In this document: positions 1 through 64,000 of the stretch, piece by piece
How positions within the stretch are numbered: position 1 is the stretch's first letter
Layout of the letters: each line of letters starts with the position of its first letter
Origin: an uncultured Desulfospira sp.
Lineage (GTDB): Bacteria > Desulfobacterota > Desulfobacteria > Desulfobacterales > Desulfobacteraceae
Direction of reading: 5' to 3'
Length of the DNA: 64,000 nucleotides
Assembly: GCA_963663165.1 (NCBI GenBank)
Contig: OY760175.1
Coordinates: forward strand, 2,304,001-2,368,000
Made by a program: the position numbers and the translations under genes
Notes under the pieces: generated by a model
The model's database searches: none
The model's input: the letters and a program-made list of their open reading frames with translations, nothing else
Told to the model about the DNA's origin: nothing

Positions 1-2
1 AA

Positions 3-54
3 GCTGAAGGCTAACAGCAGCTAACGGCTAACGGCTAAAAGCTAACCGCTAAAA
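3..54. repeat. Degenerate heptamer tandem repeat (GCTAACG/GCTAAAA-type)
   Basis: gctgaag gctaaca gca gctaacg gctaacg gctaaaa gctaacc gctaaaa directly upstream of the first RBS. Confidence 0.8.
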
Positions 55-67
55 CAAGGAACACAGC

Positions 68-856
68 ATGACCAGAATAGCCGGTGTAAAATTTAAACGG
101 GCAGGCAAAATTTATGATTTTAAAAGTGACGCCTTTGTTCTGAACCCGGGCGACCATGTCATTGTGGAAACTGAACAGGGCTTAGGGTTTGGTATGGTGG
201 CCATCCCCCCCCATGAAGCTGATGCCGGAGAAAAAAAGCTGAAACAAGTGGTTCGGGTGGCCACCCCGGCGGATCTCTCCCGGCGCAAAGACATTGAGCT
301 GCTGGAAACCCGGGCCCAGGAGTTCTGCAAAGACTGCATTAACCGGTTAGGGCTTCTCATGAACCTGTTCTGCGTAGAAGGCACCTTTGACAGGAACAAG
401 CTCACGTTTTTTTATACCGCTGACGGCAGAATCGATTTCAGGGAGCTGATCAAGCTCTTGGTCAAAGAGTTCAGCATCCGCATTGAAATGCGCCAGGTGG
501 GCATCAGAAATCTGTCCAAACATTACGGCGGCATTGGAAAATGCGGCCGGGAGCTTTGCTGCTCATCCTTTTTATCCAACTTTGAGCCGGTTTCCATTAA
601 GATGGCCAAGGAGCAGCACCTTTCTTTGAACCCCACCAAAATTTCCGGAGTATGCGGCCGCCTCATGTGCTGCCTGACCTACGAAAACGACACCTACAAA
701 GCCTTGAAAAAGGATATGCCGAAATTGGGCAGAACCATCACCATTAAAGAAGGAAAAGGCAAAGTCATCCGGCAGAACATTTTAAAAGGGACCGTGACCC
801 TTAAAATGGAAGATGACACTGAAATCGAAACAGAAACATCGAACCTGCAATCATAG
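68..856 (+). CDS. ricT: PSP1/YaaT (RicT) family stage-0 sporulation-like Fe-S regulatory protein
   Basis: FFYTADGRIDFRELIK, GGIGKCGRELCCS, KISGVCGRLMCCL motifs; AGGA RBS; upstream of metG. Confidence 0.9.
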   Translation: MTRIAGVKFKRAGKIYDFKSDAFVLNPGDHVIVETEQGLGFGMVAIPPHEADAGEKKLKQVVRVATPADLSRRKDIELLETRAQEFCKDCINRLGLLMNLFCVEGTFDRNKLTFFYTADGRIDFRELIKLLVKEFSIRIEMRQVGIRNLSKHYGGIGKCGRELCCSSFLSNFEPVSIKMAKEQHLSLNPTKISGVCGRLMCCLTYENDTYKALKKDMPKLGRTITIKEGKGKVIRQNILKGTVTLKMEDDTEIETETSNLQS

Positions 857-866
857 GGGACCCCAC

Positions 867-2792
867 ATGACCCGACCCGCACAATTTTTTACAACGCCCA
901 TATATTATGTCAATGCAAAGCCCCATCTAGGGCATGCCTATACCACCATTGCCGCCGATGTGGCCACTCGGTTTAAACAGATGGACGGCTATGACACCTA
1001 TTTTCTGACCGGAACCGACGAGCATGGGGACAAAATTGTCCAGGCCGCTGAAAAAGAAAATTGCAGCCCCAAAGAATATGTGGACCAAATCAGCCGGTTA
1101 TTCCAGGACCTGTGGCCGGTGCTCAATATCAGCAACAACCAGTTTATCCGGACCACCAACCCCGGCCATATAAAGGTTGTTGAACAGATCTTAACCCGGA
1201 TCCACGACAGCGGCGACATCTATTTTTCAAGCTATGAAGGCCTGTACTGCTTTGGCTGTGAGCGGTTTTACCAGGAAAGGGAACTGACGGACGGCAAATG
1301 CCCGGACCACGGGACCGCGCCTGAGGTGATCAAGGAATCCAACTACTTTTTTAAAATGAGCCAATACCAGGACTGGCTTATTGACCACATCAAGGCCAAT
1401 CCTGATTTTATCCGGCCCGAACAGTATAAAAAAGAAATCCTTTCCTTTTTAAAGGAGCCTTTGGAAGACCTGTGCATTTCAAGGCCTAAAACCCGGCTGA
1501 CCTGGGGAATCACCCTGCCCTTTGACAAGGATTATGTCACCTATGTCTGGTTTGACGCCCTGGTCAACTATATTTCAGCTTTAGGGTTTCCCGACGGGGA
1601 CCTGCTCAAACAATTCTGGCCCACCACCCGCCATTTTGTGGCCAAGGACATTATCAAGCCCCACGGCATCTACTGGCCCATTATGCTCAAAGCGGCCGGG
1701 CTCGATATCTACAAGGGCCTGAATGTCCATGGATTCTGGAATGTCCGGGGCAGCAAAATGTCCAAGAGCATCGGCAATGTCACGGATCCCGTGGAGGTCA
1801 CCGCAGAATACGGGGTAGACCCGTTCCGGTATTTTCTGATGAGAGAAATGGTCTTTGGCCGGGACGCCAACTTTACCGAAGACCAGATTGTCACCCGGAT
1901 CAATTCCGACCTGGCCAATGACCTTGGCAACCTGTTCTCACGGGTGCTGACCATGACCAACCGGTCCTGCCCTGAAGGGTTTTCAAATCAGATCCCGGAG
2001 CTTGCGGCCCGGGAAACTGAATACTCTCTCAAGGACAGTGCCCAGCAGGCGTTGGATGAATTCAAGCTGGCCATGGACCAGTGCGAATTTCATAACGGCA
2101 CCGCGGCTGTCTGGTCATTTATCAGCCTTATGAACAAGTACATCGACACCCGGGAGCCCTGGGCCCTGGCAAAAGACGAAACAAAGCGCCAAGACCTTGA
2201 ACTGGTCCTCTACAATCTTGTGGAAGGCCTTCGGGTGGTGGCCTGTCTGATCTATCCGGTCATGCCGGACACCGCTAAAAAAATGCAGGCGGCCCTGGGA
2301 CTGAATACAGACAATAACGGCCTGGTCCCCCTCCACACCATTATGCCCTGGGGGCAGACCGCCTTTGGAACCGGTTTTGAAAAACCAGCCATCCTGTTTC
2401 CCAGGATTGAGGAAAAGCCCAAAGAAACTGAACCGGTCCAGGCCAAACCCTTTAAACCGGCATTGAAAGATCAGATTTCCATTGAGGATTTTTCAAAAGT
2501 CGATTTGAGGACCGGCACCATTTTAAGTGCCCAAAAAGTTGAAAACTCCAGCAAGCTTCTCAAACTGATCGTTGACCTCGGGGTTGAAAAGCGGCAGATT
2601 ATTGCGGGCATCGGGAAAACCTATTCGCCTGAAAGCCTGACCGGAAAACAGGTGATTGTGGTGGCCAACCTTAAGGAAGCCAAAATCATGGGAGAGGTTT
2701 CCCAGGGCATGGTCCTGGCCGTGAAAGACAAAAAAAATCTGGTCCTTTCGGGGGTGGAAAGTCAGACAGCCAACGGCAAACCAGTACAATAA
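867..2792 (+). CDS. metG: Methionyl-tRNA synthetase with C-terminal tRNA-binding domain
   Basis: TTPIYYVNAKPHLGHAY (HIGH), KMSKS, Zn knuckle, C-terminal Trbp-like domain; ATG 867 with AGGGGA RBS preferred over ORF start 813. Confidence 0.97.
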   Translation: MTRPAQFFTTPIYYVNAKPHLGHAYTTIAADVATRFKQMDGYDTYFLTGTDEHGDKIVQAAEKENCSPKEYVDQISRLFQDLWPVLNISNNQFIRTTNPGHIKVVEQILTRIHDSGDIYFSSYEGLYCFGCERFYQERELTDGKCPDHGTAPEVIKESNYFFKMSQYQDWLIDHIKANPDFIRPEQYKKEILSFLKEPLEDLCISRPKTRLTWGITLPFDKDYVTYVWFDALVNYISALGFPDGDLLKQFWPTTRHFVAKDIIKPHGIYWPIMLKAAGLDIYKGLNVHGFWNVRGSKMSKSIGNVTDPVEVTAEYGVDPFRYFLMREMVFGRDANFTEDQIVTRINSDLANDLGNLFSRVLTMTNRSCPEGFSNQIPELAARETEYSLKDSAQQALDEFKLAMDQCEFHNGTAAVWSFISLMNKYIDTREPWALAKDETKRQDLELVLYNLVEGLRVVACLIYPVMPDTAKKMQAALGLNTDNNGLVPLHTIMPWGQTAFGTGFEKPAILFPRIEEKPKETEPVQAKPFKPALKDQISIEDFSKVDLRTGTILSAQKVENSSKLLKLIVDLGVEKRQIIAGIGKTYSPESLTGKQVIVVANLKEAKIMGEVSQGMVLAVKDKKNLVLSGVESQTANGKPVQ

Positions 2793-2842
2793 TAATGGAT
2801 AATGATAAGCCGCCCGCGCCGGTTTAACTTCAAGAGTTCCTT

Positions 2843-4210
2843 TTGTATACAGATAACAAAGAAAAATCCTGGCAACGGTATCAGGCAGATTTTTTACTCC
2901 AGAAAAAAAAGAAGTCTGTTTTTTCAAAATTCCGGGGGCTTATCCTGGTCTTTCTGATTGGATGTACGGCCATTGGCACAACAGGCCTTTTTTTGTTTTC
3001 AGGGAAAACAAAAAAAATGCCCCGGCCTGTTGAGCCGCCTCCCCTGACAGCAGCCTTGTCCAAAAAACAGTTAAAACCGCTCATCAAAGACCTTGGTTTT
3101 TTAAATTCCACAAAGACCACGTTTACTGCAGGTAACGGGACGGAAAATTTTAAAATTTTTACCAGTTTAAAGCCTGAACTTCAGGCCTTTCTGGTCTCCA
3201 CCCTTGAGCATTCGAAAACATTAACCCGGGGCAAACCCCAGCGCATCGGCATAGTGGTCATGGAAGGCAGTTCCGGCCATATTCTGGCCATGGCCGGATT
3301 TGACCTCGAAGACCCAAAGGCAAACCCGTGTACCGTATCCGACTATCCGGCCGCCAGTGTTTTTAAAATTGTAACGGCCACAGCCGCCATTGACGCCATG
3401 GGGTATACCCCCCATACCCCCCTTTATTTTAACGGCAACAAATACACCCTTTACAAACGCCAGCTCAAGGACCTGCAAAACCAATATACAGTGGAAACCA
3501 GCCTGGCCAAGGCCTTTGCCCAGTCCATCAACCCGGTGTTCGGCAAATTGGGAAAAAACGTTCTGGGACCCGAAAAACTGCAATCCTATGCCCGGGCCTT
3601 CGGGTTTAACCTGCCCCCCCTGTCAGAGCTTGAGTTTGAGCCGGGCCGGTTTAATATCGGCCAGGGCGGCTACCATCTGGCCGAACTTGGCTGCGGCTTT
3701 AACACCGATACCCGGATTTCCCCCATATTTGCCGCCGTGATGGCCGGCACGGTTCTCAATCAGGGAAAATCCCCGGTACCGGTCATTGTTTCCAAAGTGG
3801 CCAACGCAAACGGAGAAGTTGTTTACAAAGCTAGAAAAGAATTTTATAACCCCTGTATGACCCCCCAAAGTGCCAAAAAAATGATGACGCTCATGAAAAC
3901 CACCATTTCGCACGGGACAGCCAGGAAAAGCTTCCGGGGCGTTTCATCTGATGCCGTGTTGTCAAATCTGGTCATCGGGGGAAAAACAGGGTCCCTGTTT
4001 AACAAAGAACATACGATAAAATATGACTGGTTTACCGGTTTCGGAAAAGAAAAAACCTCAGGGAAATCCATTGCCCTTGCCGTCGTTGTGGGACACCGGG
4101 AATACATTGGGACCCGGGCCTGCAGTTACGGCAAAATGATTTTAAAACAATATTTCACCCAGACAGGCACCGCCTTGACCTCAACCACCCAGGATAACGG
4201 GAATAGCTGA
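2843..4210 (+). CDS. Penicillin-binding transpeptidase domain protein (PbpA-like)
   Basis: N-terminal TM; SVFK (SxxK), SIN (SxN), KTG motifs; start codon uncertain. Confidence 0.88.
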   Translation: MYTDNKEKSWQRYQADFLLQKKKKSVFSKFRGLILVFLIGCTAIGTTGLFLFSGKTKKMPRPVEPPPLTAALSKKQLKPLIKDLGFLNSTKTTFTAGNGTENFKIFTSLKPELQAFLVSTLEHSKTLTRGKPQRIGIVVMEGSSGHILAMAGFDLEDPKANPCTVSDYPAASVFKIVTATAAIDAMGYTPHTPLYFNGNKYTLYKRQLKDLQNQYTVETSLAKAFAQSINPVFGKLGKNVLGPEKLQSYARAFGFNLPPLSELEFEPGRFNIGQGGYHLAELGCGFNTDTRISPIFAAVMAGTVLNQGKSPVPVIVSKVANANGEVVYKARKEFYNPCMTPQSAKKMMTLMKTTISHGTARKSFRGVSSDAVLSNLVIGGKTGSLFNKEHTIKYDWFTGFGKEKTSGKSIALAVVVGHREYIGTRACSYGKMILKQYFTQTGTALTSTTQDNGNS

Positions 4211-4266
4211 TTGTAACCTAAAAACTGATTATAACGTAAAAGCCGATTCTAGTTTGGAGGACAACC

Positions 4267-7200
4267 ATGGGGAAAACAAATTTTATCCAGAAAATCAAAA
4301 ACCTGGCCAGACTGAACATTGCTGTAGGGCAATCCCTAAACCAGGCCCGGAAAAACACCTTGATCCTGCTTCCGTTTCAGGAGAATGTCCTGTCCTGCGG
4401 GATCTGCGCCTTTGTGGCATTTAAAGGGGCGGATTCCGGCACTTCATTTGATATGGCTCCGTTTATCCGGGAAATACAAGACATCTGCCTTGGCATCCTG
4501 CCCGAATCTTTAGACGATTTCTGCCTTGAGGACCAATTTTTAGGGGGAGACGATGCCCGGCTTGATCAATTATTCGACGCAGCCCAGGAATTTAAAAAAG
4601 AACATATTTTCCAAGCCCTTTATTTAAGTGGTGAAAACACCCGACAGCTTTCCGAGATGGTAGACGCTTTGGCCAAAGTGCTTGAACAGCAGAAGACCAC
4701 CTTTCGGCAGGTGGAATCCAAGCTCGAAGCGGCCAACGTCAAAACCGGCGCCGGCCGCCTGGAAAAACTTTCAGACATTCACTGGTGCCTGAAAAAAGAG
4801 GTGTTGGACAATATTGATGCCATAAAAAATTTATATGTGGTCAAGGACCAGGCCATCCATCCCGAAGGCTTGATGATTTTTAAACGAATCAACGCCGTGC
4901 TGAACAGCCTTGACCGCCTTGAGGTCCGGGGGAGGGATTCCGCCGGTATTTCTGCCGTTTTTACTTTGAGCAAAAACGAGTTTGAAGCCTTCCGGTCCGA
5001 ACTGGTCAAAGAAGGCCTTTCCGACCGCCTTAAGGCCCGGACCAACCACCTGGTCCTGTCCAACAACACCATAACCATCAGCGACTCCTTTTCCCCTTCC
5101 GGGGACCACCTGGTCAGTATCGCCTTTGTTTATAAATTTGCCGCTGAAATCGGTGCATTAGGGGATAACATCGCCTTTATCCGCAGCCAGATTAAAAACG
5201 ATCTGCTTCTCCAGCTGTTAAGCCGGTTTACCTTTGAATCCACCTCCATTTCCGCCCATACCCGGTGGGCTTCAGTGGGCGACATCACCGAGGCCAACTG
5301 TCATCCCGTGGACAATACCCCCACAGACCGGGAAATCGATAAATCCGGGATTATCCATGTCTGCCTTAACGGGGACATTGACAACTACCTGGAGCTTAAA
5401 ACCGAATACGAAGCCAATTACGATAAAATCCATGAAAGCATTAACACGGACACCAAGCTGATCCCCCTCCAGATTGAAACCTATCTCAAACAGGGGCGGG
5501 AGATTGAAGAGGCGTTCCGCCTGGCCGTAAATGACTTTGAAGGCTCCCATGCCATCAGCATGCACTCCAACCTTTCACCGGGCAAGTTGTTCCTGGCCCA
5601 GAAAGGCAGCGGCCAGGCCATTTTCGTGGGCATTGCCCCGGACCATTACATTGCGGCTTCCGAACTCTACGGTGTGATTGAAGAAACCCGGGAATATATC
5701 AAGCTAAACGGGGAAGACAAAGGCCAGATCATGATCCTGGACCAGCATTCTCCCGGCGGCATAGAGGGAATCCGTTCCTTTTACTATAACGGGGACCCCA
5801 TTGACATTAACGCCAATGACCTGCTGCGCAGCCAGATCACCTCAAGGGACATTGACCGCCAGAATTTCCCCCATTATTTCTTAAAGGAAATCTCTGAATC
5901 TCCCGGCTCCGTTGAAAAAACCCTGGAAAACAAATTCAGGCAGATCCCGGGCTCCGGCCTTTTTGAAACCCGCCTGGATGAAACCGTGGTGCCCTTATCC
6001 ATTCAGGCGGATTTAACGAGCGGAAAAATCAAGAAGATTTACTTTATCGGCCAGGGAACCGCCGGGATTGCCGCCCAGGGGTGTGCGGACCTGCTCGGCC
6101 ATTACCTGGAGGGCCAGGACATTGAAATCCGGGCCCAGAAATCTTCCGAGCTGTCCGGCTTTTGCATCCTGAACTCAGAAGACTCGACCTGCTCCATGGA
6201 CAATACTTTGGTGGTAGCCATCAGCCAGTCCGGCACCACCACGGACACCAACCGGACCATTGACATGATCAAAGGATGCGGGGCCAGAACCATGGCCATT
6301 GTCAACCGGCGGGACTCGGATCTGACCTTCAAGGTGGAAGGGGTGCTTTACACCAGCTCGGGCCGAGACATTGAGATGTCCGTGGCCTCCACCAAGGCGT
6401 TTTATTCCCAGATCACGGCCGGGGCCATCCTAGGGCTTCATTTTGCTGCCATTACCGGGTCAAGGCCAAAAGAGTTTATTACCGAAGAAATCCGGGAACT
6501 TCTGGGCATTTCCGATAAAATGCGGGCCATCCTTGACATGAAAGAGCAGATCCGGACCTCGGCCGGCCGGCTGGCGGTGACCAAAAATTACTGGGCAACC
6601 GTGGGGTCCGGGGCCAACAAAACCTCGGCTGACGAAATCCGGATCAAATTATCCGAGCTTTGCTACAAGACCATTTCTTCAGACTATGTGGAAGACAAAA
6701 AGCACATTGACCTGTCCAGCGAACCGTTGATCATTGTCTGCGCTGCCGGAACTAGGGAAAGTGTTCTCGGGGACATCATCAAGGATACGGCCATTTTCCA
6801 TGCCCACAAGGCCACCCCGGTGGTCATCACCACCGAAGGGGAGGACCGGTTTGATCTTTATGCCGAGGATGTCTTTAAAATCCCCCGGATCAAAGAGCAT
6901 TTTGCCCCGGTCCTCAATACCCTGGTAGGCCATATCTGGGGCTACTATGCGGCCCTTGCCATCAACGAAGGCTCCCGGTTCATGTACCGGGGACGGGCCG
7001 AGGTTAAAGATTGTTTAGAGGAGTTCATCGACAAGGGGCATGATGAATATGAAGTGCTGCTGGAAAAGGCCTTCAGGGAAAAGATTGCCCAATTTTACAA
7101 CCAGTACTCCAAAAAACGGCGGGAAAACGGATTTCCGGCCGCCATGGGCCTGGACAATGCCACCAATATCACGTTGCTGCTCAAATACCTGTCCGGCAGA

Positions 7201-7968
7201 CTCCCGGTGTCAGACTTTGAGATCGATTTTCAGACCAAAGGGACCCCGGCCAACATGCTGAATGCCTTCTTTGAATCTATGGGCAAGGCCATCAATACCA
7301 TGGCAAGACCGGTGGACGCCATAAAGCACCAGGCCAAGACCGTCACCGTCGGCACCAGCCGGATCAGTGAAAAATTTGAAGGGCCCATATTTGATGAGCT
7401 TACGGCCAACGACATTCAGATCTCCCAGATCACCCATAAAAATGTCCTGGTCATGAAAAACCTCCAGGAAGTAATTTCAGAGGTCAAGGGGGCGCTGCTT
7501 TACCGGATCACAGGCTTAAGCCTTTTAGGTGACGTCACCCCGGAAACCCAAATCAGGGTGATCAAAAAATCCGGGGTACTTGAAAACGAAACCTCCCGGA
7601 CCGAAACCGACCATAAATTGATGGGGACCAAAAACATCATTGTCCGGGAAGGCAATGTTTACATCGGCAAGGGACGGAAAGACCAGCGAAGCATCCTGGT
7701 AATCCCGGTTATATCCGCCTCTCCGGACACGCCCAATATCATTGAATTTATCCTGTCCTTGAATGTGGGCTTTAAATCGTCAAAGGAAATCTCCCTGTTA
7801 AAGAAAATCAAGGCCTTGGGGGGAAAATACACGCGGCTCAAGGACTGGGTACTGGAAAGCAAGGCCACCCAGTGGGACGATAAATTCCTGAACCTGGTGG
7901 AGGTTGAAACCCTTTTCGGGGACACCGCTGAAAAGGTGGTGGACGCCATTATCAGCAAGCTGCAATAG
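4267..7968 (+). CDS. Giant GlmS-like glutamine amidotransferase/SIS-domain protein (1233 aa)
   Basis: SCGI, RGRDSAG, AHTRWAS, NCHP, NGDIDNY, TDT, ISQSGTTTDT, VASTKAF, AKTVTVG motifs with large insertions and a C-terminal extension. Confidence 0.85.
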   Translation: MGKTNFIQKIKNLARLNIAVGQSLNQARKNTLILLPFQENVLSCGICAFVAFKGADSGTSFDMAPFIREIQDICLGILPESLDDFCLEDQFLGGDDARLDQLFDAAQEFKKEHIFQALYLSGENTRQLSEMVDALAKVLEQQKTTFRQVESKLEAANVKTGAGRLEKLSDIHWCLKKEVLDNIDAIKNLYVVKDQAIHPEGLMIFKRINAVLNSLDRLEVRGRDSAGISAVFTLSKNEFEAFRSELVKEGLSDRLKARTNHLVLSNNTITISDSFSPSGDHLVSIAFVYKFAAEIGALGDNIAFIRSQIKNDLLLQLLSRFTFESTSISAHTRWASVGDITEANCHPVDNTPTDREIDKSGIIHVCLNGDIDNYLELKTEYEANYDKIHESINTDTKLIPLQIETYLKQGREIEEAFRLAVNDFEGSHAISMHSNLSPGKLFLAQKGSGQAIFVGIAPDHYIAASELYGVIEETREYIKLNGEDKGQIMILDQHSPGGIEGIRSFYYNGDPIDINANDLLRSQITSRDIDRQNFPHYFLKEISESPGSVEKTLENKFRQIPGSGLFETRLDETVVPLSIQADLTSGKIKKIYFIGQGTAGIAAQGCADLLGHYLEGQDIEIRAQKSSELSGFCILNSEDSTCSMDNTLVVAISQSGTTTDTNRTIDMIKGCGARTMAIVNRRDSDLTFKVEGVLYTSSGRDIEMSVASTKAFYSQITAGAILGLHFAAITGSRPKEFITEEIRELLGISDKMRAILDMKEQIRTSAGRLAVTKNYWATVGSGANKTSADEIRIKLSELCYKTISSDYVEDKKHIDLSSEPLIIVCAAGTRESVLGDIIKDTAIFHAHKATPVVITTEGEDRFDLYAEDVFKIPRIKEHFAPVLNTLVGHIWGYYAALAINEGSRFMYRGRAEVKDCLEEFIDKGHDEYEVLLEKAFREKIAQFYNQYSKKRRENGFPAAMGLDNATNITLLLKYLSGRLPVSDFEIDFQTKGTPANMLNAFFESMGKAINTMARPVDAIKHQAKTVTVGTSRISEKFEGPIFDELTANDIQISQITHKNVLVMKNLQEVISEVKGALLYRITGLSLLGDVTPETQIRVIKKSGVLENETSRTETDHKLMGTKNIIVREGNVYIGKGRKDQRSILVIPVISASPDTPNIIEFILSLNVGFKSSKEISLLKKIKALGGKYTRLKDWVLESKATQWDDKFLNLVEVETLFGDTAEKVVDAIISKLQ

Positions 7969-7970
7969 CC

Positions 7971-9197
7971 ATGACCAAAGCGACGTCGCCGGGTAGAAAT
8001 CCGGAACCATCCTGCCCGGTTCTCCCGGCCAAAGCCGTCGGAGACGCATATAAAAAAGAGCTGATGTTCCGGTTCCTGATTGTCCTCACCCTCTGTTCCA
8101 CGGCCGGGCTTCAGTGCTGGCGGACCCTGTTTGACAACTTTGCCGTTCACGAGGGCGGGATCACCGGCCAGCACATGGGCATTCTCCAGTCCATCAGGGA
8201 AATTCCGGGGCTGCTGGCCCTGCTGGTGGCCTACGTGATTATTTTTATCCGGGAGTACCGGCTGTCGGCCCTTTCCATTATTTTTCTGGGGGCCGGCATT
8301 TTTTTAACCGGCCTGATGCCCCGTTTTCCCGGCCTGGTGTTTACCACCCTGGTCATGAGTTTCGGGTTTCACTATTATGAAACCACCAACCAGTCCTTAA
8401 CCCTACAGTACTTTGATAAACAAACCTCTCCTCTGGTGCTGGCCAGCATTCAAAAGGCCTCGGCCACGGCCAATATTCTGGCCGGGGTTTCGATTTTTAT
8501 TATTGCACCCTTTTTAAGCTACCAGGCCATGTTCATCCTGGCCGGCAGCCTGGTCTGCGCCTGCGGCATCTGGGCCATGACCCAGAACCCGGTCCAAAAA
8601 GAGCTGCCTGTCCAGAAAAAAGAACTGGTAATCAAAAAAGAATACTGGCTTTTCTATTTTTTAACCTTCATGGCCGGGGCCAGGCGGCAGATTTTCACGG
8701 CCTTTGCCGTTTTCCTGCTGGTGAAGCGATTTGATTTCACCGTCCAGGAAATAACCCTGCTGTTTCTGCTTAACAATATCGTTAAATTTGCCATCAGCCC
8801 GCTGATCGGCAAATTTATTGTCCGGTTCGGGGAGCGAAAGCTGTTGTCGGCGGAGTATTTTTTCCTGATCCTGATATTCACGGCCTATGCCTATACCGAG
8901 TCCAGAATGGTGGTGGGGTTTCTCTATGTGATGGACCATATCTTCTTTGGGTTCAGCATGGGCATCAAGACCTATTTCCATAAAATCGCCAACCCCGAGG
9001 ACATTGCCCCGAGCGCAGCCGTGGGCTTTACCATCAACCATATTGCCGCCGTTGTCCTTCCCGTAATCGGCGGTTTTCTCTGGATGGTGGATTATAAGAT
9101 ACCGTTTATCGCAGGGGCCGGAATCAGCTTTATCTCCCTTTGCCTGGTCCAGCTGATCCGGGTTCCGGATCAGGCAGACGGACAAGCCGAAGTCTGA
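7971..9197 (+). CDS. MFS transporter
   Basis: About 12 hydrophobic segments; GKFIVRFGERKLL MFS loop motif. Confidence 0.88.
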   Translation: MTKATSPGRNPEPSCPVLPAKAVGDAYKKELMFRFLIVLTLCSTAGLQCWRTLFDNFAVHEGGITGQHMGILQSIREIPGLLALLVAYVIIFIREYRLSALSIIFLGAGIFLTGLMPRFPGLVFTTLVMSFGFHYYETTNQSLTLQYFDKQTSPLVLASIQKASATANILAGVSIFIIAPFLSYQAMFILAGSLVCACGIWAMTQNPVQKELPVQKKELVIKKEYWLFYFLTFMAGARRQIFTAFAVFLLVKRFDFTVQEITLLFLLNNIVKFAISPLIGKFIVRFGERKLLSAEYFFLILIFTAYAYTESRMVVGFLYVMDHIFFGFSMGIKTYFHKIANPEDIAPSAAVGFTINHIAAVVLPVIGGFLWMVDYKIPFIAGAGISFISLCLVQLIRVPDQADGQAEV

Positions 9198-9578
9198 GTA
9201 TTTTTTTCACCGGCATCAGGGTCTGGTTATGGGCGGTAAAAAAATCATGTCATACTGAAACCCCGGCCCATGACTTTTAATAATAGTCTGCTCATTGGTT
9301 GCAATATCAAGGGGGATTTTATTTTTGACATAGTCTTCAGTGAAAAATTTCAACTGCCCCCACACAATGCTTCTATTATTTAATTTTACTTTCAGGTAGG
9401 CTCAAGTGAGCCTGTGTAAATAAAGTAACACTCAAAAATCACAAAAGGCCAGTTCCTGCGGTTCATTAGAACTCTTTAAAATTCAGGGGGGGGGCTATAA
9501 CTGGGCCTAATGATACTTAAATATTTTCACTAACGGATGGTTGTAGAAATTTTGCCTGGTCTAACGGCATCTTTATCC

Positions 9579-11936
9579 CTATTGTCGATTTTTATATTTT
9601 CCAATCAAATCGTTTAAAGTTTTCAAGAATGAATTGAGGTATTCTTCATCAACAGTGTGATTGTCTGTGTTCTTTAATAAGTTCTGTACCGTTCTCAAAT
9701 CAGTTTTGACCTCATCATATGAAAACTTTAGCGCATGATTATTTCTGATACTTCCCAACAAAAGAAAAAGCATATAAAAATCCACTAATGACCTTTTTCT
9801 AAAGCCTTTTTGTCCTTTCCGCTCTAAACCAAATAAGCTATTGAGTTTATCTTTTTGATCACTATTCTTTAAAAGAAGATTTAAATTTTCTATAAAGGTT
9901 TCAACTTTCCGAATACTCGTAATGAATTTTCGTTTTTCAAGTTCTTTTACTGATAGGCTTTCTAATGTTACTGAGATACTTTTCTTTTCTTTAATACGAC
10001 AATTTAATTTTTCTTCTCTTTTATAAACGCCTAAACTGTTTAAATAGTCTTTTTTATAAGCGATATAAGATAGCATAGTTATCATTTCTTCATTGAGCAT
10101 TCGATCTTTTGTTCCGTCTTTCCGACGCACTTTTATGTAAAACCAATCAATATGTTTGTCAGTTATTGTTCTAATCGTTTCAATTACATCTTTATCGAGG
10201 AAGGAATTCCACATTTCAAAAGAATTTTCTTTTATCGGATAGGGTTTGTTATTCAACCTGATAAATAGATCCACAGGGTCAAAGTCTGGATTCAGTTTAG
10301 AATCAATTTCAATAGTTTGTATCTTAAAGTCCAGAATTTTATCTTGAATGTCTGTGTCTAAATCGTCAAATTTTTTGTTGTTAAACTCTTTAAGAATCTT
10401 TAGTTTACCCAAAGAATAGTTAGAATTGCTTGTGTAAAACAGATTCCCTTTTTCATCTCTATATTGTTTCCCTAAAAAACCAAGAATGGAAAGTAGTCTT
10501 TGTTGACCATCTACCAATTCTTTCGTTTTATCCTCATTTTTAAATATAAAAATAGGGGGTAAATTTATACCTAAAAGAATACTTTCTATGATCGCAGAAG
10601 ATTTATAAATAGAGATTTTTTCTTGCCTTTGATAAGAGGGTCTTAAAAGATATTTTTGTGTCCTCAAATCACTCATTAATTCATCAACTGGAACAACTGA
10701 AGGGTCAGGTTTGTTAGCTCGGAGGCTTTCAAGTTCTTGAATTTTTAATTTCGCATCTGTTTCACTTTGTCTTAGTTTTTTAATCTTCTTTTTAAATTTT
10801 GCATCTTTTATGTAAATTGAAAAATTTACATCATATCTTTTTTCGAAAAAATTGGCTGTATCTTGGAATCGACTTATAATAGGCTTGTACTGGAAACTAT
10901 TGTCAGCAAGGTAGAGCCTGGAATTGTTTGAATAATGACTTTCTATAGAGCGGCAATCCTCTTTTTGAAAAGAAATGATTTCGCCACCATCTTTTTTTTC
11001 TTTCGATAGAATATCTATGGCCCACAAAATACATTCATAAATTAATTTGTTATTTTTAATCTCGTCATCAGACATGTTATTTCGGACTTCAATTACAAGT
11101 TCTAATTTTTCCAAAAAACTATTGCAAAAAGCATCTATCTCATCTGTGTTTTCTCTCAAAAAATCATAATATAGTTGAAGAATTTCTGTACGGTTATTCC
11201 CAGCAGCATAAGATGTTATTGGAAATTTTGTTAACACCATAAATTTACGCAGAAACTGCAATACTAATGCCATCTCACTGGAACTTTTTTGTCCTCGCGG
11301 CCCCAAAAAACAATCAACAATATTTTTTAGCAGGACTTTGTTTTTTAGCAACTTGCCTCTTAGGTAATTTGTGATATCATCTTCGTCATATTTTGCGTTG
11401 TCAATCTCGGACGTGTTTAAAGGAGTTATACCTGAATTATATCTCCTGAAGATTTCTTTTTTAATTTTATCTTCAACAATCGGATCTAATTGTGGTTCAT
11501 TTATAACTTCAAATTCGAAAATTCGAATTTTGGCTGAGTCTAAAATATCCACTATGTCAGAATCTAGTTTATTAAATGTTGATTTTTGAAGTTGTGGTAA
11601 TTTTAGCAAACCTTGAAGAGAAAGTGCTATCTCGTTTCGTTTAAACCTTTTAATAGTTTCAAATCGTTGTCTTCCATCTATCACCTCAATTTTACCATTG
11701 GAGTTAAAAAAAATTAAAGGGGGGATATCGGTCCCTAAAATTATACTTTCAATAAAAAAAGTTGCTTTATTTTTATCCCACACATAATTTCGCTGATAAT
11801 ATGGATCATATTTGATTTTTCGAGACAGTCTTTCTCCAAACAGTGTTTTAATAGACATCGAGTATGAGGTGATTTTTAAATGGCTTTTAAAAATTTTCTC
11901 AAATTCCTTCTGGTTTAGATAAAGTTCTTTTTCCAT
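9579..11936 (-). CDS. Tandem DUF262 (GmrSD/ParB-like) domain protein, putative anti-phage
   Basis: Two DUF262 signatures: PYYQRNYVW..FIESIILG.DIPP..VIDGRQRFETI..FRRYNSG and PSYQRQ..IIESILLG.NLPP..LVDGQQRLLSI..FIRLNN. Confidence 0.85.
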   Translation of the reverse strand: MEKELYLNQKEFEKIFKSHLKITSYSMSIKTLFGERLSRKIKYDPYYQRNYVWDKNKATFFIESIILGTDIPPLIFFNSNGKIEVIDGRQRFETIKRFKRNEIALSLQGLLKLPQLQKSTFNKLDSDIVDILDSAKIRIFEFEVINEPQLDPIVEDKIKKEIFRRYNSGITPLNTSEIDNAKYDEDDITNYLRGKLLKNKVLLKNIVDCFLGPRGQKSSSEMALVLQFLRKFMVLTKFPITSYAAGNNRTEILQLYYDFLRENTDEIDAFCNSFLEKLELVIEVRNNMSDDEIKNNKLIYECILWAIDILSKEKKDGGEIISFQKEDCRSIESHYSNNSRLYLADNSFQYKPIISRFQDTANFFEKRYDVNFSIYIKDAKFKKKIKKLRQSETDAKLKIQELESLRANKPDPSVVPVDELMSDLRTQKYLLRPSYQRQEKISIYKSSAIIESILLGINLPPIFIFKNEDKTKELVDGQQRLLSILGFLGKQYRDEKGNLFYTSNSNYSLGKLKILKEFNNKKFDDLDTDIQDKILDFKIQTIEIDSKLNPDFDPVDLFIRLNNKPYPIKENSFEMWNSFLDKDVIETIRTITDKHIDWFYIKVRRKDGTKDRMLNEEMITMLSYIAYKKDYLNSLGVYKREEKLNCRIKEKKSISVTLESLSVKELEKRKFITSIRKVETFIENLNLLLKNSDQKDKLNSLFGLERKGQKGFRKRSLVDFYMLFLLLGSIRNNHALKFSYDEVKTDLRTVQNLLKNTDNHTVDEEYLNSFLKTLNDLIGKYKNRQ

Positions 11937-11948
11937 AAAAAACCTATA

Positions 11949-13178
11949 TTAATTTTGATCCATTGTTATGTTTATTGAGTTATCAGAAATGATTAAATAG
12001 CTTAATTCATAGTCATTAATTTTCACCTCTGTATTGAATTTTGCATCCTCGAACCTTGAAATTGCCATAATATCATAGATGAGAAAGTTAAGAAAAAGAG
12101 AGAACGTTTGAATCGAATAGTTAAAATAGTCATGGAAACGAAAATCGTAATCATCGGACAAATGGACCTTTAGGGATATCTGATTTAAATCAATCATTGT
12201 TAGCTCAAAAATTGAATTGAGGGCCGGATGATTTTGGGAAATGTTGATCACTTCTCCTTCAAACAACTTATATTTTTCTTTCTTTCCTTGGTTAATACAT
12301 ACAGCCAACATTTGCACAAACCAATTATGAAATAAAAGAATATTTTTGTGATCGGGTGTTAAATATTTTTTATACATAACTTTTAAGGTCGGAGGCAAAT
12401 GTTTGAGAAGATTGTATTTTAAAATGAAAGGTTGGAAGTTCCTGCCATATACAGTATGAGCGTTATAGAACAACATAAGCAACTCTTGCTCTCTAAGTTG
12501 AGAACGAACAATTTTTGCATAAAAAAATTGCTCTTTATCTGTTAGACTTGAGGAGTCTTCAATAAATCTAACAATTCTATACAACGATCTAAAATAATGC
12601 GCAAAACTATTTTTATCTTGAAAATAAATATCTTCATATACTTCGATAGATGCAGTATGTAATGTCTGAGGATCGTTTTCATTATCTTCATTAACCTGAA
12701 ATCTTTGGCATAGACTATCTACATTGTTTTCAAAAAATTTTTGAGTGCTGTACAGATCGCGGGTTATATCGGTATAGACATTCAACAAAGCGAAGAATGT
12801 TGATTCAAATTGTTGTTTTTTAAGTATTTTTGACTGGGTGGTATATATTTTCCGGGAAGCTTCTAATTCTTTTGTTTGAAAGCTAAATTCTTTTGATTGA
12901 AGCTGAAGTGCTTCAATTTGTTTTTCAAGAGCATCTCGATTAATTTGAATATCTTTTCTTTGCTCCTTTAACGCTATATAGAAGAGGATTACCCCTGCTA
13001 AAGCCCAAATTGAACCAACAACACCTGTAATAAAATCGCCAAATTGACCAAATGCTTCTTTATTGATAGGTACACTAGCATCCAAGATCGGCTCTTTCCA
13101 TATATAAAAAAAAGGAGCGGCCAAAAATATACATACGCCAATGCCAATTAGAATGTATGTGCATTTTTCATTTAGCAA
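11949..13178 (-). CDS. Membrane-anchored putative phage abortive infection protein (putAbiC-like)
   Basis: N-terminal TMs with FGQFGDFITG, coiled coil, QQFESTFFALL..FAHYFRSLYRIVRFI..YAKIVRSQL.EQELLMLFYN; TTG start at 13178 with AAGAGG RBS. Confidence 0.8.
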   Translation of the reverse strand: MLNEKCTYILIGIGVCIFLAAPFFYIWKEPILDASVPINKEAFGQFGDFITGVVGSIWALAGVILFYIALKEQRKDIQINRDALEKQIEALQLQSKEFSFQTKELEASRKIYTTQSKILKKQQFESTFFALLNVYTDITRDLYSTQKFFENNVDSLCQRFQVNEDNENDPQTLHTASIEVYEDIYFQDKNSFAHYFRSLYRIVRFIEDSSSLTDKEQFFYAKIVRSQLREQELLMLFYNAHTVYGRNFQPFILKYNLLKHLPPTLKVMYKKYLTPDHKNILLFHNWFVQMLAVCINQGKKEKYKLFEGEVINISQNHPALNSIFELTMIDLNQISLKVHLSDDYDFRFHDYFNYSIQTFSLFLNFLIYDIMAISRFEDAKFNTEVKINDYELSYLIISDNSINITMDQN

Positions 13179-13497
13179 AATACGCCTCTTTCCGAATTTT
13201 AATTTTGCTTTAAGCTTGTTTCTTGTAACAAAAGATATTACGGCTAACAATTCATCGAGTAAAGAAATATATTAAATTTTGCGTTAAAAAGAAATAGGGC
13301 CAAAGTGAACAATAATATTTAAGGACTCCCAAGCCAATTTTAAAACGGCGTTGGCTACTTTCGTTATTGCATGGATTGAAAATCTGCGAGATCGAATAAA
13401 GACTTCGAACAGACTCAGATTTTCGGTCAGACAACGCCACCAGACTTTCCATGTCATCCTGCTTAATTACTTCAGTTCATCTGCCGATACAAGACCT

Positions 13498-13716
13498 ATG
13501 GAAAGTTACGTAATCAAAAATTGCAAAGGATGTAATCTGCCTCTTCGTATCCCTGCAGATATTGGGGGAATGCTCATGCGTTGCCCGAACTGTGGGTATG
13601 AATTCCATACCGATTTCAAACTCGGTGCAAAAGTCCGAAGAGTTATAGCTGGCAAAGATCCCGGCCAGGTAACGCCCGCCCAAAGGCCCCCATCTACTTT
13701 TAAAATCATCGTGTAA
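13498..13716 (+). CDS. Small Zn-ribbon protein
   Basis: CKGC-x15-CPNC. Confidence 0.5.
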   Translation: MESYVIKNCKGCNLPLRIPADIGGMLMRCPNCGYEFHTDFKLGAKVRRVIAGKDPGQVTPAQRPPSTFKIIV

Positions 13717-13843
13717 TCTCCGCAGCACCGCCAAAGGTTCCACCTGATATAGTCTGTCAGTTGAAGAAAACGATCTAACTTTGTAATATATTTGATCAAA
13801 GGCTGTTCCAAGGCAAAAAGGTAAAATTTTAAAGGAGAACATC

Positions 13844-14679
13844 ATGAAAGTATCAAATGCAATCGACACTTTTCTGAATTATCAAAAAATGAATTCAAAA
13901 AAAACACCATAAGAAATTATCGTTTCTTTCTGACACGGTTCAGAAAAGAATATGGTTTTTTTGAAATATCAGAAATCACATCCGAGCAGGTTATGATTTT
14001 TTTGACCAAGGTTACTGAGGGTCAAAAGCAATCAACGAAGAAACTTAAATTTTCCATGCTCACGTCATTCTTCAATTTTATCAAAGATTCATTTGATTCA
14101 ACGCTCTCAAATCCCTGTGACACCCCTATATTGAGAAAAACATTCAAAACAGCCAAGGGTAGGTCGTGGACAATTCTTGACAGGGACATTGTGGACGAAA
14201 TTATATTTAAGACAAATAATTCCAGAAACCGGTTGATGCTCGAACTGATGGCAAGAGGTGGGATGAGAGTTGGAGAGGTCCTGAAATTAAAAGCCAAGAA
14301 TGTGCACGGCAGAAAATTGGTTTTATCTGATCCGAAAAGCGGAAATCAGACTGAGATTGTTTTTATCCCTAAAAAAGTAGCGGACCGTTTACGAGAATAT
14401 ATCATCAACGTCAAGATAGGAGATGACCATAACGTGTTTCCATTTGGATACACCAGAGCCCGTGAAATAGTTCAAAATGCTGGGAAAATGATAAATTTGA
14501 ATTTGAATCCTCACGATCTTAGACGCCATGCCGCTACTTATGCAAGCAGATCAGGCGTTCCCATTGAAATCGTTTCAAAAATAATCCTCCGCCATGCGAA
14601 TCTTTCAACAACACAGCGGTATCTTGGGAAAGTCAGTGATACAGAGGCAATCCACTGGATTGATAATCTTTACAAATAA
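13844..14679 (+). CDS. Site-specific tyrosine recombinase split by a -1 frameshift at A8 (13897-13904)
   Basis: AAGGAG RBS, ATG 13844 MKVSNAIDTFLNYQKMNSKK, then -1 frame NTIRNYRFFL... joining ORF 13993; catalytic GMRVGE, PKSG, HDLRRH, LRH, TQRYL. Confidence 0.85.
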
Positions 14680-14685
14680 AATTTG

Positions 14686-14709
14686 GGGGACAGGTAAACG
14701 CCGGTCCCC
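14686..14709 (+). terminator. Hairpin after recombinase gene
   Basis: GGGGACAGG-taaacg-CCGGTCCCC, one mismatch. Confidence 0.45.
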
Positions 14710-14811
14710 GAGTTACTTTATAACACCATATCTTGTGCCAAGCCTTTGCTAAGATTCAAAAAATGTAACGCGGATACGCCAAATCAGCTACAAAATAATA
14801 TAACGGGAAGA

Positions 14812-14880
14812 TATCCCGCCGCTTTACCCCGCCAATAAAATATATAAACCTTACCTCGCTTACCCCGCAGTTATCCCGCC
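14812..14880. repeat. Iteron-like TA(C/T)CCCGC repeats (5 copies)
   Basis: tatcccgcc 14812, taccccgcc 14825, tacctcgct 14852, taccccgca 14861, tatcccgcc 14872. Confidence 0.7.
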
Positions 14881-14940
14881 GCGAATTTTTTCGAAAAAAG
14901 CTTTGCCAATCTATTTGGAAGAAGTCAATACTTCCTTGAT

Positions 14941-14972
14941 AAAAAAGGCTCGAAGCTGCAACTTCGAGCCTT
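14941..14972 (-). terminator. Intrinsic terminator on the minus strand (possible antisense RNA 3' end)
   Basis: 11-bp stem AAGGCTCGAAG/CTTCGAGCCTT ending in a T6 run on the minus strand; no minus-strand gene feeds it. Confidence 0.65.
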
Positions 14973-15057
14973 CAATGTAGACATCCGAGTAGGTTACGGA
15001 AGCCACACCACCGTTTTTATCTAACCACGGCTTCCGTAATTTAGCAAGAGCGGAAGC

Positions 15058-15447
15058 ATGGAAATCGTTTTATTAAAACGTATCGAGTGTAAGCGATGTT
15101 TCCAAATTTTCTATGTGTGCCGCAGTTGCTGGCGGGGGCAGGCATATTGCTGTCAAGAATGCCGCCAGGAGGCCCGCAAAGAAGCGCACTGCAAAGCTCA
15201 AAAAAAATATCGACAAACGCCAAAAGGTAAAGAGGCCCACCGTCGTCAAGAAAAAAACAAAAGATTACGTCAAGCTGAAAAAACCATGGATGATACATCT
15301 ACTATACCCGGTGTAACCCATGATAGTGTCTCTCCCAAGCCATTATGTTCCGGCCCCTGTTGCCATTTTTGTGGGAAAATTGGTTGGGTTGTAGAGCATT
15401 TTCCCTGGCGCGGATATGCAAAACGACCTGTAAGGGCCAATCAATGA
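15058..15447 (+). CDS. Cys-rich basic Zn-binding hypothetical protein
   Basis: CKRC..CRSC..QAYCCQEC, basic helix, C-terminal CHFC. Confidence 0.7.
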   Translation: MEIVLLKRIECKRCFQIFYVCRSCWRGQAYCCQECRQEARKEAHCKAQKKYRQTPKGKEAHRRQEKNKRLRQAEKTMDDTSTIPGVTHDSVSPKPLCSGPCCHFCGKIGWVVEHFPWRGYAKRPVRANQ

Positions 15448-15471
15448 AACATCTTAATGGAGGATAAGACA

Positions 15472-15861
15472 ATGAAAAAAGAAATATTGACAGGCCATTG
15501 CAACAAAATGAAAAACAGATTTTCATCCCGGGAGCTATTTAAACTGAGAAACGATATCCCTGTGGATATGCTGATCCGTGACCATTTACAGATTCCATCC
15601 AAAATCAGGGATGGTGTTTTCCGGTTTTTATGTCCTTTGTGCAATGAGTTTCAAACCGCTGTAAATCCAGCCACCAATCTGGCCAGGTGTTTTCGGTGTG
15701 AGAAGAATTTCAACACCATTGATCTGGTCATGGAAGTCAAGGGATATGGATTCAGGGACAGTGTATTTTTTTTGAAAGAACTGGATGCGGTCTCCTATGT
15801 CCCGGCAAATGTGTTGACGTCTCTTGCCACCGGTATCGGTCAACCCTGGCCTGGGAAGTAA
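15472..15861 (+). CDS. Stand-alone CHC2-type (primase-like) zinc-finger protein
   Basis: FLCPLCNEFQTAVNPATNLARCFRCEKNFNTIDLVM..GFRDSV; GGAGGA RBS before ATG 15472. Confidence 0.85.
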   Translation: MKKEILTGHCNKMKNRFSSRELFKLRNDIPVDMLIRDHLQIPSKIRDGVFRFLCPLCNEFQTAVNPATNLARCFRCEKNFNTIDLVMEVKGYGFRDSVFFLKELDAVSYVPANVLTSLATGIGQPWPGK

Positions 15862-15863
15862 AG

Positions 15864-16418
15864 ATGAAACGGCTGCTTCAACTGGAGACCCTTATTGCCC
15901 GTAATCAGGAGAGTTTCTATAAGATCGGTCAGGCGTTAAAAGAAATCCGTGACAGCCGCCTGTACAAACTGGCCCTGTTTGAGACATTTGAAGCATATAC
16001 CAGGGAACGGTGGGATATGGGCAAGTCCCATGCATACCGCCTGATCAAATCTTATGAAGTGATCTATAATTTGTCCCCAATTGGGGACAAAACACCTGCC
16101 AATGAATCCCAGGTCCGGCCTCTTGCTCAATTGGACCCCCTGGACCAGCGCAACACCTGGAAGGCAATCATAGACAACGGTATTGAGTTAACCGCACGGA
16201 ACATCAAAAAATTTGTAGAGGCCCAAAAAATACCCCCGGAGAACAAACCGGATTTGGCGGAACGGATTTCGGCTGAATACATGGCAGCCGTACATGCAAT
16301 GATTGAACAGGTGCGGGTGGCCCAGCATGATCATTGGCAGCAAACGTCCCGGCAGGCTGCATTGTTGTGGCACAGGGTGATCCGCGAAAAAATTTTATCA
16401 AAAGGGGCAAGACAATGA
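15864..16418 (+). CDS. HTH DNA-binding hypothetical protein (DUF3102/KorB-like)
   Basis: IGQALKEIRDSRLY..TFEAY..ERWDMGKSHAYRLI..PANESQVRPL. Confidence 0.7.
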   Translation: MKRLLQLETLIARNQESFYKIGQALKEIRDSRLYKLALFETFEAYTRERWDMGKSHAYRLIKSYEVIYNLSPIGDKTPANESQVRPLAQLDPLDQRNTWKAIIDNGIELTARNIKKFVEAQKIPPENKPDLAERISAEYMAAVHAMIEQVRVAQHDHWQQTSRQAALLWHRVIREKILSKGARQ

Positions 16419-18082
16419 AGAACCTGAGCCTTGATGACCGTTTTTATTTGCTGCTCCATAAAAAAATCATGAATAAAACCGGATCAGCCAAAAGAAGGTC
16501 CAAAAAATATTACAAAGACCAGTACAGGAAAACCGGCATTATCCCGACGCCCCTTCTACTGGTTGAAAAAGGGATTATGGACGGCCGCAAATGCAGCGGC
16601 CGGCCCCGGTCCATAGATGAACAAACCAAAAGGCGGTTTATCGAAATGGTCAAGGCCTCCTGTGACCCGTCATCCCAGGGGTTTATTTTTATTACCCGAA
16701 AAGCCAGAACCATTAAAAATTACCACTATTGGCTTGAAAGAGAATTGGGAAAAACCATCAGCCTTCCGGCACTCAGGCGATGTGCCCAAAGGGAAGGCCT
16801 TAAATTTTACCTGGAAAAAGAAGATTTTGAAGAAAATGCCCCGGTGAAAAACGCATTCAAGCCTGTTCCGGTGTTTGGCCTGATACAGGTAGACGGTTGC
16901 AACTTTCGATATTTAAAAATCAAAAATGAGGCTGGCCACTGGCAAAAACCCCAAGTCATTGAAACGTTTGATACCGGTTCCCGGTACATGTTTGAACTTG
17001 ATGCCTATTTCGATGAAAGCAGCTTAAGCTCAGTGGATTTGTTTAACCGGTTTTTGCTTTCCACCCCATTTCCCCAGAAGAAAGTCCGGTTCAGGCCGGA
17101 TAACGCCACAGGATTTGTAAATCTCAAAAGAGTCATCAACGCCTTGAATATAAAACATTCCGTTCCCGGAGGATTTTATCTGGCGCCGGATTTTTCAAGG
17201 GTAAGTGCCCCCAGGGACAAGGCCCATCTTGAGTCCTCCCATCGCAGTCTTCATAATTTTGAAATCCGAATCATCAAGGCGTTTGAAGACAGGATTGTAA
17301 AGACCGTTCCAGGGGTTATCTTCAATAATAAGAAAAAAGAAAAAATCACTGTGACACTCCTTGATATTACACTCCGGGATTTAAGACACAGCCCCCTGAT
17401 AAAAGAATACCGCCACGAACATAACCACACCAAACATTATTTTAGCGAAAATGGAAAGATCAGTGCATGGGTTCCGGCACAAAAGCTGGAAGAATTTTTA
17501 TCAAGGCAAGCCGATATCCTTACCTTTTCACCGGATGAGGTGCAGGAATATATGAAGTATGGCTACAGGAAAATAAAAGCCACTGTATCTAACAAAAGAA
17601 CCATTCGCCATGACAACCGGATCTATTGTGTAACCAGTGGTACAGACCGGTTCAGCAGGCATAAAAGTACACCGGTGCAAATATCAGTATATAAGGGCAA
17701 GCTGTTTATTTTTGAACGGGGGGAAGACGGCATACTATTGGGCGAAGCCCTTGCCACAAAGCCGTTTGACAAACCACCTGACCCAAAATCTGTACCAGTG
17801 GCCCCGGATGAACTCGACATGATGATCATTTTTCTGGAAAAGCACAACATGGCCGTCGACCGGCGAGTCTTAATTGAAGCTTATCATAGCGGCCTCACTC
17901 TGGCCCGGGCTCAACAAGTGCTTCATCATAATCAATCCAGGTACAAGAATTATATGAAAAAGATGCGGCAACCTGAAACACAGAAAAAGCAGGCGGTATT
18001 CAATGCCTTTATGCTTGACTGCCGGAAATTGATCAATACAAACCATGTGGCCACGTATGCATCCTGCGGAGATTTAACATGA
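16415..18082 (+). CDS. DDE-type integrase/transposase (Mu/TnsB/IS481-like)
   Basis: N-terminal SGRPRS HTH; IQVDG, FDTGSRY, RPDNATGF, PRDKAHLES triad; ATGA overlap with the upstream gene. Confidence 0.82.
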   Translation: MKNLSLDDRFYLLLHKKIMNKTGSAKRRSKKYYKDQYRKTGIIPTPLLLVEKGIMDGRKCSGRPRSIDEQTKRRFIEMVKASCDPSSQGFIFITRKARTIKNYHYWLERELGKTISLPALRRCAQREGLKFYLEKEDFEENAPVKNAFKPVPVFGLIQVDGCNFRYLKIKNEAGHWQKPQVIETFDTGSRYMFELDAYFDESSLSSVDLFNRFLLSTPFPQKKVRFRPDNATGFVNLKRVINALNIKHSVPGGFYLAPDFSRVSAPRDKAHLESSHRSLHNFEIRIIKAFEDRIVKTVPGVIFNNKKKEKITVTLLDITLRDLRHSPLIKEYRHEHNHTKHYFSENGKISAWVPAQKLEEFLSRQADILTFSPDEVQEYMKYGYRKIKATVSNKRTIRHDNRIYCVTSGTDRFSRHKSTPVQISVYKGKLFIFERGEDGILLGEALATKPFDKPPDPKSVPVAPDELDMMIIFLEKHNMAVDRRVLIEAYHSGLTLARAQQVLHHNQSRYKNYMKKMRQPETQKKQAVFNAFMLDCRKLINTNHVATYASCGDLT

Positions 18083-18741
18083 AGGCAGATTTTATCAGTG
18101 ACAAACGAAGGGTATCATACCTGAGCGCCACTTATAGCCGGATCTACCGGGGCCGGAGCGTACTCATTGAGGGAGATTTTGGAGCGGGAAAAACCAGGTT
18201 TTTAAAACTGCTTCGTCCCAAAAAACTTCATGCCGTATGGGTAGAGTCCCTGTTCAACATACACGAAACCCTGGCATCCATACTCAAAGAATTGAACTAT
18301 GACACCACAGCCACATATCGCAGAACTCCCCAGTACCTGAAAATGATCTGCAACCTGTCCAACTGCTTTATTATTATTGATGAGGCCAATGATCTGGATA
18401 CCAGGGTCTGGCCATATCTTAAGCGGATCATTGATGCCGGTGTTCCTATTGTTTTTGCAGGGCTTCCAAAGGTCAGGACCTATTTGATTCGCAATCACCC
18501 TGATATCCTCAGCCGGTTGAAAACCCTGATTTTATATCCCATAGAGGTTGAGGGCTTTATCGAACAATATAAAGATATCCAGCAGGAAGCCGTTGAGCAA
18601 ATTTATATGGCGGTCAAAGGCGACATGCGTAAATTTAAAGAAATCTGTACTGACTGCCGGGACAAGGCAAAGGAATTGAACCACCAATTTGTTGACATTA
18701 ATCTTGCCCTGGAGTTTATATCTGACCTTCCTCCCCAGTAA
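18079..18741 (+). CDS. AAA+ ATPase, transposition helper-like (TniB/ExeA-like)
   Basis: Walker A GDFGAGKT, Walker B IIIDEA, ILSRL; ATGA overlap with the transposase. Confidence 0.85.
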   Translation: MKADFISDKRRVSYLSATYSRIYRGRSVLIEGDFGAGKTRFLKLLRPKKLHAVWVESLFNIHETLASILKELNYDTTATYRRTPQYLKMICNLSNCFIIIDEANDLDTRVWPYLKRIIDAGVPIVFAGLPKVRTYLIRNHPDILSRLKTLILYPIEVEGFIEQYKDIQQEAVEQIYMAVKGDMRKFKEICTDCRDKAKELNHQFVDINLALEFISDLPPQ

Positions 18742-18763
18742 TCCCTGAAAAGTAGATCCGTAA

Positions 18764-18803
18764 AAACAGGCCACTTCTGATTTAACCGGAAGATGGCCTG
18801 TTT
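18764..18803 (+). terminator. Hairpin after the ATPase gene
   Basis: AAACAGGCCA...TGGCCTGTTT followed by a T-rich tract. Confidence 0.6.
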
Positions 18804-19335
18804 ATATTTTGACCTTAATTGATTAACGCAATTTTTCGCCTGGATATACCTGTGAAAATCAGGGAACCACAGATTGTTTTTGAATCTTTTTTGAACCGTT
18901 ACATTAATTTGCAACTTTCAATATTTTTGACTGCCAACCTAACCTACTAAATTTATATGAAAAACCATTTCTTTTTTGAAATAATGAACGAAAAAAAATC
19001 CGTTACATTATTTGAATGTGAGCAAGCCTTTATGATAAGGCGATGGAGACTACAAACGCTAAGGCTCACCCTCGAATTGTGGGAGGCCGAAGGACTGAAA
19101 AAAGAATTGAACGGCGTTATTGACAAGGGTTCAGGTCCACAATGATACCATTATGTTGCGAGTGGGTCTAACCTGTTAAATTTAAAGGCGATTTTAGCTA
19201 TTCACATTGCAAATCAATATTGTATTAAAATTCAACACGTTAAAAGTTATTTTAGAAATTTTAAAGATCAGTGGCAACATAATTTTTTGTTTTACTACAT
19301 ACCCCTCCAAAGCTAGCAAAAGCTGCTTCAGTGGT

Positions 19336-20355
19336 TCATAAACTGTCAAGCCAGGCAAGGATTTCAGCACTATTTCCCCAGTCGATTAACTCATCAATTT
19401 TTTTGTCATGAGTTATTTTCGATTGCATGTATTCCATGAGCGTATTTTGGACTTCCCGTTTTTTTGACAGATCCAGCTGCAGATAGGTCATTGTTGATTC
19501 AATACTTTGATGACCAAGACGATTTTTGATATCCGATACCGGAGCACCTGAACTGACCATGTTGACCGCGCACGAATGCCTGAAGCAGTGAGCCGGGCTC
19601 AGTCCTTTCAGCCGTTTTTCCGGCAAGGCCAAGGTCAAATACTTCCTGCAAATTTTATTAATTCCATGTCTGGTCATTTCCCGCTTCCGTTGATTGATAA
19701 ACAGCCTATGGGCAAATAAAGGGATGGGATCTACCCTGTGATTGCTGATATAGTCCGAGATCAAGGAGGCGGTTCTGGAGCATAGATTAATCAACCGGTA
19801 TCGGTTTCCCTTTCCCAGGACCGCAATGGTTTCGTTTTCGGGGTCAAAATAATCAAATTCCAATGTGGCAATTTCACTGGCCCGGGCACCGGAGTCATAA
19901 AGCAGATGGAGAATGGTAAAATCCCTCATGCCTTCTTTCTTTTTCAGATCAACGGCACTGAAGACTTTCATGATTTCTTCAGGATATAAAAATCCCATCA
20001 CCTTTTTTTGAGCTCTTTTCTGAGGGATGTTCAGGAGCCTATCGGCAATTCGTTTTTTATCCGGATGCATGAAGCGGATCATCTTGGCCAAAGACTTAAT
20101 CACGGCCAGGCGTTGGTTTCGAGTCTGCACGCTATTTTTTCGGTTTTTTTCCAGATGCTGGAGAAAGGCAAGCACTGCATCCACCGTTAAGTGTTCGATT
20201 TTCAATGACTTGATTTTTATTGAGTGATGATTCGCCAGAAAATGCAGAAATAACGACAGGCTCTGCTGGTAAGCTTGAACACTTTGTTTGCTCGTCCCTT
20301 TTATCGAGGGCAAGTATTCATAAAAATACTGGTGCAGGCAACTTGTCAATCTCAT
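19336..20355 (-). CDS. RIT tyrosine recombinase C
   Basis: SGARASE, GKGNR, HCFRHS, LGH, TYL. Confidence 0.92.
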   Translation of the reverse strand: MRLTSCLHQYFYEYLPSIKGTSKQSVQAYQQSLSLFLHFLANHHSIKIKSLKIEHLTVDAVLAFLQHLEKNRKNSVQTRNQRLAVIKSLAKMIRFMHPDKKRIADRLLNIPQKRAQKKVMGFLYPEEIMKVFSAVDLKKKEGMRDFTILHLLYDSGARASEIATLEFDYFDPENETIAVLGKGNRYRLINLCSRTASLISDYISNHRVDPIPLFAHRLFINQRKREMTRHGINKICRKYLTLALPEKRLKGLSPAHCFRHSCAVNMVSSGAPVSDIKNRLGHQSIESTMTYLQLDLSKKREVQNTLMEYMQSKITHDKKIDELIDWGNSAEILAWLDSL

Positions 20356-21326
20356 GCACCCTCGCTTTTTGATTTCGAAAAATCAAACAGTTGCCAACGG
20401 TGCTCAGCATCCAGTACCTTCAAATAATAGGTTGTGTATTTGTATTTGCTGTGCCCCATATAAGCCGCCAGTACAGGCAGGGCATTTTGGCAGGATTTTC
20501 CTTGCTGTTTTATCCTTTTCAGCGTGTTCACAGCAAACGAATGCCGCAGGGAATGATGTGAAGGCTGGCTGAAGTTTGTAGTACCGATTATTTTCCGGGA
20601 GTGATCAAAATTAATATCTGTGAGAGCCTGTTTAAATCTGCGATTTATAAACATACGTACCAGTTTTTTCCCTTTCACCTTTACCAGCAAAAAAGGGCTG
20701 TCATCCTCATCAGGGAATAACCGGCGAACTTTTAGCAGGTTGTTGATTTCATAGGCTACGGCTTTGGGTATAGGGATCAATCGATCTTTTCTAAATTTTG
20801 TCTTTTCAATATAGATTGTTCTTTCTTCGGGCCTGTAATGGGTTTTCAATAAATTAAGTGTCTCCGAGGTTCTAAGTCCGCACCGGGCCATCAACAAAAA
20901 GGCTATATAAGCACTGAAATCTGACACATAGAATCTCTGGCTTGTCCGCATCGACTTGATTACAGCTTTGAGAAAACGGTCTGTTTCTTCCGGAGAAAAT
21001 ATAAAAGGAATAACGTGATTTTCCTGTAGCTCAGTGATTTCCTGCAACGGATTTTCCAGAATCACATCTTTGCGTATAAGATAATTGAAAAAGATCTTGA
21101 GCATTCTAAAAATCGTATTTATGGACCGGGGTTCAAGATCAAGTTCTGCTCTGAACCGGATAAAAAACAGCGGATCAAAGGATGTCCAAGTCACTTGTTT
21201 TTCAGACACATATCGATCAAGTACCCTAAGACCGTACATCATTGAGGTGTTTGAGTACCCCAGTTGAAAACGATATGTGATAAAATCCTCCATTTGTTCA
21301 GCCAAGAAACTTTTAAAACGTTTCAT
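20352..21326 (-). CDS. RIT tyrosine recombinase B
   Basis: CGLRTSE, TKFRKDRLIP, HSLRHSFAV, LAAYMGH, YYL. Confidence 0.92.
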   Translation of the reverse strand: MKRFKSFLAEQMEDFITYRFQLGYSNTSMMYGLRVLDRYVSEKQVTWTSFDPLFFIRFRAELDLEPRSINTIFRMLKIFFNYLIRKDVILENPLQEITELQENHVIPFIFSPEETDRFLKAVIKSMRTSQRFYVSDFSAYIAFLLMARCGLRTSETLNLLKTHYRPEERTIYIEKTKFRKDRLIPIPKAVAYEINNLLKVRRLFPDEDDSPFLLVKVKGKKLVRMFINRRFKQALTDINFDHSRKIIGTTNFSQPSHHSLRHSFAVNTLKRIKQQGKSCQNALPVLAAYMGHSKYKYTTYYLKVLDAEHRWQLFDFSKSKSEGA

Positions 21327-22200
21327 CAAGGATAACCTCCCGCATCAGGCCGATATGAATGCTCAGATACTTTTTTGTCGAATCGAGGCTTTTATGTCCC
21401 ATCATTTCTTTGATTTCATAGATGGACATACCGGACTCCAACATATTCTGGGCAAATGAATGCCGCAGCCAGTATGTGCTTGATCCAAGATTGTTTTTCG
21501 TCATGCATTCTTTTATATCTCGGGGGATATCGCTCCTGTTGGCCGGTTTATAAGGTGGTGTCAACTGTAAAAATAGAACTCGGGATTGAGTTTCAGGTCT
21601 CCCGCCCACAATATAGGCAGTGATCGCTTTGATTATGTTATCGGGAAGGGGAAGATGAGCAGGATTGCAATTTTTTCTTGAACGGATAAAAATCTCTTTC
21701 TGTCTAAATGAGATGTCATCCAGAGTTAGCAACCTGATTTCTTTCGGCCTTAACCCCAGATAACATGCCAGATGCAGGGTGGCATTGGTGCGAAGGTCTT
21801 TTGCTGTTGACAGGTCCAGACTGTCAAACAACTTTTGAATTTCATGAGTGCGCAAAAATTTGGGCGGCTTTGGTGGTCCGAACTCCGGAGGGCTTACCAC
21901 TAAAGCGCCAAGGTCCTTTTTAAGATCTCCGTGTTGATAAAGGTACTTTAAAAATCTTCGTACATGTGACCGGTGCGTCCTGCATGTCCCGGGAGCACGC
22001 CCCTTGTTGCAGACTGCTAAAAATTGATCGACCTGGTCAATGGATATGTTGCCCAAAGAGGTGTTTTCCCCCTGAAGATAGGCCGCAAAATTTGTTAATG
22101 TCCTTTTTGTATAGGACACCGCATCCCCGGAAGCTTGATCTCGACAGTAGTCCAGGTATTTCTCCACTGCTTTGGTGACCTTATTGTCAACTTCCATCAT
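21313..22200 (-). CDS. RIT tyrosine recombinase A
   Basis: LGLRPKE, RSRKN, YWLRHSFA, MMGH, KKYL; ATG 22200 with GGAGG RBS. Confidence 0.9.
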   Translation of the reverse strand: MMEVDNKVTKAVEKYLDYCRDQASGDAVSYTKRTLTNFAAYLQGENTSLGNISIDQVDQFLAVCNKGRAPGTCRTHRSHVRRFLKYLYQHGDLKKDLGALVVSPPEFGPPKPPKFLRTHEIQKLFDSLDLSTAKDLRTNATLHLACYLGLRPKEIRLLTLDDISFRQKEIFIRSRKNCNPAHLPLPDNIIKAITAYIVGGRPETQSRVLFLQLTPPYKPANRSDIPRDIKECMTKNNLGSSTYWLRHSFAQNMLESGMSIYEIKEMMGHKSLDSTKKYLSIHIGLMREVILDETF

Positions 22201-22672
22201 GGCTGCCTCCAAAAGATTGCAGGACAAGGCTGCGGATGGTTGCCGGATCGTGCAGTTCCATGTCTTTTTGGCTTTGAAGGGGGGCTGCTGAGGGCAGAGC
22301 CACTCTTTCCGGAAGGGACAATACTTGGAAAAGGTTGCCGTCAAATGCGACCAGGTTCTTGTCAATCAAGGCATTCCTGGCAAGGATGTAGTCATCAACA
22401 CAAATCCTGAGCAGGGTGCAGATTTTATCATAGCCGTAATAGGACAGCCCATGACGATCCGCCACGATAATCAAAAACAGGTACAGCAGGAGCTGATGAT
22501 GATCCAGGCTTGCCCAGAATCCGTCCCGCAGGAACCGGTGCTCGATAAAAGCAAAGCTTCCTGCAATTTTTCTGATGCGGCAGGGATCTATGGGATTTTT
22601 TGCAATGGACGCACGAAAACGGCGTTGGGGCTTTTGATTCCGATTTTTGGCTTTATTTTGTCCGGTCTCCAT
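22187..22672 (-). CDS. Winged-HTH hypothetical protein (Rep-like HTH), RIT1 cargo
   Basis: SFAFIEHRFLRDGF..LLYLFLIIVADRHGLSYYGYDKICTLL..ARNALI; AAGGAGG RBS. Confidence 0.7.
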   Translation of the reverse strand: METGQNKAKNRNQKPQRRFRASIAKNPIDPCRIRKIAGSFAFIEHRFLRDGFWASLDHHQLLLYLFLIIVADRHGLSYYGYDKICTLLRICVDDYILARNALIDKNLVAFDGNLFQVLSLPERVALPSAAPLQSQKDMELHDPATIRSLVLQSFGGSHDGS

Positions 22673-22719
22673 GGCATTGCCTCCTTGAAATGATCGTTAA
22701 AGGCAATTTACCCTTTTTC

Positions 22720-23328
22720 TCAGGGGGGATCAGGCCCCGTTTGTTGTTGGAACCGGCTTTTTCCATGATGTTTTTTTTGAGGGCGAGGGCCAAACCCTAA
22801 CGGCGGTGGCAGGATATCCAAATGTGAAGCGGCAAGTTCCCGGAGATGGGGTAAAACAAACTCAACCCCAAGTGCAGATCTCAATGATGATAAGGTTGCC
22901 TGACCATCATTGGATAAGGACGGAATCAGGTCGATTAATAAAATCAAACTTACATGAATCAAAAACAGTCTGTGCCTCATCCATCGCAAGACACCAGGCA
23001 GGCCGATATCTGGACGCATATTGTCTGCTGCGGCCTCCTGGCTTGGTGCTGCTTCGATCTGATTGATGACCGTTTCCGCCTCCATCAGTGTCCCTGGCAG
23101 ACGTGAGGACAGGCAATCGGGCAACAGCCCGAAGGTGGTCCTGCCATCCGGACAATACCACCGGGCGATTTTTGCACCGTCGGGATACTTTCTGCAATAG
23201 GTCCCATGCCTGGCAAATTTGCAGCCACCTTCCGGATGTAACGGGCACCGATCCAGTTTTGCATCTTTCCATGCCTCCTCCTCTATATATTGTTCAACAG
23301 GAATGTCGGTGGCGAATCGGAGCTGCAC
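22720..23328 (-). CDS. Zn-ribbon/HTH hypothetical protein of transposon-associated type (DUF6431-like), RIT1 cargo
   Basis: CPLH..CKFARHGTYCRK..IARWYCP..TTFGLLPDCL. Confidence 0.6.
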   Translation of the reverse strand: MQLRFATDIPVEQYIEEEAWKDAKLDRCPLHPEGGCKFARHGTYCRKYPDGAKIARWYCPDGRTTFGLLPDCLSSRLPGTLMEAETVINQIEAAPSQEAAADNMRPDIGLPGVLRWMRHRLFLIHVSLILLIDLIPSLSNDGQATLSSLRSALGVEFVLPHLRELAASHLDILPPPLGFGPRPQKKHHGKSRFQQQTGPDPP

Positions 23329-23357
23329 GACTTTAACCTTGCGTTAAAATTCAAAAT

Positions 23358-23783
23358 ATGAAACATTTTCCCATGGCAAAGATCGGTCGCAATACACCAT
23401 GCCCTTGCGGCAGCGGTAAGAAATATAAGAAGTGTTGTTTGTCGTTGCAGTCAGCGGGAACTCAACCCAAGCCCTATCCTGCCGGGTTTACACCAGTTTA
23501 CACGGAATTGGATCTGCTTTCAAACAGTGTGATTGATCTGATCGATGAAAACAAATTCGACGAGGCAGAAGCTGTATCAAAGAGATTATTGCATGAATAT
23601 CCAAATCAGATTGACGGCTTTCACAGGTTGGGACAGGTCTATGAAGCTCAGGGAAAAAAGCATGAAGCGGGAGAATACTATCAAAAAGCCGCAGATTTTG
23701 CCCGGACAATGCCGGGTTTTGATCCGGAAACTGTTGAACGCTTCCTTTTAAAAGCAAAGAAATATAGGGAAGAAGCAAAGTAG
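23358..23783 (+). CDS. SEC-C motif + TPR protein, RIT1 cargo
   Basis: [23 protein letters not shown]-like [21 protein letters not shown]. Confidence 0.85.
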
Positions 23784-24416
23784 AAAAACTATATCCAAAG
23801 AAAATAACTCATTTAGAACTTTTTATAGAAGAAAATCTCGCTACAAAAAAAGTCGCAACATAAATACCATTAAAGCCCACCTTGATATTCCTTGTTTGCA
23901 TCATGGATACCGCCCAATTATTTGAATGGATAGAGAATATAGGCTGATAAAAAACGGTTAACTTCTGGCAAATCAATTTTCAAAGTATTTTGCCCTGAAT
24001 AGTCTTTACACGACCCAACCAAGCTGATATGCAATCCACGTATATACTAATGATGATAACCGATCCGGTTATCCGTTAATTCCTCTTGATATGCTGATAG
24101 ATATCAGATTGCTCAAGATAATCGGACAACTACTTGTACACCTGAACCTCATGAGGCTGAACGCAGATACAGGTTATTTGAATTTGGAGGACTAATGGTC
24201 GCTGATCCAACAGGATGGATATCTGATTTTTACTGGCACCTATGGCTTTTTTTTTCTGAAAACAATGATCAATTTTTCTACGGATTTGCTGCTCCTTCGC
24301 ACCATCGCCCCCCTTTATCTCCACACAGGTCACTTGTTGGGTACGATTCAATTGTCGAGTATCATACAGGCTTAGACCCCAAAAAATTCGAATCCTTTCA
24401 GGAAGATCTATCCTGA

Positions 24417-25676
24417 TTATATCGGATTTTGGGGAGGGCTTCGGTACCCACCCAAAGAAGCCGAAATGTAAAGGTTATGCAACCAGTTGTCGTGATATCT
24501 AAATTGATTCAGCCTTTCAGCTGGGCTTTTGAATCCGTTATGCCTTTTGACGGTTTCCGGGTTGTAAGGAGCAAAATTATGAATGAGTGTCCATCCTCGA
24601 ATGCTCAGTTGCGCTGCATCCATTACTCCATGAAAATATTGAGTGCTGAACAGATGGCGATCCATTCTTTGCATCAATCTGTCAACCATGTTGCTCGTTC
24701 TGTGTGCCTTGGGATGATCATAGGCGTTTCTGTATGAAACAATATTTTTCCGTAATTTGTTTATGGGGTCTGATATAACATTCGGAGCATCTTGCTTTTT
24801 GCACCATTCGATCAACCTCCTGATTCGCTGTGAAAATGATATTTTGCTTTCAGCCCGATAACAATCCCATAGTTTTGATGCTGTTTCATCAAAAATGTCT
24901 CTGTATTTCTTCTTTGCCCTATCACGAATTTTTATGAATACATGCAAAAAACAACAAACGATGGCTACCGATGGAAAAAGGCTTTTCCATGCCTGCCGGG
25001 TAGCTTTCCATCCGTCTATATTGACGGTCTCCGGAGAATATTCAGGCCGAAGGCATTGGGCTTCATCCCGGTAAAATTGATAAGCTCCAGTCAAGGCTTG
25101 TTTTCCAGCATTTTGAGCAACAGACGCTCCAAGAATGCAGCCATTTCCAACAGTTGTTGCCACATAAGTTTTTTCTCCCAGAATCCGGGTATGCTTCTCA
25201 TCCGCCGCAAGATGTTGCGGGATGTCTTCCGGTTGTCGGATGGTTGTTCCAACGATACTATTGCGACCAAGTGACTGCTCAATCCGGTACCAATACATTG
25301 GATCCTTACCGAAAATGTGGCTCAGTGCCCAGAAGGGCACATTAAATTTTCGCATAAAAAGAGCTTTTTCAACCTCATCGACCAAGCCGGTGAGATAGGG
25401 TGTCACAAAGGAAGGGCGGACTGTGTAAGCAATGCCGGACATCTCGATTCGCCGAATAGGGATCAACATTTTTTTTGAGTGATAGATATCTTTCATTCGA
25501 TATCCTTCTCTGGAAATTTCAGCTGGAAATAGTTCCGGGAAAAGCTCAATCCTTTCATTGAGACAGTTCCGAAATTTGTCAGGATTTTGAATGTTGTCAT
25601 TATAATCATCTTGAGAAAAAGGCACACATATGGTTCTATGGTTTCGGATTGCGGATTCTGTATCTGTTTCCCACAT
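24417..25676 (-). CDS. Transposase
   Basis: AADEKH, NIDGWKA, CCFLH, RTSNMVDR; stop codon inside the IR. Confidence 0.85.
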   Translation of the reverse strand: MWETDTESAIRNHRTICVPFSQDDYNDNIQNPDKFRNCLNERIELFPELFPAEISREGYRMKDIYHSKKMLIPIRRIEMSGIAYTVRPSFVTPYLTGLVDEVEKALFMRKFNVPFWALSHIFGKDPMYWYRIEQSLGRNSIVGTTIRQPEDIPQHLAADEKHTRILGEKTYVATTVGNGCILGASVAQNAGKQALTGAYQFYRDEAQCLRPEYSPETVNIDGWKATRQAWKSLFPSVAIVCCFLHVFIKIRDRAKKKYRDIFDETASKLWDCYRAESKISFSQRIRRLIEWCKKQDAPNVISDPINKLRKNIVSYRNAYDHPKAHRTSNMVDRLMQRMDRHLFSTQYFHGVMDAAQLSIRGWTLIHNFAPYNPETVKRHNGFKSPAERLNQFRYHDNWLHNLYISASLGGYRSPPQNPI

Positions 25677-25711
25677 ATAGTTAGAGACCTCCTTGGCGGG
25701 TTTGGTCTCTA

Positions 25712-25740
25712 ACTATATGAAATTATTGACAAAAAGTCTA
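25712..25740 (-). promoter_or_regulatory. Putative sigma70 promoter of the transposase
   Basis: TAGACT-N17-TATAGT on the minus strand; the -10 lies inside a 16-bp IR (25674-89/25704-19) covering the ATG. Confidence 0.6.
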
Positions 25741-27217
25741 GTCGGAATTCCCTTTGATTTCAATGGGTTACGAAAAAGTTTTTTACCCCCTTCCAATGAT
25801 TAGAGCGGTTTTGGCCTCTGTTCCCCTAAATCCGTTATAATCAGGATCTATCAAATGGACATTTAAGAACTAATTTGTTGGGACAGGGCGGCCCCACCCT
25901 TAACGTAAAAATCCAATTTATACAAAGGAGCTTCCAAAATACCCTTGGGTGTACCGCAGTTCCTGTGACCACATACTATTCCATGTCGCTAGCGGAATAT
26001 AATGTTTCGCGGGAAGGAATCAAACGTATGCTGGGCCATCTTGTTACCGAGAAAACTTTTGATGAGCCAGAACGGTATATGCACCGACTGGGGGCCTTTG
26101 ATATTATTAACTTACCGAAGCACGCCGAAGATGAGCAATACATCCTTAATTTTCGTCTACCAAAGCGACGGGATGTTTCCATGACGCCCCACCATAGAAA
26201 TTCCTATGAGATTTGGCGCAGGGATGATTTTGCACAAAACCGGCACTGGGCACATGTTTGTCTTTACAGCGGAGAAACTCCGGTGAGTGACGCTCTTCAT
26301 ATTCTTGACCCAGAAGTGAGGGTGTTTGGACCTGTCGCTATAGATGAAACATTTGATAGAACTGAATTTCGACTTTTTGATGAAAAGGGACTCTTACACC
26401 ATGAGGAGTCCGTATGGATTAATCAGTTTGCTATGAATTTTTCCATAGGGCAAGGAACTATTAGGTATGACAGCCCATTGACAGATCGTGGCAAAGGAGG
26501 AGGTGCTGTTGATACTGTCGAATCTTTGACCAATATAAGTGTTCGCTCTCGGGGTCGTGAAAGTATAACGAATGTAACAACCGGACAAGAATTCCGTGAT
26601 TATTGCCGAGAAATGCGTGAACGAGGTAAAACGTTATTCAAATCGCCTTCACCGGATAGATGGTTTCCCAAAGGAATAACAGGATCGTTGAATACATTGG
26701 AACATGTCAAAACATTGATTGAGGGTCAAGGTGTCATAAAAGTGTGGATTGTTGATCCTTTTTTCGATGCGAGGGCTGTGGAAAATCTTATTCCAACTAT
26801 TGGGGTCAGCAACCTTGAATTAGTTGTTATTACAAACCTAAGAAATATTGATGCATGCCGAGAGATTGGCGAAGGGGAAAACGAAACCGATCCTGTGAGT
26901 AACTTGGAAAAGAAACTTGATGTTCTTCGACCAATTATCCACTGTAACCTGAAAGTTAAAAACCTTCACACTACCCCGGGTTCAAATGAACAGGTTTTTC
27001 ATGACCGATATTTGTGTCTTAAAATGGGAAAAGACAAAGTTTCAGTTTATCTGCTCTCAAACAGCTTTAACGCTTATGCAGAGAATTATCCCTTCTGTCT
27101 AAGTCAATTGAGCGGCTTTGCGGCTAAAAATGCCTATGATTATATTATTAATCTTGAAGGTTTGAAAAATCCAGTCACTGGTTCGAATCTGTACTGTGAT
27201 CCTGACTGGAGTAAATA

Positions 27218-29269
27218 ATGTGTAAATCCATTCCACAAGAACAATTTCCCTGGATGGCATGGTTGTTACGCAAATTGTCTTCAAAAGAGGAACCGGCTGA
27301 TGATCAGCTTTTCAACAACGCTGCAAATCAAGGATGGTTGACTTGGCAAGAGCATGGTTTCTGGCGTGTTTGTGGAGCATGGGCGAAGGGTCTTCCAACT
27401 AATAAAGCCATAGTCGAGCATATTTTGACTGTCGACGATGCTGCCCACTTCGCCATGGCCATGGGAGAACTATCATCTGGTGTAAACGGCTTCCCGCTGG
27501 ATGCATGCAGCAAGGCGTTGAATGAAAGCCCTGGATTTCAAAAAAGTGATGCGGTTTTTCAACGGATTGGTGAGCTGGCTAAAAAAAATTACCCTTCTGT
27601 TGAATGTAATTTGGATACGCTTAAAGTTGCGCAATTTATAAATTCGTGCCAGTTAGATTATGATTCTTTTCAGATGGTTTCTTCTTTCACTGATTACCCC
27701 AGGTTCCTCAAGCCATTGAGGAGATACGGTTTATCTTACGGCATGTATATAGCATACATGTTAAATTTCAAAGCTTTTGGACTGTGGCTATCTCGGCAGA
27801 GCGACCCGGCTCTGATCGTCCCAACTCTCAGCCAATTTTCTATACTTTTCTACTTAGCTGATCAAAAAACCGTTGTTGGGCTCCTTAATTCCAGGCATCC
27901 GTTCCTTCAACTAAATGGGATCATGGCCCTGCATGCTTATCGAGATAAAGGGACCACATGTGACTGGCACTACCCATTGGAACAGGCCTTTGCAATAGTC
28001 GATAAGACTGAGCTATCTATAGAGGACTTCGCCTGGACTACATTTAGTCGTTTTAATGAGTTTGAAGGGCTTTGTGGACGTGCAAAAGGGGTTTTTGAGT
28101 ATCAAGTAAAGCAAGGCCCTGAACTTTCAGAAAAAGCAAAAGAGTCCAAAGAAAGGTATGAAAAAATTGTTGCTAGTATGGAGGATGAACTGTCAGTTTT
28201 TACCAATCACTTCCCCAAAAATGGGATAAACGAGAAACAGGCCTCTTATGTTTTGGGGGTTACTCGTGGGCGGCTTGGACTTCCTCTGCGGGTGGCAGAA
28301 AAGCTCCCAGAAAAAACAAAGAAGACGCTTGTTAAAGCGATTTTCAAAAGATTTCACTCCCAGACAGGTATTTTCAAATTAGCGAGTGAAACAGAACACT
28401 ATTCGTTGCCCTATCGTTGGAAGCAGCGTGTGAACTATTCTGCGCGAGCTTTTGTGCAGTATCATGCAGGCAAGAATATAGGCAGAAAATTTGGTTCTCT
28501 CGCCAAACCAGTGGAAGATGCACTTGTGCCGAATATGCTTGAACCATACTTATACTATCGGCGACATCATAAATGGATGCATGTTTTTGGCAGATTAGGT
28601 TTACTTTATTTTTATACAATAGAAATCGCAAAGACGTCTGATTTGGAAACAGAGAAAGGGGGTAGCTTTTTAATTCAGCATATGGTTAAGCAAACCCTAA
28701 TTTTATTTTTGCATTATTCAGGAGAGTATTTCACATCATTATACGATGTGTTAAGTCTTCGAGTAGCGAATCTGTTCGAGGGGAAGGTTAAGAAAGACAC
28801 GTTAGAAGAGTTGAAGGCTTTTGTAGACCATCCTCGAGGGTATTCGATTACAAAATTGCTTTTGGTTTGGACTCTCCCAGAATTATTTGAAGGTTATAAA
28901 AATAAGGTGATGCATCTGTTTAGAATTTTTGATCTACTCCCACCTGACGAAGACGGTATACTTGAAAGATTTTCAGCCTATGCAAATATTATGGATCGTG
29001 CCCTTGTGGCTGCGCACAGGATGAAGGATTTATCTTTAAGCAACGAATTGGTGGCTGACTGGGAAAAGAGGTTCTCAGTCTGGAAACCGGTTGTAGGCTC
29101 TAAATGGTTGCTCGCGCCACATTGGCAACAAAAAGCCTTGAGCGGAGATAATGAGGGGTATACGTGGCTTTGTGGATTGCCTGAGCTTAGTAACTGCTTG
29201 TGTCGAAGGTACTGTGACGAGATGTACATAAAACATAGAGGGGCAAACAAAGATAATACGAAAATATAA
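27218..29269 (+). CDS. Hypothetical 683-aa protein, translationally coupled to the VPA1262-like gene
   Basis: Long ORF, TAATG overlap with the upstream stop; no motif recognised. Confidence 0.75.
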   Translation: MCKSIPQEQFPWMAWLLRKLSSKEEPADDQLFNNAANQGWLTWQEHGFWRVCGAWAKGLPTNKAIVEHILTVDDAAHFAMAMGELSSGVNGFPLDACSKALNESPGFQKSDAVFQRIGELAKKNYPSVECNLDTLKVAQFINSCQLDYDSFQMVSSFTDYPRFLKPLRRYGLSYGMYIAYMLNFKAFGLWLSRQSDPALIVPTLSQFSILFYLADQKTVVGLLNSRHPFLQLNGIMALHAYRDKGTTCDWHYPLEQAFAIVDKTELSIEDFAWTTFSRFNEFEGLCGRAKGVFEYQVKQGPELSEKAKESKERYEKIVASMEDELSVFTNHFPKNGINEKQASYVLGVTRGRLGLPLRVAEKLPEKTKKTLVKAIFKRFHSQTGIFKLASETEHYSLPYRWKQRVNYSARAFVQYHAGKNIGRKFGSLAKPVEDALVPNMLEPYLYYRRHHKWMHVFGRLGLLYFYTIEIAKTSDLETEKGGSFLIQHMVKQTLILFLHYSGEYFTSLYDVLSLRVANLFEGKVKKDTLEELKAFVDHPRGYSITKLLLVWTLPELFEGYKNKVMHLFRIFDLLPPDEDGILERFSAYANIMDRALVAAHRMKDLSLSNELVADWEKRFSVWKPVVGSKWLLAPHWQQKALSGDNEGYTWLCGLPELSNCLCRRYCDEMYIKHRGANKDNTKI

Positions 29270-29478
29270 GTATATTATCAAAAGCTGACAACGAAGGTGT
29301 TATCAAGGCTTTTTAATTATGAAATTAAACCGTTAAATGATTTGACTCAACAATGAACATGCTGGGGATAAAGCCGCATATGTTCAGGTTAAAAATCGAA
29401 AATGAGTCAAAACCTTTGAGGAATAGCAAAGTGAGCATTTTGTCTATTTATGTAGCGAGTTTTTTTTGTTGCGTGTTC

Positions 29479-29544
29479 TACCCCGCCCGACCCAGCTGGA
29501 CCCCGCTATACCCCGCCATATTTTGAAAAAATACTACCCCGCCA
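29479..29544. repeat. Iteron-like (T/G)ACCCCGC repeats, 10-bp period
   Basis: Copies at 29479, 29489, 29499, 29509, 29535. Confidence 0.75.
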
Positions 29545-29583
29545 CCATCCATCCGATCATAGATCTAAGGAGGTATCAGGTCT

Positions 29584-30123
29584 ATGAAAAAACAAATCCG
29601 ACAGCGCAGGTGTAAAAACTGCCAAAATTTATTCAAGCCAGATCCCCGTCATTTGAAACGGCAAAAATTTTGTAACGAACCCGAATGCAAAATTGCCAGT
29701 AAAAAACACAGCCAGCAAAAATGGCTGAATAAGCCAAAGAATCAGGATTATTTTTCAGGGCCTGAGAATGTGGTCCGTGTTCAGGAATGGCGCCAAAGCA
29801 ATCCTGGTTACTGGAAGCGAACAAAGCCTCCGGGAAAGCCATCCTTAACTGAAAATACGTTACAAGAGATAAAAACTGCCAAAACCATTGCTGGTAAAGG
29901 ATCTTCGATGGATTTAATTCAAATACCGTTACAAGATTTAATATCGGCCAAGACCCTTGTCTTTATTGGGTTTGACACCCTCCTTAACAAAAATGCGTTA
30001 CAAGAGATTATTGATGCCACGGACCAGGAGACGGTAAAATTGACACCAGATATTATGAAGGAACTAACCAAAAAGAAGAGGTGTCAGCATGGGCAAACGA
30101 TTTTCTTCAAAGGAACTTTATAG
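29584..30123 (+). CDS. Cys-rich basic hypothetical protein, RIT2 cargo
   Basis: CKNC..RQKFCNEPEC..SQQKWL; AAGGAGG RBS. Confidence 0.7.
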   Translation: MKKQIRQRRCKNCQNLFKPDPRHLKRQKFCNEPECKIASKKHSQQKWLNKPKNQDYFSGPENVVRVQEWRQSNPGYWKRTKPPGKPSLTENTLQEIKTAKTIAGKGSSMDLIQIPLQDLISAKTLVFIGFDTLLNKNALQEIIDATDQETVKLTPDIMKELTKKKRCQHGQTIFFKGTL

Positions 30124-30397
30124 ATTACGAAATTCAATACCCATTCATGTGTTGATCGAAACGGAACTGGGTATTCCAGCCAAAATAAGTGAAGGGGTTT
30201 TCCGTTTTCTGTGTCCCTTGTGCAATGAATTTCAGACTGCAGTTAATCCTAAGACGAACCTGAGCAGGTGTTTTCGATGCGAAAAGAATTTTAATACCAT
30301 AGATCTGGTAATGGCCTGTCGGCACATTGGTTTTGTTGACAGTGTCAAATATCTTCAGATTATTTTGAATACAAGAGCACCTGATCATGACGTCTGA
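30089..30397 (+). CDS. CHC2-type zinc-finger protein, RIT2 cargo
   Basis: FLCPLCNEFQTAVNPKTNLSRCFRCEKNFNTIDLVM; near-identical core to 15472..15861. Confidence 0.85.
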   Translation: MGKRFSSKELYRLRNSIPIHVLIETELGIPAKISEGVFRFLCPLCNEFQTAVNPKTNLSRCFRCEKNFNTIDLVMACRHIGFVDSVKYLQIILNTRAPDHDV

Positions 30398-31346
30398 TTT
30401 GGGAACAGAACTCAATATACAGTCTTATCGTCGATGTCGAGTGCCGGCAGAAATAATGCCGCCACTCGGCCTTCCGTTGCCGGAAATTTTTCATGGGTAT
30501 CTGAATTATTACAAACACCAGCTTCGTAACGAAAACAATATCGGCGCAATGAGGCAAATACTGATGAGTTTTCATTTTTTTCTTCAAACGTCAGGCATTC
30601 TTTTAAATGAAATATCCATTCATCAGGTTGATCAATTTTTAGCCCGTTACAACACCAATTATTCTGCCGGGGCAGCCAGATCTAACCGGTCACATCTTCG
30701 GCAGTTTCTCAAGCACCTCTACCGAGGCGGGTATATCAAAAAAGACATCTCTGTGCTGGTGGTGAGCCCTCCTGAGTTTGCTCGGTCAAAACCACCGAAA
30801 TTCTTGCGCCCCCATGAAGTGCAAAAAATGTTTAAGCTCATGAATTTGTCAACAGCAAAAGATCTCCGTATTTATGCGGCTATGCACCTGGCATATTTTT
30901 TGGGATTGAGGCCCGGAGAAATCAGCTCACTTACCCTGGATGACATCTCTTTCAGGCAAAAAGAGATTTTTATTCGTTCGAGAAAAAATTACAGCCCTGC
31001 TCATCTTCCTGTGCCGGACAATGTGATCAAGGCCATCACCGCTTATATTATCGGCGGGAGACCAGAAACCCAATCTCGAACCTTATTTTTACAGTTAGTG
31101 CCGCCTTATAAACCGGTTGGCAGGAGCGACATCCCCCGTCATATAAGAGAATTTATGGCTGATAGCAATCTTGAGTCAAACACATATTGGCTGAGGCATT
31201 CTTACGCCCAGAATTTGCTGGAGTCCGGTGCTTCCATTTATGAGATAAAAGAAATGATGGGCCATAAAAGCATCGGAGCAACGCAAAAATATCTGAGCAT
31301 CCATATCAACCTGATGCGGGAGGTTATCCTCGGTGAAACGCTTTAA
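30387..31346 (+). CDS. RIT tyrosine recombinase A
   Basis: LGLRPGE, YWLRHSYA, MMGH, QKYL. Confidence 0.9.
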   Translation: MTSDLGTELNIQSYRRCRVPAEIMPPLGLPLPEIFHGYLNYYKHQLRNENNIGAMRQILMSFHFFLQTSGILLNEISIHQVDQFLARYNTNYSAGAARSNRSHLRQFLKHLYRGGYIKKDISVLVVSPPEFARSKPPKFLRPHEVQKMFKLMNLSTAKDLRIYAAMHLAYFLGLRPGEISSLTLDDISFRQKEIFIRSRKNYSPAHLPVPDNVIKAITAYIIGGRPETQSRTLFLQLVPPYKPVGRSDIPRHIREFMADSNLESNTYWLRHSYAQNLLESGASIYEIKEMMGHKSIGATQKYLSIHINLMREVILGETL

Positions 31347-32307
31347 AAGCTTTCTTAGCGAATATATAGAGGATTTTATCGAATACCGTCTTCAATTGGG
31401 ATATTCAGATAAAATGCTGCTGTGCAGCCTTCGGTTGCTGGATCGGTATGTTGCCCAAAGGGATGTGACCTGGACATCATTTGATCCGTTGTTTTTCATC
31501 CGACTCCGTTCAGACCTCAATTGTGAAAACCGTTCCATCAATACATTTTTTCGAACGTTTCAAATGTTTTTCAAATATCTGATCCGCAGAGACCTGATTT
31601 TGACAAATCCCATACAGGAGATTGCTGAGCTGCCGGAAAATCAGATTATCCCTTTTATTTTTTCTCCGAAAGAAACGGATCTTTTATTGAAAACTGTCAT
31701 AAAACAGATGCGAAAAACAAAAAAATATTACCTCACCGATTTTAGCGGTTATATCTCTTTTCTGCTGATGGCCCGGTGCGGCTTGAGAATATCGGAGACG
31801 TTCAATTTGCTGCAAAAGAACTACAGGTCTGAAGAAAGGACAATCTATATTGAGAAAACAAAATTTAAAAAAGACCGACTGATCCCAATACCCAAGGCCG
31901 TTTCTTGTGAAATCGACAATTTTTTGAACGTGCGACGGCTTTTACTTATTGCCGATGTGCATCCTTTATTATTGATCAAAGGAGATGGCGGAAAGTTACC
32001 CCGCCATTTCATGGATCGAAAATTTAAAAAAGCGATTTCGGCCATTAACCTTGATCAGCACAAAAAAATTATTGGTGCTACAAATTTCAGCAACCCGACA
32101 CGGCACTCACTTCGTCATTCCTTTGCTGTAAATACACTGAAACGAATTAAACAACAGGGCAAGTCTGCCCAAAATGCGTTGCCGGTGCTGGCCGCTTACA
32201 TGGGACACAGCGAATACAAGTATACGACCAAATATCTGAGAGTTCTGGATGCAGAGCATCGCCGCCAAATGCTTGATTTTTCGATGTTGAGAAGTGAGGA
32301 TGTATGA
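31333..32307 (+). CDS. RIT tyrosine recombinase B
   Basis: CGLRISE, TKFKKDRL, HSLRHSFAV, YMGH, KYL. Confidence 0.92.
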   Translation: MKRFKSFLSEYIEDFIEYRLQLGYSDKMLLCSLRLLDRYVAQRDVTWTSFDPLFFIRLRSDLNCENRSINTFFRTFQMFFKYLIRRDLILTNPIQEIAELPENQIIPFIFSPKETDLLLKTVIKQMRKTKKYYLTDFSGYISFLLMARCGLRISETFNLLQKNYRSEERTIYIEKTKFKKDRLIPIPKAVSCEIDNFLNVRRLLLIADVHPLLLIKGDGGKLPRHFMDRKFKKAISAINLDQHKKIIGATNFSNPTRHSLRHSFAVNTLKRIKQQGKSAQNALPVLAAYMGHSEYKYTTKYLRVLDAEHRRQMLDFSMLRSEDV

Positions 32308-33323
32308 GATTATCCACCTGCCTGCATCAGTATTTTTATGAATACCTGCCCCATATAAAAGGGACCAGCGAACAAAGCATTAAAACTTACCAGCAGGCTT
32401 TTTCTTTGTTTCTGCATTTTTTGGCGGATTATCATTCGATCAAAATCAAATCCTTGAAAATTGACCATTTAACACCTGACGCTGTTCTGGGCTTCCTGAA
32501 TCATTTGGAAACAGACCGAAAAAATACCGTCCAGACCCGGAACAACCGCTTGGCCGTGATCAAGTCGCTGGCCAAGATGATCCGATTCATGCATCCGGAC
32601 AAAAAACGAGTCGCAGAAGCTCTTTTGACCATCCCTCAGAAAAGGGCTCAAAAGAAGGTGATGGGATTTTTACACCCAGAAGAAATAATGAAAATTTTCA
32701 GTGTCGTCGATTTAAAAAAGAAGGAAGGGATGAGAGATTTTACCATTCTCCATCTGCTTTACGACTCCGGTGCCAGAGCCAGCGAGATTGCCACACTGGA
32801 ATTTGATTATTTTGATCCTGAAAACGAAACCATTGCGGTCCTGGGCAAGGGGAACCGATACAGGTTGATCAACCTGTGGTCCAAAACCGCATCACTGATC
32901 TCAGACTATATCACCAATCATAGAGTAGCCCCCATCCCATTATTTGCACACCGGCTGTTCATTAATCAGCGGAGGCGGGGAATGACCCGGCATGGTATCA
33001 ACAAAATTTGCCGAAGATATCTGACAAAAGCATTGCCGGAAAAACGGTTGAAAGGTCTGAGTCCGGCCCATTGCTTCAGACATTCTTGTGCGGTTAATAT
33101 GGTGACTTCAGGGGCCCCCGTATCGGATATCAAAAATCGCCTGGGCCATCAAAGCGTTGAATCAACAATGGCTTATTTGCAGCTGGACTTGTCAAAAAAA
33201 CGGGAAATCCAGGATAAGCTCATTGAATATATGCAATCGAAAATAAATCAAGACAAGAAGATTGATGAGCTGATCGACTGGAAAAATAATGCTGAAATCC
33301 TTGCCTGGCTTGACAGTTTATGA
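32304..33323 (+). CDS. RIT tyrosine recombinase C
   Basis: SGARASE, GKGNR, HCFRHS, LGH, AYL. Confidence 0.92.
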   Translation: MRLSTCLHQYFYEYLPHIKGTSEQSIKTYQQAFSLFLHFLADYHSIKIKSLKIDHLTPDAVLGFLNHLETDRKNTVQTRNNRLAVIKSLAKMIRFMHPDKKRVAEALLTIPQKRAQKKVMGFLHPEEIMKIFSVVDLKKKEGMRDFTILHLLYDSGARASEIATLEFDYFDPENETIAVLGKGNRYRLINLWSKTASLISDYITNHRVAPIPLFAHRLFINQRRRGMTRHGINKICRRYLTKALPEKRLKGLSPAHCFRHSCAVNMVTSGAPVSDIKNRLGHQSVESTMAYLQLDLSKKREIQDKLIEYMQSKINQDKKIDELIDWKNNAEILAWLDSL

Positions 33324-33716
33324 TCCATTGAGGTAGCCTTTTGCTATCTTTAAAGCGGTATGTAGTAAAACAAAAAATTATGTTGCCAGTGATTATGAAA
33401 AATTTTATAATCCACTGTAACTCATTGAATTTAAAAGTCGATATTGATTTGCACAGCGGGTGTTTGAATTTATCATAAAAATCAATGAGTTATGACCACT
33501 CGCAACATAAGTCTATTTATGTTGTGTGCAACCTTTGCCAGTAAAGGCGTTGACTTCTTATGTCATTGAGTGCTCGGATCGGAAATTCGGAAGATCAAAT
33601 TAAGCTTTTGAGGTGAAGACTACCTACGTAACATTGTCCGCTTTTCAGGTGAACGAACCCACCAGACTATCCTGTAATTCAGGCTCGTTCCAATATCAAA
33701 AATGATGTCGCCGATA

Positions 33717-34759
33717 TTATTTTTTGCCTTTTATTTTCTTTGAGGTTTCTATTTGTTTTACCGCCTTATCGAAGTCGCTCAGTTCATTTTTTGAAGAGAT
33801 CAAACGCCGGGCATGAAATTTTTCATACTCATTTTCAGCCGTCTGCTTTGCCGATTCATGGGAAATTTTTCCCGCATGGTTCAAAATGTCCCGATCATTG
33901 ATCGAAAGAAAACCATCCAGCTTTTTAATCCAGTCTTCCATATACATGGGAATACGGCGCATGGCCTGGCCTTGTGCAAAAATAAGGTATTGTTCAACCA
34001 AATTATTTAAGGCCGCTAATTCGTCTTCATTGAGGTAATTTTTTGCAATGACAACGTCCTGCTTGCGGACCTTTGTCCCCCGGTAATTGGTCAGCCCCAT
34101 ATTGGGTTTATCAGCATCAACCCGGGAATGAATAATCTCAGCGGCTGTTTGGCCGGTTATGGCCCAGTGCATCTTGTTTTGGACTGTCTTAAAAAATGAA
34201 ATACTGATATCCATGGTGGGATCATAATCTATGCTGTGGCATAAATATCGGTAATTTTCTGATAGAACCGACGCTCGGACGTCCGTATATCCTGAATCCG
34301 CCGTTCCAGTTCCTCAAAGTAATCAAAGGGAAGGTCTGGATTTTTCAAACGGTCATCGTCCAGAGTAAACCCTTTGATAATATATTCCTTGAGCCGTTCC
34401 GTTGCCCAGATACGAAAACGGGTGGCCACACGGCTTTTTACCCGGTAACCAACGGATATGATCATATCCAGATTATAGTAATCCAGCAGGCGCTTTACGT
34501 CTCGGTTCCCTTCCCTGCGAACCGTCAAATATTTTTTGACAGTTGCCTCCGGCGCCAACTCACTTTCTTCATAAATTGAATTAATATGATGGCTTATATT
34601 CTGCTTTGAACTTTGAAACAGATCTGCCATCAACTGCTGGGTTAACCATACAGATTCATCCTCAATCCGGACATCTAACTTAAGCCGGCCATCTTCGTCC
34701 TGATAGACCAAAAACTGTCCTTTGGATGGTGTGTTTTCTTGCGGTGTGTCCCCGGCCAT
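33717..34759 (-). pseudogene. rhuM: Virulence RhuM-family protein, frameshifted near 34235
   Basis: VWLTQ.LMA.LF, YNLDMIISVGYRVKS, IRTSERRFYQKITDIYAT / FFKTVQNKMHWAITGQTAAE; adding one base restores ATSIDYDPT. Confidence 0.85.
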
Positions 34760-35079
34760 TAATCAGTCTCCCATATTTCTTATAAACTCCGGGCCATCCT
34801 ACTTACCCGCCTGCATTTAAATATGGCACCCCGAATTGCACCTATTATTAAGAGTGTTATTCTAATTTTATTGTACACGCTAAGCCGACATCAGAACAGC
34901 ATACGTTTTAAATTATTTGCACTGTTAGGTGAGTTGATATGAAAAATTCGGCAGCCATGATAGAGACTTTTGAAGCGAGGACTACTTATTCGATCGGTTT
35001 TGTTTTTCAATAGACAATTGCCATAGACTTTCCCTGTTACTCCTGAGCATTTCTATAGTAGACATAAAGGCATTAGATC

Positions 35080-35120
35080 AATACAAAGATTGACAATTAT
35101 TGTATTTTGACTATTATGAT
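35080..35120 (+). promoter_or_regulatory. parDE promoter with overlapping operator palindrome
   Basis: TTGACA 35090-95, TATTAT 35112-17; IR AATACAAAGATTG/CAATTATTGTATT. Confidence 0.65.
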
Positions 35121-35157
35121 ATGTAGTTGTTTTTATTTAAAGAAGAGGAGGGCAGAT

Positions 35158-35406
35158 ATGCATATCTCATTGACCCCTGAGCTTGAAAACACAGTTAAAC
35201 AAAAAGTAGCATCAGGTTTTTATAACAACGCAAGTGAAGTTATTCGGGATGCTCTGCGGTTCTGGGAAAAAAACGAAGAATTGGTTCAGCATATGAAACT
35301 TGAATTGTTAAAAGAACGCCTGGCGACTGGTGCTGAGGAAGCCAGACAAGGAAAATTTGTGGCGCAGTCTGTAAGCGAAATTATTGATGAGGCCAGGGAT
35401 GCCTGA
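35158..35406 (+). CDS. parD: ParD-family RHH antitoxin
   Basis: MHISLTPELE..VASGFYNNASEVIRDALR; GAGGAG RBS. Confidence 0.9.
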   Translation: MHISLTPELENTVKQKVASGFYNNASEVIRDALRFWEKNEELVQHMKLELLKERLATGAEEARQGKFVAQSVSEIIDEARDA

Positions 35407-35692
35407 ATACCGTCTGACGCCTTCGGCAAAATCAGATTTGATTGAAATTTGGAATTATACTGTTCAAACATGGGGTGAGAAACAAGCTGACAAATATCTT
35501 CAATATATTGAAGATACGCTTAATGAACTCGCTGCCAATCCTGGGCTTGGTAGGCAGCGACCGGAAATCTGTCCAGGATATTATTCCTTTCCAGCGCGAA
35601 AACACATAATCTTCTATCTTAACTCAGGCCGTCACATTGATATCATTGGTATCTTACATGGAAAAATGGATATTGATAAAAACTTAATGTGA
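35399..35692 (+). CDS. parE: ParE/RelE-family toxin
   Basis: YRLTPSAKSDLIEIWNYT..WGEKQA..NPGLGRQR..HIIFY..IIGILHGKMD. Confidence 0.9.
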   Translation: MPEYRLTPSAKSDLIEIWNYTVQTWGEKQADKYLQYIEDTLNELAANPGLGRQRPEICPGYYSFPARKHIIFYLNSGRHIDIIGILHGKMDIDKNLM

Positions 35693-35818
35693 GGTGTGGA
35701 CTACTCGTCTGGCAGATCTAATTTTTTAACCGGATGAATACCCAAGACTATCCCTGTTTCATATCGGTGCTTGTATCTTTTATTTGACTTTCTGTATTCG
35801 AACGATTACATATTCAAT

Positions 35819-36115
35819 ATGTACATAGTTAAAACATTACCCGAATTTGACAAATGGCTTGACAGCTTGAAAGACCGTATAACAAGGCTTCGCCTAAGCC
35901 GCCGTCTTGATAAAGCACAGCGTGGCAACCTTGGTGATGTGAAGCCTGTTGGAGAAGGTGTCTTTGAGATGAGGGAACATTTTGGTCCGGGCTGGCGGAT
36001 GTATTACACCAAGCGGGGAGACACTTTGATCGTCATGCTTGGTGGGGGAGATAAGAGCAGCCAGGAAAGTGATATTGCCAGGGCCAAACAGCGGGAAACC
36101 ACTTTGGAGGATTGA
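35819..36115 (+). CDS. RelE-superfamily addiction-module killer (HI1419-like)
   Basis: FDKWLDSLKD..GNLGDVKPVGEGVFEMREHFGPGWRMYY..LGGGDKSSQ. Confidence 0.9.
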   Translation: MYIVKTLPEFDKWLDSLKDRITRLRLSRRLDKAQRGNLGDVKPVGEGVFEMREHFGPGWRMYYTKRGDTLIVMLGGGDKSSQESDIARAKQRETTLED

Positions 36116-36118
36116 ATT

Positions 36119-36421
36119 ATGAAAAAACGAATTGCAGACCTGCCGGATTTTGATATGGCACAGCAGCTTAAAAGCGAAGAAGATATTGCTGCTTACATCA
36201 CCATGGTGATTGAAGATGGGGATGCTGCCGAATTAGCCCATGCCCTGGGGGTAGCTGCCAAGGCCCGTGGTATGAGCGAAGTTGCTAAATTGACAGGAAT
36301 AACCCGCGAAGCTTTGTATAAAGCGCTTAAGCCAAACGCCAAACCTCGATTTGACACGATTAACAAGGTGTGTGCGGCCCTCGGAGTTCGCCTGGTAGCT
36401 CAGCCTGCCAAATCTCATTAA
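36119..36421 (+). CDS. Addiction-module antidote (HI1420-like HTH)
   Basis: FDMAQQLKSEEDIAAYI..ALGVAAKARGMSEVAK.TGITREALYKAL..PRFDTI. Confidence 0.9.
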   Translation: MKKRIADLPDFDMAQQLKSEEDIAAYITMVIEDGDAAELAHALGVAAKARGMSEVAKLTGITREALYKALKPNAKPRFDTINKVCAALGVRLVAQPAKSH

Positions 36422-36517
36422 GGATTTCAACAACAGTGCCGACTTGCCCAATCACCAGCCCTCGTTTAGATAAATTTTCAACAAGTGCTACAACATCATA
36501 AATCTTTATATTTTCAT
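36422..36517 (-). pseudogene. DUF4926-like gene remnant
   Basis: Minus-strand IKIYDVVALVENLSKRGLVIGQVGTVVEIL, frameshifted after the ATG and 3'-truncated. Confidence 0.65.
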
Positions 36518-36531
36518 TATTCTACCTGCCT

Positions 36532-36711
36532 TTATTTGACGTAACAAGTTGTTAGTCTTGGGTTTGATTCATTTCGTTTAATAATCCAACTTGTGCGTAC
36601 AACAGCTTTTTTCGATTCATATTGAATTTCGATATCGGCTGTGTAGCGTTGACCATATTGATCCTGTTCACCTTTTAGACAATCTACTTTTATCATCATT
36701 GTTTTTATTCG
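36532..36711 (-). pseudogene. DUF6883-like gene 3' remnant
   Basis: Minus-strand GEQDQYGQRYTADIEIQYESKKAVVRTSWIIKRNESNPRLTTCYVK*. Confidence 0.65.
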
Positions 36712-37141
36712 ATTTGATTACACCGCCATGGGAGACAATGTCAATTTAGCCTCCCGCCTTGAAGGGGCCAATAAAAATTACGGCACCACCATCCTGATAT
36801 CCGAATCCACCCGGGACCGGGTAAAAGATCAATACTTTTGCCGGTTTATTGACAAGGTTCAGGTCAAGGGCCGGCAGCAGCCGGAAAACCTTTTTGAACC
36901 CCTGTGCCAGGGCCGGCCGGCCCCTGAGGTCATAGAAAAAATAAAAACCTTTGAAACGGGCGTCACCGCCTATCAGCAGGGAAACTTCAAACAGGCCAAA
37001 GAGATCTTTTCTGCCCTGGATCAGGAGAATCCCTCCCAGCTTTACCTGTCCTATCTGAACCGGATCAATGGCTATCTGGAAACGGCCGTGCCTCCCAACT
37101 GGGACGGCACCGGGAGCGGCTGCCGATGGTCAACCGCTTAG
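36710..37141 (+). pseudogene. 3' fragment of a class III adenylate/guanylate cyclase
   Basis: RFDYTAMGDNVNLASRLEGANK.YGTTILISEST..VQVKGR..PPNWDG; N-terminal part absent. Confidence 0.85.
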
Positions 37142-37159
37142 AGACCAAATAGAATTAGC

Positions 37160-38611
37160 CTAATTCCCTTCCTGATCGGAGATCAGGCGCAGCTTGCGCC
37201 ACAGCGCGGCCCGGCTGATGCCGAGAAGCTCGGCCGCCTTTGTTTTGTTGCCGCCGGTCATTTCAATGGCTTTGAGAATGTGGTTGTACTCCATTTGCTG
37301 GATGGTCAGAAAGGCGGCCTCTTCCTCTTGCAGCTCTTCAGGGGTTTTGACCCTGAGCCTGTCCGGCAGATGTTCAACCGCCATATCCTCTCCCCGGGCC
37401 CGCAAAAATGCGTTTTCAATGATGTGCTTGAGTTCCCGGACGTTTCCGGGGAAATCGTAGGATTTAAACGCCGACAGCACCTCATCGGGCAGGGTGATCA
37501 TTCTGCCGAATTCCTGATTCAGCCGGTCCAGAAAAAACCGGCAAAGCAATGCCAGATCGTCTGTGCGCCGGCGCAAGGGGGGGATCTCAATTTCCATGGC
37601 CCGCATCCGGCTGAAAAGATCCATGGGAAATTTCCCCTCCTTAACCCTTTCCTGAATGTTCTGCTGGGCTGCCACAATAAAGCGGATATCCATGGAAAAA
37701 TCAGAAGTATCCCTCTTTTTGTCTATGATCCCGAGCATTTCACGCTGTATATCCTCAGGCATATTTTCAATATGATCCAGCAGGATGGTTCCGGAAAAGA
37801 CCGGGGGTTTTTCCAGACCGGATTTGGGATTAAAGGAAACCGGTTTAGGGGTATCATCATAGGCCGCCACCAACTCGGCAAAGCGGAAATCTTTGCTGAA
37901 ACATCCGCAGTCAAATGCCAGGAATTTTTGATGCCGGCGGCGGCTCAAGGCATGGATGGTCCGGGCCGCCAGTTCCTTTCCCGTGCCGATTTCACCCTTA
38001 ATAATGACGGCGCAGTCCATTTCGGCAATCCTTCTGATATTTTTTTTCAGTCGAAGGACCTGCTCGGTTTCGCCCACGATTTCCAATAAAGGGCCGGTTG
38101 CCCCGGGCCGGTTGCCCGTATCCGTCCCTGCCGAACTTAAGCCGTCACCCGGATATTCATGGGCGGCTGAAATTTCCACCCGGCCCGATGATCCGGCCGC
38201 CGGTGCATTGTTTCTTGACGGGGACGGCTTGATGACGATGGTTTTCCCCTCATCTTCCCAATGTTTGATCATGTCCCACAACCCGCCCATGGAATCCTTT
38301 TCAACGTATACGGATCCTAAAGCTTCGGTGGCCTGCTTAACCTTTTCATTGCCGTAACCGGTCAAAAGGACGGTTCTCAAATCGGGCAGAATTTCCTTTA
38401 ACTTTGTAATCGTCACCAGGCCGTCCATATCCGGCATTTTCAGATCCACAATGGCCAGATCAATGTGTATCCCCCTTGCAATCTCGAGTGCCTGAAGGCC
38501 GGACAAGGCCTTTAACGGGGTAAGCCCCAAAAGGGAAATCCGCTTGGATATGGAATCGAGCAGCCGCTCCTCATCATCCACCAGCAATATGGTCTTCTCT
38601 GATAAGGTCAC
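37160..38611 (-). CDS. REC-AAA+-Fis HTH regulator (NtrC-like, degenerate)
   Basis: REC domain, GEIGTGKE, YDFPGNVRELKH, GNKTKAAELLGISRAALWRKL; no GAFTGA. Confidence 0.88.
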   Translation of the reverse strand: MTLSEKTILLVDDEERLLDSISKRISLLGLTPLKALSGLQALEIARGIHIDLAIVDLKMPDMDGLVTITKLKEILPDLRTVLLTGYGNEKVKQATEALGSVYVEKDSMGGLWDMIKHWEDEGKTIVIKPSPSRNNAPAAGSSGRVEISAAHEYPGDGLSSAGTDTGNRPGATGPLLEIVGETEQVLRLKKNIRRIAEMDCAVIIKGEIGTGKELAARTIHALSRRRHQKFLAFDCGCFSKDFRFAELVAAYDDTPKPVSFNPKSGLEKPPVFSGTILLDHIENMPEDIQREMLGIIDKKRDTSDFSMDIRFIVAAQQNIQERVKEGKFPMDLFSRMRAMEIEIPPLRRRTDDLALLCRFFLDRLNQEFGRMITLPDEVLSAFKSYDFPGNVRELKHIIENAFLRARGEDMAVEHLPDRLRVKTPEELQEEEAAFLTIQQMEYNHILKAIEMTGGNKTKAAELLGISRAALWRKLRLISDQEGN

Positions 38612-38614
38612 AGG

Positions 38615-39415
38615 CTACTTTCTCTTGGGATGGTCCATGGCCACAGCATCATCCACATCGCCGCCCTGGGCCATGCCGGCTGCGGCCATGGTGGATTCAA
38701 GCTTGTTTAATATCTTCCGGAATACCCCCCAGAAACTGCCCATGTCTTCTTTATCAAAATAAAAGGAATTCAGGGCTTCGGTGGCTTCCTTGAGCTTGTC
38801 GTCCCCGTGGCCGGTTAAGAGCAGGGTTTGTACCGACGGGTCAATCTTTTTCAACCGGGTGATCAGCACCAGCCCTTCCATATCCGGCATTTGCTGATCC
38901 ACAATAGCCAGGTGAACCTTTGTGGTTTCCATGATCTTCAGGGCTTCGCTCCCGTTCAGGGCGGTTAAGGGGTCATACCCTTTTAAACGGATCCGGTCGG
39001 CCAGGGTGTTGAGGAACTTGGGGTTGTCATCCACCAGAAGGATATTGACATTCCCCAAAGACAGATTGGCCAGAAAGGTCCAGAAATCCGCAATATTTTC
39101 CTTGTCAAAATAAGAGGAGTTCAGGGCCTGGGTGGCCTCTTTGAGTTTTTCATCCCCGTGGCCCGTCAACAGCAGGGTCTGGATATCCGGGGAGAGTGCC
39201 TTTAATTTGGTGATCACCACCAGGCCTTCCATGTCCGGCATCTGCTGGTCCACTACGGCCACATGAACCGTTTCTTTGGCTGCAATTTCAAGGGCAGCCG
39301 CACCGTTTTCTGCGGTCAGGACATTGTAGCCCTTGAGTTTGGCCCTGTCAGCCATGGAGTTTAAGAACTTTACATTATCATCTACCAGCAACAGTGTGAT
39401 TTTATTTTCATTCAT
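38615..39415 (-). CDS. Tandem-receiver response regulator
   Basis: Two near-duplicate REC domains (LLVDD..VDQQMPDMEGL..LLTGHG). Confidence 0.9.
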   Translation of the reverse strand: MNENKITLLLVDDNVKFLNSMADRAKLKGYNVLTAENGAAALEIAAKETVHVAVVDQQMPDMEGLVVITKLKALSPDIQTLLLTGHGDEKLKEATQALNSSYFDKENIADFWTFLANLSLGNVNILLVDDNPKFLNTLADRIRLKGYDPLTALNGSEALKIMETTKVHLAIVDQQMPDMEGLVLITRLKKIDPSVQTLLLTGHGDDKLKEATEALNSFYFDKEDMGSFWGVFRKILNKLESTMAAAGMAQGGDVDDAVAMDHPKRK

Positions 39416-39476
39416 ATTTCACCTCATTGGTTTGCCCTGTCAAGGGTGTGTGCAAAACATTTAACTGCCATTGGCC

Positions 39477-39905
39477 TTAGTGACCGCCGCCTCCGAGCAA
39501 TCCGGATGCCGCCACCAGGAGGACAATAATTTCCAGAATGGCGATGGTCGTATAAATCCAGTCCTTTTTAGCCAAAAACCCCTTTACCAGTACTGTGTAG
39601 CAGACAACCGTCATCAGGGCAAGCAAAGCAAACCCCAGGTAATTTAAAAAATCCCCCTGACCGATGAGATGGACCCAGTCCCATCCATGGGGGGAATGGG
39701 TCAGCTCAAGATACTCGTTTACCCCTTTGCCCCAAAGCGTGGTTACCGTGTGGATATCCACATGAGGGGGCAAAACACCAAAAACATAAACAAAATAGGT
39801 CGCAAACAACAATGCAATCCCGAACCAGACACCGATCACCAGGATATTTGCATAAATGATCTGTTCTTTGGAAGGCCGCATTGCCTGATTATCCTGTTCA
39901 CTCAT
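39477..39905 (-). CDS. DUF1634-like membrane protein
   Basis: Three TMs, PHGWDW..GDFLNYLG, ends GGGH; downstream of TauE. Confidence 0.78.
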   Translation of the reverse strand: MSEQDNQAMRPSKEQIIYANILVIGVWFGIALLFATYFVYVFGVLPPHVDIHTVTTLWGKGVNEYLELTHSPHGWDWVHLIGQGDFLNYLGFALLALMTVVCYTVLVKGFLAKKDWIYTTIAILEIIVLLVAASGLLGGGGH

Positions 39906-39943
39906 TTTTATATTTTCACTCCTTTTTTTAAATTTATGGCAGA

Positions 39944-40918
39944 TTATCCGAGAAAGCCCAGTCCAAGGCCCTTGTCAATGGCCTTTAAGCCGGCAAACAG
40001 CAGGACCACGATAACAAACACCCGGATCATTTTCGGCTTGGCAATGGCCAGGACCTTCACGCCGATCAAAGATCCGAGCATCAGCCCGACAATGGACGGC
40101 ACGCCGATCAGGGGAATCACACACCCTCTGTTCATATAAATCCAGGCAGCCGAGGTGTCGGTGATGGAGAGCAAAAACTTACTGGTGGCCACAGAGATCT
40201 TCAAGGGGGCGCCCATTAACAGGTTGAGCACCGGCACATTGGCCCAACCGGCGCCTAAGCCGAACATACCGGCCAAAAGCCCGATCAGGATAAACAAAAA
40301 CAGGCCCAGAAGGGTTCTGTGGGTTTTCCACTCCACTGCTTCCCTGGCCCCTTCATCCCAGTAGATACCATTGAGGCCAAGGGCAAGGCCAATGGCGTCC
40401 TGCTTGGTCACAACCGGTTTTTCAGAATTTTTTGAAAAGAAGAGCAACGCCGCAATCCCCACAATGGTGACCCCAAGGCAGGTCTGGATAATATCCGGGT
40501 TAAGGGACGACAGGTATAACCCGAGCATGGCCCCTAATATGGAAAAGGTCGAGGCAATCAGGGCCACAGGCAGCGCCAACCGCAGATTGGCAAGGTTCCG
40601 GCGAAGCAGGCCCGGACCTGCGGCCAGGGCGCCTGCAAGGGCCACCATAAGCCCGACCCCCCTGACAAAGTCAATGTGAAAGGGGAAAAATCCACTGACC
40701 AGGGGAACGTACAACACCCCGCCCCCGACACCGGCCATAACTGCCAGAACCCCCAGTATCAGGCAGAAAAAGAAAAGGACGATAGGCCAAAACCACCAGG
40801 GTTTATCGGATGCAACCACGGCCTGTTCAGTGGCAAAGGCAAGTGCCGGACAGCCCAGTATGAATACAACCAGAAAGACCTGCAACCGATTTAACGAGCG
40901 CTTCAAATCTTTAACCAT
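39944..40918 (-). CDS. Sulfite exporter TauE/SafE family protein
   Basis: MAGVGGGVLYVP and GMFGLGAGWANVP repeats, P.K.SVATS. Confidence 0.88.
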   Translation of the reverse strand: MVKDLKRSLNRLQVFLVVFILGCPALAFATEQAVVASDKPWWFWPIVLFFFCLILGVLAVMAGVGGGVLYVPLVSGFFPFHIDFVRGVGLMVALAGALAAGPGLLRRNLANLRLALPVALIASTFSILGAMLGLYLSSLNPDIIQTCLGVTIVGIAALLFFSKNSEKPVVTKQDAIGLALGLNGIYWDEGAREAVEWKTHRTLLGLFLFILIGLLAGMFGLGAGWANVPVLNLLMGAPLKISVATSKFLLSITDTSAAWIYMNRGCVIPLIGVPSIVGLMLGSLIGVKVLAIAKPKMIRVFVIVVLLFAGLKAIDKGLGLGFLG

Positions 40919-40962
40919 TAATCTGTCTCCTTGAATCTTGTGTTAAAATTTCCTTCGTTTTG

Positions 40963-41007
40963 CTTTTTTTGTTTACACATTTACTTTTTTTGTTTACAAA
41001 TGAAACA
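40963..41007. promoter_or_regulatory. Direct repeat / TGT-N11-ACA site in the divergent promoter
   Basis: CTTTTTTTGTTTACA at 40963 and 40984; TGTTTACAAATGAAACA 40991-41007. Confidence 0.5.
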
Positions 41008-41070
41008 CAATATGATTATGGGTGTTGTATAGAGTATAAATTTTAAACAGTCAACAAGAAAATTATAATT

Positions 41071-41451
41071 ATGAAACATGCCGATGTATTAGTGATTGAC
41101 GATGAACAGAAATTTGCCGGGATGCTGGCCAAGCGCCTGGAACTTAGAGGACTGGAATGTGCTGTCTGTTATGACGGAATGTCGGGCGTAGAGTGGATTC
41201 GACAGTCCCCTGACGGGGTTACACTGGTTCTGCTGGATTTGAACCTTCCGGATATTTATGGCACACAAGTCATGGTTGAAATTAAAAAAATCAACCCGCA
41301 GCTTCCGGTGGTCATTGTCACCGGGCATGGCAGCGAAGCCGATAAAATCGAGTGCATGAAGCTCGGCGCAGCCGATTTTAAAAACAAACCGCTTAAAATT
41401 GAAACGGTCATGGCGCTGCTAAACAGGATAAAAGAAAGTGAGCGTGTCTAA
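41071..41451 (+). CDS. Single-domain response regulator
   Basis: VIDDE, LLDLNLPD, VTGHG, NKP. Confidence 0.9.
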   Translation: MKHADVLVIDDEQKFAGMLAKRLELRGLECAVCYDGMSGVEWIRQSPDGVTLVLLDLNLPDIYGTQVMVEIKKINPQLPVVIVTGHGSEADKIECMKLGAADFKNKPLKIETVMALLNRIKESERV

Positions 41452-43233
41452 ATGATGAGGAATCATCCGCTTTTAGAAAAGATACAACCCAACTTTTTAT
41501 TCCACAAACATAGTGTTCATCTGGACTCTTTTTACACATTTGAAAGCTATGAGCGGATCTGGATCAGTTTTATCTGTATCCTGGCCATATCCTCCCTGGC
41601 TCCCCTGGTACTGGCCACCATGATCCATTACAAGCTGATCCAGCGGTCTACGGATTCCGAGCTCACCCTGCGGGCGGAACGGCTCACCTCCAACGCCCGG
41701 CGGTCTGTTTCATTTTTCATTGACGAACGGCTGGATGCCCTGTCTTTTACCGTTAATGAAAGCGGCTACGACAACCTGACAGATCCCGGTAAAATCAAGC
41801 AGGTGCTAAACAACTTGCGGCTTGGATTCGGGGGATTTACGGACTTGAGCGTGATTGATGAAGACGGGCAACAGGTGGCCTATGCCGGCCCCTTTAACCT
41901 TGAAGGCAAAAACTATGAGGATCAGCCGTGGTTTGCCCAGAGCCTGAAGTCCGACAACTTTGTCAGTGAGGTCTTTACCGGATACCGGGACGCCCCGCAT
42001 ATCATCATTGCCGTCAGGTCCAAAACACCGGAAGGCGCCCCGTATATTCTGCGGGCCACCCTGGATACCGAACGGCTCATCCAGATGCTGTTATCCTACA
42101 AACCCAATGTCCATACCGATATCTTCCTGATCAACCACAAGGGCATCTTGCAGACCCCGTCAACTAAATATGGGAATGTCCTTGGCAAAACGGATTTTGA
42201 AATCCCGGCCTTCTCCCCCCGGACCATTGCCGAGAAAACCGTTGAGGAGCAGGACACGGTGGCCAGCCATAGCAAGACCATTATCGCGGGCTATTCCTAT
42301 ATTTTTACGGACAAGGTAAAAACCCCGTTTATCCTGGTGGTCCGGAAAGAAAAAGAAGGAACCATGCAAAACTGGCTGGATATGGGAAAAACCTTTAACT
42401 GGATCATCGGGGTCAGCAGCGTGGTCATTATTATTATCATAACGCTTTTGTCCACGTTCATGGTGAATAAGCTCTATCTTGCCGACAAGACCAAGGCCAG
42501 AACCATGCTCCAGATGGAACAGAACCAGCAGCTGGCCAGCATCGGGCAGCTGGCTGCAGGGGTTGCCCATGAAATCAACAACCCCCTGGCCCTGATCAAC
42601 GAGACCGCCGGGTATATCAGGGATATTTTCAGTTTTGCACCTGAAGAAGAGCTGGACAGACAGGAAATTGTGGAGCATATTGATTCCGTGCTGGATGCCG
42701 TGGAACGATGCGGCACCATCACCGGGCAGCTGCTGGGCTTTGTTCGCCGGTTTGACATCAGGATAAAAAAAATAGACCTGGGTCAGATGATTGAAAGTGT
42801 CTTAAACTTTCATAAAAAAGAAGCCCAATACCGGAACATCTGTGTGAGCACTGCCAAACCGGATGACCCGGTATTCATTGAAACCGACAGCGGCAAACTC
42901 CAGCAGATCCTGGTCAACCTGGTGAACAATGCGTTCCAGGCCCTGGACGAGGGGGATTGCCTTGACATCATGGTGTCTTTTGTTAACCCGGAGACCATAC
43001 AGATTGTGGTTAAAGATACGGGCTGCGGCATCCCGGCAGAAAATCTTAAAAAAATTCATGAGCCCTTTTTCAGCACCAAAAAAGAAAAGTTGGGAACCGG
43101 ACTGGGGCTTTCAATTACTTACGGACTGATCAAAAAGCTCCAGGGGAATATCAGCGTTCAGAGTGTCGAGGGCCAGGGGACCATATTTACCGTAACGCTT
43201 CCCGTCAAGATTCAGGAAGGGGATTTGGCATGA
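41452..43233 (+). CDS. Membrane sensor histidine kinase (Cache-type sensor)
   Basis: Two TMs; GVAHEINNPL, NLVNNA, DTGCGI, FFSTK, GTGLGL. Confidence 0.93.
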   Translation: MMRNHPLLEKIQPNFLFHKHSVHLDSFYTFESYERIWISFICILAISSLAPLVLATMIHYKLIQRSTDSELTLRAERLTSNARRSVSFFIDERLDALSFTVNESGYDNLTDPGKIKQVLNNLRLGFGGFTDLSVIDEDGQQVAYAGPFNLEGKNYEDQPWFAQSLKSDNFVSEVFTGYRDAPHIIIAVRSKTPEGAPYILRATLDTERLIQMLLSYKPNVHTDIFLINHKGILQTPSTKYGNVLGKTDFEIPAFSPRTIAEKTVEEQDTVASHSKTIIAGYSYIFTDKVKTPFILVVRKEKEGTMQNWLDMGKTFNWIIGVSSVVIIIIITLLSTFMVNKLYLADKTKARTMLQMEQNQQLASIGQLAAGVAHEINNPLALINETAGYIRDIFSFAPEEELDRQEIVEHIDSVLDAVERCGTITGQLLGFVRRFDIRIKKIDLGQMIESVLNFHKKEAQYRNICVSTAKPDDPVFIETDSGKLQQILVNLVNNAFQALDEGDCLDIMVSFVNPETIQIVVKDTGCGIPAENLKKIHEPFFSTKKEKLGTGLGLSITYGLIKKLQGNISVQSVEGQGTIFTVTLPVKIQEGDLA

Positions 43234-43592
43234 AAGTCATTTTAGTGGATGATGAACAAAAATTTATTGTGATGCTCTCCAAACGCTTAAAGTTCAGGGG
43301 AGTTGATTCAACCCCGGTCATGACCGGTGAAGACGCCATAAAAGAAGTATCCCAAGCGCCCTATGATGTGGCGGTCCTGGACATTAAAATGCCGGGTATC
43401 AGCGGGCTTGCACTGAAAAACGAATTGGTGGCCATCAACCCGGACTTAAAATTTGTCTTTGTTACCGGACATGGCGCCGCCATTGACCAAGACAAGCCTG
43501 GATATGCGGCCGACGACATCTATTTGTCAAAACCCCTGGACATTGATGTCTTAATCAACACCATCCAGAAACTGGTTGGGAATAGCTGTTAG
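43230..43592 (+). CDS. Single-domain response regulator
   Basis: LVDDE, VLDIKMPG, VTGHG, SKP. Confidence 0.9.
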   Translation: MKVILVDDEQKFIVMLSKRLKFRGVDSTPVMTGEDAIKEVSQAPYDVAVLDIKMPGISGLALKNELVAINPDLKFVFVTGHGAAIDQDKPGYAADDIYLSKPLDIDVLINTIQKLVGNSC

Positions 43593-43627
43593 CTCTTAGC
43601 CGTTAGCTGTTCGCCTTCATCCGTTCA
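43583..43627. repeat. Degenerate heptamer repeat (TAGCTGT/TAGCCGT)
   Basis: tagctgt tagctct tagccgt tagctgt tcgcctt; reverse complement of the unit at 3-54. Confidence 0.65.
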
Positions 43628-43646
43628 CAACAAAAGGGAGAAAAGA

Positions 43647-44294
43647 GTGAATTCACCGATGAACAATGAAATGGAAAGCCTGAAATTTTTTGGAAAAGTC
43701 AACGCCAGTATCTCTCACGAACTGAAAAACATTTTTGCCATTATTTCGGAAACCACGGGGTTCCTTGACGATCTGACCCAGCTGGCCAAAAAAGGGGAAA
43801 AATTTGACCTGTCCATTCTTGAAAACTGCAACGCCAGTATTGCCGAAGAAATCGAACGGGGATTTCAGGTCATCCGGCGCATGAACCGCTTTGCCCACAG
43901 TGTGGACGACCCCCTGAAAGAAATCCATCTGGCCTCAACCTTAGAGCTGACGGCCAAGTTAACCGGGCTGTTAAGTTATGCCAAACCCGTCAAGATTACG
44001 GAGCCTGCCCAGGATATCCTGATCACCACCAGCCCTTTCTTGTTCCAGGGGCTGATATACCAGATCCTGTGCGAGCTGTACCAGATCCCGGAAACCAAAG
44101 AGGTTTTGATCCGACTTGACCCGGTTGCCGATACCCAGATTCAATTAATTGTGTCAAATTTTGCATCCAGCCCTTGTGATTTCCTGTCATCCCGGGATAT
44201 AAAGGGAAAAGCAGCAAAGCTCAACATTGATCTTGAAGTCAGCACAGATCCGGCCGAAATTTCCATACGGGTTCCAAGGTCAGTGGATCTGTGA
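43647..44294 (+). CDS. HisKA-only kinase-like protein (possible phosphotransferase)
   Basis: H-box SISHELKN retained; N, G1, F and G2 boxes not recognisable. Confidence 0.72.
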   Translation: MNSPMNNEMESLKFFGKVNASISHELKNIFAIISETTGFLDDLTQLAKKGEKFDLSILENCNASIAEEIERGFQVIRRMNRFAHSVDDPLKEIHLASTLELTAKLTGLLSYAKPVKITEPAQDILITTSPFLFQGLIYQILCELYQIPETKEVLIRLDPVADTQIQLIVSNFASSPCDFLSSRDIKGKAAKLNIDLEVSTDPAEISIRVPRSVDL

Positions 44295-44437
44295 CAAACC
44301 GATATGACTTAACCGTCAACCCCTGTGGGGTAGCGACCGGACAGCCTGTATTTTAGCGCAGGGCTTTTACGTCCGAAATAAAACTTGAAAGCTTTCAGCC
44401 GACAGCTGACAGCTTTATTGCCGGGAAAGGAGGAAAC

Positions 44438-44932
44438 ATGTCCGATAACGAAAAAATCAATCTGCTGATGGTGGATGATGAGGAAAAATTTTTAGATGCT
44501 ATTACCGAACGGCTGAAACTCAAATTCTTTGACATTGAAACCGCCACCAACGGAAAAGACGCCATTGCCTTATCAGAACAGAGCCGATTCGATGTTGCGG
44601 TAGTGGACCTTCAGATGCCCGGTATAGACGGCGTGGAACTGCTGAAAACCTTGAAAAAAGGGCATAAATTTTTAGAAATCATTATCCTGTCAGGCCATGC
44701 CACCATTGAAACGGCGGTAGAATGCACCAAACTGGGCGCCTATAAAATTCTTGAAAAGCCCGCCAAATTTGAAGTCCTGGTGGATACTATAAAAGATGCT
44801 TATGAATCGCGGCTTAAGAAAAAATTTGAAAATGATGAAAAAAGAATGCAGGAGATTCAGTCCCTTGCCTTTGGCCAGTCTGCCCTTGGGATATTAAGAG
44901 AACTGTCCAAAATAGACGACGATCAGAAATAA
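44438..44932 (+). CDS. Response regulator with C-terminal helical tail
   Basis: MVDDE, VVDLQMPG, LSGHA, EKP; AGGAGG RBS. Confidence 0.9.
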   Translation: MSDNEKINLLMVDDEEKFLDAITERLKLKFFDIETATNGKDAIALSEQSRFDVAVVDLQMPGIDGVELLKTLKKGHKFLEIIILSGHATIETAVECTKLGAYKILEKPAKFEVLVDTIKDAYESRLKKKFENDEKRMQEIQSLAFGQSALGILRELSKIDDDQK

Positions 44933-44950
44933 TCTAGGAATTCAGGCTGA

Positions 44951-44988
44951 AGGCTGAAGGGGATTAGGGTTGCTAAGCCCTTCAGCCT
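44951..44988. terminator. Hairpin made of heptamer repeats
   Basis: AGGCTGAAGGG (44951-61)/CCCTTCAGCCT (44978-88). Confidence 0.55.
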
Positions 44989-45014
44989 AACCGCCTTCAG
45001 TCTAATTATCTTTT

Positions 45015-45129
45015 ATCCATACTCACATATTGCGATTACCCTGCCCCGGACCTAATGCCCACTGATTTTCAAGGCCCGGGCAAGCACCAGCACATCCACA
45101 CCATCAGCCCCGGTAAAGGGTTCTGGCAG
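45015..45129. repeat. Direct repeat: displaced copy of the comF 3' end and downstream sequence
   Basis: Near-identical to 47890-48009, with a 5-nt deletion and a few substitutions. Confidence 0.92.
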
Positions 45130-45133
45130 TTCG

Positions 45134-45162
45134 GTAGGGCGGGCACGCTCTTTGTGCCCGCC
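45134..45162 (+). repeat. GTAG-type REP-like palindrome
   Basis: GTAG-GGCGGGCAC-gctcttt-GTGCCCGCC. Confidence 0.65.
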
Positions 45163-45472
45163 GGTTTGCCGTAAGCCCGTTTGATTTATCTTTCAGAAAC
45201 AACATATTGTGCTTTGAAACGAAACGGGGATGGGTTGATTCCCAATAATTATTGATTTGTCAGATTTTTAGAGAATCAATTTTATAATATATAAAATTTA
45301 GCCTTGCCTTTCTCTGTTGGAGATGTTTAATCTCCAATTAAGTTGCTTTTCAATGAGGGCATTCATGCTTGGAAATTAGTTTTGAAAAATTTTTCACGCA
45401 ATTCAATTGACAAGCCCTGCGGTTTTAAGTAACGGATACTAAACTATTTTTATTTTAGGGATAGTACTTGTT

Positions 45473-46588
45473 ATGATACAAAGACTTTACATCCATAATT
45501 TCAGATGTTTAGAAAATTTTGAGTTAAATCTTAAAAAAAAATCATCTGCACTTTTAATAGGAAAAAACGGTTCCGGCAAATCAACTGTTAGTTCAGCGCT
45601 CGAGATTTTTCAAAAAATAGCTCGAGGTCAGAATAAAACAAAAGATCTTCTACATTATAGTGATTTTGTTACAGGACAACAAGATCAACCCATTCGATTA
45701 GAAGTTGAAGCTCTAATTGAAGATCAGCTTTATCATTATGATCTTGCTTTAGAGTTGCCTGATGGTTTTAGAGAATTCAGAATTTATGAAGAATCTTTAA
45801 GTGTTTCTGGGAAGTTTATTTTTGAAAGGAAATTTGGGGATGTCACATTTGTTAGAAATTCTCTGAATCAAAACGAATCAAATTTTGTAGTTGATTGGCA
45901 CCTTGTTGCTTTGCCTGTTATTCAAGAACCCTTTGGGAAAGATCCTATCAGCATTTTTAAGACATGGCTGTCTCATATGATTATCTTGCAGCCTATTCCC
46001 TCATTGATGGGGGGGGAATCCCGTGGAGAAACGCTTCAACCTGTAAAAAATGGAAGTGATTTCGAAGAGTGGTTTACTGGCTTATTATCACGTTATCCAG
46101 CAGCTTATACTAATATTCATAATTATTTAAAAAAGGTTATGCCTGACTTCAAAGATTTCCAAAATGAGCTTGTTGGTAGAGATGCCAAAAGCATGAGCGT
46201 TCGATTTAGTGATGGGAAACGGAGTTGTCAGTACCCTTTTAGCTCTCTCTCTGATGGAGAAAAATGTTATTTTTTATGTGCACTTGTTGCCGCAGCAAAT
46301 GAATTTTACGGGCCACTTTTTTGTTTTTGGGATGAACCTGATTCTTATCTATCACTATCAGAGGTTAGCTTTTTTATTAACTTTTTAAGAAAAGTTTTTG
46401 AAAATAAAGGACAAATTCTGGTAACCTCGCATAACCCTGAAGCGATAAGAAAATTTTCAGAAAATAATACATGGCTATTATTTCGTAAAAGCCACCTTGA
46501 GCCTACTCAAGCGAGACTTCTTGAAGACCTTGGTGATATAAAAGATGATATAATAGAAGATCTAACTTTGGGTGATATAGAATTGTGA
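45473..46588 (+). CDS. ABC-type AAA ATPase (AAA_21/OLD-like)
   Basis: IHNFRCL, GKNGSGKS, LSDGEK, FWDEPD, VTSHN. Confidence 0.88.
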   Translation: MIQRLYIHNFRCLENFELNLKKKSSALLIGKNGSGKSTVSSALEIFQKIARGQNKTKDLLHYSDFVTGQQDQPIRLEVEALIEDQLYHYDLALELPDGFREFRIYEESLSVSGKFIFERKFGDVTFVRNSLNQNESNFVVDWHLVALPVIQEPFGKDPISIFKTWLSHMIILQPIPSLMGGESRGETLQPVKNGSDFEEWFTGLLSRYPAAYTNIHNYLKKVMPDFKDFQNELVGRDAKSMSVRFSDGKRSCQYPFSSLSDGEKCYFLCALVAAANEFYGPLFCFWDEPDSYLSLSEVSFFINFLRKVFENKGQILVTSHNPEAIRKFSENNTWLLFRKSHLEPTQARLLEDLGDIKDDIIEDLTLGDIEL

Positions 46589-46591
46589 TTT

Positions 46592-47083
46592 ATGGCTGAT
46601 AAATACAATCCACATCTGATAATATTACCGGAAGACCGTGCAAATGAACAAATTGTTAACGGTTTCCTTTTGAATTCACAATTAGACGAGAGAAGGATTT
46701 CTTGCCTCAAACCTTGTAAAGGCTGGAAAAGAACCCTCGAGTATTTTTTAGAACAATTTTCGGACAGGTTGAGGTCATGTGTTCAATGGAGGTGCCTGCT
46801 CCTTATTGATTTTGATATGGATGAGAATCGATATCAAACTGTAAACAACGATATCCCTGAAGATTTAAAAGAAAGAGTCTTCATTTTAGGTTCGATTTCA
46901 GAACCGGAAGAACTGAAAAATCGATTTAATCCAGTAAAATCTTATGAAGAAATTGGCAAGGCGCTTGCTCAAGATTGCGTTGATGGAACTAATCATACAT
47001 GGGATCATGAGCTTTTACGACACAATGAGGGTGAGATACAAAGAATGATTGGATCTGTGAAACCTTTTTTATTTAATTTTTGA
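46592..47083 (+). CDS. ATPase partner protein, TOPRIM-like
   Basis: IILPED..LLLIDFD..SEPE acidic motifs; 3 nt after the ATPase stop. Confidence 0.6.
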   Translation: MADKYNPHLIILPEDRANEQIVNGFLLNSQLDERRISCLKPCKGWKRTLEYFLEQFSDRLRSCVQWRCLLLIDFDMDENRYQTVNNDIPEDLKERVFILGSISEPEELKNRFNPVKSYEEIGKALAQDCVDGTNHTWDHELLRHNEGEIQRMIGSVKPFLFNF

Positions 47084-47341
47084 ATGCGTCACTTAATTCC
47101 ATCCAGAGCTAAATTATGTGAGATTATTTTTTAAAGTAATCTTATTACATTATTTTCGTTACAGTCCGAAGATCCATCAAAATCAATTTCATAGAACATA
47201 ATCCTGATTTTCAGGGTTCAATTCTGGTTCAATCTCGTGATGGAGGATAATAAATATAGAATGTAATCATTGAAATTTTTTTTGGTGTGTGATTAATCTC
47301 CATTAAAACTGAAATAATCATTATCCAAATTGGACAGAATA

Positions 47342-47851
47342 ATGAAGAAAATTAAAATATTATTTTTCATCTCTCTTCTTTTATTGAACCTGTTTTTAGG
47401 ACCAGGTTTTACGAAAAATTTATTCAATCTATCTGAACCAATCTATCTTTTATTAATCGCTGGCGTTAAAGATGGTGGAAGTACTGAGATAATGTTACGA
47501 GGATTCGGAGAAAAAAAATTTTATATCTTAATTGATCATCGACTAAATACCGAAACAGAGGGAAGGATGTATATTGGCCCTGATAGTTACCCTCAGGATA
47601 GTGAAAATTTGGTTTCGATTAATTCAGATGAGGAAAAGCAAATTTTGGATATGTTACAACGAATCATTGACAATAATATCAATCCAGAAATGCAAAGTAA
47701 GTTACTCAATTTCTATGCTGAAAACAAATTGGGAGGCCTTTTCATTGATGATCCCAGAATGTCATTTATTGAAAATCTTCCTATTGAGGACATGAAAGCT
47801 GCACTGCTTTTAAACACAATTCAAACTTACAAAAATGCCTTCCATCATTGA
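47342..47851 (+). CDS. Exported/membrane hypothetical protein
   Basis: MKKIKILFFISLLLL signal-like N-terminus; AT-rich. Confidence 0.6.
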   Translation: MKKIKILFFISLLLLNLFLGPGFTKNLFNLSEPIYLLLIAGVKDGGSTEIMLRGFGEKKFYILIDHRLNTETEGRMYIGPDSYPQDSENLVSINSDEEKQILDMLQRIIDNNINPEMQSKLLNFYAENKLGGLFIDDPRMSFIENLPIEDMKAALLLNTIQTYKNAFHH

Positions 47852-47926
47852 ATTAACAATTACATTTTCCGGCCTCCGGCTTTTACATCATCCATACTCA
47901 CATATTGCGATTACCCTGCCCCGGAC

Positions 47927-48748
47927 CTAATGCCCACTGCTTTTCAAGGCCCGGGCAAGCACCAGCACATCCACACCGTCCGCCCCTCCCCGGTAAAGGG
48001 TTTTGGCAGCCTCTTTGCAGGTACTGCCCGTTGTATATACATCATCAACCAGAAGAATTCTTTTGCCTTGAATCTGCTGTTTTCCTTTTTGAGTGACCTG
48101 AAACGCATTTTTCAGGTTCTTTTTTCGGGCCCCGGCATCAAATCCGGTCTGGGGCCGGGTATGGACCACCCGTTTTAAACTGGTGATATCAATTTTCCAG
48201 GCGGGGAACTGGTTGTATTGTTGCTGATACAGCCCGGGAAAATGCCGGACCAGGACATAGGCCTGGTTAAACCCGCGTTTCATCAACCGCCGCACATGCA
48301 ACGGGATGGGCAAAATCAAATCCGGTTCATCATCCTTAAAATAGGCCTCAAAAGCCTGAAACATAAAAACTTCAAAAATCCGGGACAGGGACAGCCGGGA
48401 CCGGTATTTGAACGCCGGAACCGCATCCTGAACAATCCCTTTGTATTTGAGGGCCGCCCTAACCTGCCGGATATCCTTACCCGCGGATTTGCTTTTCAAA
48501 CAGGCTTCGCACAAGTGGTTTTCACCCTGCTCAAACAGATGGCCGCACCGGGGGCAAAACGGCTTCTGAAAAATCGCGGCCCCACCGCCCAAGCAGGACT
48601 TGCAGAAAACCCCTTCAAAGGACCGGTCGCGGCGGAGTCCGGAATCCAGAAAAACCCCGCACTTCAGGCATCTGGCCGGAAACACGAAATTTCCCAGCAC
48701 CGAAACCCACCGGGTTTCGCGAATCATGTCTTTTAATTGCAATCCCAT
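47927..48748 (-). CDS. comF: ComF family double-Zn-ribbon phosphoribosyltransferase
   Basis: CLKC..CKSC..CPRC..CEAC, IPLH..RGFNQA, LLVDDVYTTGST; start uncertain (48727/48748). Confidence 0.92.
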   Translation of the reverse strand: MGLQLKDMIRETRWVSVLGNFVFPARCLKCGVFLDSGLRRDRSFEGVFCKSCLGGGAAIFQKPFCPRCGHLFEQGENHLCEACLKSKSAGKDIRQVRAALKYKGIVQDAVPAFKYRSRLSLSRIFEVFMFQAFEAYFKDDEPDLILPIPLHVRRLMKRGFNQAYVLVRHFPGLYQQQYNQFPAWKIDITSLKRVVHTRPQTGFDAGARKKNLKNAFQVTQKGKQQIQGKRILLVDDVYTTGSTCKEAAKTLYRGGADGVDVLVLARALKSSGH

Positions 48749-49135
48749 GATTTTGTTCGAATAGGGGTTAAAGGTTCTAATGCAAGAAACGGACACCGGA
48801 AGAAGGGAGGCCGAAGACCGGAAATCACGGTTCCCCCGGGTATACGCATTCCGGTCTCCGGTTTCCATTCAATTTATTTGAATAATTTAACCCATTATTT
48901 AACCGGATGACAATCCCGCAGCTAAAAATTTAAAATTTTATACTAACGGCCACGGGCCGATTGGATTGTTAATCCGGTTCAGCCCACAACAAAGCATGAA
49001 AGAATTATAGCAGCTTGCAGATTCTTTCATATAAAAGTGTTGCATTATTGGCCCAACACTGCAACTTATACCTTTACGAAGAGCCGGGCTTTAAATTTTA
49101 ACGTTAACACCATCCGGAAAAAAAGGAAAAAACAA

Positions 49136-49933
49136 ATGAAATACGGCGCCATGAACTTTCCCGTCAAACCGGTACTGGATGAGGTTGAAAAAATTGCAGA
49201 TTTGGGATTTGACTACGTGGAACTAACCCTTGATCCGCCCTGTGCCCACTATTCCGATATCGACAATGTGGCCGATCCATTGATCCGGGCCCTGGCCAGG
49301 CATTCATTAGGCCTTGTCTGCCATCTGCCCACTTTTGTGTTTACGGCTGACCTGGCCTTGGGGATACGAAGGGCATCCGTGAACGAAATGCTCAACTCCC
49401 TGAGAACGGCGGCAAAAATCAGGGCCCAGAAGGTGGTGCTTCACCCGAGTATTATCCACGGCATGGGTCCCCTTGTCATGGATAACTCCCTGAAATACGC
49501 GAAAAAAAGCTTTGAGGCCATTCTGGCGGAAGCCCGGGGGTTATCCCTGCCCATCTGTTTTGAGAATATGTTTCCCAAGTACAATTCTTTTTCCAGCCCC
49601 GATGAATTTTCAGCCCTGTTTGAGGAATTTCCCGACCTTAAAATGACCCTTGATACCGGCCATGCCAACATAGATGACCCCGGGGGGAAAAGGCTCTTCG
49701 AGTTCATTGAACGATTCCCCGGCCGCATCGGCCATGTCCATGTCAGTGACAACAACGGCCGGCGCGATGACCACCTTAAATTGGGTGGCGGCTGTATTGA
49801 TTTTAAAAAACTGGCCCATATGCTTAATGGGGCCGGCTACAATGACACCATGACCTTTGAAATTTTTACACAAAAGCCCAGGGACCTTTTGGAAAGCCGG
49901 GAACGAATGGCAGCGCTTCTGGCAGAAATTTGA
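49136..49933 (+). CDS. Sugar phosphate isomerase/epimerase (AP-endonuclease-2 TIM barrel)
   Basis: VCHLP, VVLHP, FENM, LDTGHA, HVHVSDN..DDHL, TFEIF. Confidence 0.85.
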   Translation: MKYGAMNFPVKPVLDEVEKIADLGFDYVELTLDPPCAHYSDIDNVADPLIRALARHSLGLVCHLPTFVFTADLALGIRRASVNEMLNSLRTAAKIRAQKVVLHPSIIHGMGPLVMDNSLKYAKKSFEAILAEARGLSLPICFENMFPKYNSFSSPDEFSALFEEFPDLKMTLDTGHANIDDPGGKRLFEFIERFPGRIGHVHVSDNNGRRDDHLKLGGGCIDFKKLAHMLNGAGYNDTMTFEIFTQKPRDLLESRERMAALLAEI

Positions 49934-50048
49934 TTGACCTTGGGTAAAGGGTTGACTATTATCATTTGGATTTGATGAGTGTTTGAACGGCACTGCCGGG
50001 CGGTCCAAACACGGGTTACGTTTAGGCACTGTATTGGGAATGAAATCT

Positions 50049-50219
50049 ATGAATGCTTTATTGATATTTGTTGTCCGGCTGATCCTGGGACTGGTATTCG
50101 GTATCATTTTGACCCGGCTGTTCAGGCCGGACTGGGGGATCTACCACGGTGTCGTTACCGGGATTATCCTCACGGCACTGGCATACGGCATGAGTTATCT
50201 CAAAAAACGCAATTCATAG
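50049..50219 (+). CDS. Small two-TM membrane protein
   Basis: [25 protein letters not shown]...[13 protein letters not shown]. Confidence 0.6.
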
Positions 50220-50253
50220 TATTTGATTTTTTTTGGTTTCAAAGGGGACCCTT

Positions 50254-52167
50254 GTGGAGAACATCATCTTAGGAACTGCCGGACACATTGACCACGGCAA
50301 AACCAGCCTGGTCAAAGCCCTTACCGGCATTGAAACCGACCGTTTAAAAGAAGAAAAGGAAAGGGGCATCACCATTGAGCTCGGGTTTGCCAGCCTGGAC
50401 CTTTCCAACGGAAAACATATTGGCATTGTGGACATGCCGGGCCATGAAAAGTTCGTTAAAAACATGGTGGCCGGATCCAGCGGGATTGACCTGGTCACTA
50501 TGGTCATTGCCGCCGATGAGGGGGTCATGCCCCAGACCCGGGAACACCTTGAGATCTGCAATCTCATGGGAATTGAATACGGGATGATCGCTTTGACCAA
50601 AATCGATATGGTGGATGAGGACCTGCTTGAACTTGCCATGGAAGATATTTCCGATTTTGTAAAGGGAACCTTCCTGGAAGACAAACCGGTTGTCCCGGTT
50701 TCTTCGGCCACCGGCCAGGGTCTTCCTGAGTTTGTGTCCACCCTTGAGTCCATTTGCAGCCAGCTGCCGGAACGAAAATTTTCTCCCATTTTCAGGCTTC
50801 CCGTGGACCGGGTTTTTTCCATGAAAGGGTTTGGCACGGTCATTACAGGGACCCTGATTTCCGGAAAGGTGAGCGTGGGAGAAGACATCATGGTCTTTCC
50901 CAAACGGATCACCTCCAAGGTCAGGGGAATCCAGGTTCACTCAAACGGCGTGGAAACCGCCGGCCCCGGCACCCGGACCGCCATCAATTTCCAGGGCCTT
51001 GACAAAGAGGCCGTTACCCGGGGGGATATCCTGTCCAGCCCCAACACCCTGATTGAAAGCTATATGGTAGATGCCAGCTTTCTCTACCTGAAAAGCAACA
51101 CCAAGCCCGTCAAAACAAGGACACGGATCCGGTTCCATTCGGGCACCAGCGAAATTTTAGGATACCTTATTCTTCTGGACAGGGATGAACTGTTGCCCGG
51201 AGATGAAGCCCCGGTCCAGTTTAGGCTCGAATCTCCGGTCTGCTGCATCAAGGATGACCGGTACGTGATCCGCAGTTATTCACCCATCCGGACCATTGGC
51301 GGCGGTGCTGTCCTCAACCCGGTGTCCCGGAAATATAAACTCAATGACCAGGCTGTGATAAACGGCCTTAAAGAACTGCTCCCAGGAGACCCTGAGCAGA
51401 CCATTTTGTTTTTTCTGTCCCTTAAAGGGGTTACGGGAATCTCCTTTGGCGAGCTTCGGGTCATGACCAATATTGCCGATAAGCCCCTGGCAGCGCTTCT
51501 CCAAAAACTCCAGGCCCGGCAGGATATTGTTCAAATCGACAAGGAACGCCAGGTTTACGTCAGCGGTTCGATTTTTGAAAATTTTAAAGAAAAAGTCATC
51601 AAAAAAATCCAGGACTTTCATGAAGCCAACCCCCTGAAAGAAGGCATGCCCACCCAGGAATTAAAATCCAAATTCCAGTATATCCAGGACCCCAAGTTTT
51701 TTAACATTCTCTTTGCCCGGCTGGCCAAGGATGAGGCCATTGTTCAAGATAAAAACCTGGTTAAACTGGCCGGTTTCAAAGTGGCCCTGAAGGTGGACCA
51801 GCACGAAATCAAGGACAAAATTATTCAGATTTATAAGGATTCCGGCCTCACCCCGCCCTTTTTCAGAACCATCTGCCAGGACCTTGACCTGGATGAAAAA
51901 ACAGCCAAGGGGGTGCTTCACATGCTGATCGAAGAAAACGCCATTGTAAAGACCAAAGATGACCTCTACTTTGACGCCAAAATCATTGGAGACCTTGAAG
52001 CCAAAGTGATTGATTTTTTAAAAGCCAACGAACAGATGTCCACCCCTGATTTCAAAGACATGACCGGCATTTCCCGGAAGTTTATTATTCCCTTGATTGA
52101 GTATTTTGATTCTACCCGGCTGACCATCAGGGTCGGAGATGTCCGGCAGCTAAGACGCAAACTCTAA
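50254..52167 (+). CDS. selB: Selenocysteine-specific elongation factor
   Basis: [33 protein letters not shown]-terminal winged helices [17 protein letters not shown] start with AGGGG RBS. Confidence 0.97.
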
Positions 52168-52169
52168 TG

Positions 52170-52195
52170 TTTGGCTCACAAATTTGTGAGCCAAA
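52170..52195. repeat. Perfect 26-bp palindrome
   Basis: TTTGGCTCACAAA/TTTGTGAGCCAAA, no loop. Confidence 0.85.
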
Positions 52196-52367
52196 GCGCA
52201 CTTGATGGGTTATCTAACCAAACACACTTCTTGCTCAAAAAACTTATGAATTTTACCATTGCGGCATCAGGGGGAGATGTTGATGCCGGCCCTTACATAA
52301 TCCAAATTATTTTAACACGTTCTATCCGTTAAACCCCTTATCCTGAGGGGAAACAAAAGTTTTGCAA

Positions 52368-52416
52368 ACCATTTTCTAATCCTTTCTTAACCATTTCTTA
52401 AAACATTAGGTATAAG
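52368..52416 (+). promoter_or_regulatory. Three 11-bp direct repeats upstream of a -10-like element (OmpR/PhoB-family box-like)
   Basis: accattttcta atcctttctta accatttctta ... TATAAG 52411-16. Confidence 0.5.
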
Positions 52417-52469
52417 ACAAGAAACATTCTTTTAGTGACTTTCATGAACTTAACTGAACAGGATGCTTT

Positions 52470-53276
52470 ATGGAAAAAAATTCACCTTTTCGGATAGAGG
52501 TCTTTAACCGGCCGGGGCAGCGTCTCATGGACACCGAACTTCAAGTCCTGGTCCGTGACATCCAGAAAATTGCCGGCTCATGCTTTAAGAAACTTCCCCC
52601 CTACCAGGCCATGGTGGGAACCAGGGAAGAACTGTCGGACAAACTCATCAGTGTGGCCTGGAATGAAGACAGCACCCCTTGCGGATTCTGCTCCATGGTT
52701 TTCCTTCCGGTTGAAGGCGTCGGCGATGTCCTGCATTTGGGACTGACCTGTGTAACGCCTGAATCCCGGGGCCGGAAACTGACCCACCTGCTGGTTAAAA
52801 AAGCGCTCACCAGCTACCTGTTCAGACAGAATCCCTTTGGCCGGATCTGGGTCAGCAACTGTGCCGCTGTGTTGAGCAGCCTTGGCAATGTGGCCATGCA
52901 CTTTGAAAATGTCTACCCCTCTCCTTTTTATCTGAAGCGGCCCAATAAACACCACCTGACGATTGCCAAAGCCATTGATGAACGGTTCAGGGACAAAATG
53001 TATGTGCTTTCCGATGCGGTCCTGGATGAAGACCGGTTTATTTTCAAAGGAAGCGTCAAGGACACGGTCTTTCACAAAGAAAAAGGCGATTTCCAGTACT
53101 ATCACCGAAAAAGCTATTTAAACCGGTTTTATTCCGGACTGATGGATTTCAGCCAGGGAGATGAGGTCCTCCAGATTGGCTATTTCAGGCTGGCATCCAT
53201 CCTCAAATACTATCTGCGTCAGCATAGGATCAAAAGACTTAACCATATGGAGAGACCCGTCATTGAATCGGTCTGA
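52470..53276 (+). CDS. GNAT-fold acyltransferase-like protein
   Basis: VLHLGLTCVTPESRGRKLTHLL acyl-CoA-binding motif A. Confidence 0.65.
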   Translation: MEKNSPFRIEVFNRPGQRLMDTELQVLVRDIQKIAGSCFKKLPPYQAMVGTREELSDKLISVAWNEDSTPCGFCSMVFLPVEGVGDVLHLGLTCVTPESRGRKLTHLLVKKALTSYLFRQNPFGRIWVSNCAAVLSSLGNVAMHFENVYPSPFYLKRPNKHHLTIAKAIDERFRDKMYVLSDAVLDEDRFIFKGSVKDTVFHKEKGDFQYYHRKSYLNRFYSGLMDFSQGDEVLQIGYFRLASILKYYLRQHRIKRLNHMERPVIESV

Positions 53277-54015
53277 CAGGATTCTTTTTCTGCGGCCTTA
53301 TCTTCGCCTGATCCGGGTGCTTGCCCTGACCGTTTTTCATGTGGCCGGTGTTGTTGCCGCCACTGTCTTTAAAGGGTGGGACCCGTCCCGGGTAGCCGGT
53401 CAGGCAAAGGGATGGGCCGCTGATCTGGTGAACCGGCTCCATATTGACATCCAGATGGAAGGCAGGTTCCCTGACCACGGGGTCCTGGTGGTCTCCAACC
53501 ACCGGTCCTATCTGGACATTGTGGTGATCCTGTCTCAGATTGAATCCGCCTTTCTGGCCAAAACAGAGTTGCGCAAATGGCCGGTTTTCGGTTACGCCGC
53601 CATGAAGGGCAATACCGTCTTTGTCGACCGTTCCAGCCGCGACAGCCGGAAAGCGGCAAGAAAACAAATCCTGGACCGGCTCAACCAGGGCATTTCAGTG
53701 GTGGTGTTTCCCGAAGGGACAACCAGTGCAGGCCCCGGCCTCCTTGCACTTAAAAACGGTATTTTTGACATCACAGCTGAAAAAAACATCCCCGTGGTCC
53801 CGGTTGCGGTCTTTTATGAAAATAAAAATGCCGCATGGATAGATGACGACACCTTTGTCCGCCATTTCCTGGACATTTTCAAAACCAAACCCTTAAAAAG
53901 CCATCTTATCATCGGCCCCGTCCTAACAAAGACCAATGCCGCAGATCTCAAGGCCTCCTGTTATCATTTCATTGAACAGGCCCTGGCATCAACAGACAAC
54001 AGCCCTGCCGTATAG
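53263..54015 (+). CDS. Lysophospholipid acyltransferase (PlsC/OlsA-like)
   Basis: SNHRSYLD, FLAK.E, FVDR, FPEGT; TTG start 53263 with GGAGAG RBS, overlapping the upstream gene. Confidence 0.88.
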   Translation: MNRSDRILFLRPYLRLIRVLALTVFHVAGVVAATVFKGWDPSRVAGQAKGWAADLVNRLHIDIQMEGRFPDHGVLVVSNHRSYLDIVVILSQIESAFLAKTELRKWPVFGYAAMKGNTVFVDRSSRDSRKAARKQILDRLNQGISVVVFPEGTTSAGPGLLALKNGIFDITAEKNIPVVPVAVFYENKNAAWIDDDTFVRHFLDIFKTKPLKSHLIIGPVLTKTNAADLKASCYHFIEQALASTDNSPAV

Positions 54016-54735
54016 AATTTCACATCTGCCTGGTAGAAACCATCCCTGAAAATTTAATCTCCAGTTGGCCGGAAACCAACTCCGGTCATCGGCGACTTCC
54101 GGTCGAAAGGCATGCTGCAGCAAGCATACCGGATGCTATTTCAACGCACAGCAGTGAAATAAAAGTGATTCCTTTCCTTTTCGATGTTCTTAAATACAAA
54201 GAGAAGGACAAAGCCCGCCGATATAAATGGATAACCGCTTCCCTCAACAAAAGGCATAGGGGGCTTCCAAAATGCCGTATCCGGCCCGGCCTGTTGAAAA
54301 GTGACTATTTATAGACGTCGCTTTTTGGGATTTCATCAGATACAGGAGTTTAATATATTAAATTTACTGGTGGCGTTTCCAGGCAGGCACAATATCTGGT
54401 GGTTGGATAATTTCAGAAAAATCGTTCAATCATACTATTATGTGGGGTTCCAATTTACTTCACTCACCAGAAAATTGACAGTAAAAAGTAGTCCATGTTT
54501 TGTGTTAATTGTAGCGGCTCGGAATAATTCTCTCCAGGCTCTATTTATACGTTAATAAGATTTCAAAATCTGTCAGAAAAATACAGTTGACCGAGAAGCC
54601 ATTTCGTTAATCATATCAGCATATTACCATCTATTAAGATTTGGTTCGGCCAGTAATTTTTCTTGACATTATAAAAACCTAAAGATACATGAACAAATGT
54701 CCGTAATATTAATCTCAATTATTTAGGATGCTATC

Positions 54736-55287
54736 ATGAAAATTCCCCGATTATTCATAATTTTTTGTGTATCATTTTTAAGTCTTATTTATACGAACAA
54801 GGGATTCTGTGGTCTCGTTTTAACGGATGGCGAATCTTATACTTTCGAATTCACGTCTTTGCCTTATGGTTCGGAGTATATGGAAGAATATTTTATTTAT
54901 GCTTTGATCCGAGTCTCATCAACGACCCCTGATACACCTCAGTTTATGTTTTCCGTTTATGAGGACTCTTTGGGGCAGTCGCCAATTAAATCAAGTTTGA
55001 GCAGTGTTGATCCAGAATTTGGCGTGCAGAGTATTGGGTATTTTGATAGACCTGAATCATCACCATGGCAGGACTTACAAGGCGTTTTTTGTATAGACGT
55101 CATCGAAGGGACAATAGAAATTGAATCGATCACCGCAGCGGCAATCATTAATGATGTTCTCTATCAACAAGTGTTTCCTGTCCCAATTTCAAGTTCTTGT
55201 TCAATTCTTTTATCGGGAATTCTTGTTATTGTTTTGATCCGATGTAAAAGAAACAAATCTGATTATAATAAATCCATCCCTTGTTAA
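54736..55287 (+). CDS. Secreted protein with PEP-CTERM/VPLPA-like sorting tail
   Basis: Signal peptide; PVPISSSCSILLSGILVIVLIRCKRNK (VP motif, TM, basic cluster). Confidence 0.65.
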   Translation: MKIPRLFIIFCVSFLSLIYTNKGFCGLVLTDGESYTFEFTSLPYGSEYMEEYFIYALIRVSSTTPDTPQFMFSVYEDSLGQSPIKSSLSSVDPEFGVQSIGYFDRPESSPWQDLQGVFCIDVIEGTIEIESITAAAIINDVLYQQVFPVPISSSCSILLSGILVIVLIRCKRNKSDYNKSIPC

Positions 55288-55303
55288 TTAAGGAAATCTG
55301 ATC

Positions 55304-57811
55304 ATGAATTCCAACACTCTGAAATGGTTGTGTATCTGTCTTGTGTTTTCGTTAAATGGGATACTATTTGCTAAAACGGCGAATGCTCTCCCACGCCTTG
55401 ATTTCCCGCCTCCAAATATTTTCATTTATTCTTTTCCAGCTCCAGAGTTTGATTCTGAAAGCGGATTGGTGAAAGGAGAAATTGTTTTAAAAAATACTGG
55501 AGGAAATTATATTGGAGCCTTTCCAATTTCAGTTTGGATTGAAGGACTTGAATCGCAAACCAAGGTATCCGTATGGGTAAACAACATGTCCGGATATGGA
55601 TATACCAGAAGTTTTTCCTACCATTTTAATTGCAATACCGGAATGTATATACTTAACCGGTCATACTGGGTAATGGCTAAAATAGATAACGGCACTTCTC
55701 TCAGAAGTAATGGTTCTTTCCAATATTCAACCCCTGATTACTATAAACCGAACCTAACTTTTGATTTCAGTGATCAAGAAGCTAATGGGTATGTTTTTGA
55801 CTCCGTGACGAATGAAATCTCTTTTTCAAATGCAATTATCAATAAGGGAACATGGGAAGCGGATTTATTTACAGTGACTTGGTATTTTTCCGAAGATGAA
55901 ACTATAGATACCAATGACTTTGAAATTGGTTCGTATACGATTTCTGAAGGATTGTCCGCCTTAAGCCCGTCATATGCATTGTCAGATGTCACTTTCGATT
56001 TGGATAATCTATCAGGATTGACTCCTGGGAATTATTATGTCGGAATTATTATTGATTCCAATGAGGATGTAGCCGAAAGCTGGGAGGATGATAATACAAG
56101 TTATTTTTCGGGCTTTTTCGTTTGGGGCGGGGCAACAGGTCCTGCAAATTTGACGTTTAGCACAATAGAGACAGAACATAGCTGGAGTTATAACACAACT
56201 ACTCATGAATTATATTTAAGAAATACAATTGAAAATACGGGCTCTTTTCAATCTGGTGAATTTAGGGTCAGACGATATTTATACTCATCAGATGTTGGAT
56301 ATATCCTATACGACAGTGAGATAATAGAAGAGTTGTTACCTTCGGGAAAACAGCCGCTAATCAATACAGTTGATCTTGACGAAATTAGCGGTCTGCCTAA
56401 CGGATCGTATTCCATAGTTGTTTTTATAGACGATCAGGAGGTCATTGATGAAACAGATGAAACAGATAACTTTGGTTCATTTGTGGCCGAAGGTGATTCT
56501 ATGTTTGTTTATAACAACAGCTTAAAAGCAAACTTAGGCTTCTACTCAAATTCTGATCAAGGCATTTACAATTCCATGGCATACTATCCTGAAAATCATT
56601 TCATTTATTTTCGCAGCGGAATTGGCAACTATGGCCAGACAGCAGCCCCATCCTTCAAAGTAGGCTATTACCTTTCTGAAGACACAGTGATAGATCCTAA
56701 TGAAGATTATTTTCTATTTTATTGGCTTTTACCAAATGGACTTTTAGGAGGTAGCGCATCTGGTTCAGATATTATTACAAGAAGTTTGGATGTTTATGCC
56801 CCTGATCTTCCAGTTGGCACCTATTATTTTGGTATGTATATTGATCCTGAATTCGCAGTGGATGAATATGATGAATTGCTTAGTGATAATAGTGCCTATT
56901 TTGGGGATTTGAGCCAAATAATCGAATGGACTGGGCCTTATTGCGATGGGGATTTTGAACCCGACGGAGATGTTGACGGATCAGATTTAGAGGTTTTTAT
57001 TACCGAATACAGTGCTGGTTCCTACCAGGCAGAGCATATCCCGATATTTACCCAGAACTTTGGAAAAAACAACTGTGCTACGCTTCCTGTTGGAACTGAA
57101 TCTGCCCAACAAAGCACTTCTTCCGTAATTCCGGCTGAGACGGTAAATAGCCAACTGCTTGGAGAGGTTTCATCAAACTTAGAATTAAGCGTTCAAACTG
57201 TTTTGCAAACAAAAGAGCCCTTAATAGTTTCGACGGCTTCAAAAGAAGCCGACATGAGCTGGCCACTAATTGAAGATTACGCTCCCAGTTCAGAAACAGT
57301 CCAAGCAGAAACTCAAGAAAAGGAAAGGACTCCAGATGAGTTCGTCATTAAAGAAATAAGCTGGAGTGCTTCCAACAACCAGGATGGAGTTGTATCCGGT
57401 GAATTGGAATGGCAGATTAACGAAATCAATCTTGAGTTAGGCACAAATATCATAAATTTAATTGTTACAGATGCCCTCGGCAACATAGCCGAAAAAGAAA
57501 TACAAGTGGTTTACAATGAAATTTTGACAGAAGATGGAACAACAAGACTGCCGGAACAATGGACCCGCAGGCTGACGTATGAATTCAACTTTGACGAAAC
57601 AGATTCCGAGGATACTACGATAACAGCGGCAGATGTAACCATCTGGCTCTGGCCAGATAAGATAATCATGACCGATGATTATTTAAACTCTGATGACCTG
57701 GGTAGTAATCGGATCACGACAGAGGATGGATTTCAATATCACTGGAGCATGGAGTGTGATGGGCTCAATAAGAAAATTCTCTATTTAGATCTTCCTTCAG
57801 AGTTGCTTTGA
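55304..57811 (+). CDS. Secreted acidic protein with CARDB-like Ig repeats and a dockerin-like loop
   Basis: Three NL.F..N.G..F.V.YY.S..G.YY..ID...V.E..E.DN repeats; GDFEPDGDVDGSDL. Confidence 0.75.
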   Translation: MNSNTLKWLCICLVFSLNGILFAKTANALPRLDFPPPNIFIYSFPAPEFDSESGLVKGEIVLKNTGGNYIGAFPISVWIEGLESQTKVSVWVNNMSGYGYTRSFSYHFNCNTGMYILNRSYWVMAKIDNGTSLRSNGSFQYSTPDYYKPNLTFDFSDQEANGYVFDSVTNEISFSNAIINKGTWEADLFTVTWYFSEDETIDTNDFEIGSYTISEGLSALSPSYALSDVTFDLDNLSGLTPGNYYVGIIIDSNEDVAESWEDDNTSYFSGFFVWGGATGPANLTFSTIETEHSWSYNTTTHELYLRNTIENTGSFQSGEFRVRRYLYSSDVGYILYDSEIIEELLPSGKQPLINTVDLDEISGLPNGSYSIVVFIDDQEVIDETDETDNFGSFVAEGDSMFVYNNSLKANLGFYSNSDQGIYNSMAYYPENHFIYFRSGIGNYGQTAAPSFKVGYYLSEDTVIDPNEDYFLFYWLLPNGLLGGSASGSDIITRSLDVYAPDLPVGTYYFGMYIDPEFAVDEYDELLSDNSAYFGDLSQIIEWTGPYCDGDFEPDGDVDGSDLEVFITEYSAGSYQAEHIPIFTQNFGKNNCATLPVGTESAQQSTSSVIPAETVNSQLLGEVSSNLELSVQTVLQTKEPLIVSTASKEADMSWPLIEDYAPSSETVQAETQEKERTPDEFVIKEISWSASNNQDGVVSGELEWQINEINLELGTNIINLIVTDALGNIAEKEIQVVYNEILTEDGTTRLPEQWTRRLTYEFNFDETDSEDTTITAADVTIWLWPDKIIMTDDYLNSDDLGSNRITTEDGFQYHWSMECDGLNKKILYLDLPSELL

Positions 57812-58177
57812 TAGTTTGTCTTTGGTGATTAAAAATTGATTACATAGGAATTTTGGGATAATCTCAACAAACGGTAGTTTGATGGGACAGTTTTAGGAAT
57901 TGGCAACCCAGGACTATTAATGCTTGCTTTTCAAGGAACGGTGTCGGACCCCACATCTTGTGTCCCACCGTTTTTTTGTGCATGAAGGATTATAGAACAT
58001 AAAATTAACTGAGTGTACATGGTATGTAACCGGGCGATTTAAACAATAGGGGTCCTCACCAATAACAGAACAATTGCCCCTTATATAGATCAGCCAACAC
58101 GCATGGCAAAACAGATGGTCAAGGGGGCATGGCGTATATGCCTATAGCCGTGACAAGGCAATTGCTGGAGCTGCTCA

Positions 58178-59164
58178 ATGAAAATTTTAATTGTTAAACT
58201 TGGTGCCTTAGGGGACGTGATCAACACCCTGCCCCTGGCCTGTGCCCTAAAACAGATTCCCGGGTGTACCATTGACTGGCTGGTGGCCCCCTTGTCCCTG
58301 CCCCTGGTTGCGTCCCACAGGGCCGTGGACAAGGTCATTGTGTTCCGGCGTACCGCAAAGTCCGCCCTTGAGGCCGTTACAGCCCTTCGAAAGACCCGGT
58401 ATGACCTGGTTCTCGACCTTCAGCGAATACTAAAATCCGGGCTGTTTACCCTGGCGGCCCGGGCGGACAGGCGGATCGGGTTTGACCGGGAACGGTGCAA
58501 GGAGATGACCTGGCTTTTCCCCTTTGAACGGATCCGGGCAAAGGACCCCGGAGCCCACATGCTGGATCAGTACCTGGAATTTGCCAGCCATCTGGGGCTT
58601 AACCCCGGGGTTCCGGTCTGGGATATCCCAAGGACCGCCCTCCCCTATAAAGGCCTTCCCGACGCTTATGTGGTGTTGAATATCGGGGCCACCAAACCGG
58701 CCAATCTCTGGGATACGGAAAAATTCAGCAAACTGGCTCAAAAAATTCAAACGGTTCTTGATCTTCCCTGCCTGATCACCGGCGGTCCTGAAGATGGCCC
58801 CAGGGCCCAACAGATACTCGCCGACTGTCCGGCACAGGTCATGGATCTGACCGGAAAGACCAGCATTCCCGAACTTATAGAAGTTATTGGCAATGCCAAA
58901 GCCGTTGTCAGCTGCGACACCGGCCCCATGCACCTGGCCGCGGCCCTCAATGTCCCCCTTGTGGCGCTTTTCGGGCCGTCAAACCCCCGCCGGACCGGCC
59001 CTTACCGGGGAACGGTTATCCGGCAGCCGGTAAGCTGTTCTCCATGCAACCTTAAACACTGCACCGCACCGGTCTGCATGGATGCCATTACTCCGGATAT
59101 GGTATTGGGACAACTGGCAACAGAAATAGGAAAGACATCCCTTTTACCGGAGAGCCGCTGTTAA
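58178..59164 (+). CDS. GT9 LPS heptosyltransferase
   Basis: KILIVKLGALGDV, DLQRILKS, SCDTGPMHLAAA..LFGPS. Confidence 0.9.
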   Translation: MKILIVKLGALGDVINTLPLACALKQIPGCTIDWLVAPLSLPLVASHRAVDKVIVFRRTAKSALEAVTALRKTRYDLVLDLQRILKSGLFTLAARADRRIGFDRERCKEMTWLFPFERIRAKDPGAHMLDQYLEFASHLGLNPGVPVWDIPRTALPYKGLPDAYVVLNIGATKPANLWDTEKFSKLAQKIQTVLDLPCLITGGPEDGPRAQQILADCPAQVMDLTGKTSIPELIEVIGNAKAVVSCDTGPMHLAAALNVPLVALFGPSNPRRTGPYRGTVIRQPVSCSPCNLKHCTAPVCMDAITPDMVLGQLATEIGKTSLLPESRC

Positions 59165-59186
59165 TTCAAATTCAAGCATAACAAAA

Positions 59187-59918
59187 CTACCCCGCGCGGG
59201 GCAGAACAAAAAGGCGGCTTAGCAGTTTGGGCAGGCCGTGTTTGGCAACGGCCCGGTCCCACCGTTTCCGGTATCGACGGAACAAAGACAAGGGAGGAAA
59301 ACTTTTCAGACAGGCCTTGTCAAAATCAATGAGAAAAACCCCATCATCCTTTCCAATAAGAACGTTTCCCGGATGAAGGTCGGCGTGGACCATTTTATGT
59401 TTGACCAGAAGATCAACCTGTTCCATGACACGGGGCATGATCTGCCCGGCTTTTTCTTCATTGGCCAGGGACAGGGCCGCAAGGGTTTGCGCCTGTGGAA
59501 TCTGCCGGGTGACAAGCCAGCACCGGTACCAGAATCTTTCCTGCTCCACAACCCCAAGGGGTTCGGGAACCTTGATCCCCTTTTCCCGGGCAAGGGCAAG
59601 CATGACAAATTCCAGATGGGCCCGGCTTTTGCCCCAAGCCCTGAAATACCGGTCCCGGACAACGATCCGGAACAGTCCGCCGCGCAAAAACGGTTTGACC
59701 ACCACCGTCCCTTTTCCCGGAATGTCAAACAGCCTGACCTTAACCCTGCCGCCAAGCACGTTCCCGCCTTCAACCGGGCCGGCTTTGTCATTGTTACGCC
59801 CTTTTGAAAGGCCCGATAAAATCGGCCGGTAATCCTCCGGTTCCAATGGGCCGGACAATCCGACACGGAACCCGGGAAAGGATTGGCTCATTTGCAGACC
59901 TTTATCCATGGCCGCCAT
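59187..59918 (-). CDS. LPS kinase (Kdo kinase/WaaP family)
   Basis: VVKPFLRGGL, SRA..E, HADLHPGNVLI, LIDFDK. Confidence 0.85.
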   Translation of the reverse strand: MAAMDKGLQMSQSFPGFRVGLSGPLEPEDYRPILSGLSKGRNNDKAGPVEGGNVLGGRVKVRLFDIPGKGTVVVKPFLRGGLFRIVVRDRYFRAWGKSRAHLEFVMLALAREKGIKVPEPLGVVEQERFWYRCWLVTRQIPQAQTLAALSLANEEKAGQIMPRVMEQVDLLVKHKMVHADLHPGNVLIGKDDGVFLIDFDKACLKSFPPLSLFRRYRKRWDRAVAKHGLPKLLSRLFVLPRAG

Positions 59919-60927
59919 CCGAAAGTTTCATCACCTGCAGGCATGCGGCCAGAACCTTTTCGGCATCAATCTGCATACAGGCCTTGGTGCCGTTAGGGCA
60001 GGTTTTATGGCCATGGCGGCCGCAGGGCCGGCAGTCCAGATCCGCTTGTTCCACAATCCGCGCCAAAGGATTCTGCCAGGGGCCAAAGCCGAAGCCAGGA
60101 ATTGTGGAACAGAAAACAGCAACCATCGGCCGTTTCAGGGCTGACGCCATGTGCAGGGTCATGCTGTCATTGGTGACCACCAGGCAGGCCCGGCTCATGA
60201 GAAAAAGGGTCTCGGGAAGGGCAAGTCTGCCTGAAAAATCTGCGGCAGCGCCATTCTGGGCAATGTCCCGGCAGGTGCCGGTTTCATCGGGTCCACCCAC
60301 AAGAAGGACCCGGATTCCCATCTGATCCAGCAGGGTGGAAAGGCGGGCAAAGCCCTGCCAATGCCATTGTTTGGTTTCCCAGGCACTGCCCGGGGCCAGG
60401 ACCGCATAAGGTCCGGATTTCGAGACTTCATCCAGGACCGCCGGGGATACGGCGGATTCACCGGGGACAACCAGTCTCATTGCCGGCGCATCCTTGTATG
60501 GTTCAGGATAGGTTTGAACGAGAGAAAGGTTCCGTAAAACGGCATGCCCCTGTTCAAGGCGGTTGACCCGGCGGGTATAAAGAAAGGAAAGGCTGGCATC
60601 GGAGAATCCGATTCGCTCGGGGATTGAGGCCAGAAACAACACCAGCGAGGTCCGGTAAGACCGGTGCAGCGAGTAGACCAGGTCAAAGCGTTTTTTCTTT
60701 AGCTGGGCCGCTTTTTTCAGGATGCCGGCCAGCCCCTTTTCCCGGCCTCTCTTGTCAAATACAATCACCTCGGAAAGATCCGGGTCCAGTGCCATGAGAG
60801 GGGCGGCAAGGGGGGTGGTCATCAATGTCACCGACGCCCCGGGATGACGCTCATGGATGGCCCGGATGACCGGGGTCGAAAGAATCATGTCCCCCAAAAA
60901 ACTGCATTGTACCAATAATATGTTCAT
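59902..60927 (-). CDS. GT9 LPS heptosyltransferase (WaaF-like)
   Basis: SFLGDMILSTP, APGSAWETKQW, TNDSMTLHMASA, CRPCGRHG..C..C. Confidence 0.9.
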   Translation of the reverse strand: MNILLVQCSFLGDMILSTPVIRAIHERHPGASVTLMTTPLAAPLMALDPDLSEVIVFDKRGREKGLAGILKKAAQLKKKRFDLVYSLHRSYRTSLVLFLASIPERIGFSDASLSFLYTRRVNRLEQGHAVLRNLSLVQTYPEPYKDAPAMRLVVPGESAVSPAVLDEVSKSGPYAVLAPGSAWETKQWHWQGFARLSTLLDQMGIRVLLVGGPDETGTCRDIAQNGAAADFSGRLALPETLFLMSRACLVVTNDSMTLHMASALKRPMVAVFCSTIPGFGFGPWQNPLARIVEQADLDCRPCGRHGHKTCPNGTKACMQIDAEKVLAACLQVMKLSDGGHG

Positions 60928-61181
60928 TTTGCCGCAACCCTGTAGATTTCAAGATACCGGTCTTTGGTATGGTTGATGTCAATGGTCCCGATATCTGAAA
61001 GATCCTTCAGGGCCTTTGAAAGGCCCGAACATTTCCGGACCACCGCCGTCTGGCTCAAATATGGGGCAAGGGCTTTGACCGGAAGAAAGGTCTGTCTTTC
61101 ACCTCCCCTGAACCCTTTTCCCAGATTGATATGGCAAAGGTGGATGGGGTTGGGTATGGGCTCGCGGATGGGCTTATTCAA
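60924..61181 (-). pseudogene. Internally deleted GT4 glycosyltransferase remnant
   Basis: GT4-like N-terminus HINLGKGFRGGERQT joined to a GT4-like C-terminus DINHTKDRYLEIY in 85 aa. Confidence 0.65.
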
Positions 61182-62331
61182 AACGTCTTTCCCGCTGTAA
61201 ACTTAAGCTGAAATCCCGGATAAACCCCTTGAACGCCTGTTCCTGGTCAAACCGAAGCTGAATACCGATCACCGCAAGGTCACAGGGCCACCGGGTTTGA
61301 AAATTCATCCGGGCCCAGTCTTTCTCGGTGGTCACCAGCAGCCTGGCCCCGGTCTTTGCCAGCTGTTCCCGGATCATCTCAATGTCCGATGGTGTATATC
61401 TGTAATGATCACTGAATTCAAGATGCGCCGCCACCCGGCACCCTAAGTTCTCCACCGTGGTTGAGAAACTTGAATTTTGAGCAATGCCGGACCAGAGGAC
61501 GGCCTGTTTTCCTTTAAGGTCGGCCAGGTTTTTCTGATGGTTGCCTTCCGCTGATACCCATTGGGCCAGGTACGGGGAATGAAAGGTCCTGAACAGGGGT
61601 TTTGACCTGAACGCCTGGGAAATGGCCTGCCGGTCAGGACTGTCTGAAAAGGTCCTGCCGGCCGGGTGTTCAGGGCACCGGGTCAGGACCACGGCACCAG
61701 CCCTTCCTGCGGCGGTTTCCAAGGGTTCCCTGAGCCGCCCGGCCGGAAGAATCCGGTTATTTCCCAGGGGCCGGTCATGGTCAAAGAGCAGGATATCCAG
61801 ATCCCGCCTTAGCCTTACATGCTGAAACCCGTCATCCAGGATAATCACATCAGGGTTAAACCGTTTAACCGCCGCAAGCCCGGCCTGATACCGGTCCTTT
61901 CCCACCACCACGGGAAAGGCTTTTTGCGCGGCCATCATAAAGGGTTCGTCCCCGGCGGCATCGGCATCCATGAGCAGGTCTTTTCCATCCCCCACAATGC
62001 CAAAGCCTTCTTTCAAACAGCCCTTATATCCCCTGCTGATCACCACCGGTTTTTTTCCCATGGCTAAAAACAAACGGGCCAGATAAACGGCCATGGGGGT
62101 TTTGCCGGTTCCGCCGGCAACCATATTCCCGATGGAGATGACCGGGCAGTCCAGCCGCTTCTGCCTGAACATATTTTTTTGATAAAGCCGGAGCCGAAGT
62201 GTTGCGCCTGCTTTATAAAGAAAAGAAGCGGCGGTTACCAGGCCTTCCAGGGAAAACAGGCGCACGGCAAAATCCTGGTCAGACAACCGGACAATCCGCT
62301 GCTCAAGCTTTTTTAAAAAAGGGTGCGCCAA
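61174..62331 (-). CDS. lpxK: Tetraacyldisaccharide 4'-kinase
   Basis: ISIGNMVAGGTGKTP, ISRGY, GDEP, LDDGFQH, LPAGRLRE, DHY.Y, TTEKD. Confidence 0.96.
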   Translation of the reverse strand: MAHPFLKKLEQRIVRLSDQDFAVRLFSLEGLVTAASFLYKAGATLRLRLYQKNMFRQKRLDCPVISIGNMVAGGTGKTPMAVYLARLFLAMGKKPVVISRGYKGCLKEGFGIVGDGKDLLMDADAAGDEPFMMAAQKAFPVVVGKDRYQAGLAAVKRFNPDVIILDDGFQHVRLRRDLDILLFDHDRPLGNNRILPAGRLREPLETAAGRAGAVVLTRCPEHPAGRTFSDSPDRQAISQAFRSKPLFRTFHSPYLAQWVSAEGNHQKNLADLKGKQAVLWSGIAQNSSFSTTVENLGCRVAAHLEFSDHYRYTPSDIEMIREQLAKTGARLLVTTEKDWARMNFQTRWPCDLAVIGIQLRFDQEQAFKGFIRDFSLSLQRERRFE

Positions 62332-62354
62332 TCTTGTAATTCCTGAGACGTATT

Positions 62355-62529
62355 TCCTGCTTCCTGCCTCTTGTTTCCTGTCTCTTGTCTCTTGTCTCTT
62401 GTCTCTTGTCTCTTGTTTCTTGTCTCTTGTTTCTTGTCTCTTGTTTCTTGTCTCTTGTTTCTTGTCTCTTGTTTCTTGTCTCTTGTTTCTTGTCTCTTGT
62501 TTCTTGTCTCTTGTATCTTGTCTCTTGTC
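62355..62529. repeat. Heptamer VNTR, 25 units of TC(T/C)TG(T/C)N with a 14-mer higher-order core
   Basis: Mostly TCTTGTC/TCTTGTT, from the lptG stop to just before the lpxK RBS. Confidence 0.97.
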
Positions 62530-63606
62530 TCATTCCGCATGCATCAGGTAAATGCACCCGCCGATCAAAAATATCACATTGGTGATCCAGGCCGCCATCA
62601 CAGGGGGAAGCGCACCGGCATATCCCATAGATAAACTCAGGCCATATATGATCCAGTAAAAGAATGAAATGGCCACCCCCAACGCAATGGCCCCGGGCAG
62701 GTTCCGGCCGGCAAAGGAGCGCATCCCGGTGGCTGCCCCGGCCAGTGCCATGATGATGCAGATAAAGGGAAAGGCCAGTTTGCCTTGCATATCCACCTTA
62801 TAGACCCTGGCATCATACCCTTCACTTTCAACCTTATCCACATAGGCTCTCAGCTCAAAAAAGCTCATTTCATCGGTCTTTTTGACCATGGCGCCCAGGT
62901 CCTCGGGTTTGATGTCATAAGCTGTTTCTCGAACAGGTTGGAGCTTTACATTATAATCTTTGGTTTCCGGCTGATAGGTTTGTTCAATGACCTCCTTTAA
63001 AATCCATTTCCCGGACTGGTAAACCCCTTCTTTGGCATCCACCCGGGATATAATCTTAAAATTATCCCCCATGGTTGTGGCCGTGATATCTGAAACGGTT
63101 TTAGCAACCGGATCAAAAAAATTGATATGGACCAGTGTTTTATCGGATTTGATCCAGACATCCTGCCGCCCTTTGGAAACGGTTCCATTCTTCTTAAGTT
63201 CCACATACCGGATATGATTGGCATCTGTCATGGACACCGGGATCAGGGTTTCCCCAAGTAAAAACATGAGACCGGCCAGGAAAAAGGCCGCCCATATGGC
63301 CGGTCTAACCAGAAAATAAACGCTGATGCCGCTGGAGCGGATGGTGGTCAGCTCGTTGTTCCGGTTCATCAGGGCAAACACGGTCAACACCCCGAGCAGG
63401 ATAGCGGCCGGCGTCAATTGAACAAACATAAACGGCACCTTGAGCATCACATACCAAAGCCCCCTTAAAAGGGTGACATCAGACTCAAGGAACTTGTCCA
63501 TCCGTGACAGGTAATCAATAAAAATAAAGACCACCAGAATCAAGATCTGGATGACGAAAAAGAATTTTGTGAATTCTTTGAGCCAGTATTTGTGAAGACA
63601 GGTCAT
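62530..63606 (-). CDS. lptG: LPS export ABC transporter permease LptG
   Basis: Six TMs, RNNELTTIRSSGIS, KLAFPF, LPPVMAAWITN. Confidence 0.9.
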   Translation of the reverse strand: MTCLHKYWLKEFTKFFFVIQILILVVFIFIDYLSRMDKFLESDVTLLRGLWYVMLKVPFMFVQLTPAAILLGVLTVFALMNRNNELTTIRSSGISVYFLVRPAIWAAFFLAGLMFLLGETLIPVSMTDANHIRYVELKKNGTVSKGRQDVWIKSDKTLVHINFFDPVAKTVSDITATTMGDNFKIISRVDAKEGVYQSGKWILKEVIEQTYQPETKDYNVKLQPVRETAYDIKPEDLGAMVKKTDEMSFFELRAYVDKVESEGYDARVYKVDMQGKLAFPFICIIMALAGAATGMRSFAGRNLPGAIALGVAISFFYWIIYGLSLSMGYAGALPPVMAAWITNVIFLIGGCIYLMHAE

Positions 63607-64000
63607 GGGGATTTTTTCCAGGCCAGGTACTTAACCAGGGCGGCAAAGAACTGCCCTACCCATGCCGGCATCCTGACCGGCCTTTCCTTGGCATTGCGCC
63701 ACAACAGGAAACCGCCGGCTCCGCCCATGATGACGTTAGGGACCCACATGCCGATGGCCGGCGGATAATGGCCGCTCTCTCCAATGGACCAGCCCGCAGC
63801 CAGAAGGAAATAATATAAAAGGAAGAAAAAAATCCCCATGCTGAACCCCGAAGACCGTCTCAGGGACAAAGACTGTATCCCCAAGGGGAAGGCCAGAATC
63901 CCCAGGGCGAGACAGGCAAAGGGGATGGAAAATTTCTCATGAAGAACCATGAGGGCCTCACTTTTTTTAAGGGGATCCGGTATCCCGGCTCTCAAATGGG
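63603..64000 (-). CDS. lptF: LPS export permease LptF, 3' part (runs off the window)
   Basis: HEKFSIPFACL..FPLG..YYFL..PPAIGMWVPN; ATGA overlap with lptG. Confidence 0.85.
   Translation of the reverse strand, partial: HLRAGIPDPLKKSEALMVLHEKFSIPFACLALGILAFPLGIQSLSLRRSSGFSMGIFFFLLYYFLLAAGWSIGESGHYPPAIGMWVPNVIMGGAGGFLLWRNAKERPVRMPAWVGQFFAALVKYLAWKKSP

Follow-up and report, generated by a model that had tools for sequence, protein, structure and literature searches.

A zinc-binding domain of DnaG type and its matched terminal repeats as a likely exchangeable helper of transposition in mobile elements of an uncultured Desulfospira

Two multi-copy mobile elements in a 64,000-nucleotide stretch of an uncultured Desulfospira genome (the window; contig OY760175.1, positions 2,304,001–2,368,000), a DDE+AAA transposon with 6 copies (E1) and a RIT element with 4 copies (R2), were found to carry the same pair of components: a gene for a stand-alone DnaG-type zinc-binding domain (ZBD) and an array of (T)AYCCCGC-type repeats inside one end. 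Because the repeats track the ZBD alone, the pair occurs in four recombinase classes among mobile elements of sulfate-reducing bacteria, and the array is terminal with a fixed polarity, we consider it very probable that the pair forms an interchangeable protein/end-site module that aids transposition. It likely assists transposition in cis rather than serving free replication. With much the same confidence, the ZBD is predicted from sequence to bind the array directly.

Mobile Elements in the Window

E1 (14747–19024, + strand) has TG...CA ends and a 6-bp target duplication, AGCCTT; its 6 copies in the source genome are identical, and a perfect 6-bp direct repeat flanks 4 of them. The TGTAACG-type repeats at its left end (14764–14806, +) belong to an inverted repeat with a CGTTACA mirror at the right end, are kept in relatives, and are presumed to be bound by the transposase. 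Downstream of the ZBD gene, E1 encodes a conserved helical protein, Orf3 (15864–16418, +), with a weak match to the Borrelia partition-protein family NF033725 (E 5.9e-6, below cut-off), a divergent DDE-type transposase (16415–18082, +), and a MuB/ExeA-like AAA+ ATPase (18079–18741, +). The invariant residues D159, D228, and E272 of the transposase, counted from 16418, would form the catalytic triad; the protein gave no BLAST match to IstA and an hhalign probability of 0.2% against 17 IstA sequences. The ATPase matched AAA_22 and the DNA transposition protein family phrog_296 (E 1.4e-11), and no IstB family. Sequence matches in PDB were absent for the E1 transposase, Orf3, and the winged-helix protein described below.

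R2 (29448–33510, +) is bounded by TTATGTWGCG inverted ends with a GTCTAT hexamer on either side, and its empty site was present in contigs of two sequencing runs. Its three tyrosine recombinase genes, ritA, ritB, and ritC (30387–33323, +; PF00589 in each), are adjacent and overlap by 14 and 4 nt. R2 has the terminal inverted repeats and identical copies of a RIT element, but at 4.06 kb and with two leader genes it departs from the recombinase-only organization of about 3.5 kb, and is an extended RIT variant. A RIT of an alternative type, R1 (19150–23870, − strand; 4 copies), contains a further Cys-rich gene (CysC) and a winged-helix gene; it contains no ACCCCGC repeats and thus served as a control element inside the window.

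The Zinc-Binding Domain

A first-pass annotation of the window had described five repeats followed by a Cys-rich ORF and then a stand-alone zinc finger in both E1 and R2, and this was borne out. The E1 ZBD (15508–15861, +; longest ORF from 15457) has a short C-terminal tail and matches PF01807, and its family model matches 1D0Q. The R2 ZBD (30089–30397, +) lacks the tail; its AlphaFold2 model (pLDDT 91.7) matched 1D0Q in Foldseek (E 3.3e-5, TM 0.70). Both matched Pfam Zn_ribbon_DnaG above cut-off. Their cores are, as had been noted, nearly identical (36/38 residues), with 70% identity over 90 aa. The earlier identification as CHC2 was not upheld: the zinc ligands are C-x2-C...C-x2-C, with Cys in place of His in 148 of 149 representatives examined, whereas the host DnaG retains the His ligand. 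The domain has the DnaG zinc-binding fold but neither the Cys-His-Cys-Cys ligands nor TOPRIM: the window ORFs are 102–117 aa long, the best 150 homologues 97–245 aa, and a TOPRIM gene is absent from E1 and R2. The ZBDs form a separate clade, far from the host DnaG.

A C-terminal I-G-x-I-L helix was found in 50 of 107 long ZBDs (3.3 in shuffled sequences) and in 12 of 53 winged-helix proteins, and is absent from both window ZBDs. The tail profiles of the two families aligned weakly (hhalign probability 1.8%). We take the tail to resemble the N-terminal helix of DnaC/DnaI loaders; a search of the tails against helicase loaders in PDB gave no match in support.

The ZBD was detected in 43 of 301 genomes of the class and in 3 of 401 genomes phylum-wide, all of its own order; a single plasmid record contained it. 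In the tree the ZBDs group by recombinase class (4 label changes, the least possible being 3), and cross-class moves have therefore been few.

The Terminal Repeat Array

The E1 array (14812–14880, +) consists of five repeats of the A[CT]C[CT]CGC type flanking an A+T-rich spacer, starting at 14813, 14826, 14853, 14862, and 14873 (spacing 13, 27, 9, and 11). The R2 array (29479–29543, +) has five repeats starting at 29480, 29490, 29500, 29510, and 29536 (spacing 10, 10, 10, and 26). A 10-bp periodicity is seen in R2 and not in E1. The first repeat lies 67 bp from the element terminus in E1 and 33 bp in R2. In every case the array occupies one terminus only, with the C-rich strand inward.

In the source genome (6.74 Mb), 15 clusters of at least three A[CT]CCCGC within 110 bp were found, compared to about 0.16 expected by random placement. 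All 15 adjoin the genome's 15 ZBD genes, at 0.6–0.8 kb, one gap having grown to 2.1 kb with an inserted IS; no cluster was found in 17 copies of three winged-helix elements of the same genome. The ZBD copies showed no bias that would point to lagging-strand targeting (8/15 leading, 7/15 lagging). Transposase sites were rejected as an identity for the repeats because these occur at one end only and differ from the TGTAACG and TTATGTWGCG repeats at the termini. The complement of the array contains d(GTA)/d(GTC), the trinucleotides given for T7 primase forms in the accessible part of PMC2978363. As a primer start site, however, the array has seven conserved bases, more than a trinucleotide reading would use.

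The Cys-Rich Genes

The gene between array and ZBD proved to be freely swapped, with at least eight Cys sequence types. In E1 it encodes CysA (15058–15447, +), a basic, zinc-finger-like protein with invariant cysteines and no match in Pfam or NCBIfam, and in R2 CysB (29584–30123, +), likewise basic and Cys-rich. The two had been grouped under one cysteine pattern; they are remote relatives only (hhalign probability 74%, E 2.9e-5, N-terminal 68 columns), and tblastn gave no match between them. A tie of the array to the Cys ORF was ruled out, since the source genome has two other elements, with 13 copies between them, that contain CysA but lack the repeats. Of the suggested three-part cassette, therefore, the co-occurrence of the repeats with the ZBD stands (15/15 clusters; 34/42 elements, see below), and that with the Cys ORF does not. 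The Cys genes have features of their own: R2 carries a second array, GTTACAAGA, in three copies at a 69-bp period inside cysB (29859–30005, +; copies at 29859, 29928, and 29997), and such separate 69-bp-period arrays were found with three Cys families.

Four Recombinase Classes and the Winged-Helix Alternative

The earlier proposal that two unrelated recombination engines share the module was right as to a portable protein-plus-repeat unit, but the ZBD and array are present in four recombinase classes, not two. At most 1.3 kb separates the array from the ZBD in RIT and E1-type elements, which together with the few cross-class moves could indicate that the repeats are an inherited, functionless piece of a left-end block. 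We regard such hitchhiking as highly unlikely. The array persists although the intervening Cys gene is exchanged, its internal spacings are conserved, and simple linkage does not hold in two classes: in IS21 elements the ZBD gene comes last and an inverted array, opposite to transcription, lies at the right end, and in ExeA-type elements about 3.2 kb separates the ZBD from an array at the left end. These arrangements also contradict a fixed order with the repeats upstream of the ZBD gene. A three-repeat threshold was missed by 5 of 11 IS21 and 2 of 5 ExeA-type elements.

In R1 a winged-helix protein (22187–22672, −; HTH_36, fold search) occupies the slot of the ZBD, and TTC-type repeats (23760–23835, −; four matches to the family pattern) lie on the inner side of the left end, so that the winged helix and its TTC array substitute for the ZBD and its array. 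HTH_36 was detected in 28 of 41 members of the family. The top fold match was staphylococcal RepA_N (Z 8.3, rmsd 3.6, 86 aligned), level with the winged helices of CRP and MarR (Z 8.1–7.6), and Geobacillus DnaB gave Z 7.5 (rmsd 2.7, 84 aligned); Foldseek gave nothing at E 0.001. Both swap partners, the DnaG ZBD and HTH_36, have folds known from replication initiation, a point in favour of copy-out.

Among dereplicated elements, the (T)AYCCCGC array was present in 34 of 42 ZBD elements and 0 of 42 winged-helix elements, and the TTC-type array in 35 of 42 winged-helix elements (shuffled mean 3.6) and 0 of 42 ZBD elements; both patterns were refined after viewing the sequences, and the elements compared are related to each other. 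In a RitB tree of 24 rows, including two long rows that are unrelated neighbouring RITs, the ZBD/winged-helix label switches 8 times, with the array type following.

Probable Role of the Module in Transposition

The first-pass annotation had offered a portable origin, primosome-recruitment or regulatory cassette by which excised circles replicate or are copied out. Its primosome-recruitment and copied-out branch is the leading candidate mechanism here. We tentatively favour the reading that the bound array end aids the host replication machinery in copying the element out during transposition, above an architectural enhancer or an operator. The ZBD would bind the repeat row inside one end of its own element; the recombinase would join one strand end to end, after which a fork must be built at the array end; and the bound ZBD would open the A+T core or hand it to the host helicase or primase. 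The fork-building steps after joining are put forward more weakly than the binding. According to the accessible parts of the cited papers, IS21 belongs to the families that form circles and presumably use copy-out (bioRxiv 10.1101/2023.06.07.543989), a figure-eight is converted by replication (PMC7780238), and the same route has been modelled for a tyrosine-recombinase element (PMC10214605). DnaG ZBDs can work in trans and, as far as the source extends, recognise three bases of single-stranded DNA (PMC2978363); a 7–8-bp site would therefore need a new recognition mode. The MuB-like ATPase and 6-bp duplications of E1 fit non-circular pathways equally well, an observation against copy-out.

The arrays do have an origin-like anatomy, as had been pointed out, with direct repeats around a spacer of 77% A+T. 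Replication of excised circles on their own, from an autonomous minimal origin, would also accord with the ParB-like genes in the IS21 class of ZBD elements and with TnGBS circles as a precedent (PMC3942029, in its accessible part). It is nevertheless very improbable: a primase catalytic domain, helicase, and replicative polymerase are all absent from the elements, which goes against the suggested amplification of circles, and the 15 arrays reside in the chromosome. The proposed check for a read-depth excess showed none, depth relative to single-copy flanks being 4.1–5.9x for E1 (6 assembled copies) and 1.5–3.1x for R2 (4), no higher than the chromosomal copy number; contig depth from four runs, two of them from one sample, is a weak measure and not a copy number. 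Contigs of the four runs contained no circle joint of E1 or R2.

One right-end/2-nt/left-end junction, between two related elements, was found in the source genome and is consistent with attack on the array end; it was unbridged in the four runs. A search for E1-type junctions matched 1 of 401 genomes (the source genome itself) and no metagenome. The RIT-type search gave 7 matches: palindromic ends of other RITs in 6 cases and an end-to-end junction contig (L273) in one. The strand bias of RIT flanking hexamers was inconsistent, with conflicting cases.

Both arrays abut the terminal recombinase-site repeats on their inner side. Such a position would suit an architectural or directionality factor, with the ZBD or winged helix and the Cys protein bending DNA with IHF and making one end synapsis-competent, on the model of Xis, Fis, and the Mu enhancer. 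Spacings peak at 25–26 bp and 69–70 bp, near half-integral helical turns, A-tracts occur in 20 of 29 spacers (13.6 shuffled), and CysD spacers contain an IHF-like site at one fixed place, exact in 8 of 39 (0.13 shuffled), for what we take to be the IHF consensus. CysB spacers, however, showed no such enrichment (0/42 exact), one factor would have to serve four different recombinases of both DDE and tyrosine chemistry, and the replication-initiation likeness of both interchangeable proteins would go unexplained. We consider this role possible, though on the unlikely side.

An operator, from which the bound protein would repress or activate the operon of its element, or else a promoter at the junction or in antisense orientation, seems more doubtful still. 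Three of the four classes have the array in the interval from the left terminus to the first gene, a promoter-like site follows the E1 array 30 bp downstream (1 found, 0.5 expected), and the leader of CysA elements is conserved and structured: a hairpin with an 11-pair stem (14945–14972, +) showed compensatory changes at 5 pairs among 17 leaders and matched no Rfam family. The IS21 array, at the far right end and oriented against transcription, does not fit, nor do the −10 boxes in spacers (10/29 inward vs. 9.8 shuffled; 3 vs. 10 outward). An A+T-rich spacer without −10 enrichment counts in favour of copy-out.

The copy-out reading can be extended, as a speculation that we think rather unlikely, to a recombinase-independent plug-in whose replication-derived head, be it a primase zinc domain or a RepA_N/DnaD-like winged helix, often on a shared helical tail, may mark one end by way of its own repeat array, start the copy-out fork and so direct the host replisome. 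If so, a DnaG zinc domain would have acquired sequence-specific binding to repeats, and copy-out would be the way in which these RITs move.

Comparison with Known Systems

In copy-out transposition, fork assembly is left to the host; the elements described here offer pairs of protein and site that match, can be exchanged and have exact coordinates, so that binding assays and swaps could test both RIT movement and fork assembly. DDE elements and elements with tyrosine recombinases have exchanged accessory modules, and not cargo alone; in Desulfobacterales, a gene annotated as 'CHC2 / DNA primase' is often a transposon marker. A literature search found no description of the ZBD and array as a module; ISfinder, TnPedia, and Ricker 2013 may list such elements.

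Like RIT elements, R2 and R1 have inverted ends, occur in identical copies and encode three tyrosine recombinases in overlapping genes; unlike described RITs, they carry two additional leader genes and a pair of cis arrays. Archetypal RITs have three genes only and about 3.5 kb (PMC3414803), and their mechanism of movement is given as untested in the accessible text (PMC3414803, PMC10214605). E1 shares TG...CA ends with internal repeats, a short target duplication, the DDE triad, and a helper protein of the AAA class with IS21 and MuA/MuB-type transposons. True IS21 relatives carry the same ZBD module, but the E1 transposase is not detectably IstA-like, and the available part of the IS21 family description mentions no accessory site-binding genes.

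The DnaG primase zinc-binding domain (1D0Q, 2AU3) has the same fold over the entire domain; the ZBD differs in its Cys4 ligands, the missing catalytic domain, its separate clade, and the linked 7–8-bp repeat. Iteron replicons with RepA_N-type initiators, together with Xis, Fis, and Mu enhancer sites, have direct repeats, an A+T core, IHF-like sites, and a winged-helix binder in common with the module. The arrays have the direct repeats and A+T-rich segment of iteron replicons, but the ZBD is not a known initiator, and the module is terminal in multi-copy chromosomal transposons and exists as two interchangeable protein-site pairs. TnGBS (PMC3942029) and IEE PrimPol (bioRxiv 10.1101/2023.06.07.543989) likewise place replication proteins on circular or copy-out intermediates; as described in the accessible parts of these sources, they rely on a replicase of plasmid type or on a complete primase-helicase, whereas the elements described here bring only non-catalytic domains and their matching terminal sites.

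Components of the two modules

E1, a DDE+AAA transposon with TG...CA ends (14747–19024), was found in six identical copies in the Desulfospira genome (G000), four of them with a 6-bp target duplication; relatives with a different Cys gene were present in five copies. The D-D-E set of the E1 transposase was invariant and the ATPase was MuB/ExeA-like. The RIT element R2 (29448–33510) was found in four copies, and contigs from sequencing runs X1 and X6 joined across its position, giving the empty site. The R2 target (33511–33530) itself resembles a RIT left end (TTATGTTGTGTG), which suggests that RITs may target related ends. The hotspot surroundings (9579–13250, 24417–29269, 33717–36421) contained GmrSD-like and putAbiC genes, a multi-copy Mutator-like IS, two large unannotated ORFs, a split rhuM and two toxin-antitoxin pairs.

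The first-pass annotation had placed a module of repeats, Cys-rich ORF and CHC2 finger at 14812–15861 in E1 and 29479–30397 in R2, and both positions were confirmed, each with five (T)AYCCCGC-type repeats (the array), a basic Cys-rich ORF and a stand-alone DnaG-type zinc-binding domain (ZBD). The ZBDs (102–117 aa) matched PF01807 in a Pfam search, and their cores, described as near-identical, shared 36 of 38 residues; the ligands are four cysteines, not the CHC2 set that had been named. An AlphaFold2 model of the R2 ZBD (pLDDT 91.7) matched 1D0Q, the zinc domain of B. stearothermophilus DnaG (E 3.3e-5, TM 0.70), as did the ZBD sequence profile over positions 1–89. A Cys-rich ORF is present in both modules, but it is not one common ORF, the E1 and R2 versions being remote relatives at best.

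Association of the array with the ZBD

All 15 repeat clusters detected in a genome-wide scan of G000 adjoined its 15 ZBD genes (~0.16 clusters expected). A winged-helix gene occupied the slot after the Cys gene in three elements: R1, a RIT in the window (4 copies), another RIT (8) and E3, a true IS21 (5). No array clusters were found at these 17 copies, though 13 have the same CysA as E1. Thus, the proposed link of the repeats to both ORFs holds for the ZBD and fails for the Cys gene. R1 contains a passenger gene of SEC-C/TPR type, encoded on the opposite strand (23358–23783) and retained in every CysC-type RIT seen, and all five E3 copies, a small sample, lie in lagging orientation by GC skew.

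Annotated loci (130 ZBD, 70 winged-helix) were dereplicated to 44 and 43 elements, with the relevant end visible in 42 of each. Arrays, called as at least three repeats within 90 bp, were found in 34/42 ZBD and 0/42 winged-helix elements, and TTCTTC/TAATTC-type (TTC-type) repeats occupied the same position in 35/42 winged-helix (shuffled mean 3.6) and 0/42 ZBD elements, counts that are not probabilities because the elements are related and the two patterns had been tuned on these very sequences. By class, the array was present in 13/14 E1-type, 12/12 RIT, 6/11 IS21 and 3/5 ExeA-type ZBD elements, outward-oriented in 0/42; some array-negative elements hold degenerate or variant arrays (L038, L041).

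A recombinase-anchored sample, overlapping these sets, was consistent with the ZBD–array pairing. The 28 RitA loci had a winged helix (18), a ZBD (4), a Cys gene alone (2) or too short a flank (4). The 14 loci of Orf3, the helical protein of E1-type elements, had a ZBD (12) or a winged helix with TTC-type array (1), or were unrelated (1); of the 12 with a ZBD, nine had an array, two were on short contigs and one had two repeats. Two RITs with a Cys gene and TTC-type array lacked the winged-helix gene (L293, L294) and are possibly dependent derivatives.

Architectures and geometry

The sharing of the module by unrelated recombination engines was shown to be wider than the two claimed, ZBD and array being found in four architectures: Cys-ZBD-Orf3-DDE-AAA, Cys-ZBD-RitABC, Cys-ParB-IstA-IstB-ZBD and DUF6431-DDE-ExeA-ZBD; one annotated example is on plasmid pHRM2a. 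In every case the array directly adjoined the terminal recombinase repeats on their inner side, with its C-rich strand reading inward: at the right end, inverted, in the IS21 class, and at the left end, ~3.2 kb away from the ZBD gene, in the ExeA class. Since this position is kept despite class-specific distances between end and gene, the terminus is the constant, not the gene or transcription direction. The geometry of the core is conserved: two repeats spaced 22–28 bp (25–26 bp in 18/29) with a 77% A+T spacer; no -10 box excess was found in array spacers. Six IS21-ZBD elements (L032, L036, L037, L038, L043, L044) carry a ParB-like gene and have CTATAGCGCT-type termini instead of TG...CA.

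R2 has a second array (29859–30005) inside its CysB gene. CysB genes contain GTTACAAGA three times, spaced 69 bp in 41/42; their LQ[DE] motifs use TTA CAA in 50/50 distinct cases versus 124/304 and 164/275 elsewhere. In CysD elements the repeat is of another kind and lies outside coding sequence (69–70 bp spacing in 39/39), accompanied by an IHF-like site at a fixed location, and CysB2 has a third repeat type (59–87 bp). The Cys proteins would likely bind these second arrays. E1 (CysA) has no second array; its leader contains a conserved hairpin. This leader (14939–15060), with a covarying hairpin and a CGGAAG/CTTCCG pair for which a second possible partner lies close to the start codon, is conserved in ZBD and winged-helix elements and is attenuator-like.

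History and distribution

In a quick tree the ZBDs formed a single clade, distant from the host genome's own three DnaG-type proteins. Within it they grouped by recombinase class, with 4 label changes where at least 3 are needed; thus, ZBDs moved between classes few times, and no recent E1–R2 exchange occurred. The ZBD/winged-helix label changed twice within IS21 and 8 times within RITs, no fewer than with shuffled labels, in a 24-row RitB tree that includes two long rows from unrelated neighbouring RITs. The ZBD family comprises 466 clusters (E 1e-10), and genome searches located it almost exclusively in the order of the host genome. On Caballeronia plasmid NZ_CP049160 (L203), two hypothetical genes precede istA-istB, the second a winged-helix homologue, which takes the winged-helix module into Betaproteobacteria.

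Possible function

Module anatomy, ZBD–array co-occurrence and exchange are direct observations. The ZBD likely binds the array in cis, beside the recombinase, and the bound end may help a replicative step of transposition. We favour this consequence because IS21 is listed among circle-forming families (bioRxiv 10.1101/2023.06.07.543989), copy-out requires replicating an asymmetric figure-eight (PMC7780238), a copy-out route is modelled also for a tyrosine-recombinase element (PMC10214605), and the interchangeable ZBD and winged helix both have replication-initiation folds, the winged-helix match being non-specific. These points fit best with a function that is chemistry-independent and end-polar. 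In the IS21 class, an operator role of the array is a poor fit. An enhancer formed by array and proteins comes close behind, given the helical phasing of arrays and the IHF-like sites. Autonomous replication from the array, the portable origin first suggested, lacks both a replication enzyme in the elements and a read-depth excess over them (contig depth).

At G000:6328325–6328374, the right end of the related element E1c is followed by two bases and an E1 left end. The flank on the other side of this E1 ends in the same two bases, as would be expected from an attack on the array end (a single event, 1 in 16 by chance); the junction was not bridged in four runs. In L273 (metagenome contig Ga0315536_1007787), a CysA/winged-helix RIT right end, a hexamer and a left end lie head to tail, which may represent a circle junction or a tandem dimer; PMC5737581 did not resolve RIT circles.

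Comparison with known systems

DnaG-like primase genes with intact CHC2 lie beside tyrosine recombinase genes at G000:C1:1804183–1806732 (L208, continuing 850+ aa) and G000:C1:1252249–1253857 (L209), a distinct primase-plus-recombinase element type; two further primase-like ORFs of 886 aa are at 4.92 and 5.55 Mb.

No description of a ZBD+array module was found in literature searches on RIT, IS21 and CHC2/zinc-finger transposons. The module is real and broader than first described, and we regard it as a new variation on transposon accessory systems, the mechanism being an unproven proposal. E1, whose transposase had no detectable likeness to IstA by sequence and profile comparison, would by that test be an unnamed DDE/AAA transposon outside IS21, and R2 is an extended form of RIT.

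Follow-up and report, generated by a model that had tools for sequence, protein, structure and literature searches.

Modules of the pdif type on Acinetobacter plasmids carry Xer-type sites, composed of an arm, 6 bp and a second arm, between accessory modules. Each site is 28 bp in length, with a 6-bp spacer between two Xer-binding arms of 11 bp. Integron arrays are built on attC sites, in which paired inverted core sites form a hairpin, and are located beside intI/attI.

RIT elements are characterized by three adjacent, overlapping tyrosine recombinase genes, terminal inverted repeats and the presence of several identical copies per genome (Van Houdt et al. 2009/2012; Ricker et al. 2013), features that are shared by the elements described here. 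Insertion into a Tn6049-like transposon is a further likeness, reported also for Cupriavidus (PMC3414803). PMC8138268 groups the Rit proteins among the simple Xer-related recombinases, with two core-binding domains in RitA and an extra C-terminal helix in RitC. Target specificity and movement of RITs are entered as ‘not tested’ in Table 1 of PMC10214605, and the mechanism has yet to be deduced (PMC5737581); Ricker et al. 2013 may hold more on ends and targets. The tyrosine-recombinase transposons treated in the same portion of PMC10214605 have a 6-bp junction core and target-site specificity in common with the present elements. They move 6 bp from the old left flank to the new right junction without duplication, and their junction hexamers usually differ, whereas those described here are mostly identical and constant within a lineage.

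Two RIT elements, T1 and T2, are present in the window, the whole stretch of 64,000 nucleotides that was analyzed from the chromosome of an uncultured Desulfospira sp. (Table 1). The arrangement as a whole is probably best explained by hexamer-core integration of RITs into pre-existing, paralogous junction sites (sites 1 and 2), in which the bracketed operon is not a mobile unit. The initial annotation had proposed that this RIT family targets recombinase sites which delimit a pdif-like module, an interpretation that is partly supported. Two RITs within related pre-existing sites show how members of a little-understood element family select their targets; they do not show that the flanked nuclease-like gene pair travels as a cassette.

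Table 1. Features of the RIT-bearing region (window coordinates).
Feature	Position	Strand	Basis or remark
Third window copy of the site/module family, degenerate, 3 nt in place of the hexamer	13307..13450	+	nhmmer, E 2.7e-15 genome-wide
Small Xer/XerA-like tyrosine recombinase, 228-aa ORF	13993..14679	+	PF00589, 2.1e-18
4.28-kb transposon-like repeat between small recombinase gene and site 1	14747..19027	+	outside the site proper
Site 1, right half	19102..19144	-	faces right end of RIT T1; copy comparison
Hexamer TGGTAT (plus strand: ATACCA), copy at right end of RIT T1	19145..19150	-	
RIT T1, 4713 bp	19151-23863	-	boundaries from copy comparison; 11-bp inverted end arms
RIT T1 genes	ritA 21313-22365, ritB 20352-21329, ritC 19336-20355	-	
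Hexamer TGGTAT, copy at left end of RIT T1	23864..23869	-	
Site 1, left half	23870..23892	-	
IS256-like element, 419-aa transposase	~24405-25852	-	31-bp inverted repeats; 4 genome copies
Two-gene cargo: 447-aa VPA1262 N-terminal-domain protein and 683-aa protein	25875..29269	+	
Site 2, left half: AGGAATAG tail and left arm	29419..29441	+	
Hexamer GTCTAT, copy at left end of RIT T2	29442..29447	+	
RIT T2, 4063 bp	29448-33510	+	boundaries from copy comparison
RIT T2 genes	ritA 30387-31346, ritB 31333-32307, ritC 32304-33323	+	also a 179-aa repeat-containing ORF
Hexamer GTCTAT, copy at right end of RIT T2	33511..33516	+	
Site 2, right half and ~170-nt noncoding module	33517..33690	+	nhmmer family profile, alignment
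Unit 1, last ~70 nt of site 2 module	33606..33679	+	nhmmer unit profile, E 1.2e-8
Unit 2, between frameshifted RhuM gene and ParD/ParE pair	34967..35041	+	
Unit 3, between ParD/ParE pair and Gp49/HI1420-antidote pair	35686..35757	+	

All six rit ORFs of T1 and T2 contain the PF00589 domain (Pfam), and the three adjacent genes of each element overlap by 17 and 4 nt in T1 and by 14 and 4 nt in T2. The 11-bp end arms are perfect inverted repeats in T1 and carry one mismatch in T2. The Rit proteins obtain their best scores against the XerC, XerD and XerA models (NCBIfam), at values below the cut-offs of those models. T1 also carries a 202-aa ORF and a 141-aa SEC-C/TPR ORF. There are 16 RITs in the genome, representing three lineages (four copies of T1, four of T2 and eight of T3), with protein identity of ~100% within a lineage and of 100% across the four T1 copies. 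The multiple near-identical copies, along with the presence or absence of the element at site 2 between near-identical strains, indicate that the RIT is mobile as a unit. Both window RITs belong to one very active RIT family.

Within a lineage, the copies do not differ internally, but past the hexamer their surroundings are unrelated. This bears on the possibility that the similar flanks of T1 and T2 are parts of the RITs themselves, in the form of longer terminal repeats. The identity between T1 and T2 (73-80%) is at about the level of the flanks, and one detected inverted repeat (I4) spans the assumed boundary. However, the four copies per lineage are identical only up to the arms, exact empty sites exist, and the same flank sequences are found without any RIT, and this explanation was rejected as extremely improbable.

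The lineage hexamers are TGGTAT for T1, GTCTAT for T2 and CTCCAA for T3. The same hexamer is found on both sides of 13 of the 16 genomic RITs (T1 3/4, T2 4/4, T3 6/8), the exceptions being the T1 copy at 2716663 (TGGCAT/TACTAT) and two T3 copies (GTAGGG/CTCCAA and CTCCAA/CTTCAA). In other genomes, identical hexamers occur at 19 of the 25 loci for which both ends were detected by script, and further types (GAGCTC, TAGCAG and TAGCCG) are present. The remaining 6/25 were scored as unequal by the script; L024 and L035 are clearly so, L037 agrees on inspection, L062 is cut by the contig start, and the left ends of L019 and L036 were probably mis-called. As three of the 16 genomic copies and some loci of other genomes are unequal, strict hexamer identity is not absolute. 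RitC proteins that are 86-90% identical to that of T2 are associated with TGGTAT, and those of 75-83% identity with GTCTAT or CTCCAA. Judging from these sequences, the hexamer core must switch often, as it does not simply track RitC similarity.

Random duplication of the target does not account for the 6-bp “duplication”. The constancy of the hexamer within lineages and the 11-6-11 site that joined ends would create point to conservative site-specific integration at targets sharing the hexamer. Relative to known RITs, the present elements are distinguished by the short 11-bp arms of this would-be dif-like site, by the two-sided, lineage-specific hexamer, and by the natural empty sites and target family that have been defined. 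The joined ends, with an inner CATAA-N6-TTATGTT, resemble a dif-type site, a likeness to the IMEX/dif-XerCD systems. Unlike the latter, RITs encode their own three recombinases, and their targets are many and dispersed as opposed to a single terminus dif.

Sites 1 and 2 were compared following in-silico removal of the RITs and were read in element orientation. They align without gaps at 17/23 positions on the left and 27/43 on the right, with coordinates and letters as previously annotated, and their inverse orientation, bracketing 23864-29447, was likewise confirmed. When 200,000 pairs of genomic 72-mers were drawn at random, their scores averaged 16.5 (sd 3.7, max 35) and none attained the combined 44/66. 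The eight T1/T2 insertions in this genome give 28 site pairs, among which sites 1 and 2 are the most similar. In a genome-wide profile search, site 1 matches the family at 19153-18991 (E 1e-23). The homology of its left half to an uninterrupted site near genome position 4974859 extends to 24130 (76% over 256 nt).

The initial annotation had found no reading frame shared by the two sites, which proved incorrect: a short forward frame reads through both and is terminated by a common TAA. This frame, and the similar peptide-like strings yielded by the reverse frames of several family members, would be in keeping with the remnant of a duplicated protein-coding gene end. Nonetheless, stops close every frame within ~40 codons, at conserved positions. 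The crossing frame is lost in other family members, including one (g4446) that combines the same right half with a different left half. More than one frame is equally “conserved”, as expected from conservation at the DNA level, and differences are, by eye, not concentrated at third codon positions. A coding origin of the flank likeness is very unlikely. An accessory, covarying palindrome had also been suggested; its 4-nt halves are complementary in both window sites, but the pattern fails in relatives, with matches at 2/4 and 3/4 in two other distinct members that align without gaps.

The resemblance to dif holds for the layout of two arms around 6 bp, but the likeness to E. coli dif is weaker in the target left arm than in the joined RIT ends. 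The right arm of site 2 agrees with the E. coli XerD arm at 8/11 positions, and the left arms fit the E. coli motif only with a 1-nt offset. A dif site of the host was sought for comparison and none was recognized.

That the sites predate the RITs, as had been proposed, is borne out by a natural empty site 2 in a sister strain and by uninterrupted relatives elsewhere in the genome. In a near-identical strain, the contigs of runs X7, X9 and X10 link 29441 straight to 33511. They skip 4069 bp, corresponding to T2 plus one hexamer, and otherwise show no differences over 25817-29441; the 29441-33511 junction is absent from the X5 contigs. For the T2 copy at 4929282-4933344, the rebuilt empty site is found at 154/154 nt at six other loci, with a single GTCTAT in each. 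Of the uninterrupted relatives in the genome, two have TGGTAT (near 4446859 and 4974859) and one has GTCTAT (near 6400448), and two uninterrupted GTCTAT sites are present in a same-genus genome (G321).

The proposed preference of the RIT family for such sites was also substantiated. Distinct flanks collected from the present genome and others (22 on the left, 25 on the right) yield a consensus with 17.3 bits of information on the left and 12.3 bits on the right. Random genomic TGGTAT/GTCTAT positions gave 4.0+-0.6 and 5.3+-0.6 bits, and 0/200 control sets reached the observed values. The module family adjoins three of the eight T1/T2 insertions in the genome, and a fourth has the AGGAATAG left tail. 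Both module and tail are absent at the other four, one of which resembles an uninterrupted family member in its left arm. In other genomes, the proximal module motif was seen by inspection in 7/17 right flanks, and the extended module is recognized by profile beside only 2-3 of 68 RIT loci.

The left arm of the target consensus resembles the right-end arm of the RIT, and the right arm of site 2 matches the RIT’s own left-end arm at 9/11 positions. These likenesses would suit sites that arose by decay of the ends of older elements, either RIT-like or non-autonomous and RIT-dependent, with an old end and its hexamer functioning as a ready half-site. The bracketed segment is element-like in having inverted ends of ~23 bp with a hexamer outside each, and hexamer-bounded segments occur in more than one context. 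However, past the ~11-bp arms there is, by eye, no evident likeness of modules or tails to RIT interiors, and the ends of the bracketed segment match the RIT arms at about 2-4/11. Furthermore, the cassettes are without a recombinase remnant, the separate small integrase aside. Descent from such elements is considered unlikely.

Under the preferred scheme of hexamer-core integration, the RIT would excise as a circle, with both ends joined via the 6-bp core to form an 11-6-11 junction of the dif/Xer type. Particular Rit recombinases would bind its two arms. The circle would then integrate by conservative site-specific recombination into a chromosomal sequence with the same hexamer, an identity that integration probably requires. 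The target would comprise a left arm resembling the right-end arm of the RIT, the hexamer and a weaker right arm. Following integration, the hexamer on both sides would represent the shared crossover region and mimic a target duplication. T1 would have occupied the TGGTAT copy, and T2 the GTCTAT copy, of a paralogous site family whose members each comprise a left tail, the hexamer, and a right arm with the ~170-nt module. As the lineages differ in their hexamer, each would be limited to its own subset of targets. Neither a circular junction nor an excision product was present in the contigs of four runs, and contigs cannot show rare forms.

The site family is repeated and noncoding, and resides at junctions of toxin-antitoxin, RhuM, BREX, Shedu and VPA1262-like genes. 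Along the window the site orientation alternates: + (13307), - (19150) and + (33511). Different combinations of left and right halves meet exactly at the hexamer. Three different left partners occur with the right half of site 2 (in the window, at genome 4446859, and a loose end in X7/X9/X10), and the AGGAATAG tail is joined to three different right partners. A 1.5-kb duplicate of the RhuM segment (99.6% identity, genome 4446856-4445204) starts inside the hexamer, with TGGTAT in front, and its other boundary falls exactly after the CCCTGT of unit 2. The site 2 module itself contains three direct GRCTAY motifs and terminates in ...CCTGT. Small, cassette-like sets of genes are set apart by arrays of the ~70-nt units, all in the same orientation, in this genome as well as 14 of 61 genomes of the family; in other genomes the units also divide ordinary metabolic genes. 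A consensus structure was found in neither 11 modules nor 44 units.

This organization raises the question of whether working pdif-like sites delimit modules (the VPA1262-like pair, the RhuM segment and the TA pairs) that are moved by a tyrosine recombinase, with the RITs as parasites or drivers. Host Xer, the small XerA-like integrase or a RIT trio working in trans could supply the enzyme. The exact swapping of halves, the hexamer- and CCCTGT-bounded RhuM duplicate, the unit arrays between cassette-like gene sets and the alternating orientation all favor such a system. So does the presence of RIT hexamers in unoccupied sites (TGGTAT twice and GTCTAT once here; GTCTAT twice in G321). As in pdif modules, sites 1 and 2 are inversely oriented flanking sites, neighboring sites lie in opposite orientation and halves stay with their own modules. 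Against this, the hexamers of the two sites differ, whereas strand exchange normally needs identity, and inverted sites would flip the segment as opposed to freeing it. The occurrence of units between metabolic genes also argues against dedicated module sites. In contrast to the pdif modules, the sites are found on a Desulfobacteraceae chromosome and not a plasmid, with long conserved stretches attached: ~45 nt of tail on the left and ~170 nt of module on the right. The recombinases available are those that the RITs themselves encode, and nothing points to host XerC/D. No module is seen in two contexts with both ends defined, the reassortment of halves being one-sided only.

The bracketed segment holds the IS256-like element and the two-gene cargo. 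The 447-aa protein scores 156.7 bits against NCBIfam NF040700 for the N-terminal domain (cut-off 80), and 140 bits against NF040699 for the full-length VPA1262 family (cut-off 325). The pair had no PADLOC or Pfam match, and the 683-aa protein is without a family match; its gene was absent from all 300 other genomes searched within the order and from the metagenome contigs. A second copy of the nuclease-like operon was sought in the genome, in those 300 genomes and in the metagenome scan and none was found, nor did the contigs of the runs contain an inversion or excision of 23870-29441. With the differing hexamers, these results speak against the earlier view of 23870-29441 as a mobile pdif-like module. 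In this genome and two G321 loci, no close inverted pair was found outside this locus, within which an adjacent inverted pair also surrounds the small recombinase gene. A working system of pdif-like sites appears unlikely. In another genome of the same genus (G307), 9177-37170 is missing beside conserved flanks. The inverted arrangement is real; in our reading, the two sites are neighboring junctions within a 28-kb island built up by accretion (window 9177-37170), not the ends of a moving unit.

The unit arrays resemble integrons in that short conserved sites in the same orientation lie between small, often toxin-antitoxin, cassettes. They differ in having direct GGACTAY repeats and no consensus hairpin, and the integron integrase is encoded at 4194663-4195604, 1.8 Mb from the window. 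A speculative and rather doubtful proposal is that RIT trios in trans, or the small XerA-like integrase, stitch together TA and defence cassettes through hexamer-cored sites and the ~70-nt units, forming a cassette-accretion platform in Desulfobacteraceae. If true, RITs would drive a cassette system on a par with integrons or pdif modules, and would be more than selfish insertions.

The small recombinase gene lies between the 13307 site and site 1 and has six mostly fragmentary paralogs in the genome. Its best NCBIfam match, NF040815, scores 94 bits and thereby falls short of the cut-off (220), and from its sequence the gene looks frameshifted, with the N-terminal part upstream in another frame. 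The neighboring 4.28-kb element encodes CHC2 zinc-finger, 582-aa and AAA_22 ORFs and is present in six genome copies, the five others sharing 99.98-100% identity with that of the window (blastn).

RIT (recombinase in trio) elements are widespread. The Desulfospira sp. genome, a single contig of 6.74 Mb, holds 16 of them in three lineages, comprising four copies of T1, four of T2 and eight of T3. The proteins are ~100% identical within each lineage, and the two elements in the window, one of lineage T1 and one of T2, share 73-80% identity. The Rit proteins score highest against XerC, XerD and XerA models, at values well under the cut-offs of those models, and PMC8138268 places them among the simple, Xer-related recombinases, where it defines the Rit subgroups. 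T1 additionally carries a 202-aa ORF and a 141-aa SEC-C/TPR protein (22720-23783), and T2 a 179-aa protein with three 23-residue repeats, encoded by 69-nt DNA repeats (29584-30123). These extra ORFs are lineage-specific, and no family was matched by the 202-aa and 179-aa products. Within the segment between the two elements, the 447-aa protein passes the NCBIfam model of the VPA1262 N-terminal domain (156.7 bits, cut-off 80), and the 683-aa protein has no match in Pfam, NCBIfam or PADLOC.

Positions of the elements, sites and units, in window coordinates unless the genome is stated
Feature	Position	Strand	Content or basis
RIT T1	19151-23863	minus	three overlapping tyrosine recombinase genes, PF00589 in each
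RIT T2	29448-33510	plus	three overlapping tyrosine recombinase genes, PF00589 in each
Segment between T1 and T2	23864-29447		IS256-like element and two-gene operon
IS256-like insertion sequence	about 24405-25852		within the bracketed segment
Third site/module copy in the window	13307-13450		module profile
Uninterrupted sites with TGGTAT	genome, near 4446859 and 4974859		module profile
Uninterrupted site with GTCTAT	genome, near 6400448		module profile
Units in the window	33606-33679, 34967-35041, 35686-35757		
Small XerA-like recombinase paralogs	genome, 6400873-6401711, 6012059-6012466, 2623680-2626845, 2776575-2776937		

Immediately outside both ends of the T1 copy in the window lies the hexamer TGGTAT (ATACCA on the plus strand), and outside those of T2 lies GTCTAT. 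Across the genome, 13 of 16 copies have equal hexamers at their two ends, and the hexamer tracks the lineage, with TGGTAT at three of four T1 copies, GTCTAT at all four T2 copies and CTCCAA at six of eight T3 copies. Copies are identical as far as their 11-bp arms and unrelated past the hexamer, and the reading that the flanks form part of the RIT is thereby rejected. The fourth T1 copy (genome 2716663-2721376) differs, with TGGCAT at its left end and TACTAT at its right end. Either hexamer could be read as half of the usual TGGTAT fused to other letters, possibly left behind when the element integrated at a core that did not match; no homologous locus or empty site for this copy was found in G307 or G321, two genomes of the same genus.

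A scan for RitC located 68 loci in other genomes, predominantly those of Desulfobacter, Desulfobacula and further Desulfobacteraceae bins. Both ends were located by a motif script in 26 of these, one of which was dropped as the same locus as a copy described here. The hexamers are identical at 19 of the remaining 25 loci and include the further types GAGCTC, TAGCAG and TAGCCG. Among the others, L037 is equal on inspection, L024 and L035 are clearly unequal, L062 is truncated by the contig start, and the left ends of L019 and L036 were probably mis-called. The hexamer is lineage-specific and not a random duplication, and would act as the crossover core. Joining the RIT ends would give an arm, the hexamer and an inverted arm in an 11-6-11 layout, with the inner letters CATAA-N6-TTATGTT being those of the E. 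coli dif motif.

The sequences occupied by T1 and T2, designated site 1 and site 2, are related to each other. With the RITs removed and both sites read in element orientation, they match without gaps at 17/23 and 27/43 positions. None of 200,000 random genomic pairs of 72-mers reached 44/66 (mean 16.5, maximum 35), which bears out the homology proposed in the initial annotation, and the two sites are the most alike of the 28 pairs among the eight T1/T2 sites of the genome. Two details of that proposal did not hold. A short forward frame, ending in the same TAA, crosses both sites, where no shared frame had been reported, and the supposedly covarying 4-nt palindrome is complementary at just 2/4 and 3/4 positions in two other distinct relatives. 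In sequences that pair the same right half with a different left partner, the short frame disappears. A coding explanation of the sites, such as a decayed protein-coding paralog, is rejected: none of six frames is open, the positions of stops are conserved, and several frames look equally conserved.

The suggestion that this RIT family targets shared sites is upheld by the flanks of its other copies. For RITs with TGGTAT or GTCTAT in this and other genomes, 22 distinct left and 25 distinct right flanks carry 17.3 and 12.3 bits, against 4.0±0.6 and 5.3±0.6 bits for flanks of random genomic positions of the same hexamers; 0 of 200 control sets matched the observed values. Most of this signal comes from a 14-nt stretch adjoining the hexamer on its left side, a stretch similar to the RIT right-end arm. 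The right arm of site 2 equals the left-end arm at 9/11 positions. Such arm-like letters bring to mind solo ends left by older RIT-like elements, an origin of the junction sites that is judged distinctly improbable.

To the right of the hexamer, the site family contains a noncoding module of ~170-190 nt with three direct GRCTAY motifs and CCCTGT at its end. A profile of the module, run genome-wide, finds about 15 credible copies. The module adjoins three of the eight T1/T2 insertions; a fourth has the left tail AGGAATAG, one lies in a primase transposon, and two have a different common right flank, 26/43 alike. Elsewhere, the proximal module motif is present in 7/17 right flanks from other genomes (by inspection), and the extended module is recognised by profiles beside just 2-3 of the 68 RIT loci. 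Rfam gives no match for the whole window or both site regions. T3 has a different target, as six of its eight copies (e.g., 2833228-2837345, with the target repeat right of 2837346) sit at the very tip of a palindromic, REP-like repeat of ~95 nt with roughly 200 genome copies. The T3 copy at 5588389 is inside a repeat whose relatives, about 19 in number, are grouped in a small number of regions and are possibly attC sites.

The sites are older than the RITs, as had been proposed, given exact empty T2 targets in the genome and an empty site 2 in a near-identical sister strain (organism B). When the T2 copy at 4929282-4933344 is removed in silico, the restored target is found, with a single GTCTAT, at other loci, six of them identical over 154/154 nt and three at 96.8%. 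This copy and its empty-site loci lie inside a multi-copy, primase-carrying transposon similar to Tn6049. RIT insertions in Tn6049-like elements are also reported for Cupriavidus by PMC3414803, which describes RIT trios and refers to these insertions in a supplementary table. For the window itself, four sequencing runs were compared, all as contigs. Organism B (runs X7, X9 and X10, from one other study) shows no difference from the window across 25817-29441 and then joins 29441 straight to 33511, with the absent 4069 bp corresponding to T2 and one hexamer. Because of this joint, site 2 must once have been intact, with T2 gained or lost there very recently. Organism B keeps T1 at site 1, where two contigs span 23863/23864, and the contigs of organism A (run X5) are without the 29441/33511 joint. 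None of the contigs has a circle, an inversion or an excision joint for 19144/23870, an absence that carries no weight in contig data.

The most likely explanation is conservative site-specific recombination, by which a RIT with joined ends integrates at a pre-existing junction site bearing the hexamer of its lineage. This would involve a circular intermediate with joined ends, and hexamer identity would be needed for integration. In the window, T1 and T2 would each have taken a neighbouring paralogous site bearing its own hexamer. No description of RIT targets or of a core hexamer was found in the literature covered, Ricker et al. 2013 lying outside it. According to PMC5737581, the RIT mechanism is still to be worked out; the same paper describes end repeats that are palindromic and 47-51 bp long. 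Table 1 of PMC10214605 enters "not tested" for the target specificity, movement and empty site of RITs.

The final ~70 nt of the module also occur on their own, as units with two direct GGACTAY motifs and CCCTGT at the end. There are 21 matches in the genome, forming short same-orientation arrays spaced 0.5-1.4 kb apart, and the genes between units include RhuM, ParDE, PIN pairs, RelE and similar. Of 61 genomes in the family, 14 show the unit pattern, spread over 8 of 19 genera (reversed control, 0), and in these genomes it separates ordinary metabolic genes too. No consensus RNA structure is predicted for the module (11 sequences) or the units (44), and in this the units differ from integron attC sites. 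By eye, the units seem to contain a small hairpin that is variable and has a T-rich loop.

The sites mark accessory-gene junctions, and their halves reassort at the hexamer. The 1.5-kb RhuM segment right of site 2 is duplicated at 4446856-4445204 with 99.6% identity. The duplicate starts within the hexamer, with TGGTAT before it, and ends exactly past the CCCTGT of unit 2; a third left partner of the segment is found in organism B. Similarly, this genome has four copies of the AGGAATAG tail and G321 has two, both uninterrupted and with GTCTAT; the tail is joined to three different right halves. Shedu, BREX, TacAT and a VPA1262-like pair lie left of such sites. The RhuM gene by site 2 (33717-34759) is split into two ORFs of 176 and 165 aa, and that of the duplicate (genome 4445610-4446653; 99.6% identity) is an intact 347 aa.

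This reassortment would also be expected if the junction sites were themselves working sites of module exchange, as in the pdif-like cassette envisaged in the initial annotation. The inverse orientation of the pair around the operon stands, and the three sites in the window alternate (+, -, +). Several observations count against a mobile module. The two sites differ in hexamer, and the bracketed operon has no second copy in the genome. Neither 300 other genomes of the order nor a metagenome scan yielded a relative of the operon, and no contig carries its inversion or excision, which as contig data is weak evidence. Recombination between inverted sites would invert DNA and not release it. Beyond this locus, neither this genome nor the two G321 loci gave a further close inverted pair. 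A search for a host dif for comparison (E. coli motif, up to 6 mismatches) gave 43 weak matches, none convincing or near the skew maximum at ~0.75 Mb. The integron integrase is distant and the units are not attC-like. Working exchange sites are accordingly considered unlikely, and this reading is less likely than site-specific integration of RITs.

With sixteen fresh copies spread over three lineages, targets preserved as exact empty sites, and a sister strain lacking one copy, site-specific integration becomes a concrete, testable model for RITs. It comprises dif-like 11-6-11 joined ends, a lineage-specific 6-bp core common to the target, and repeated intergenic junction sites as targets. For each lineage the model predicts the sites that remain available, and it would explain the accumulation of RITs at the borders of defence and toxin-antitoxin genes. 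Should the junction sites be recombination sites in their own right, they would provide a new route of defence-island assembly.

The window region 9177-37170 is a 28-kb accessory island that is missing beside the conserved flanks in G307, where no island, site or unit is found at the orthologous locus. In G307 the two flanks lie 38 kb from one another, with one inverted against the other. The island genes include GmrSD/NsnA-like, AbiC/AbiP-like, a small integrase, the VPA1262-like pair, RhuM, ParDE and a HigBA-like pair. A family of small XerA-like tyrosine recombinase genes, most of them fragmentary, is represented at 13993-14679 and elsewhere in the genome, and several members have a unit, a site or a RIT only a few kb away. 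A link of this family to the module is rejected, as the paralog loci have no constant arrangement. The true integron integrase (TIGR02249, 456 bits, cut-off 265) is at genome 4194663-4195604. Finally, a 4.28-kb element at 14747-19027 has six identical copies, encodes a CHC2 zinc-finger (primase-like) protein, a 582-aa protein without family and an AAA_22 protein, and is probably flanked by a 3-bp CTT duplication.
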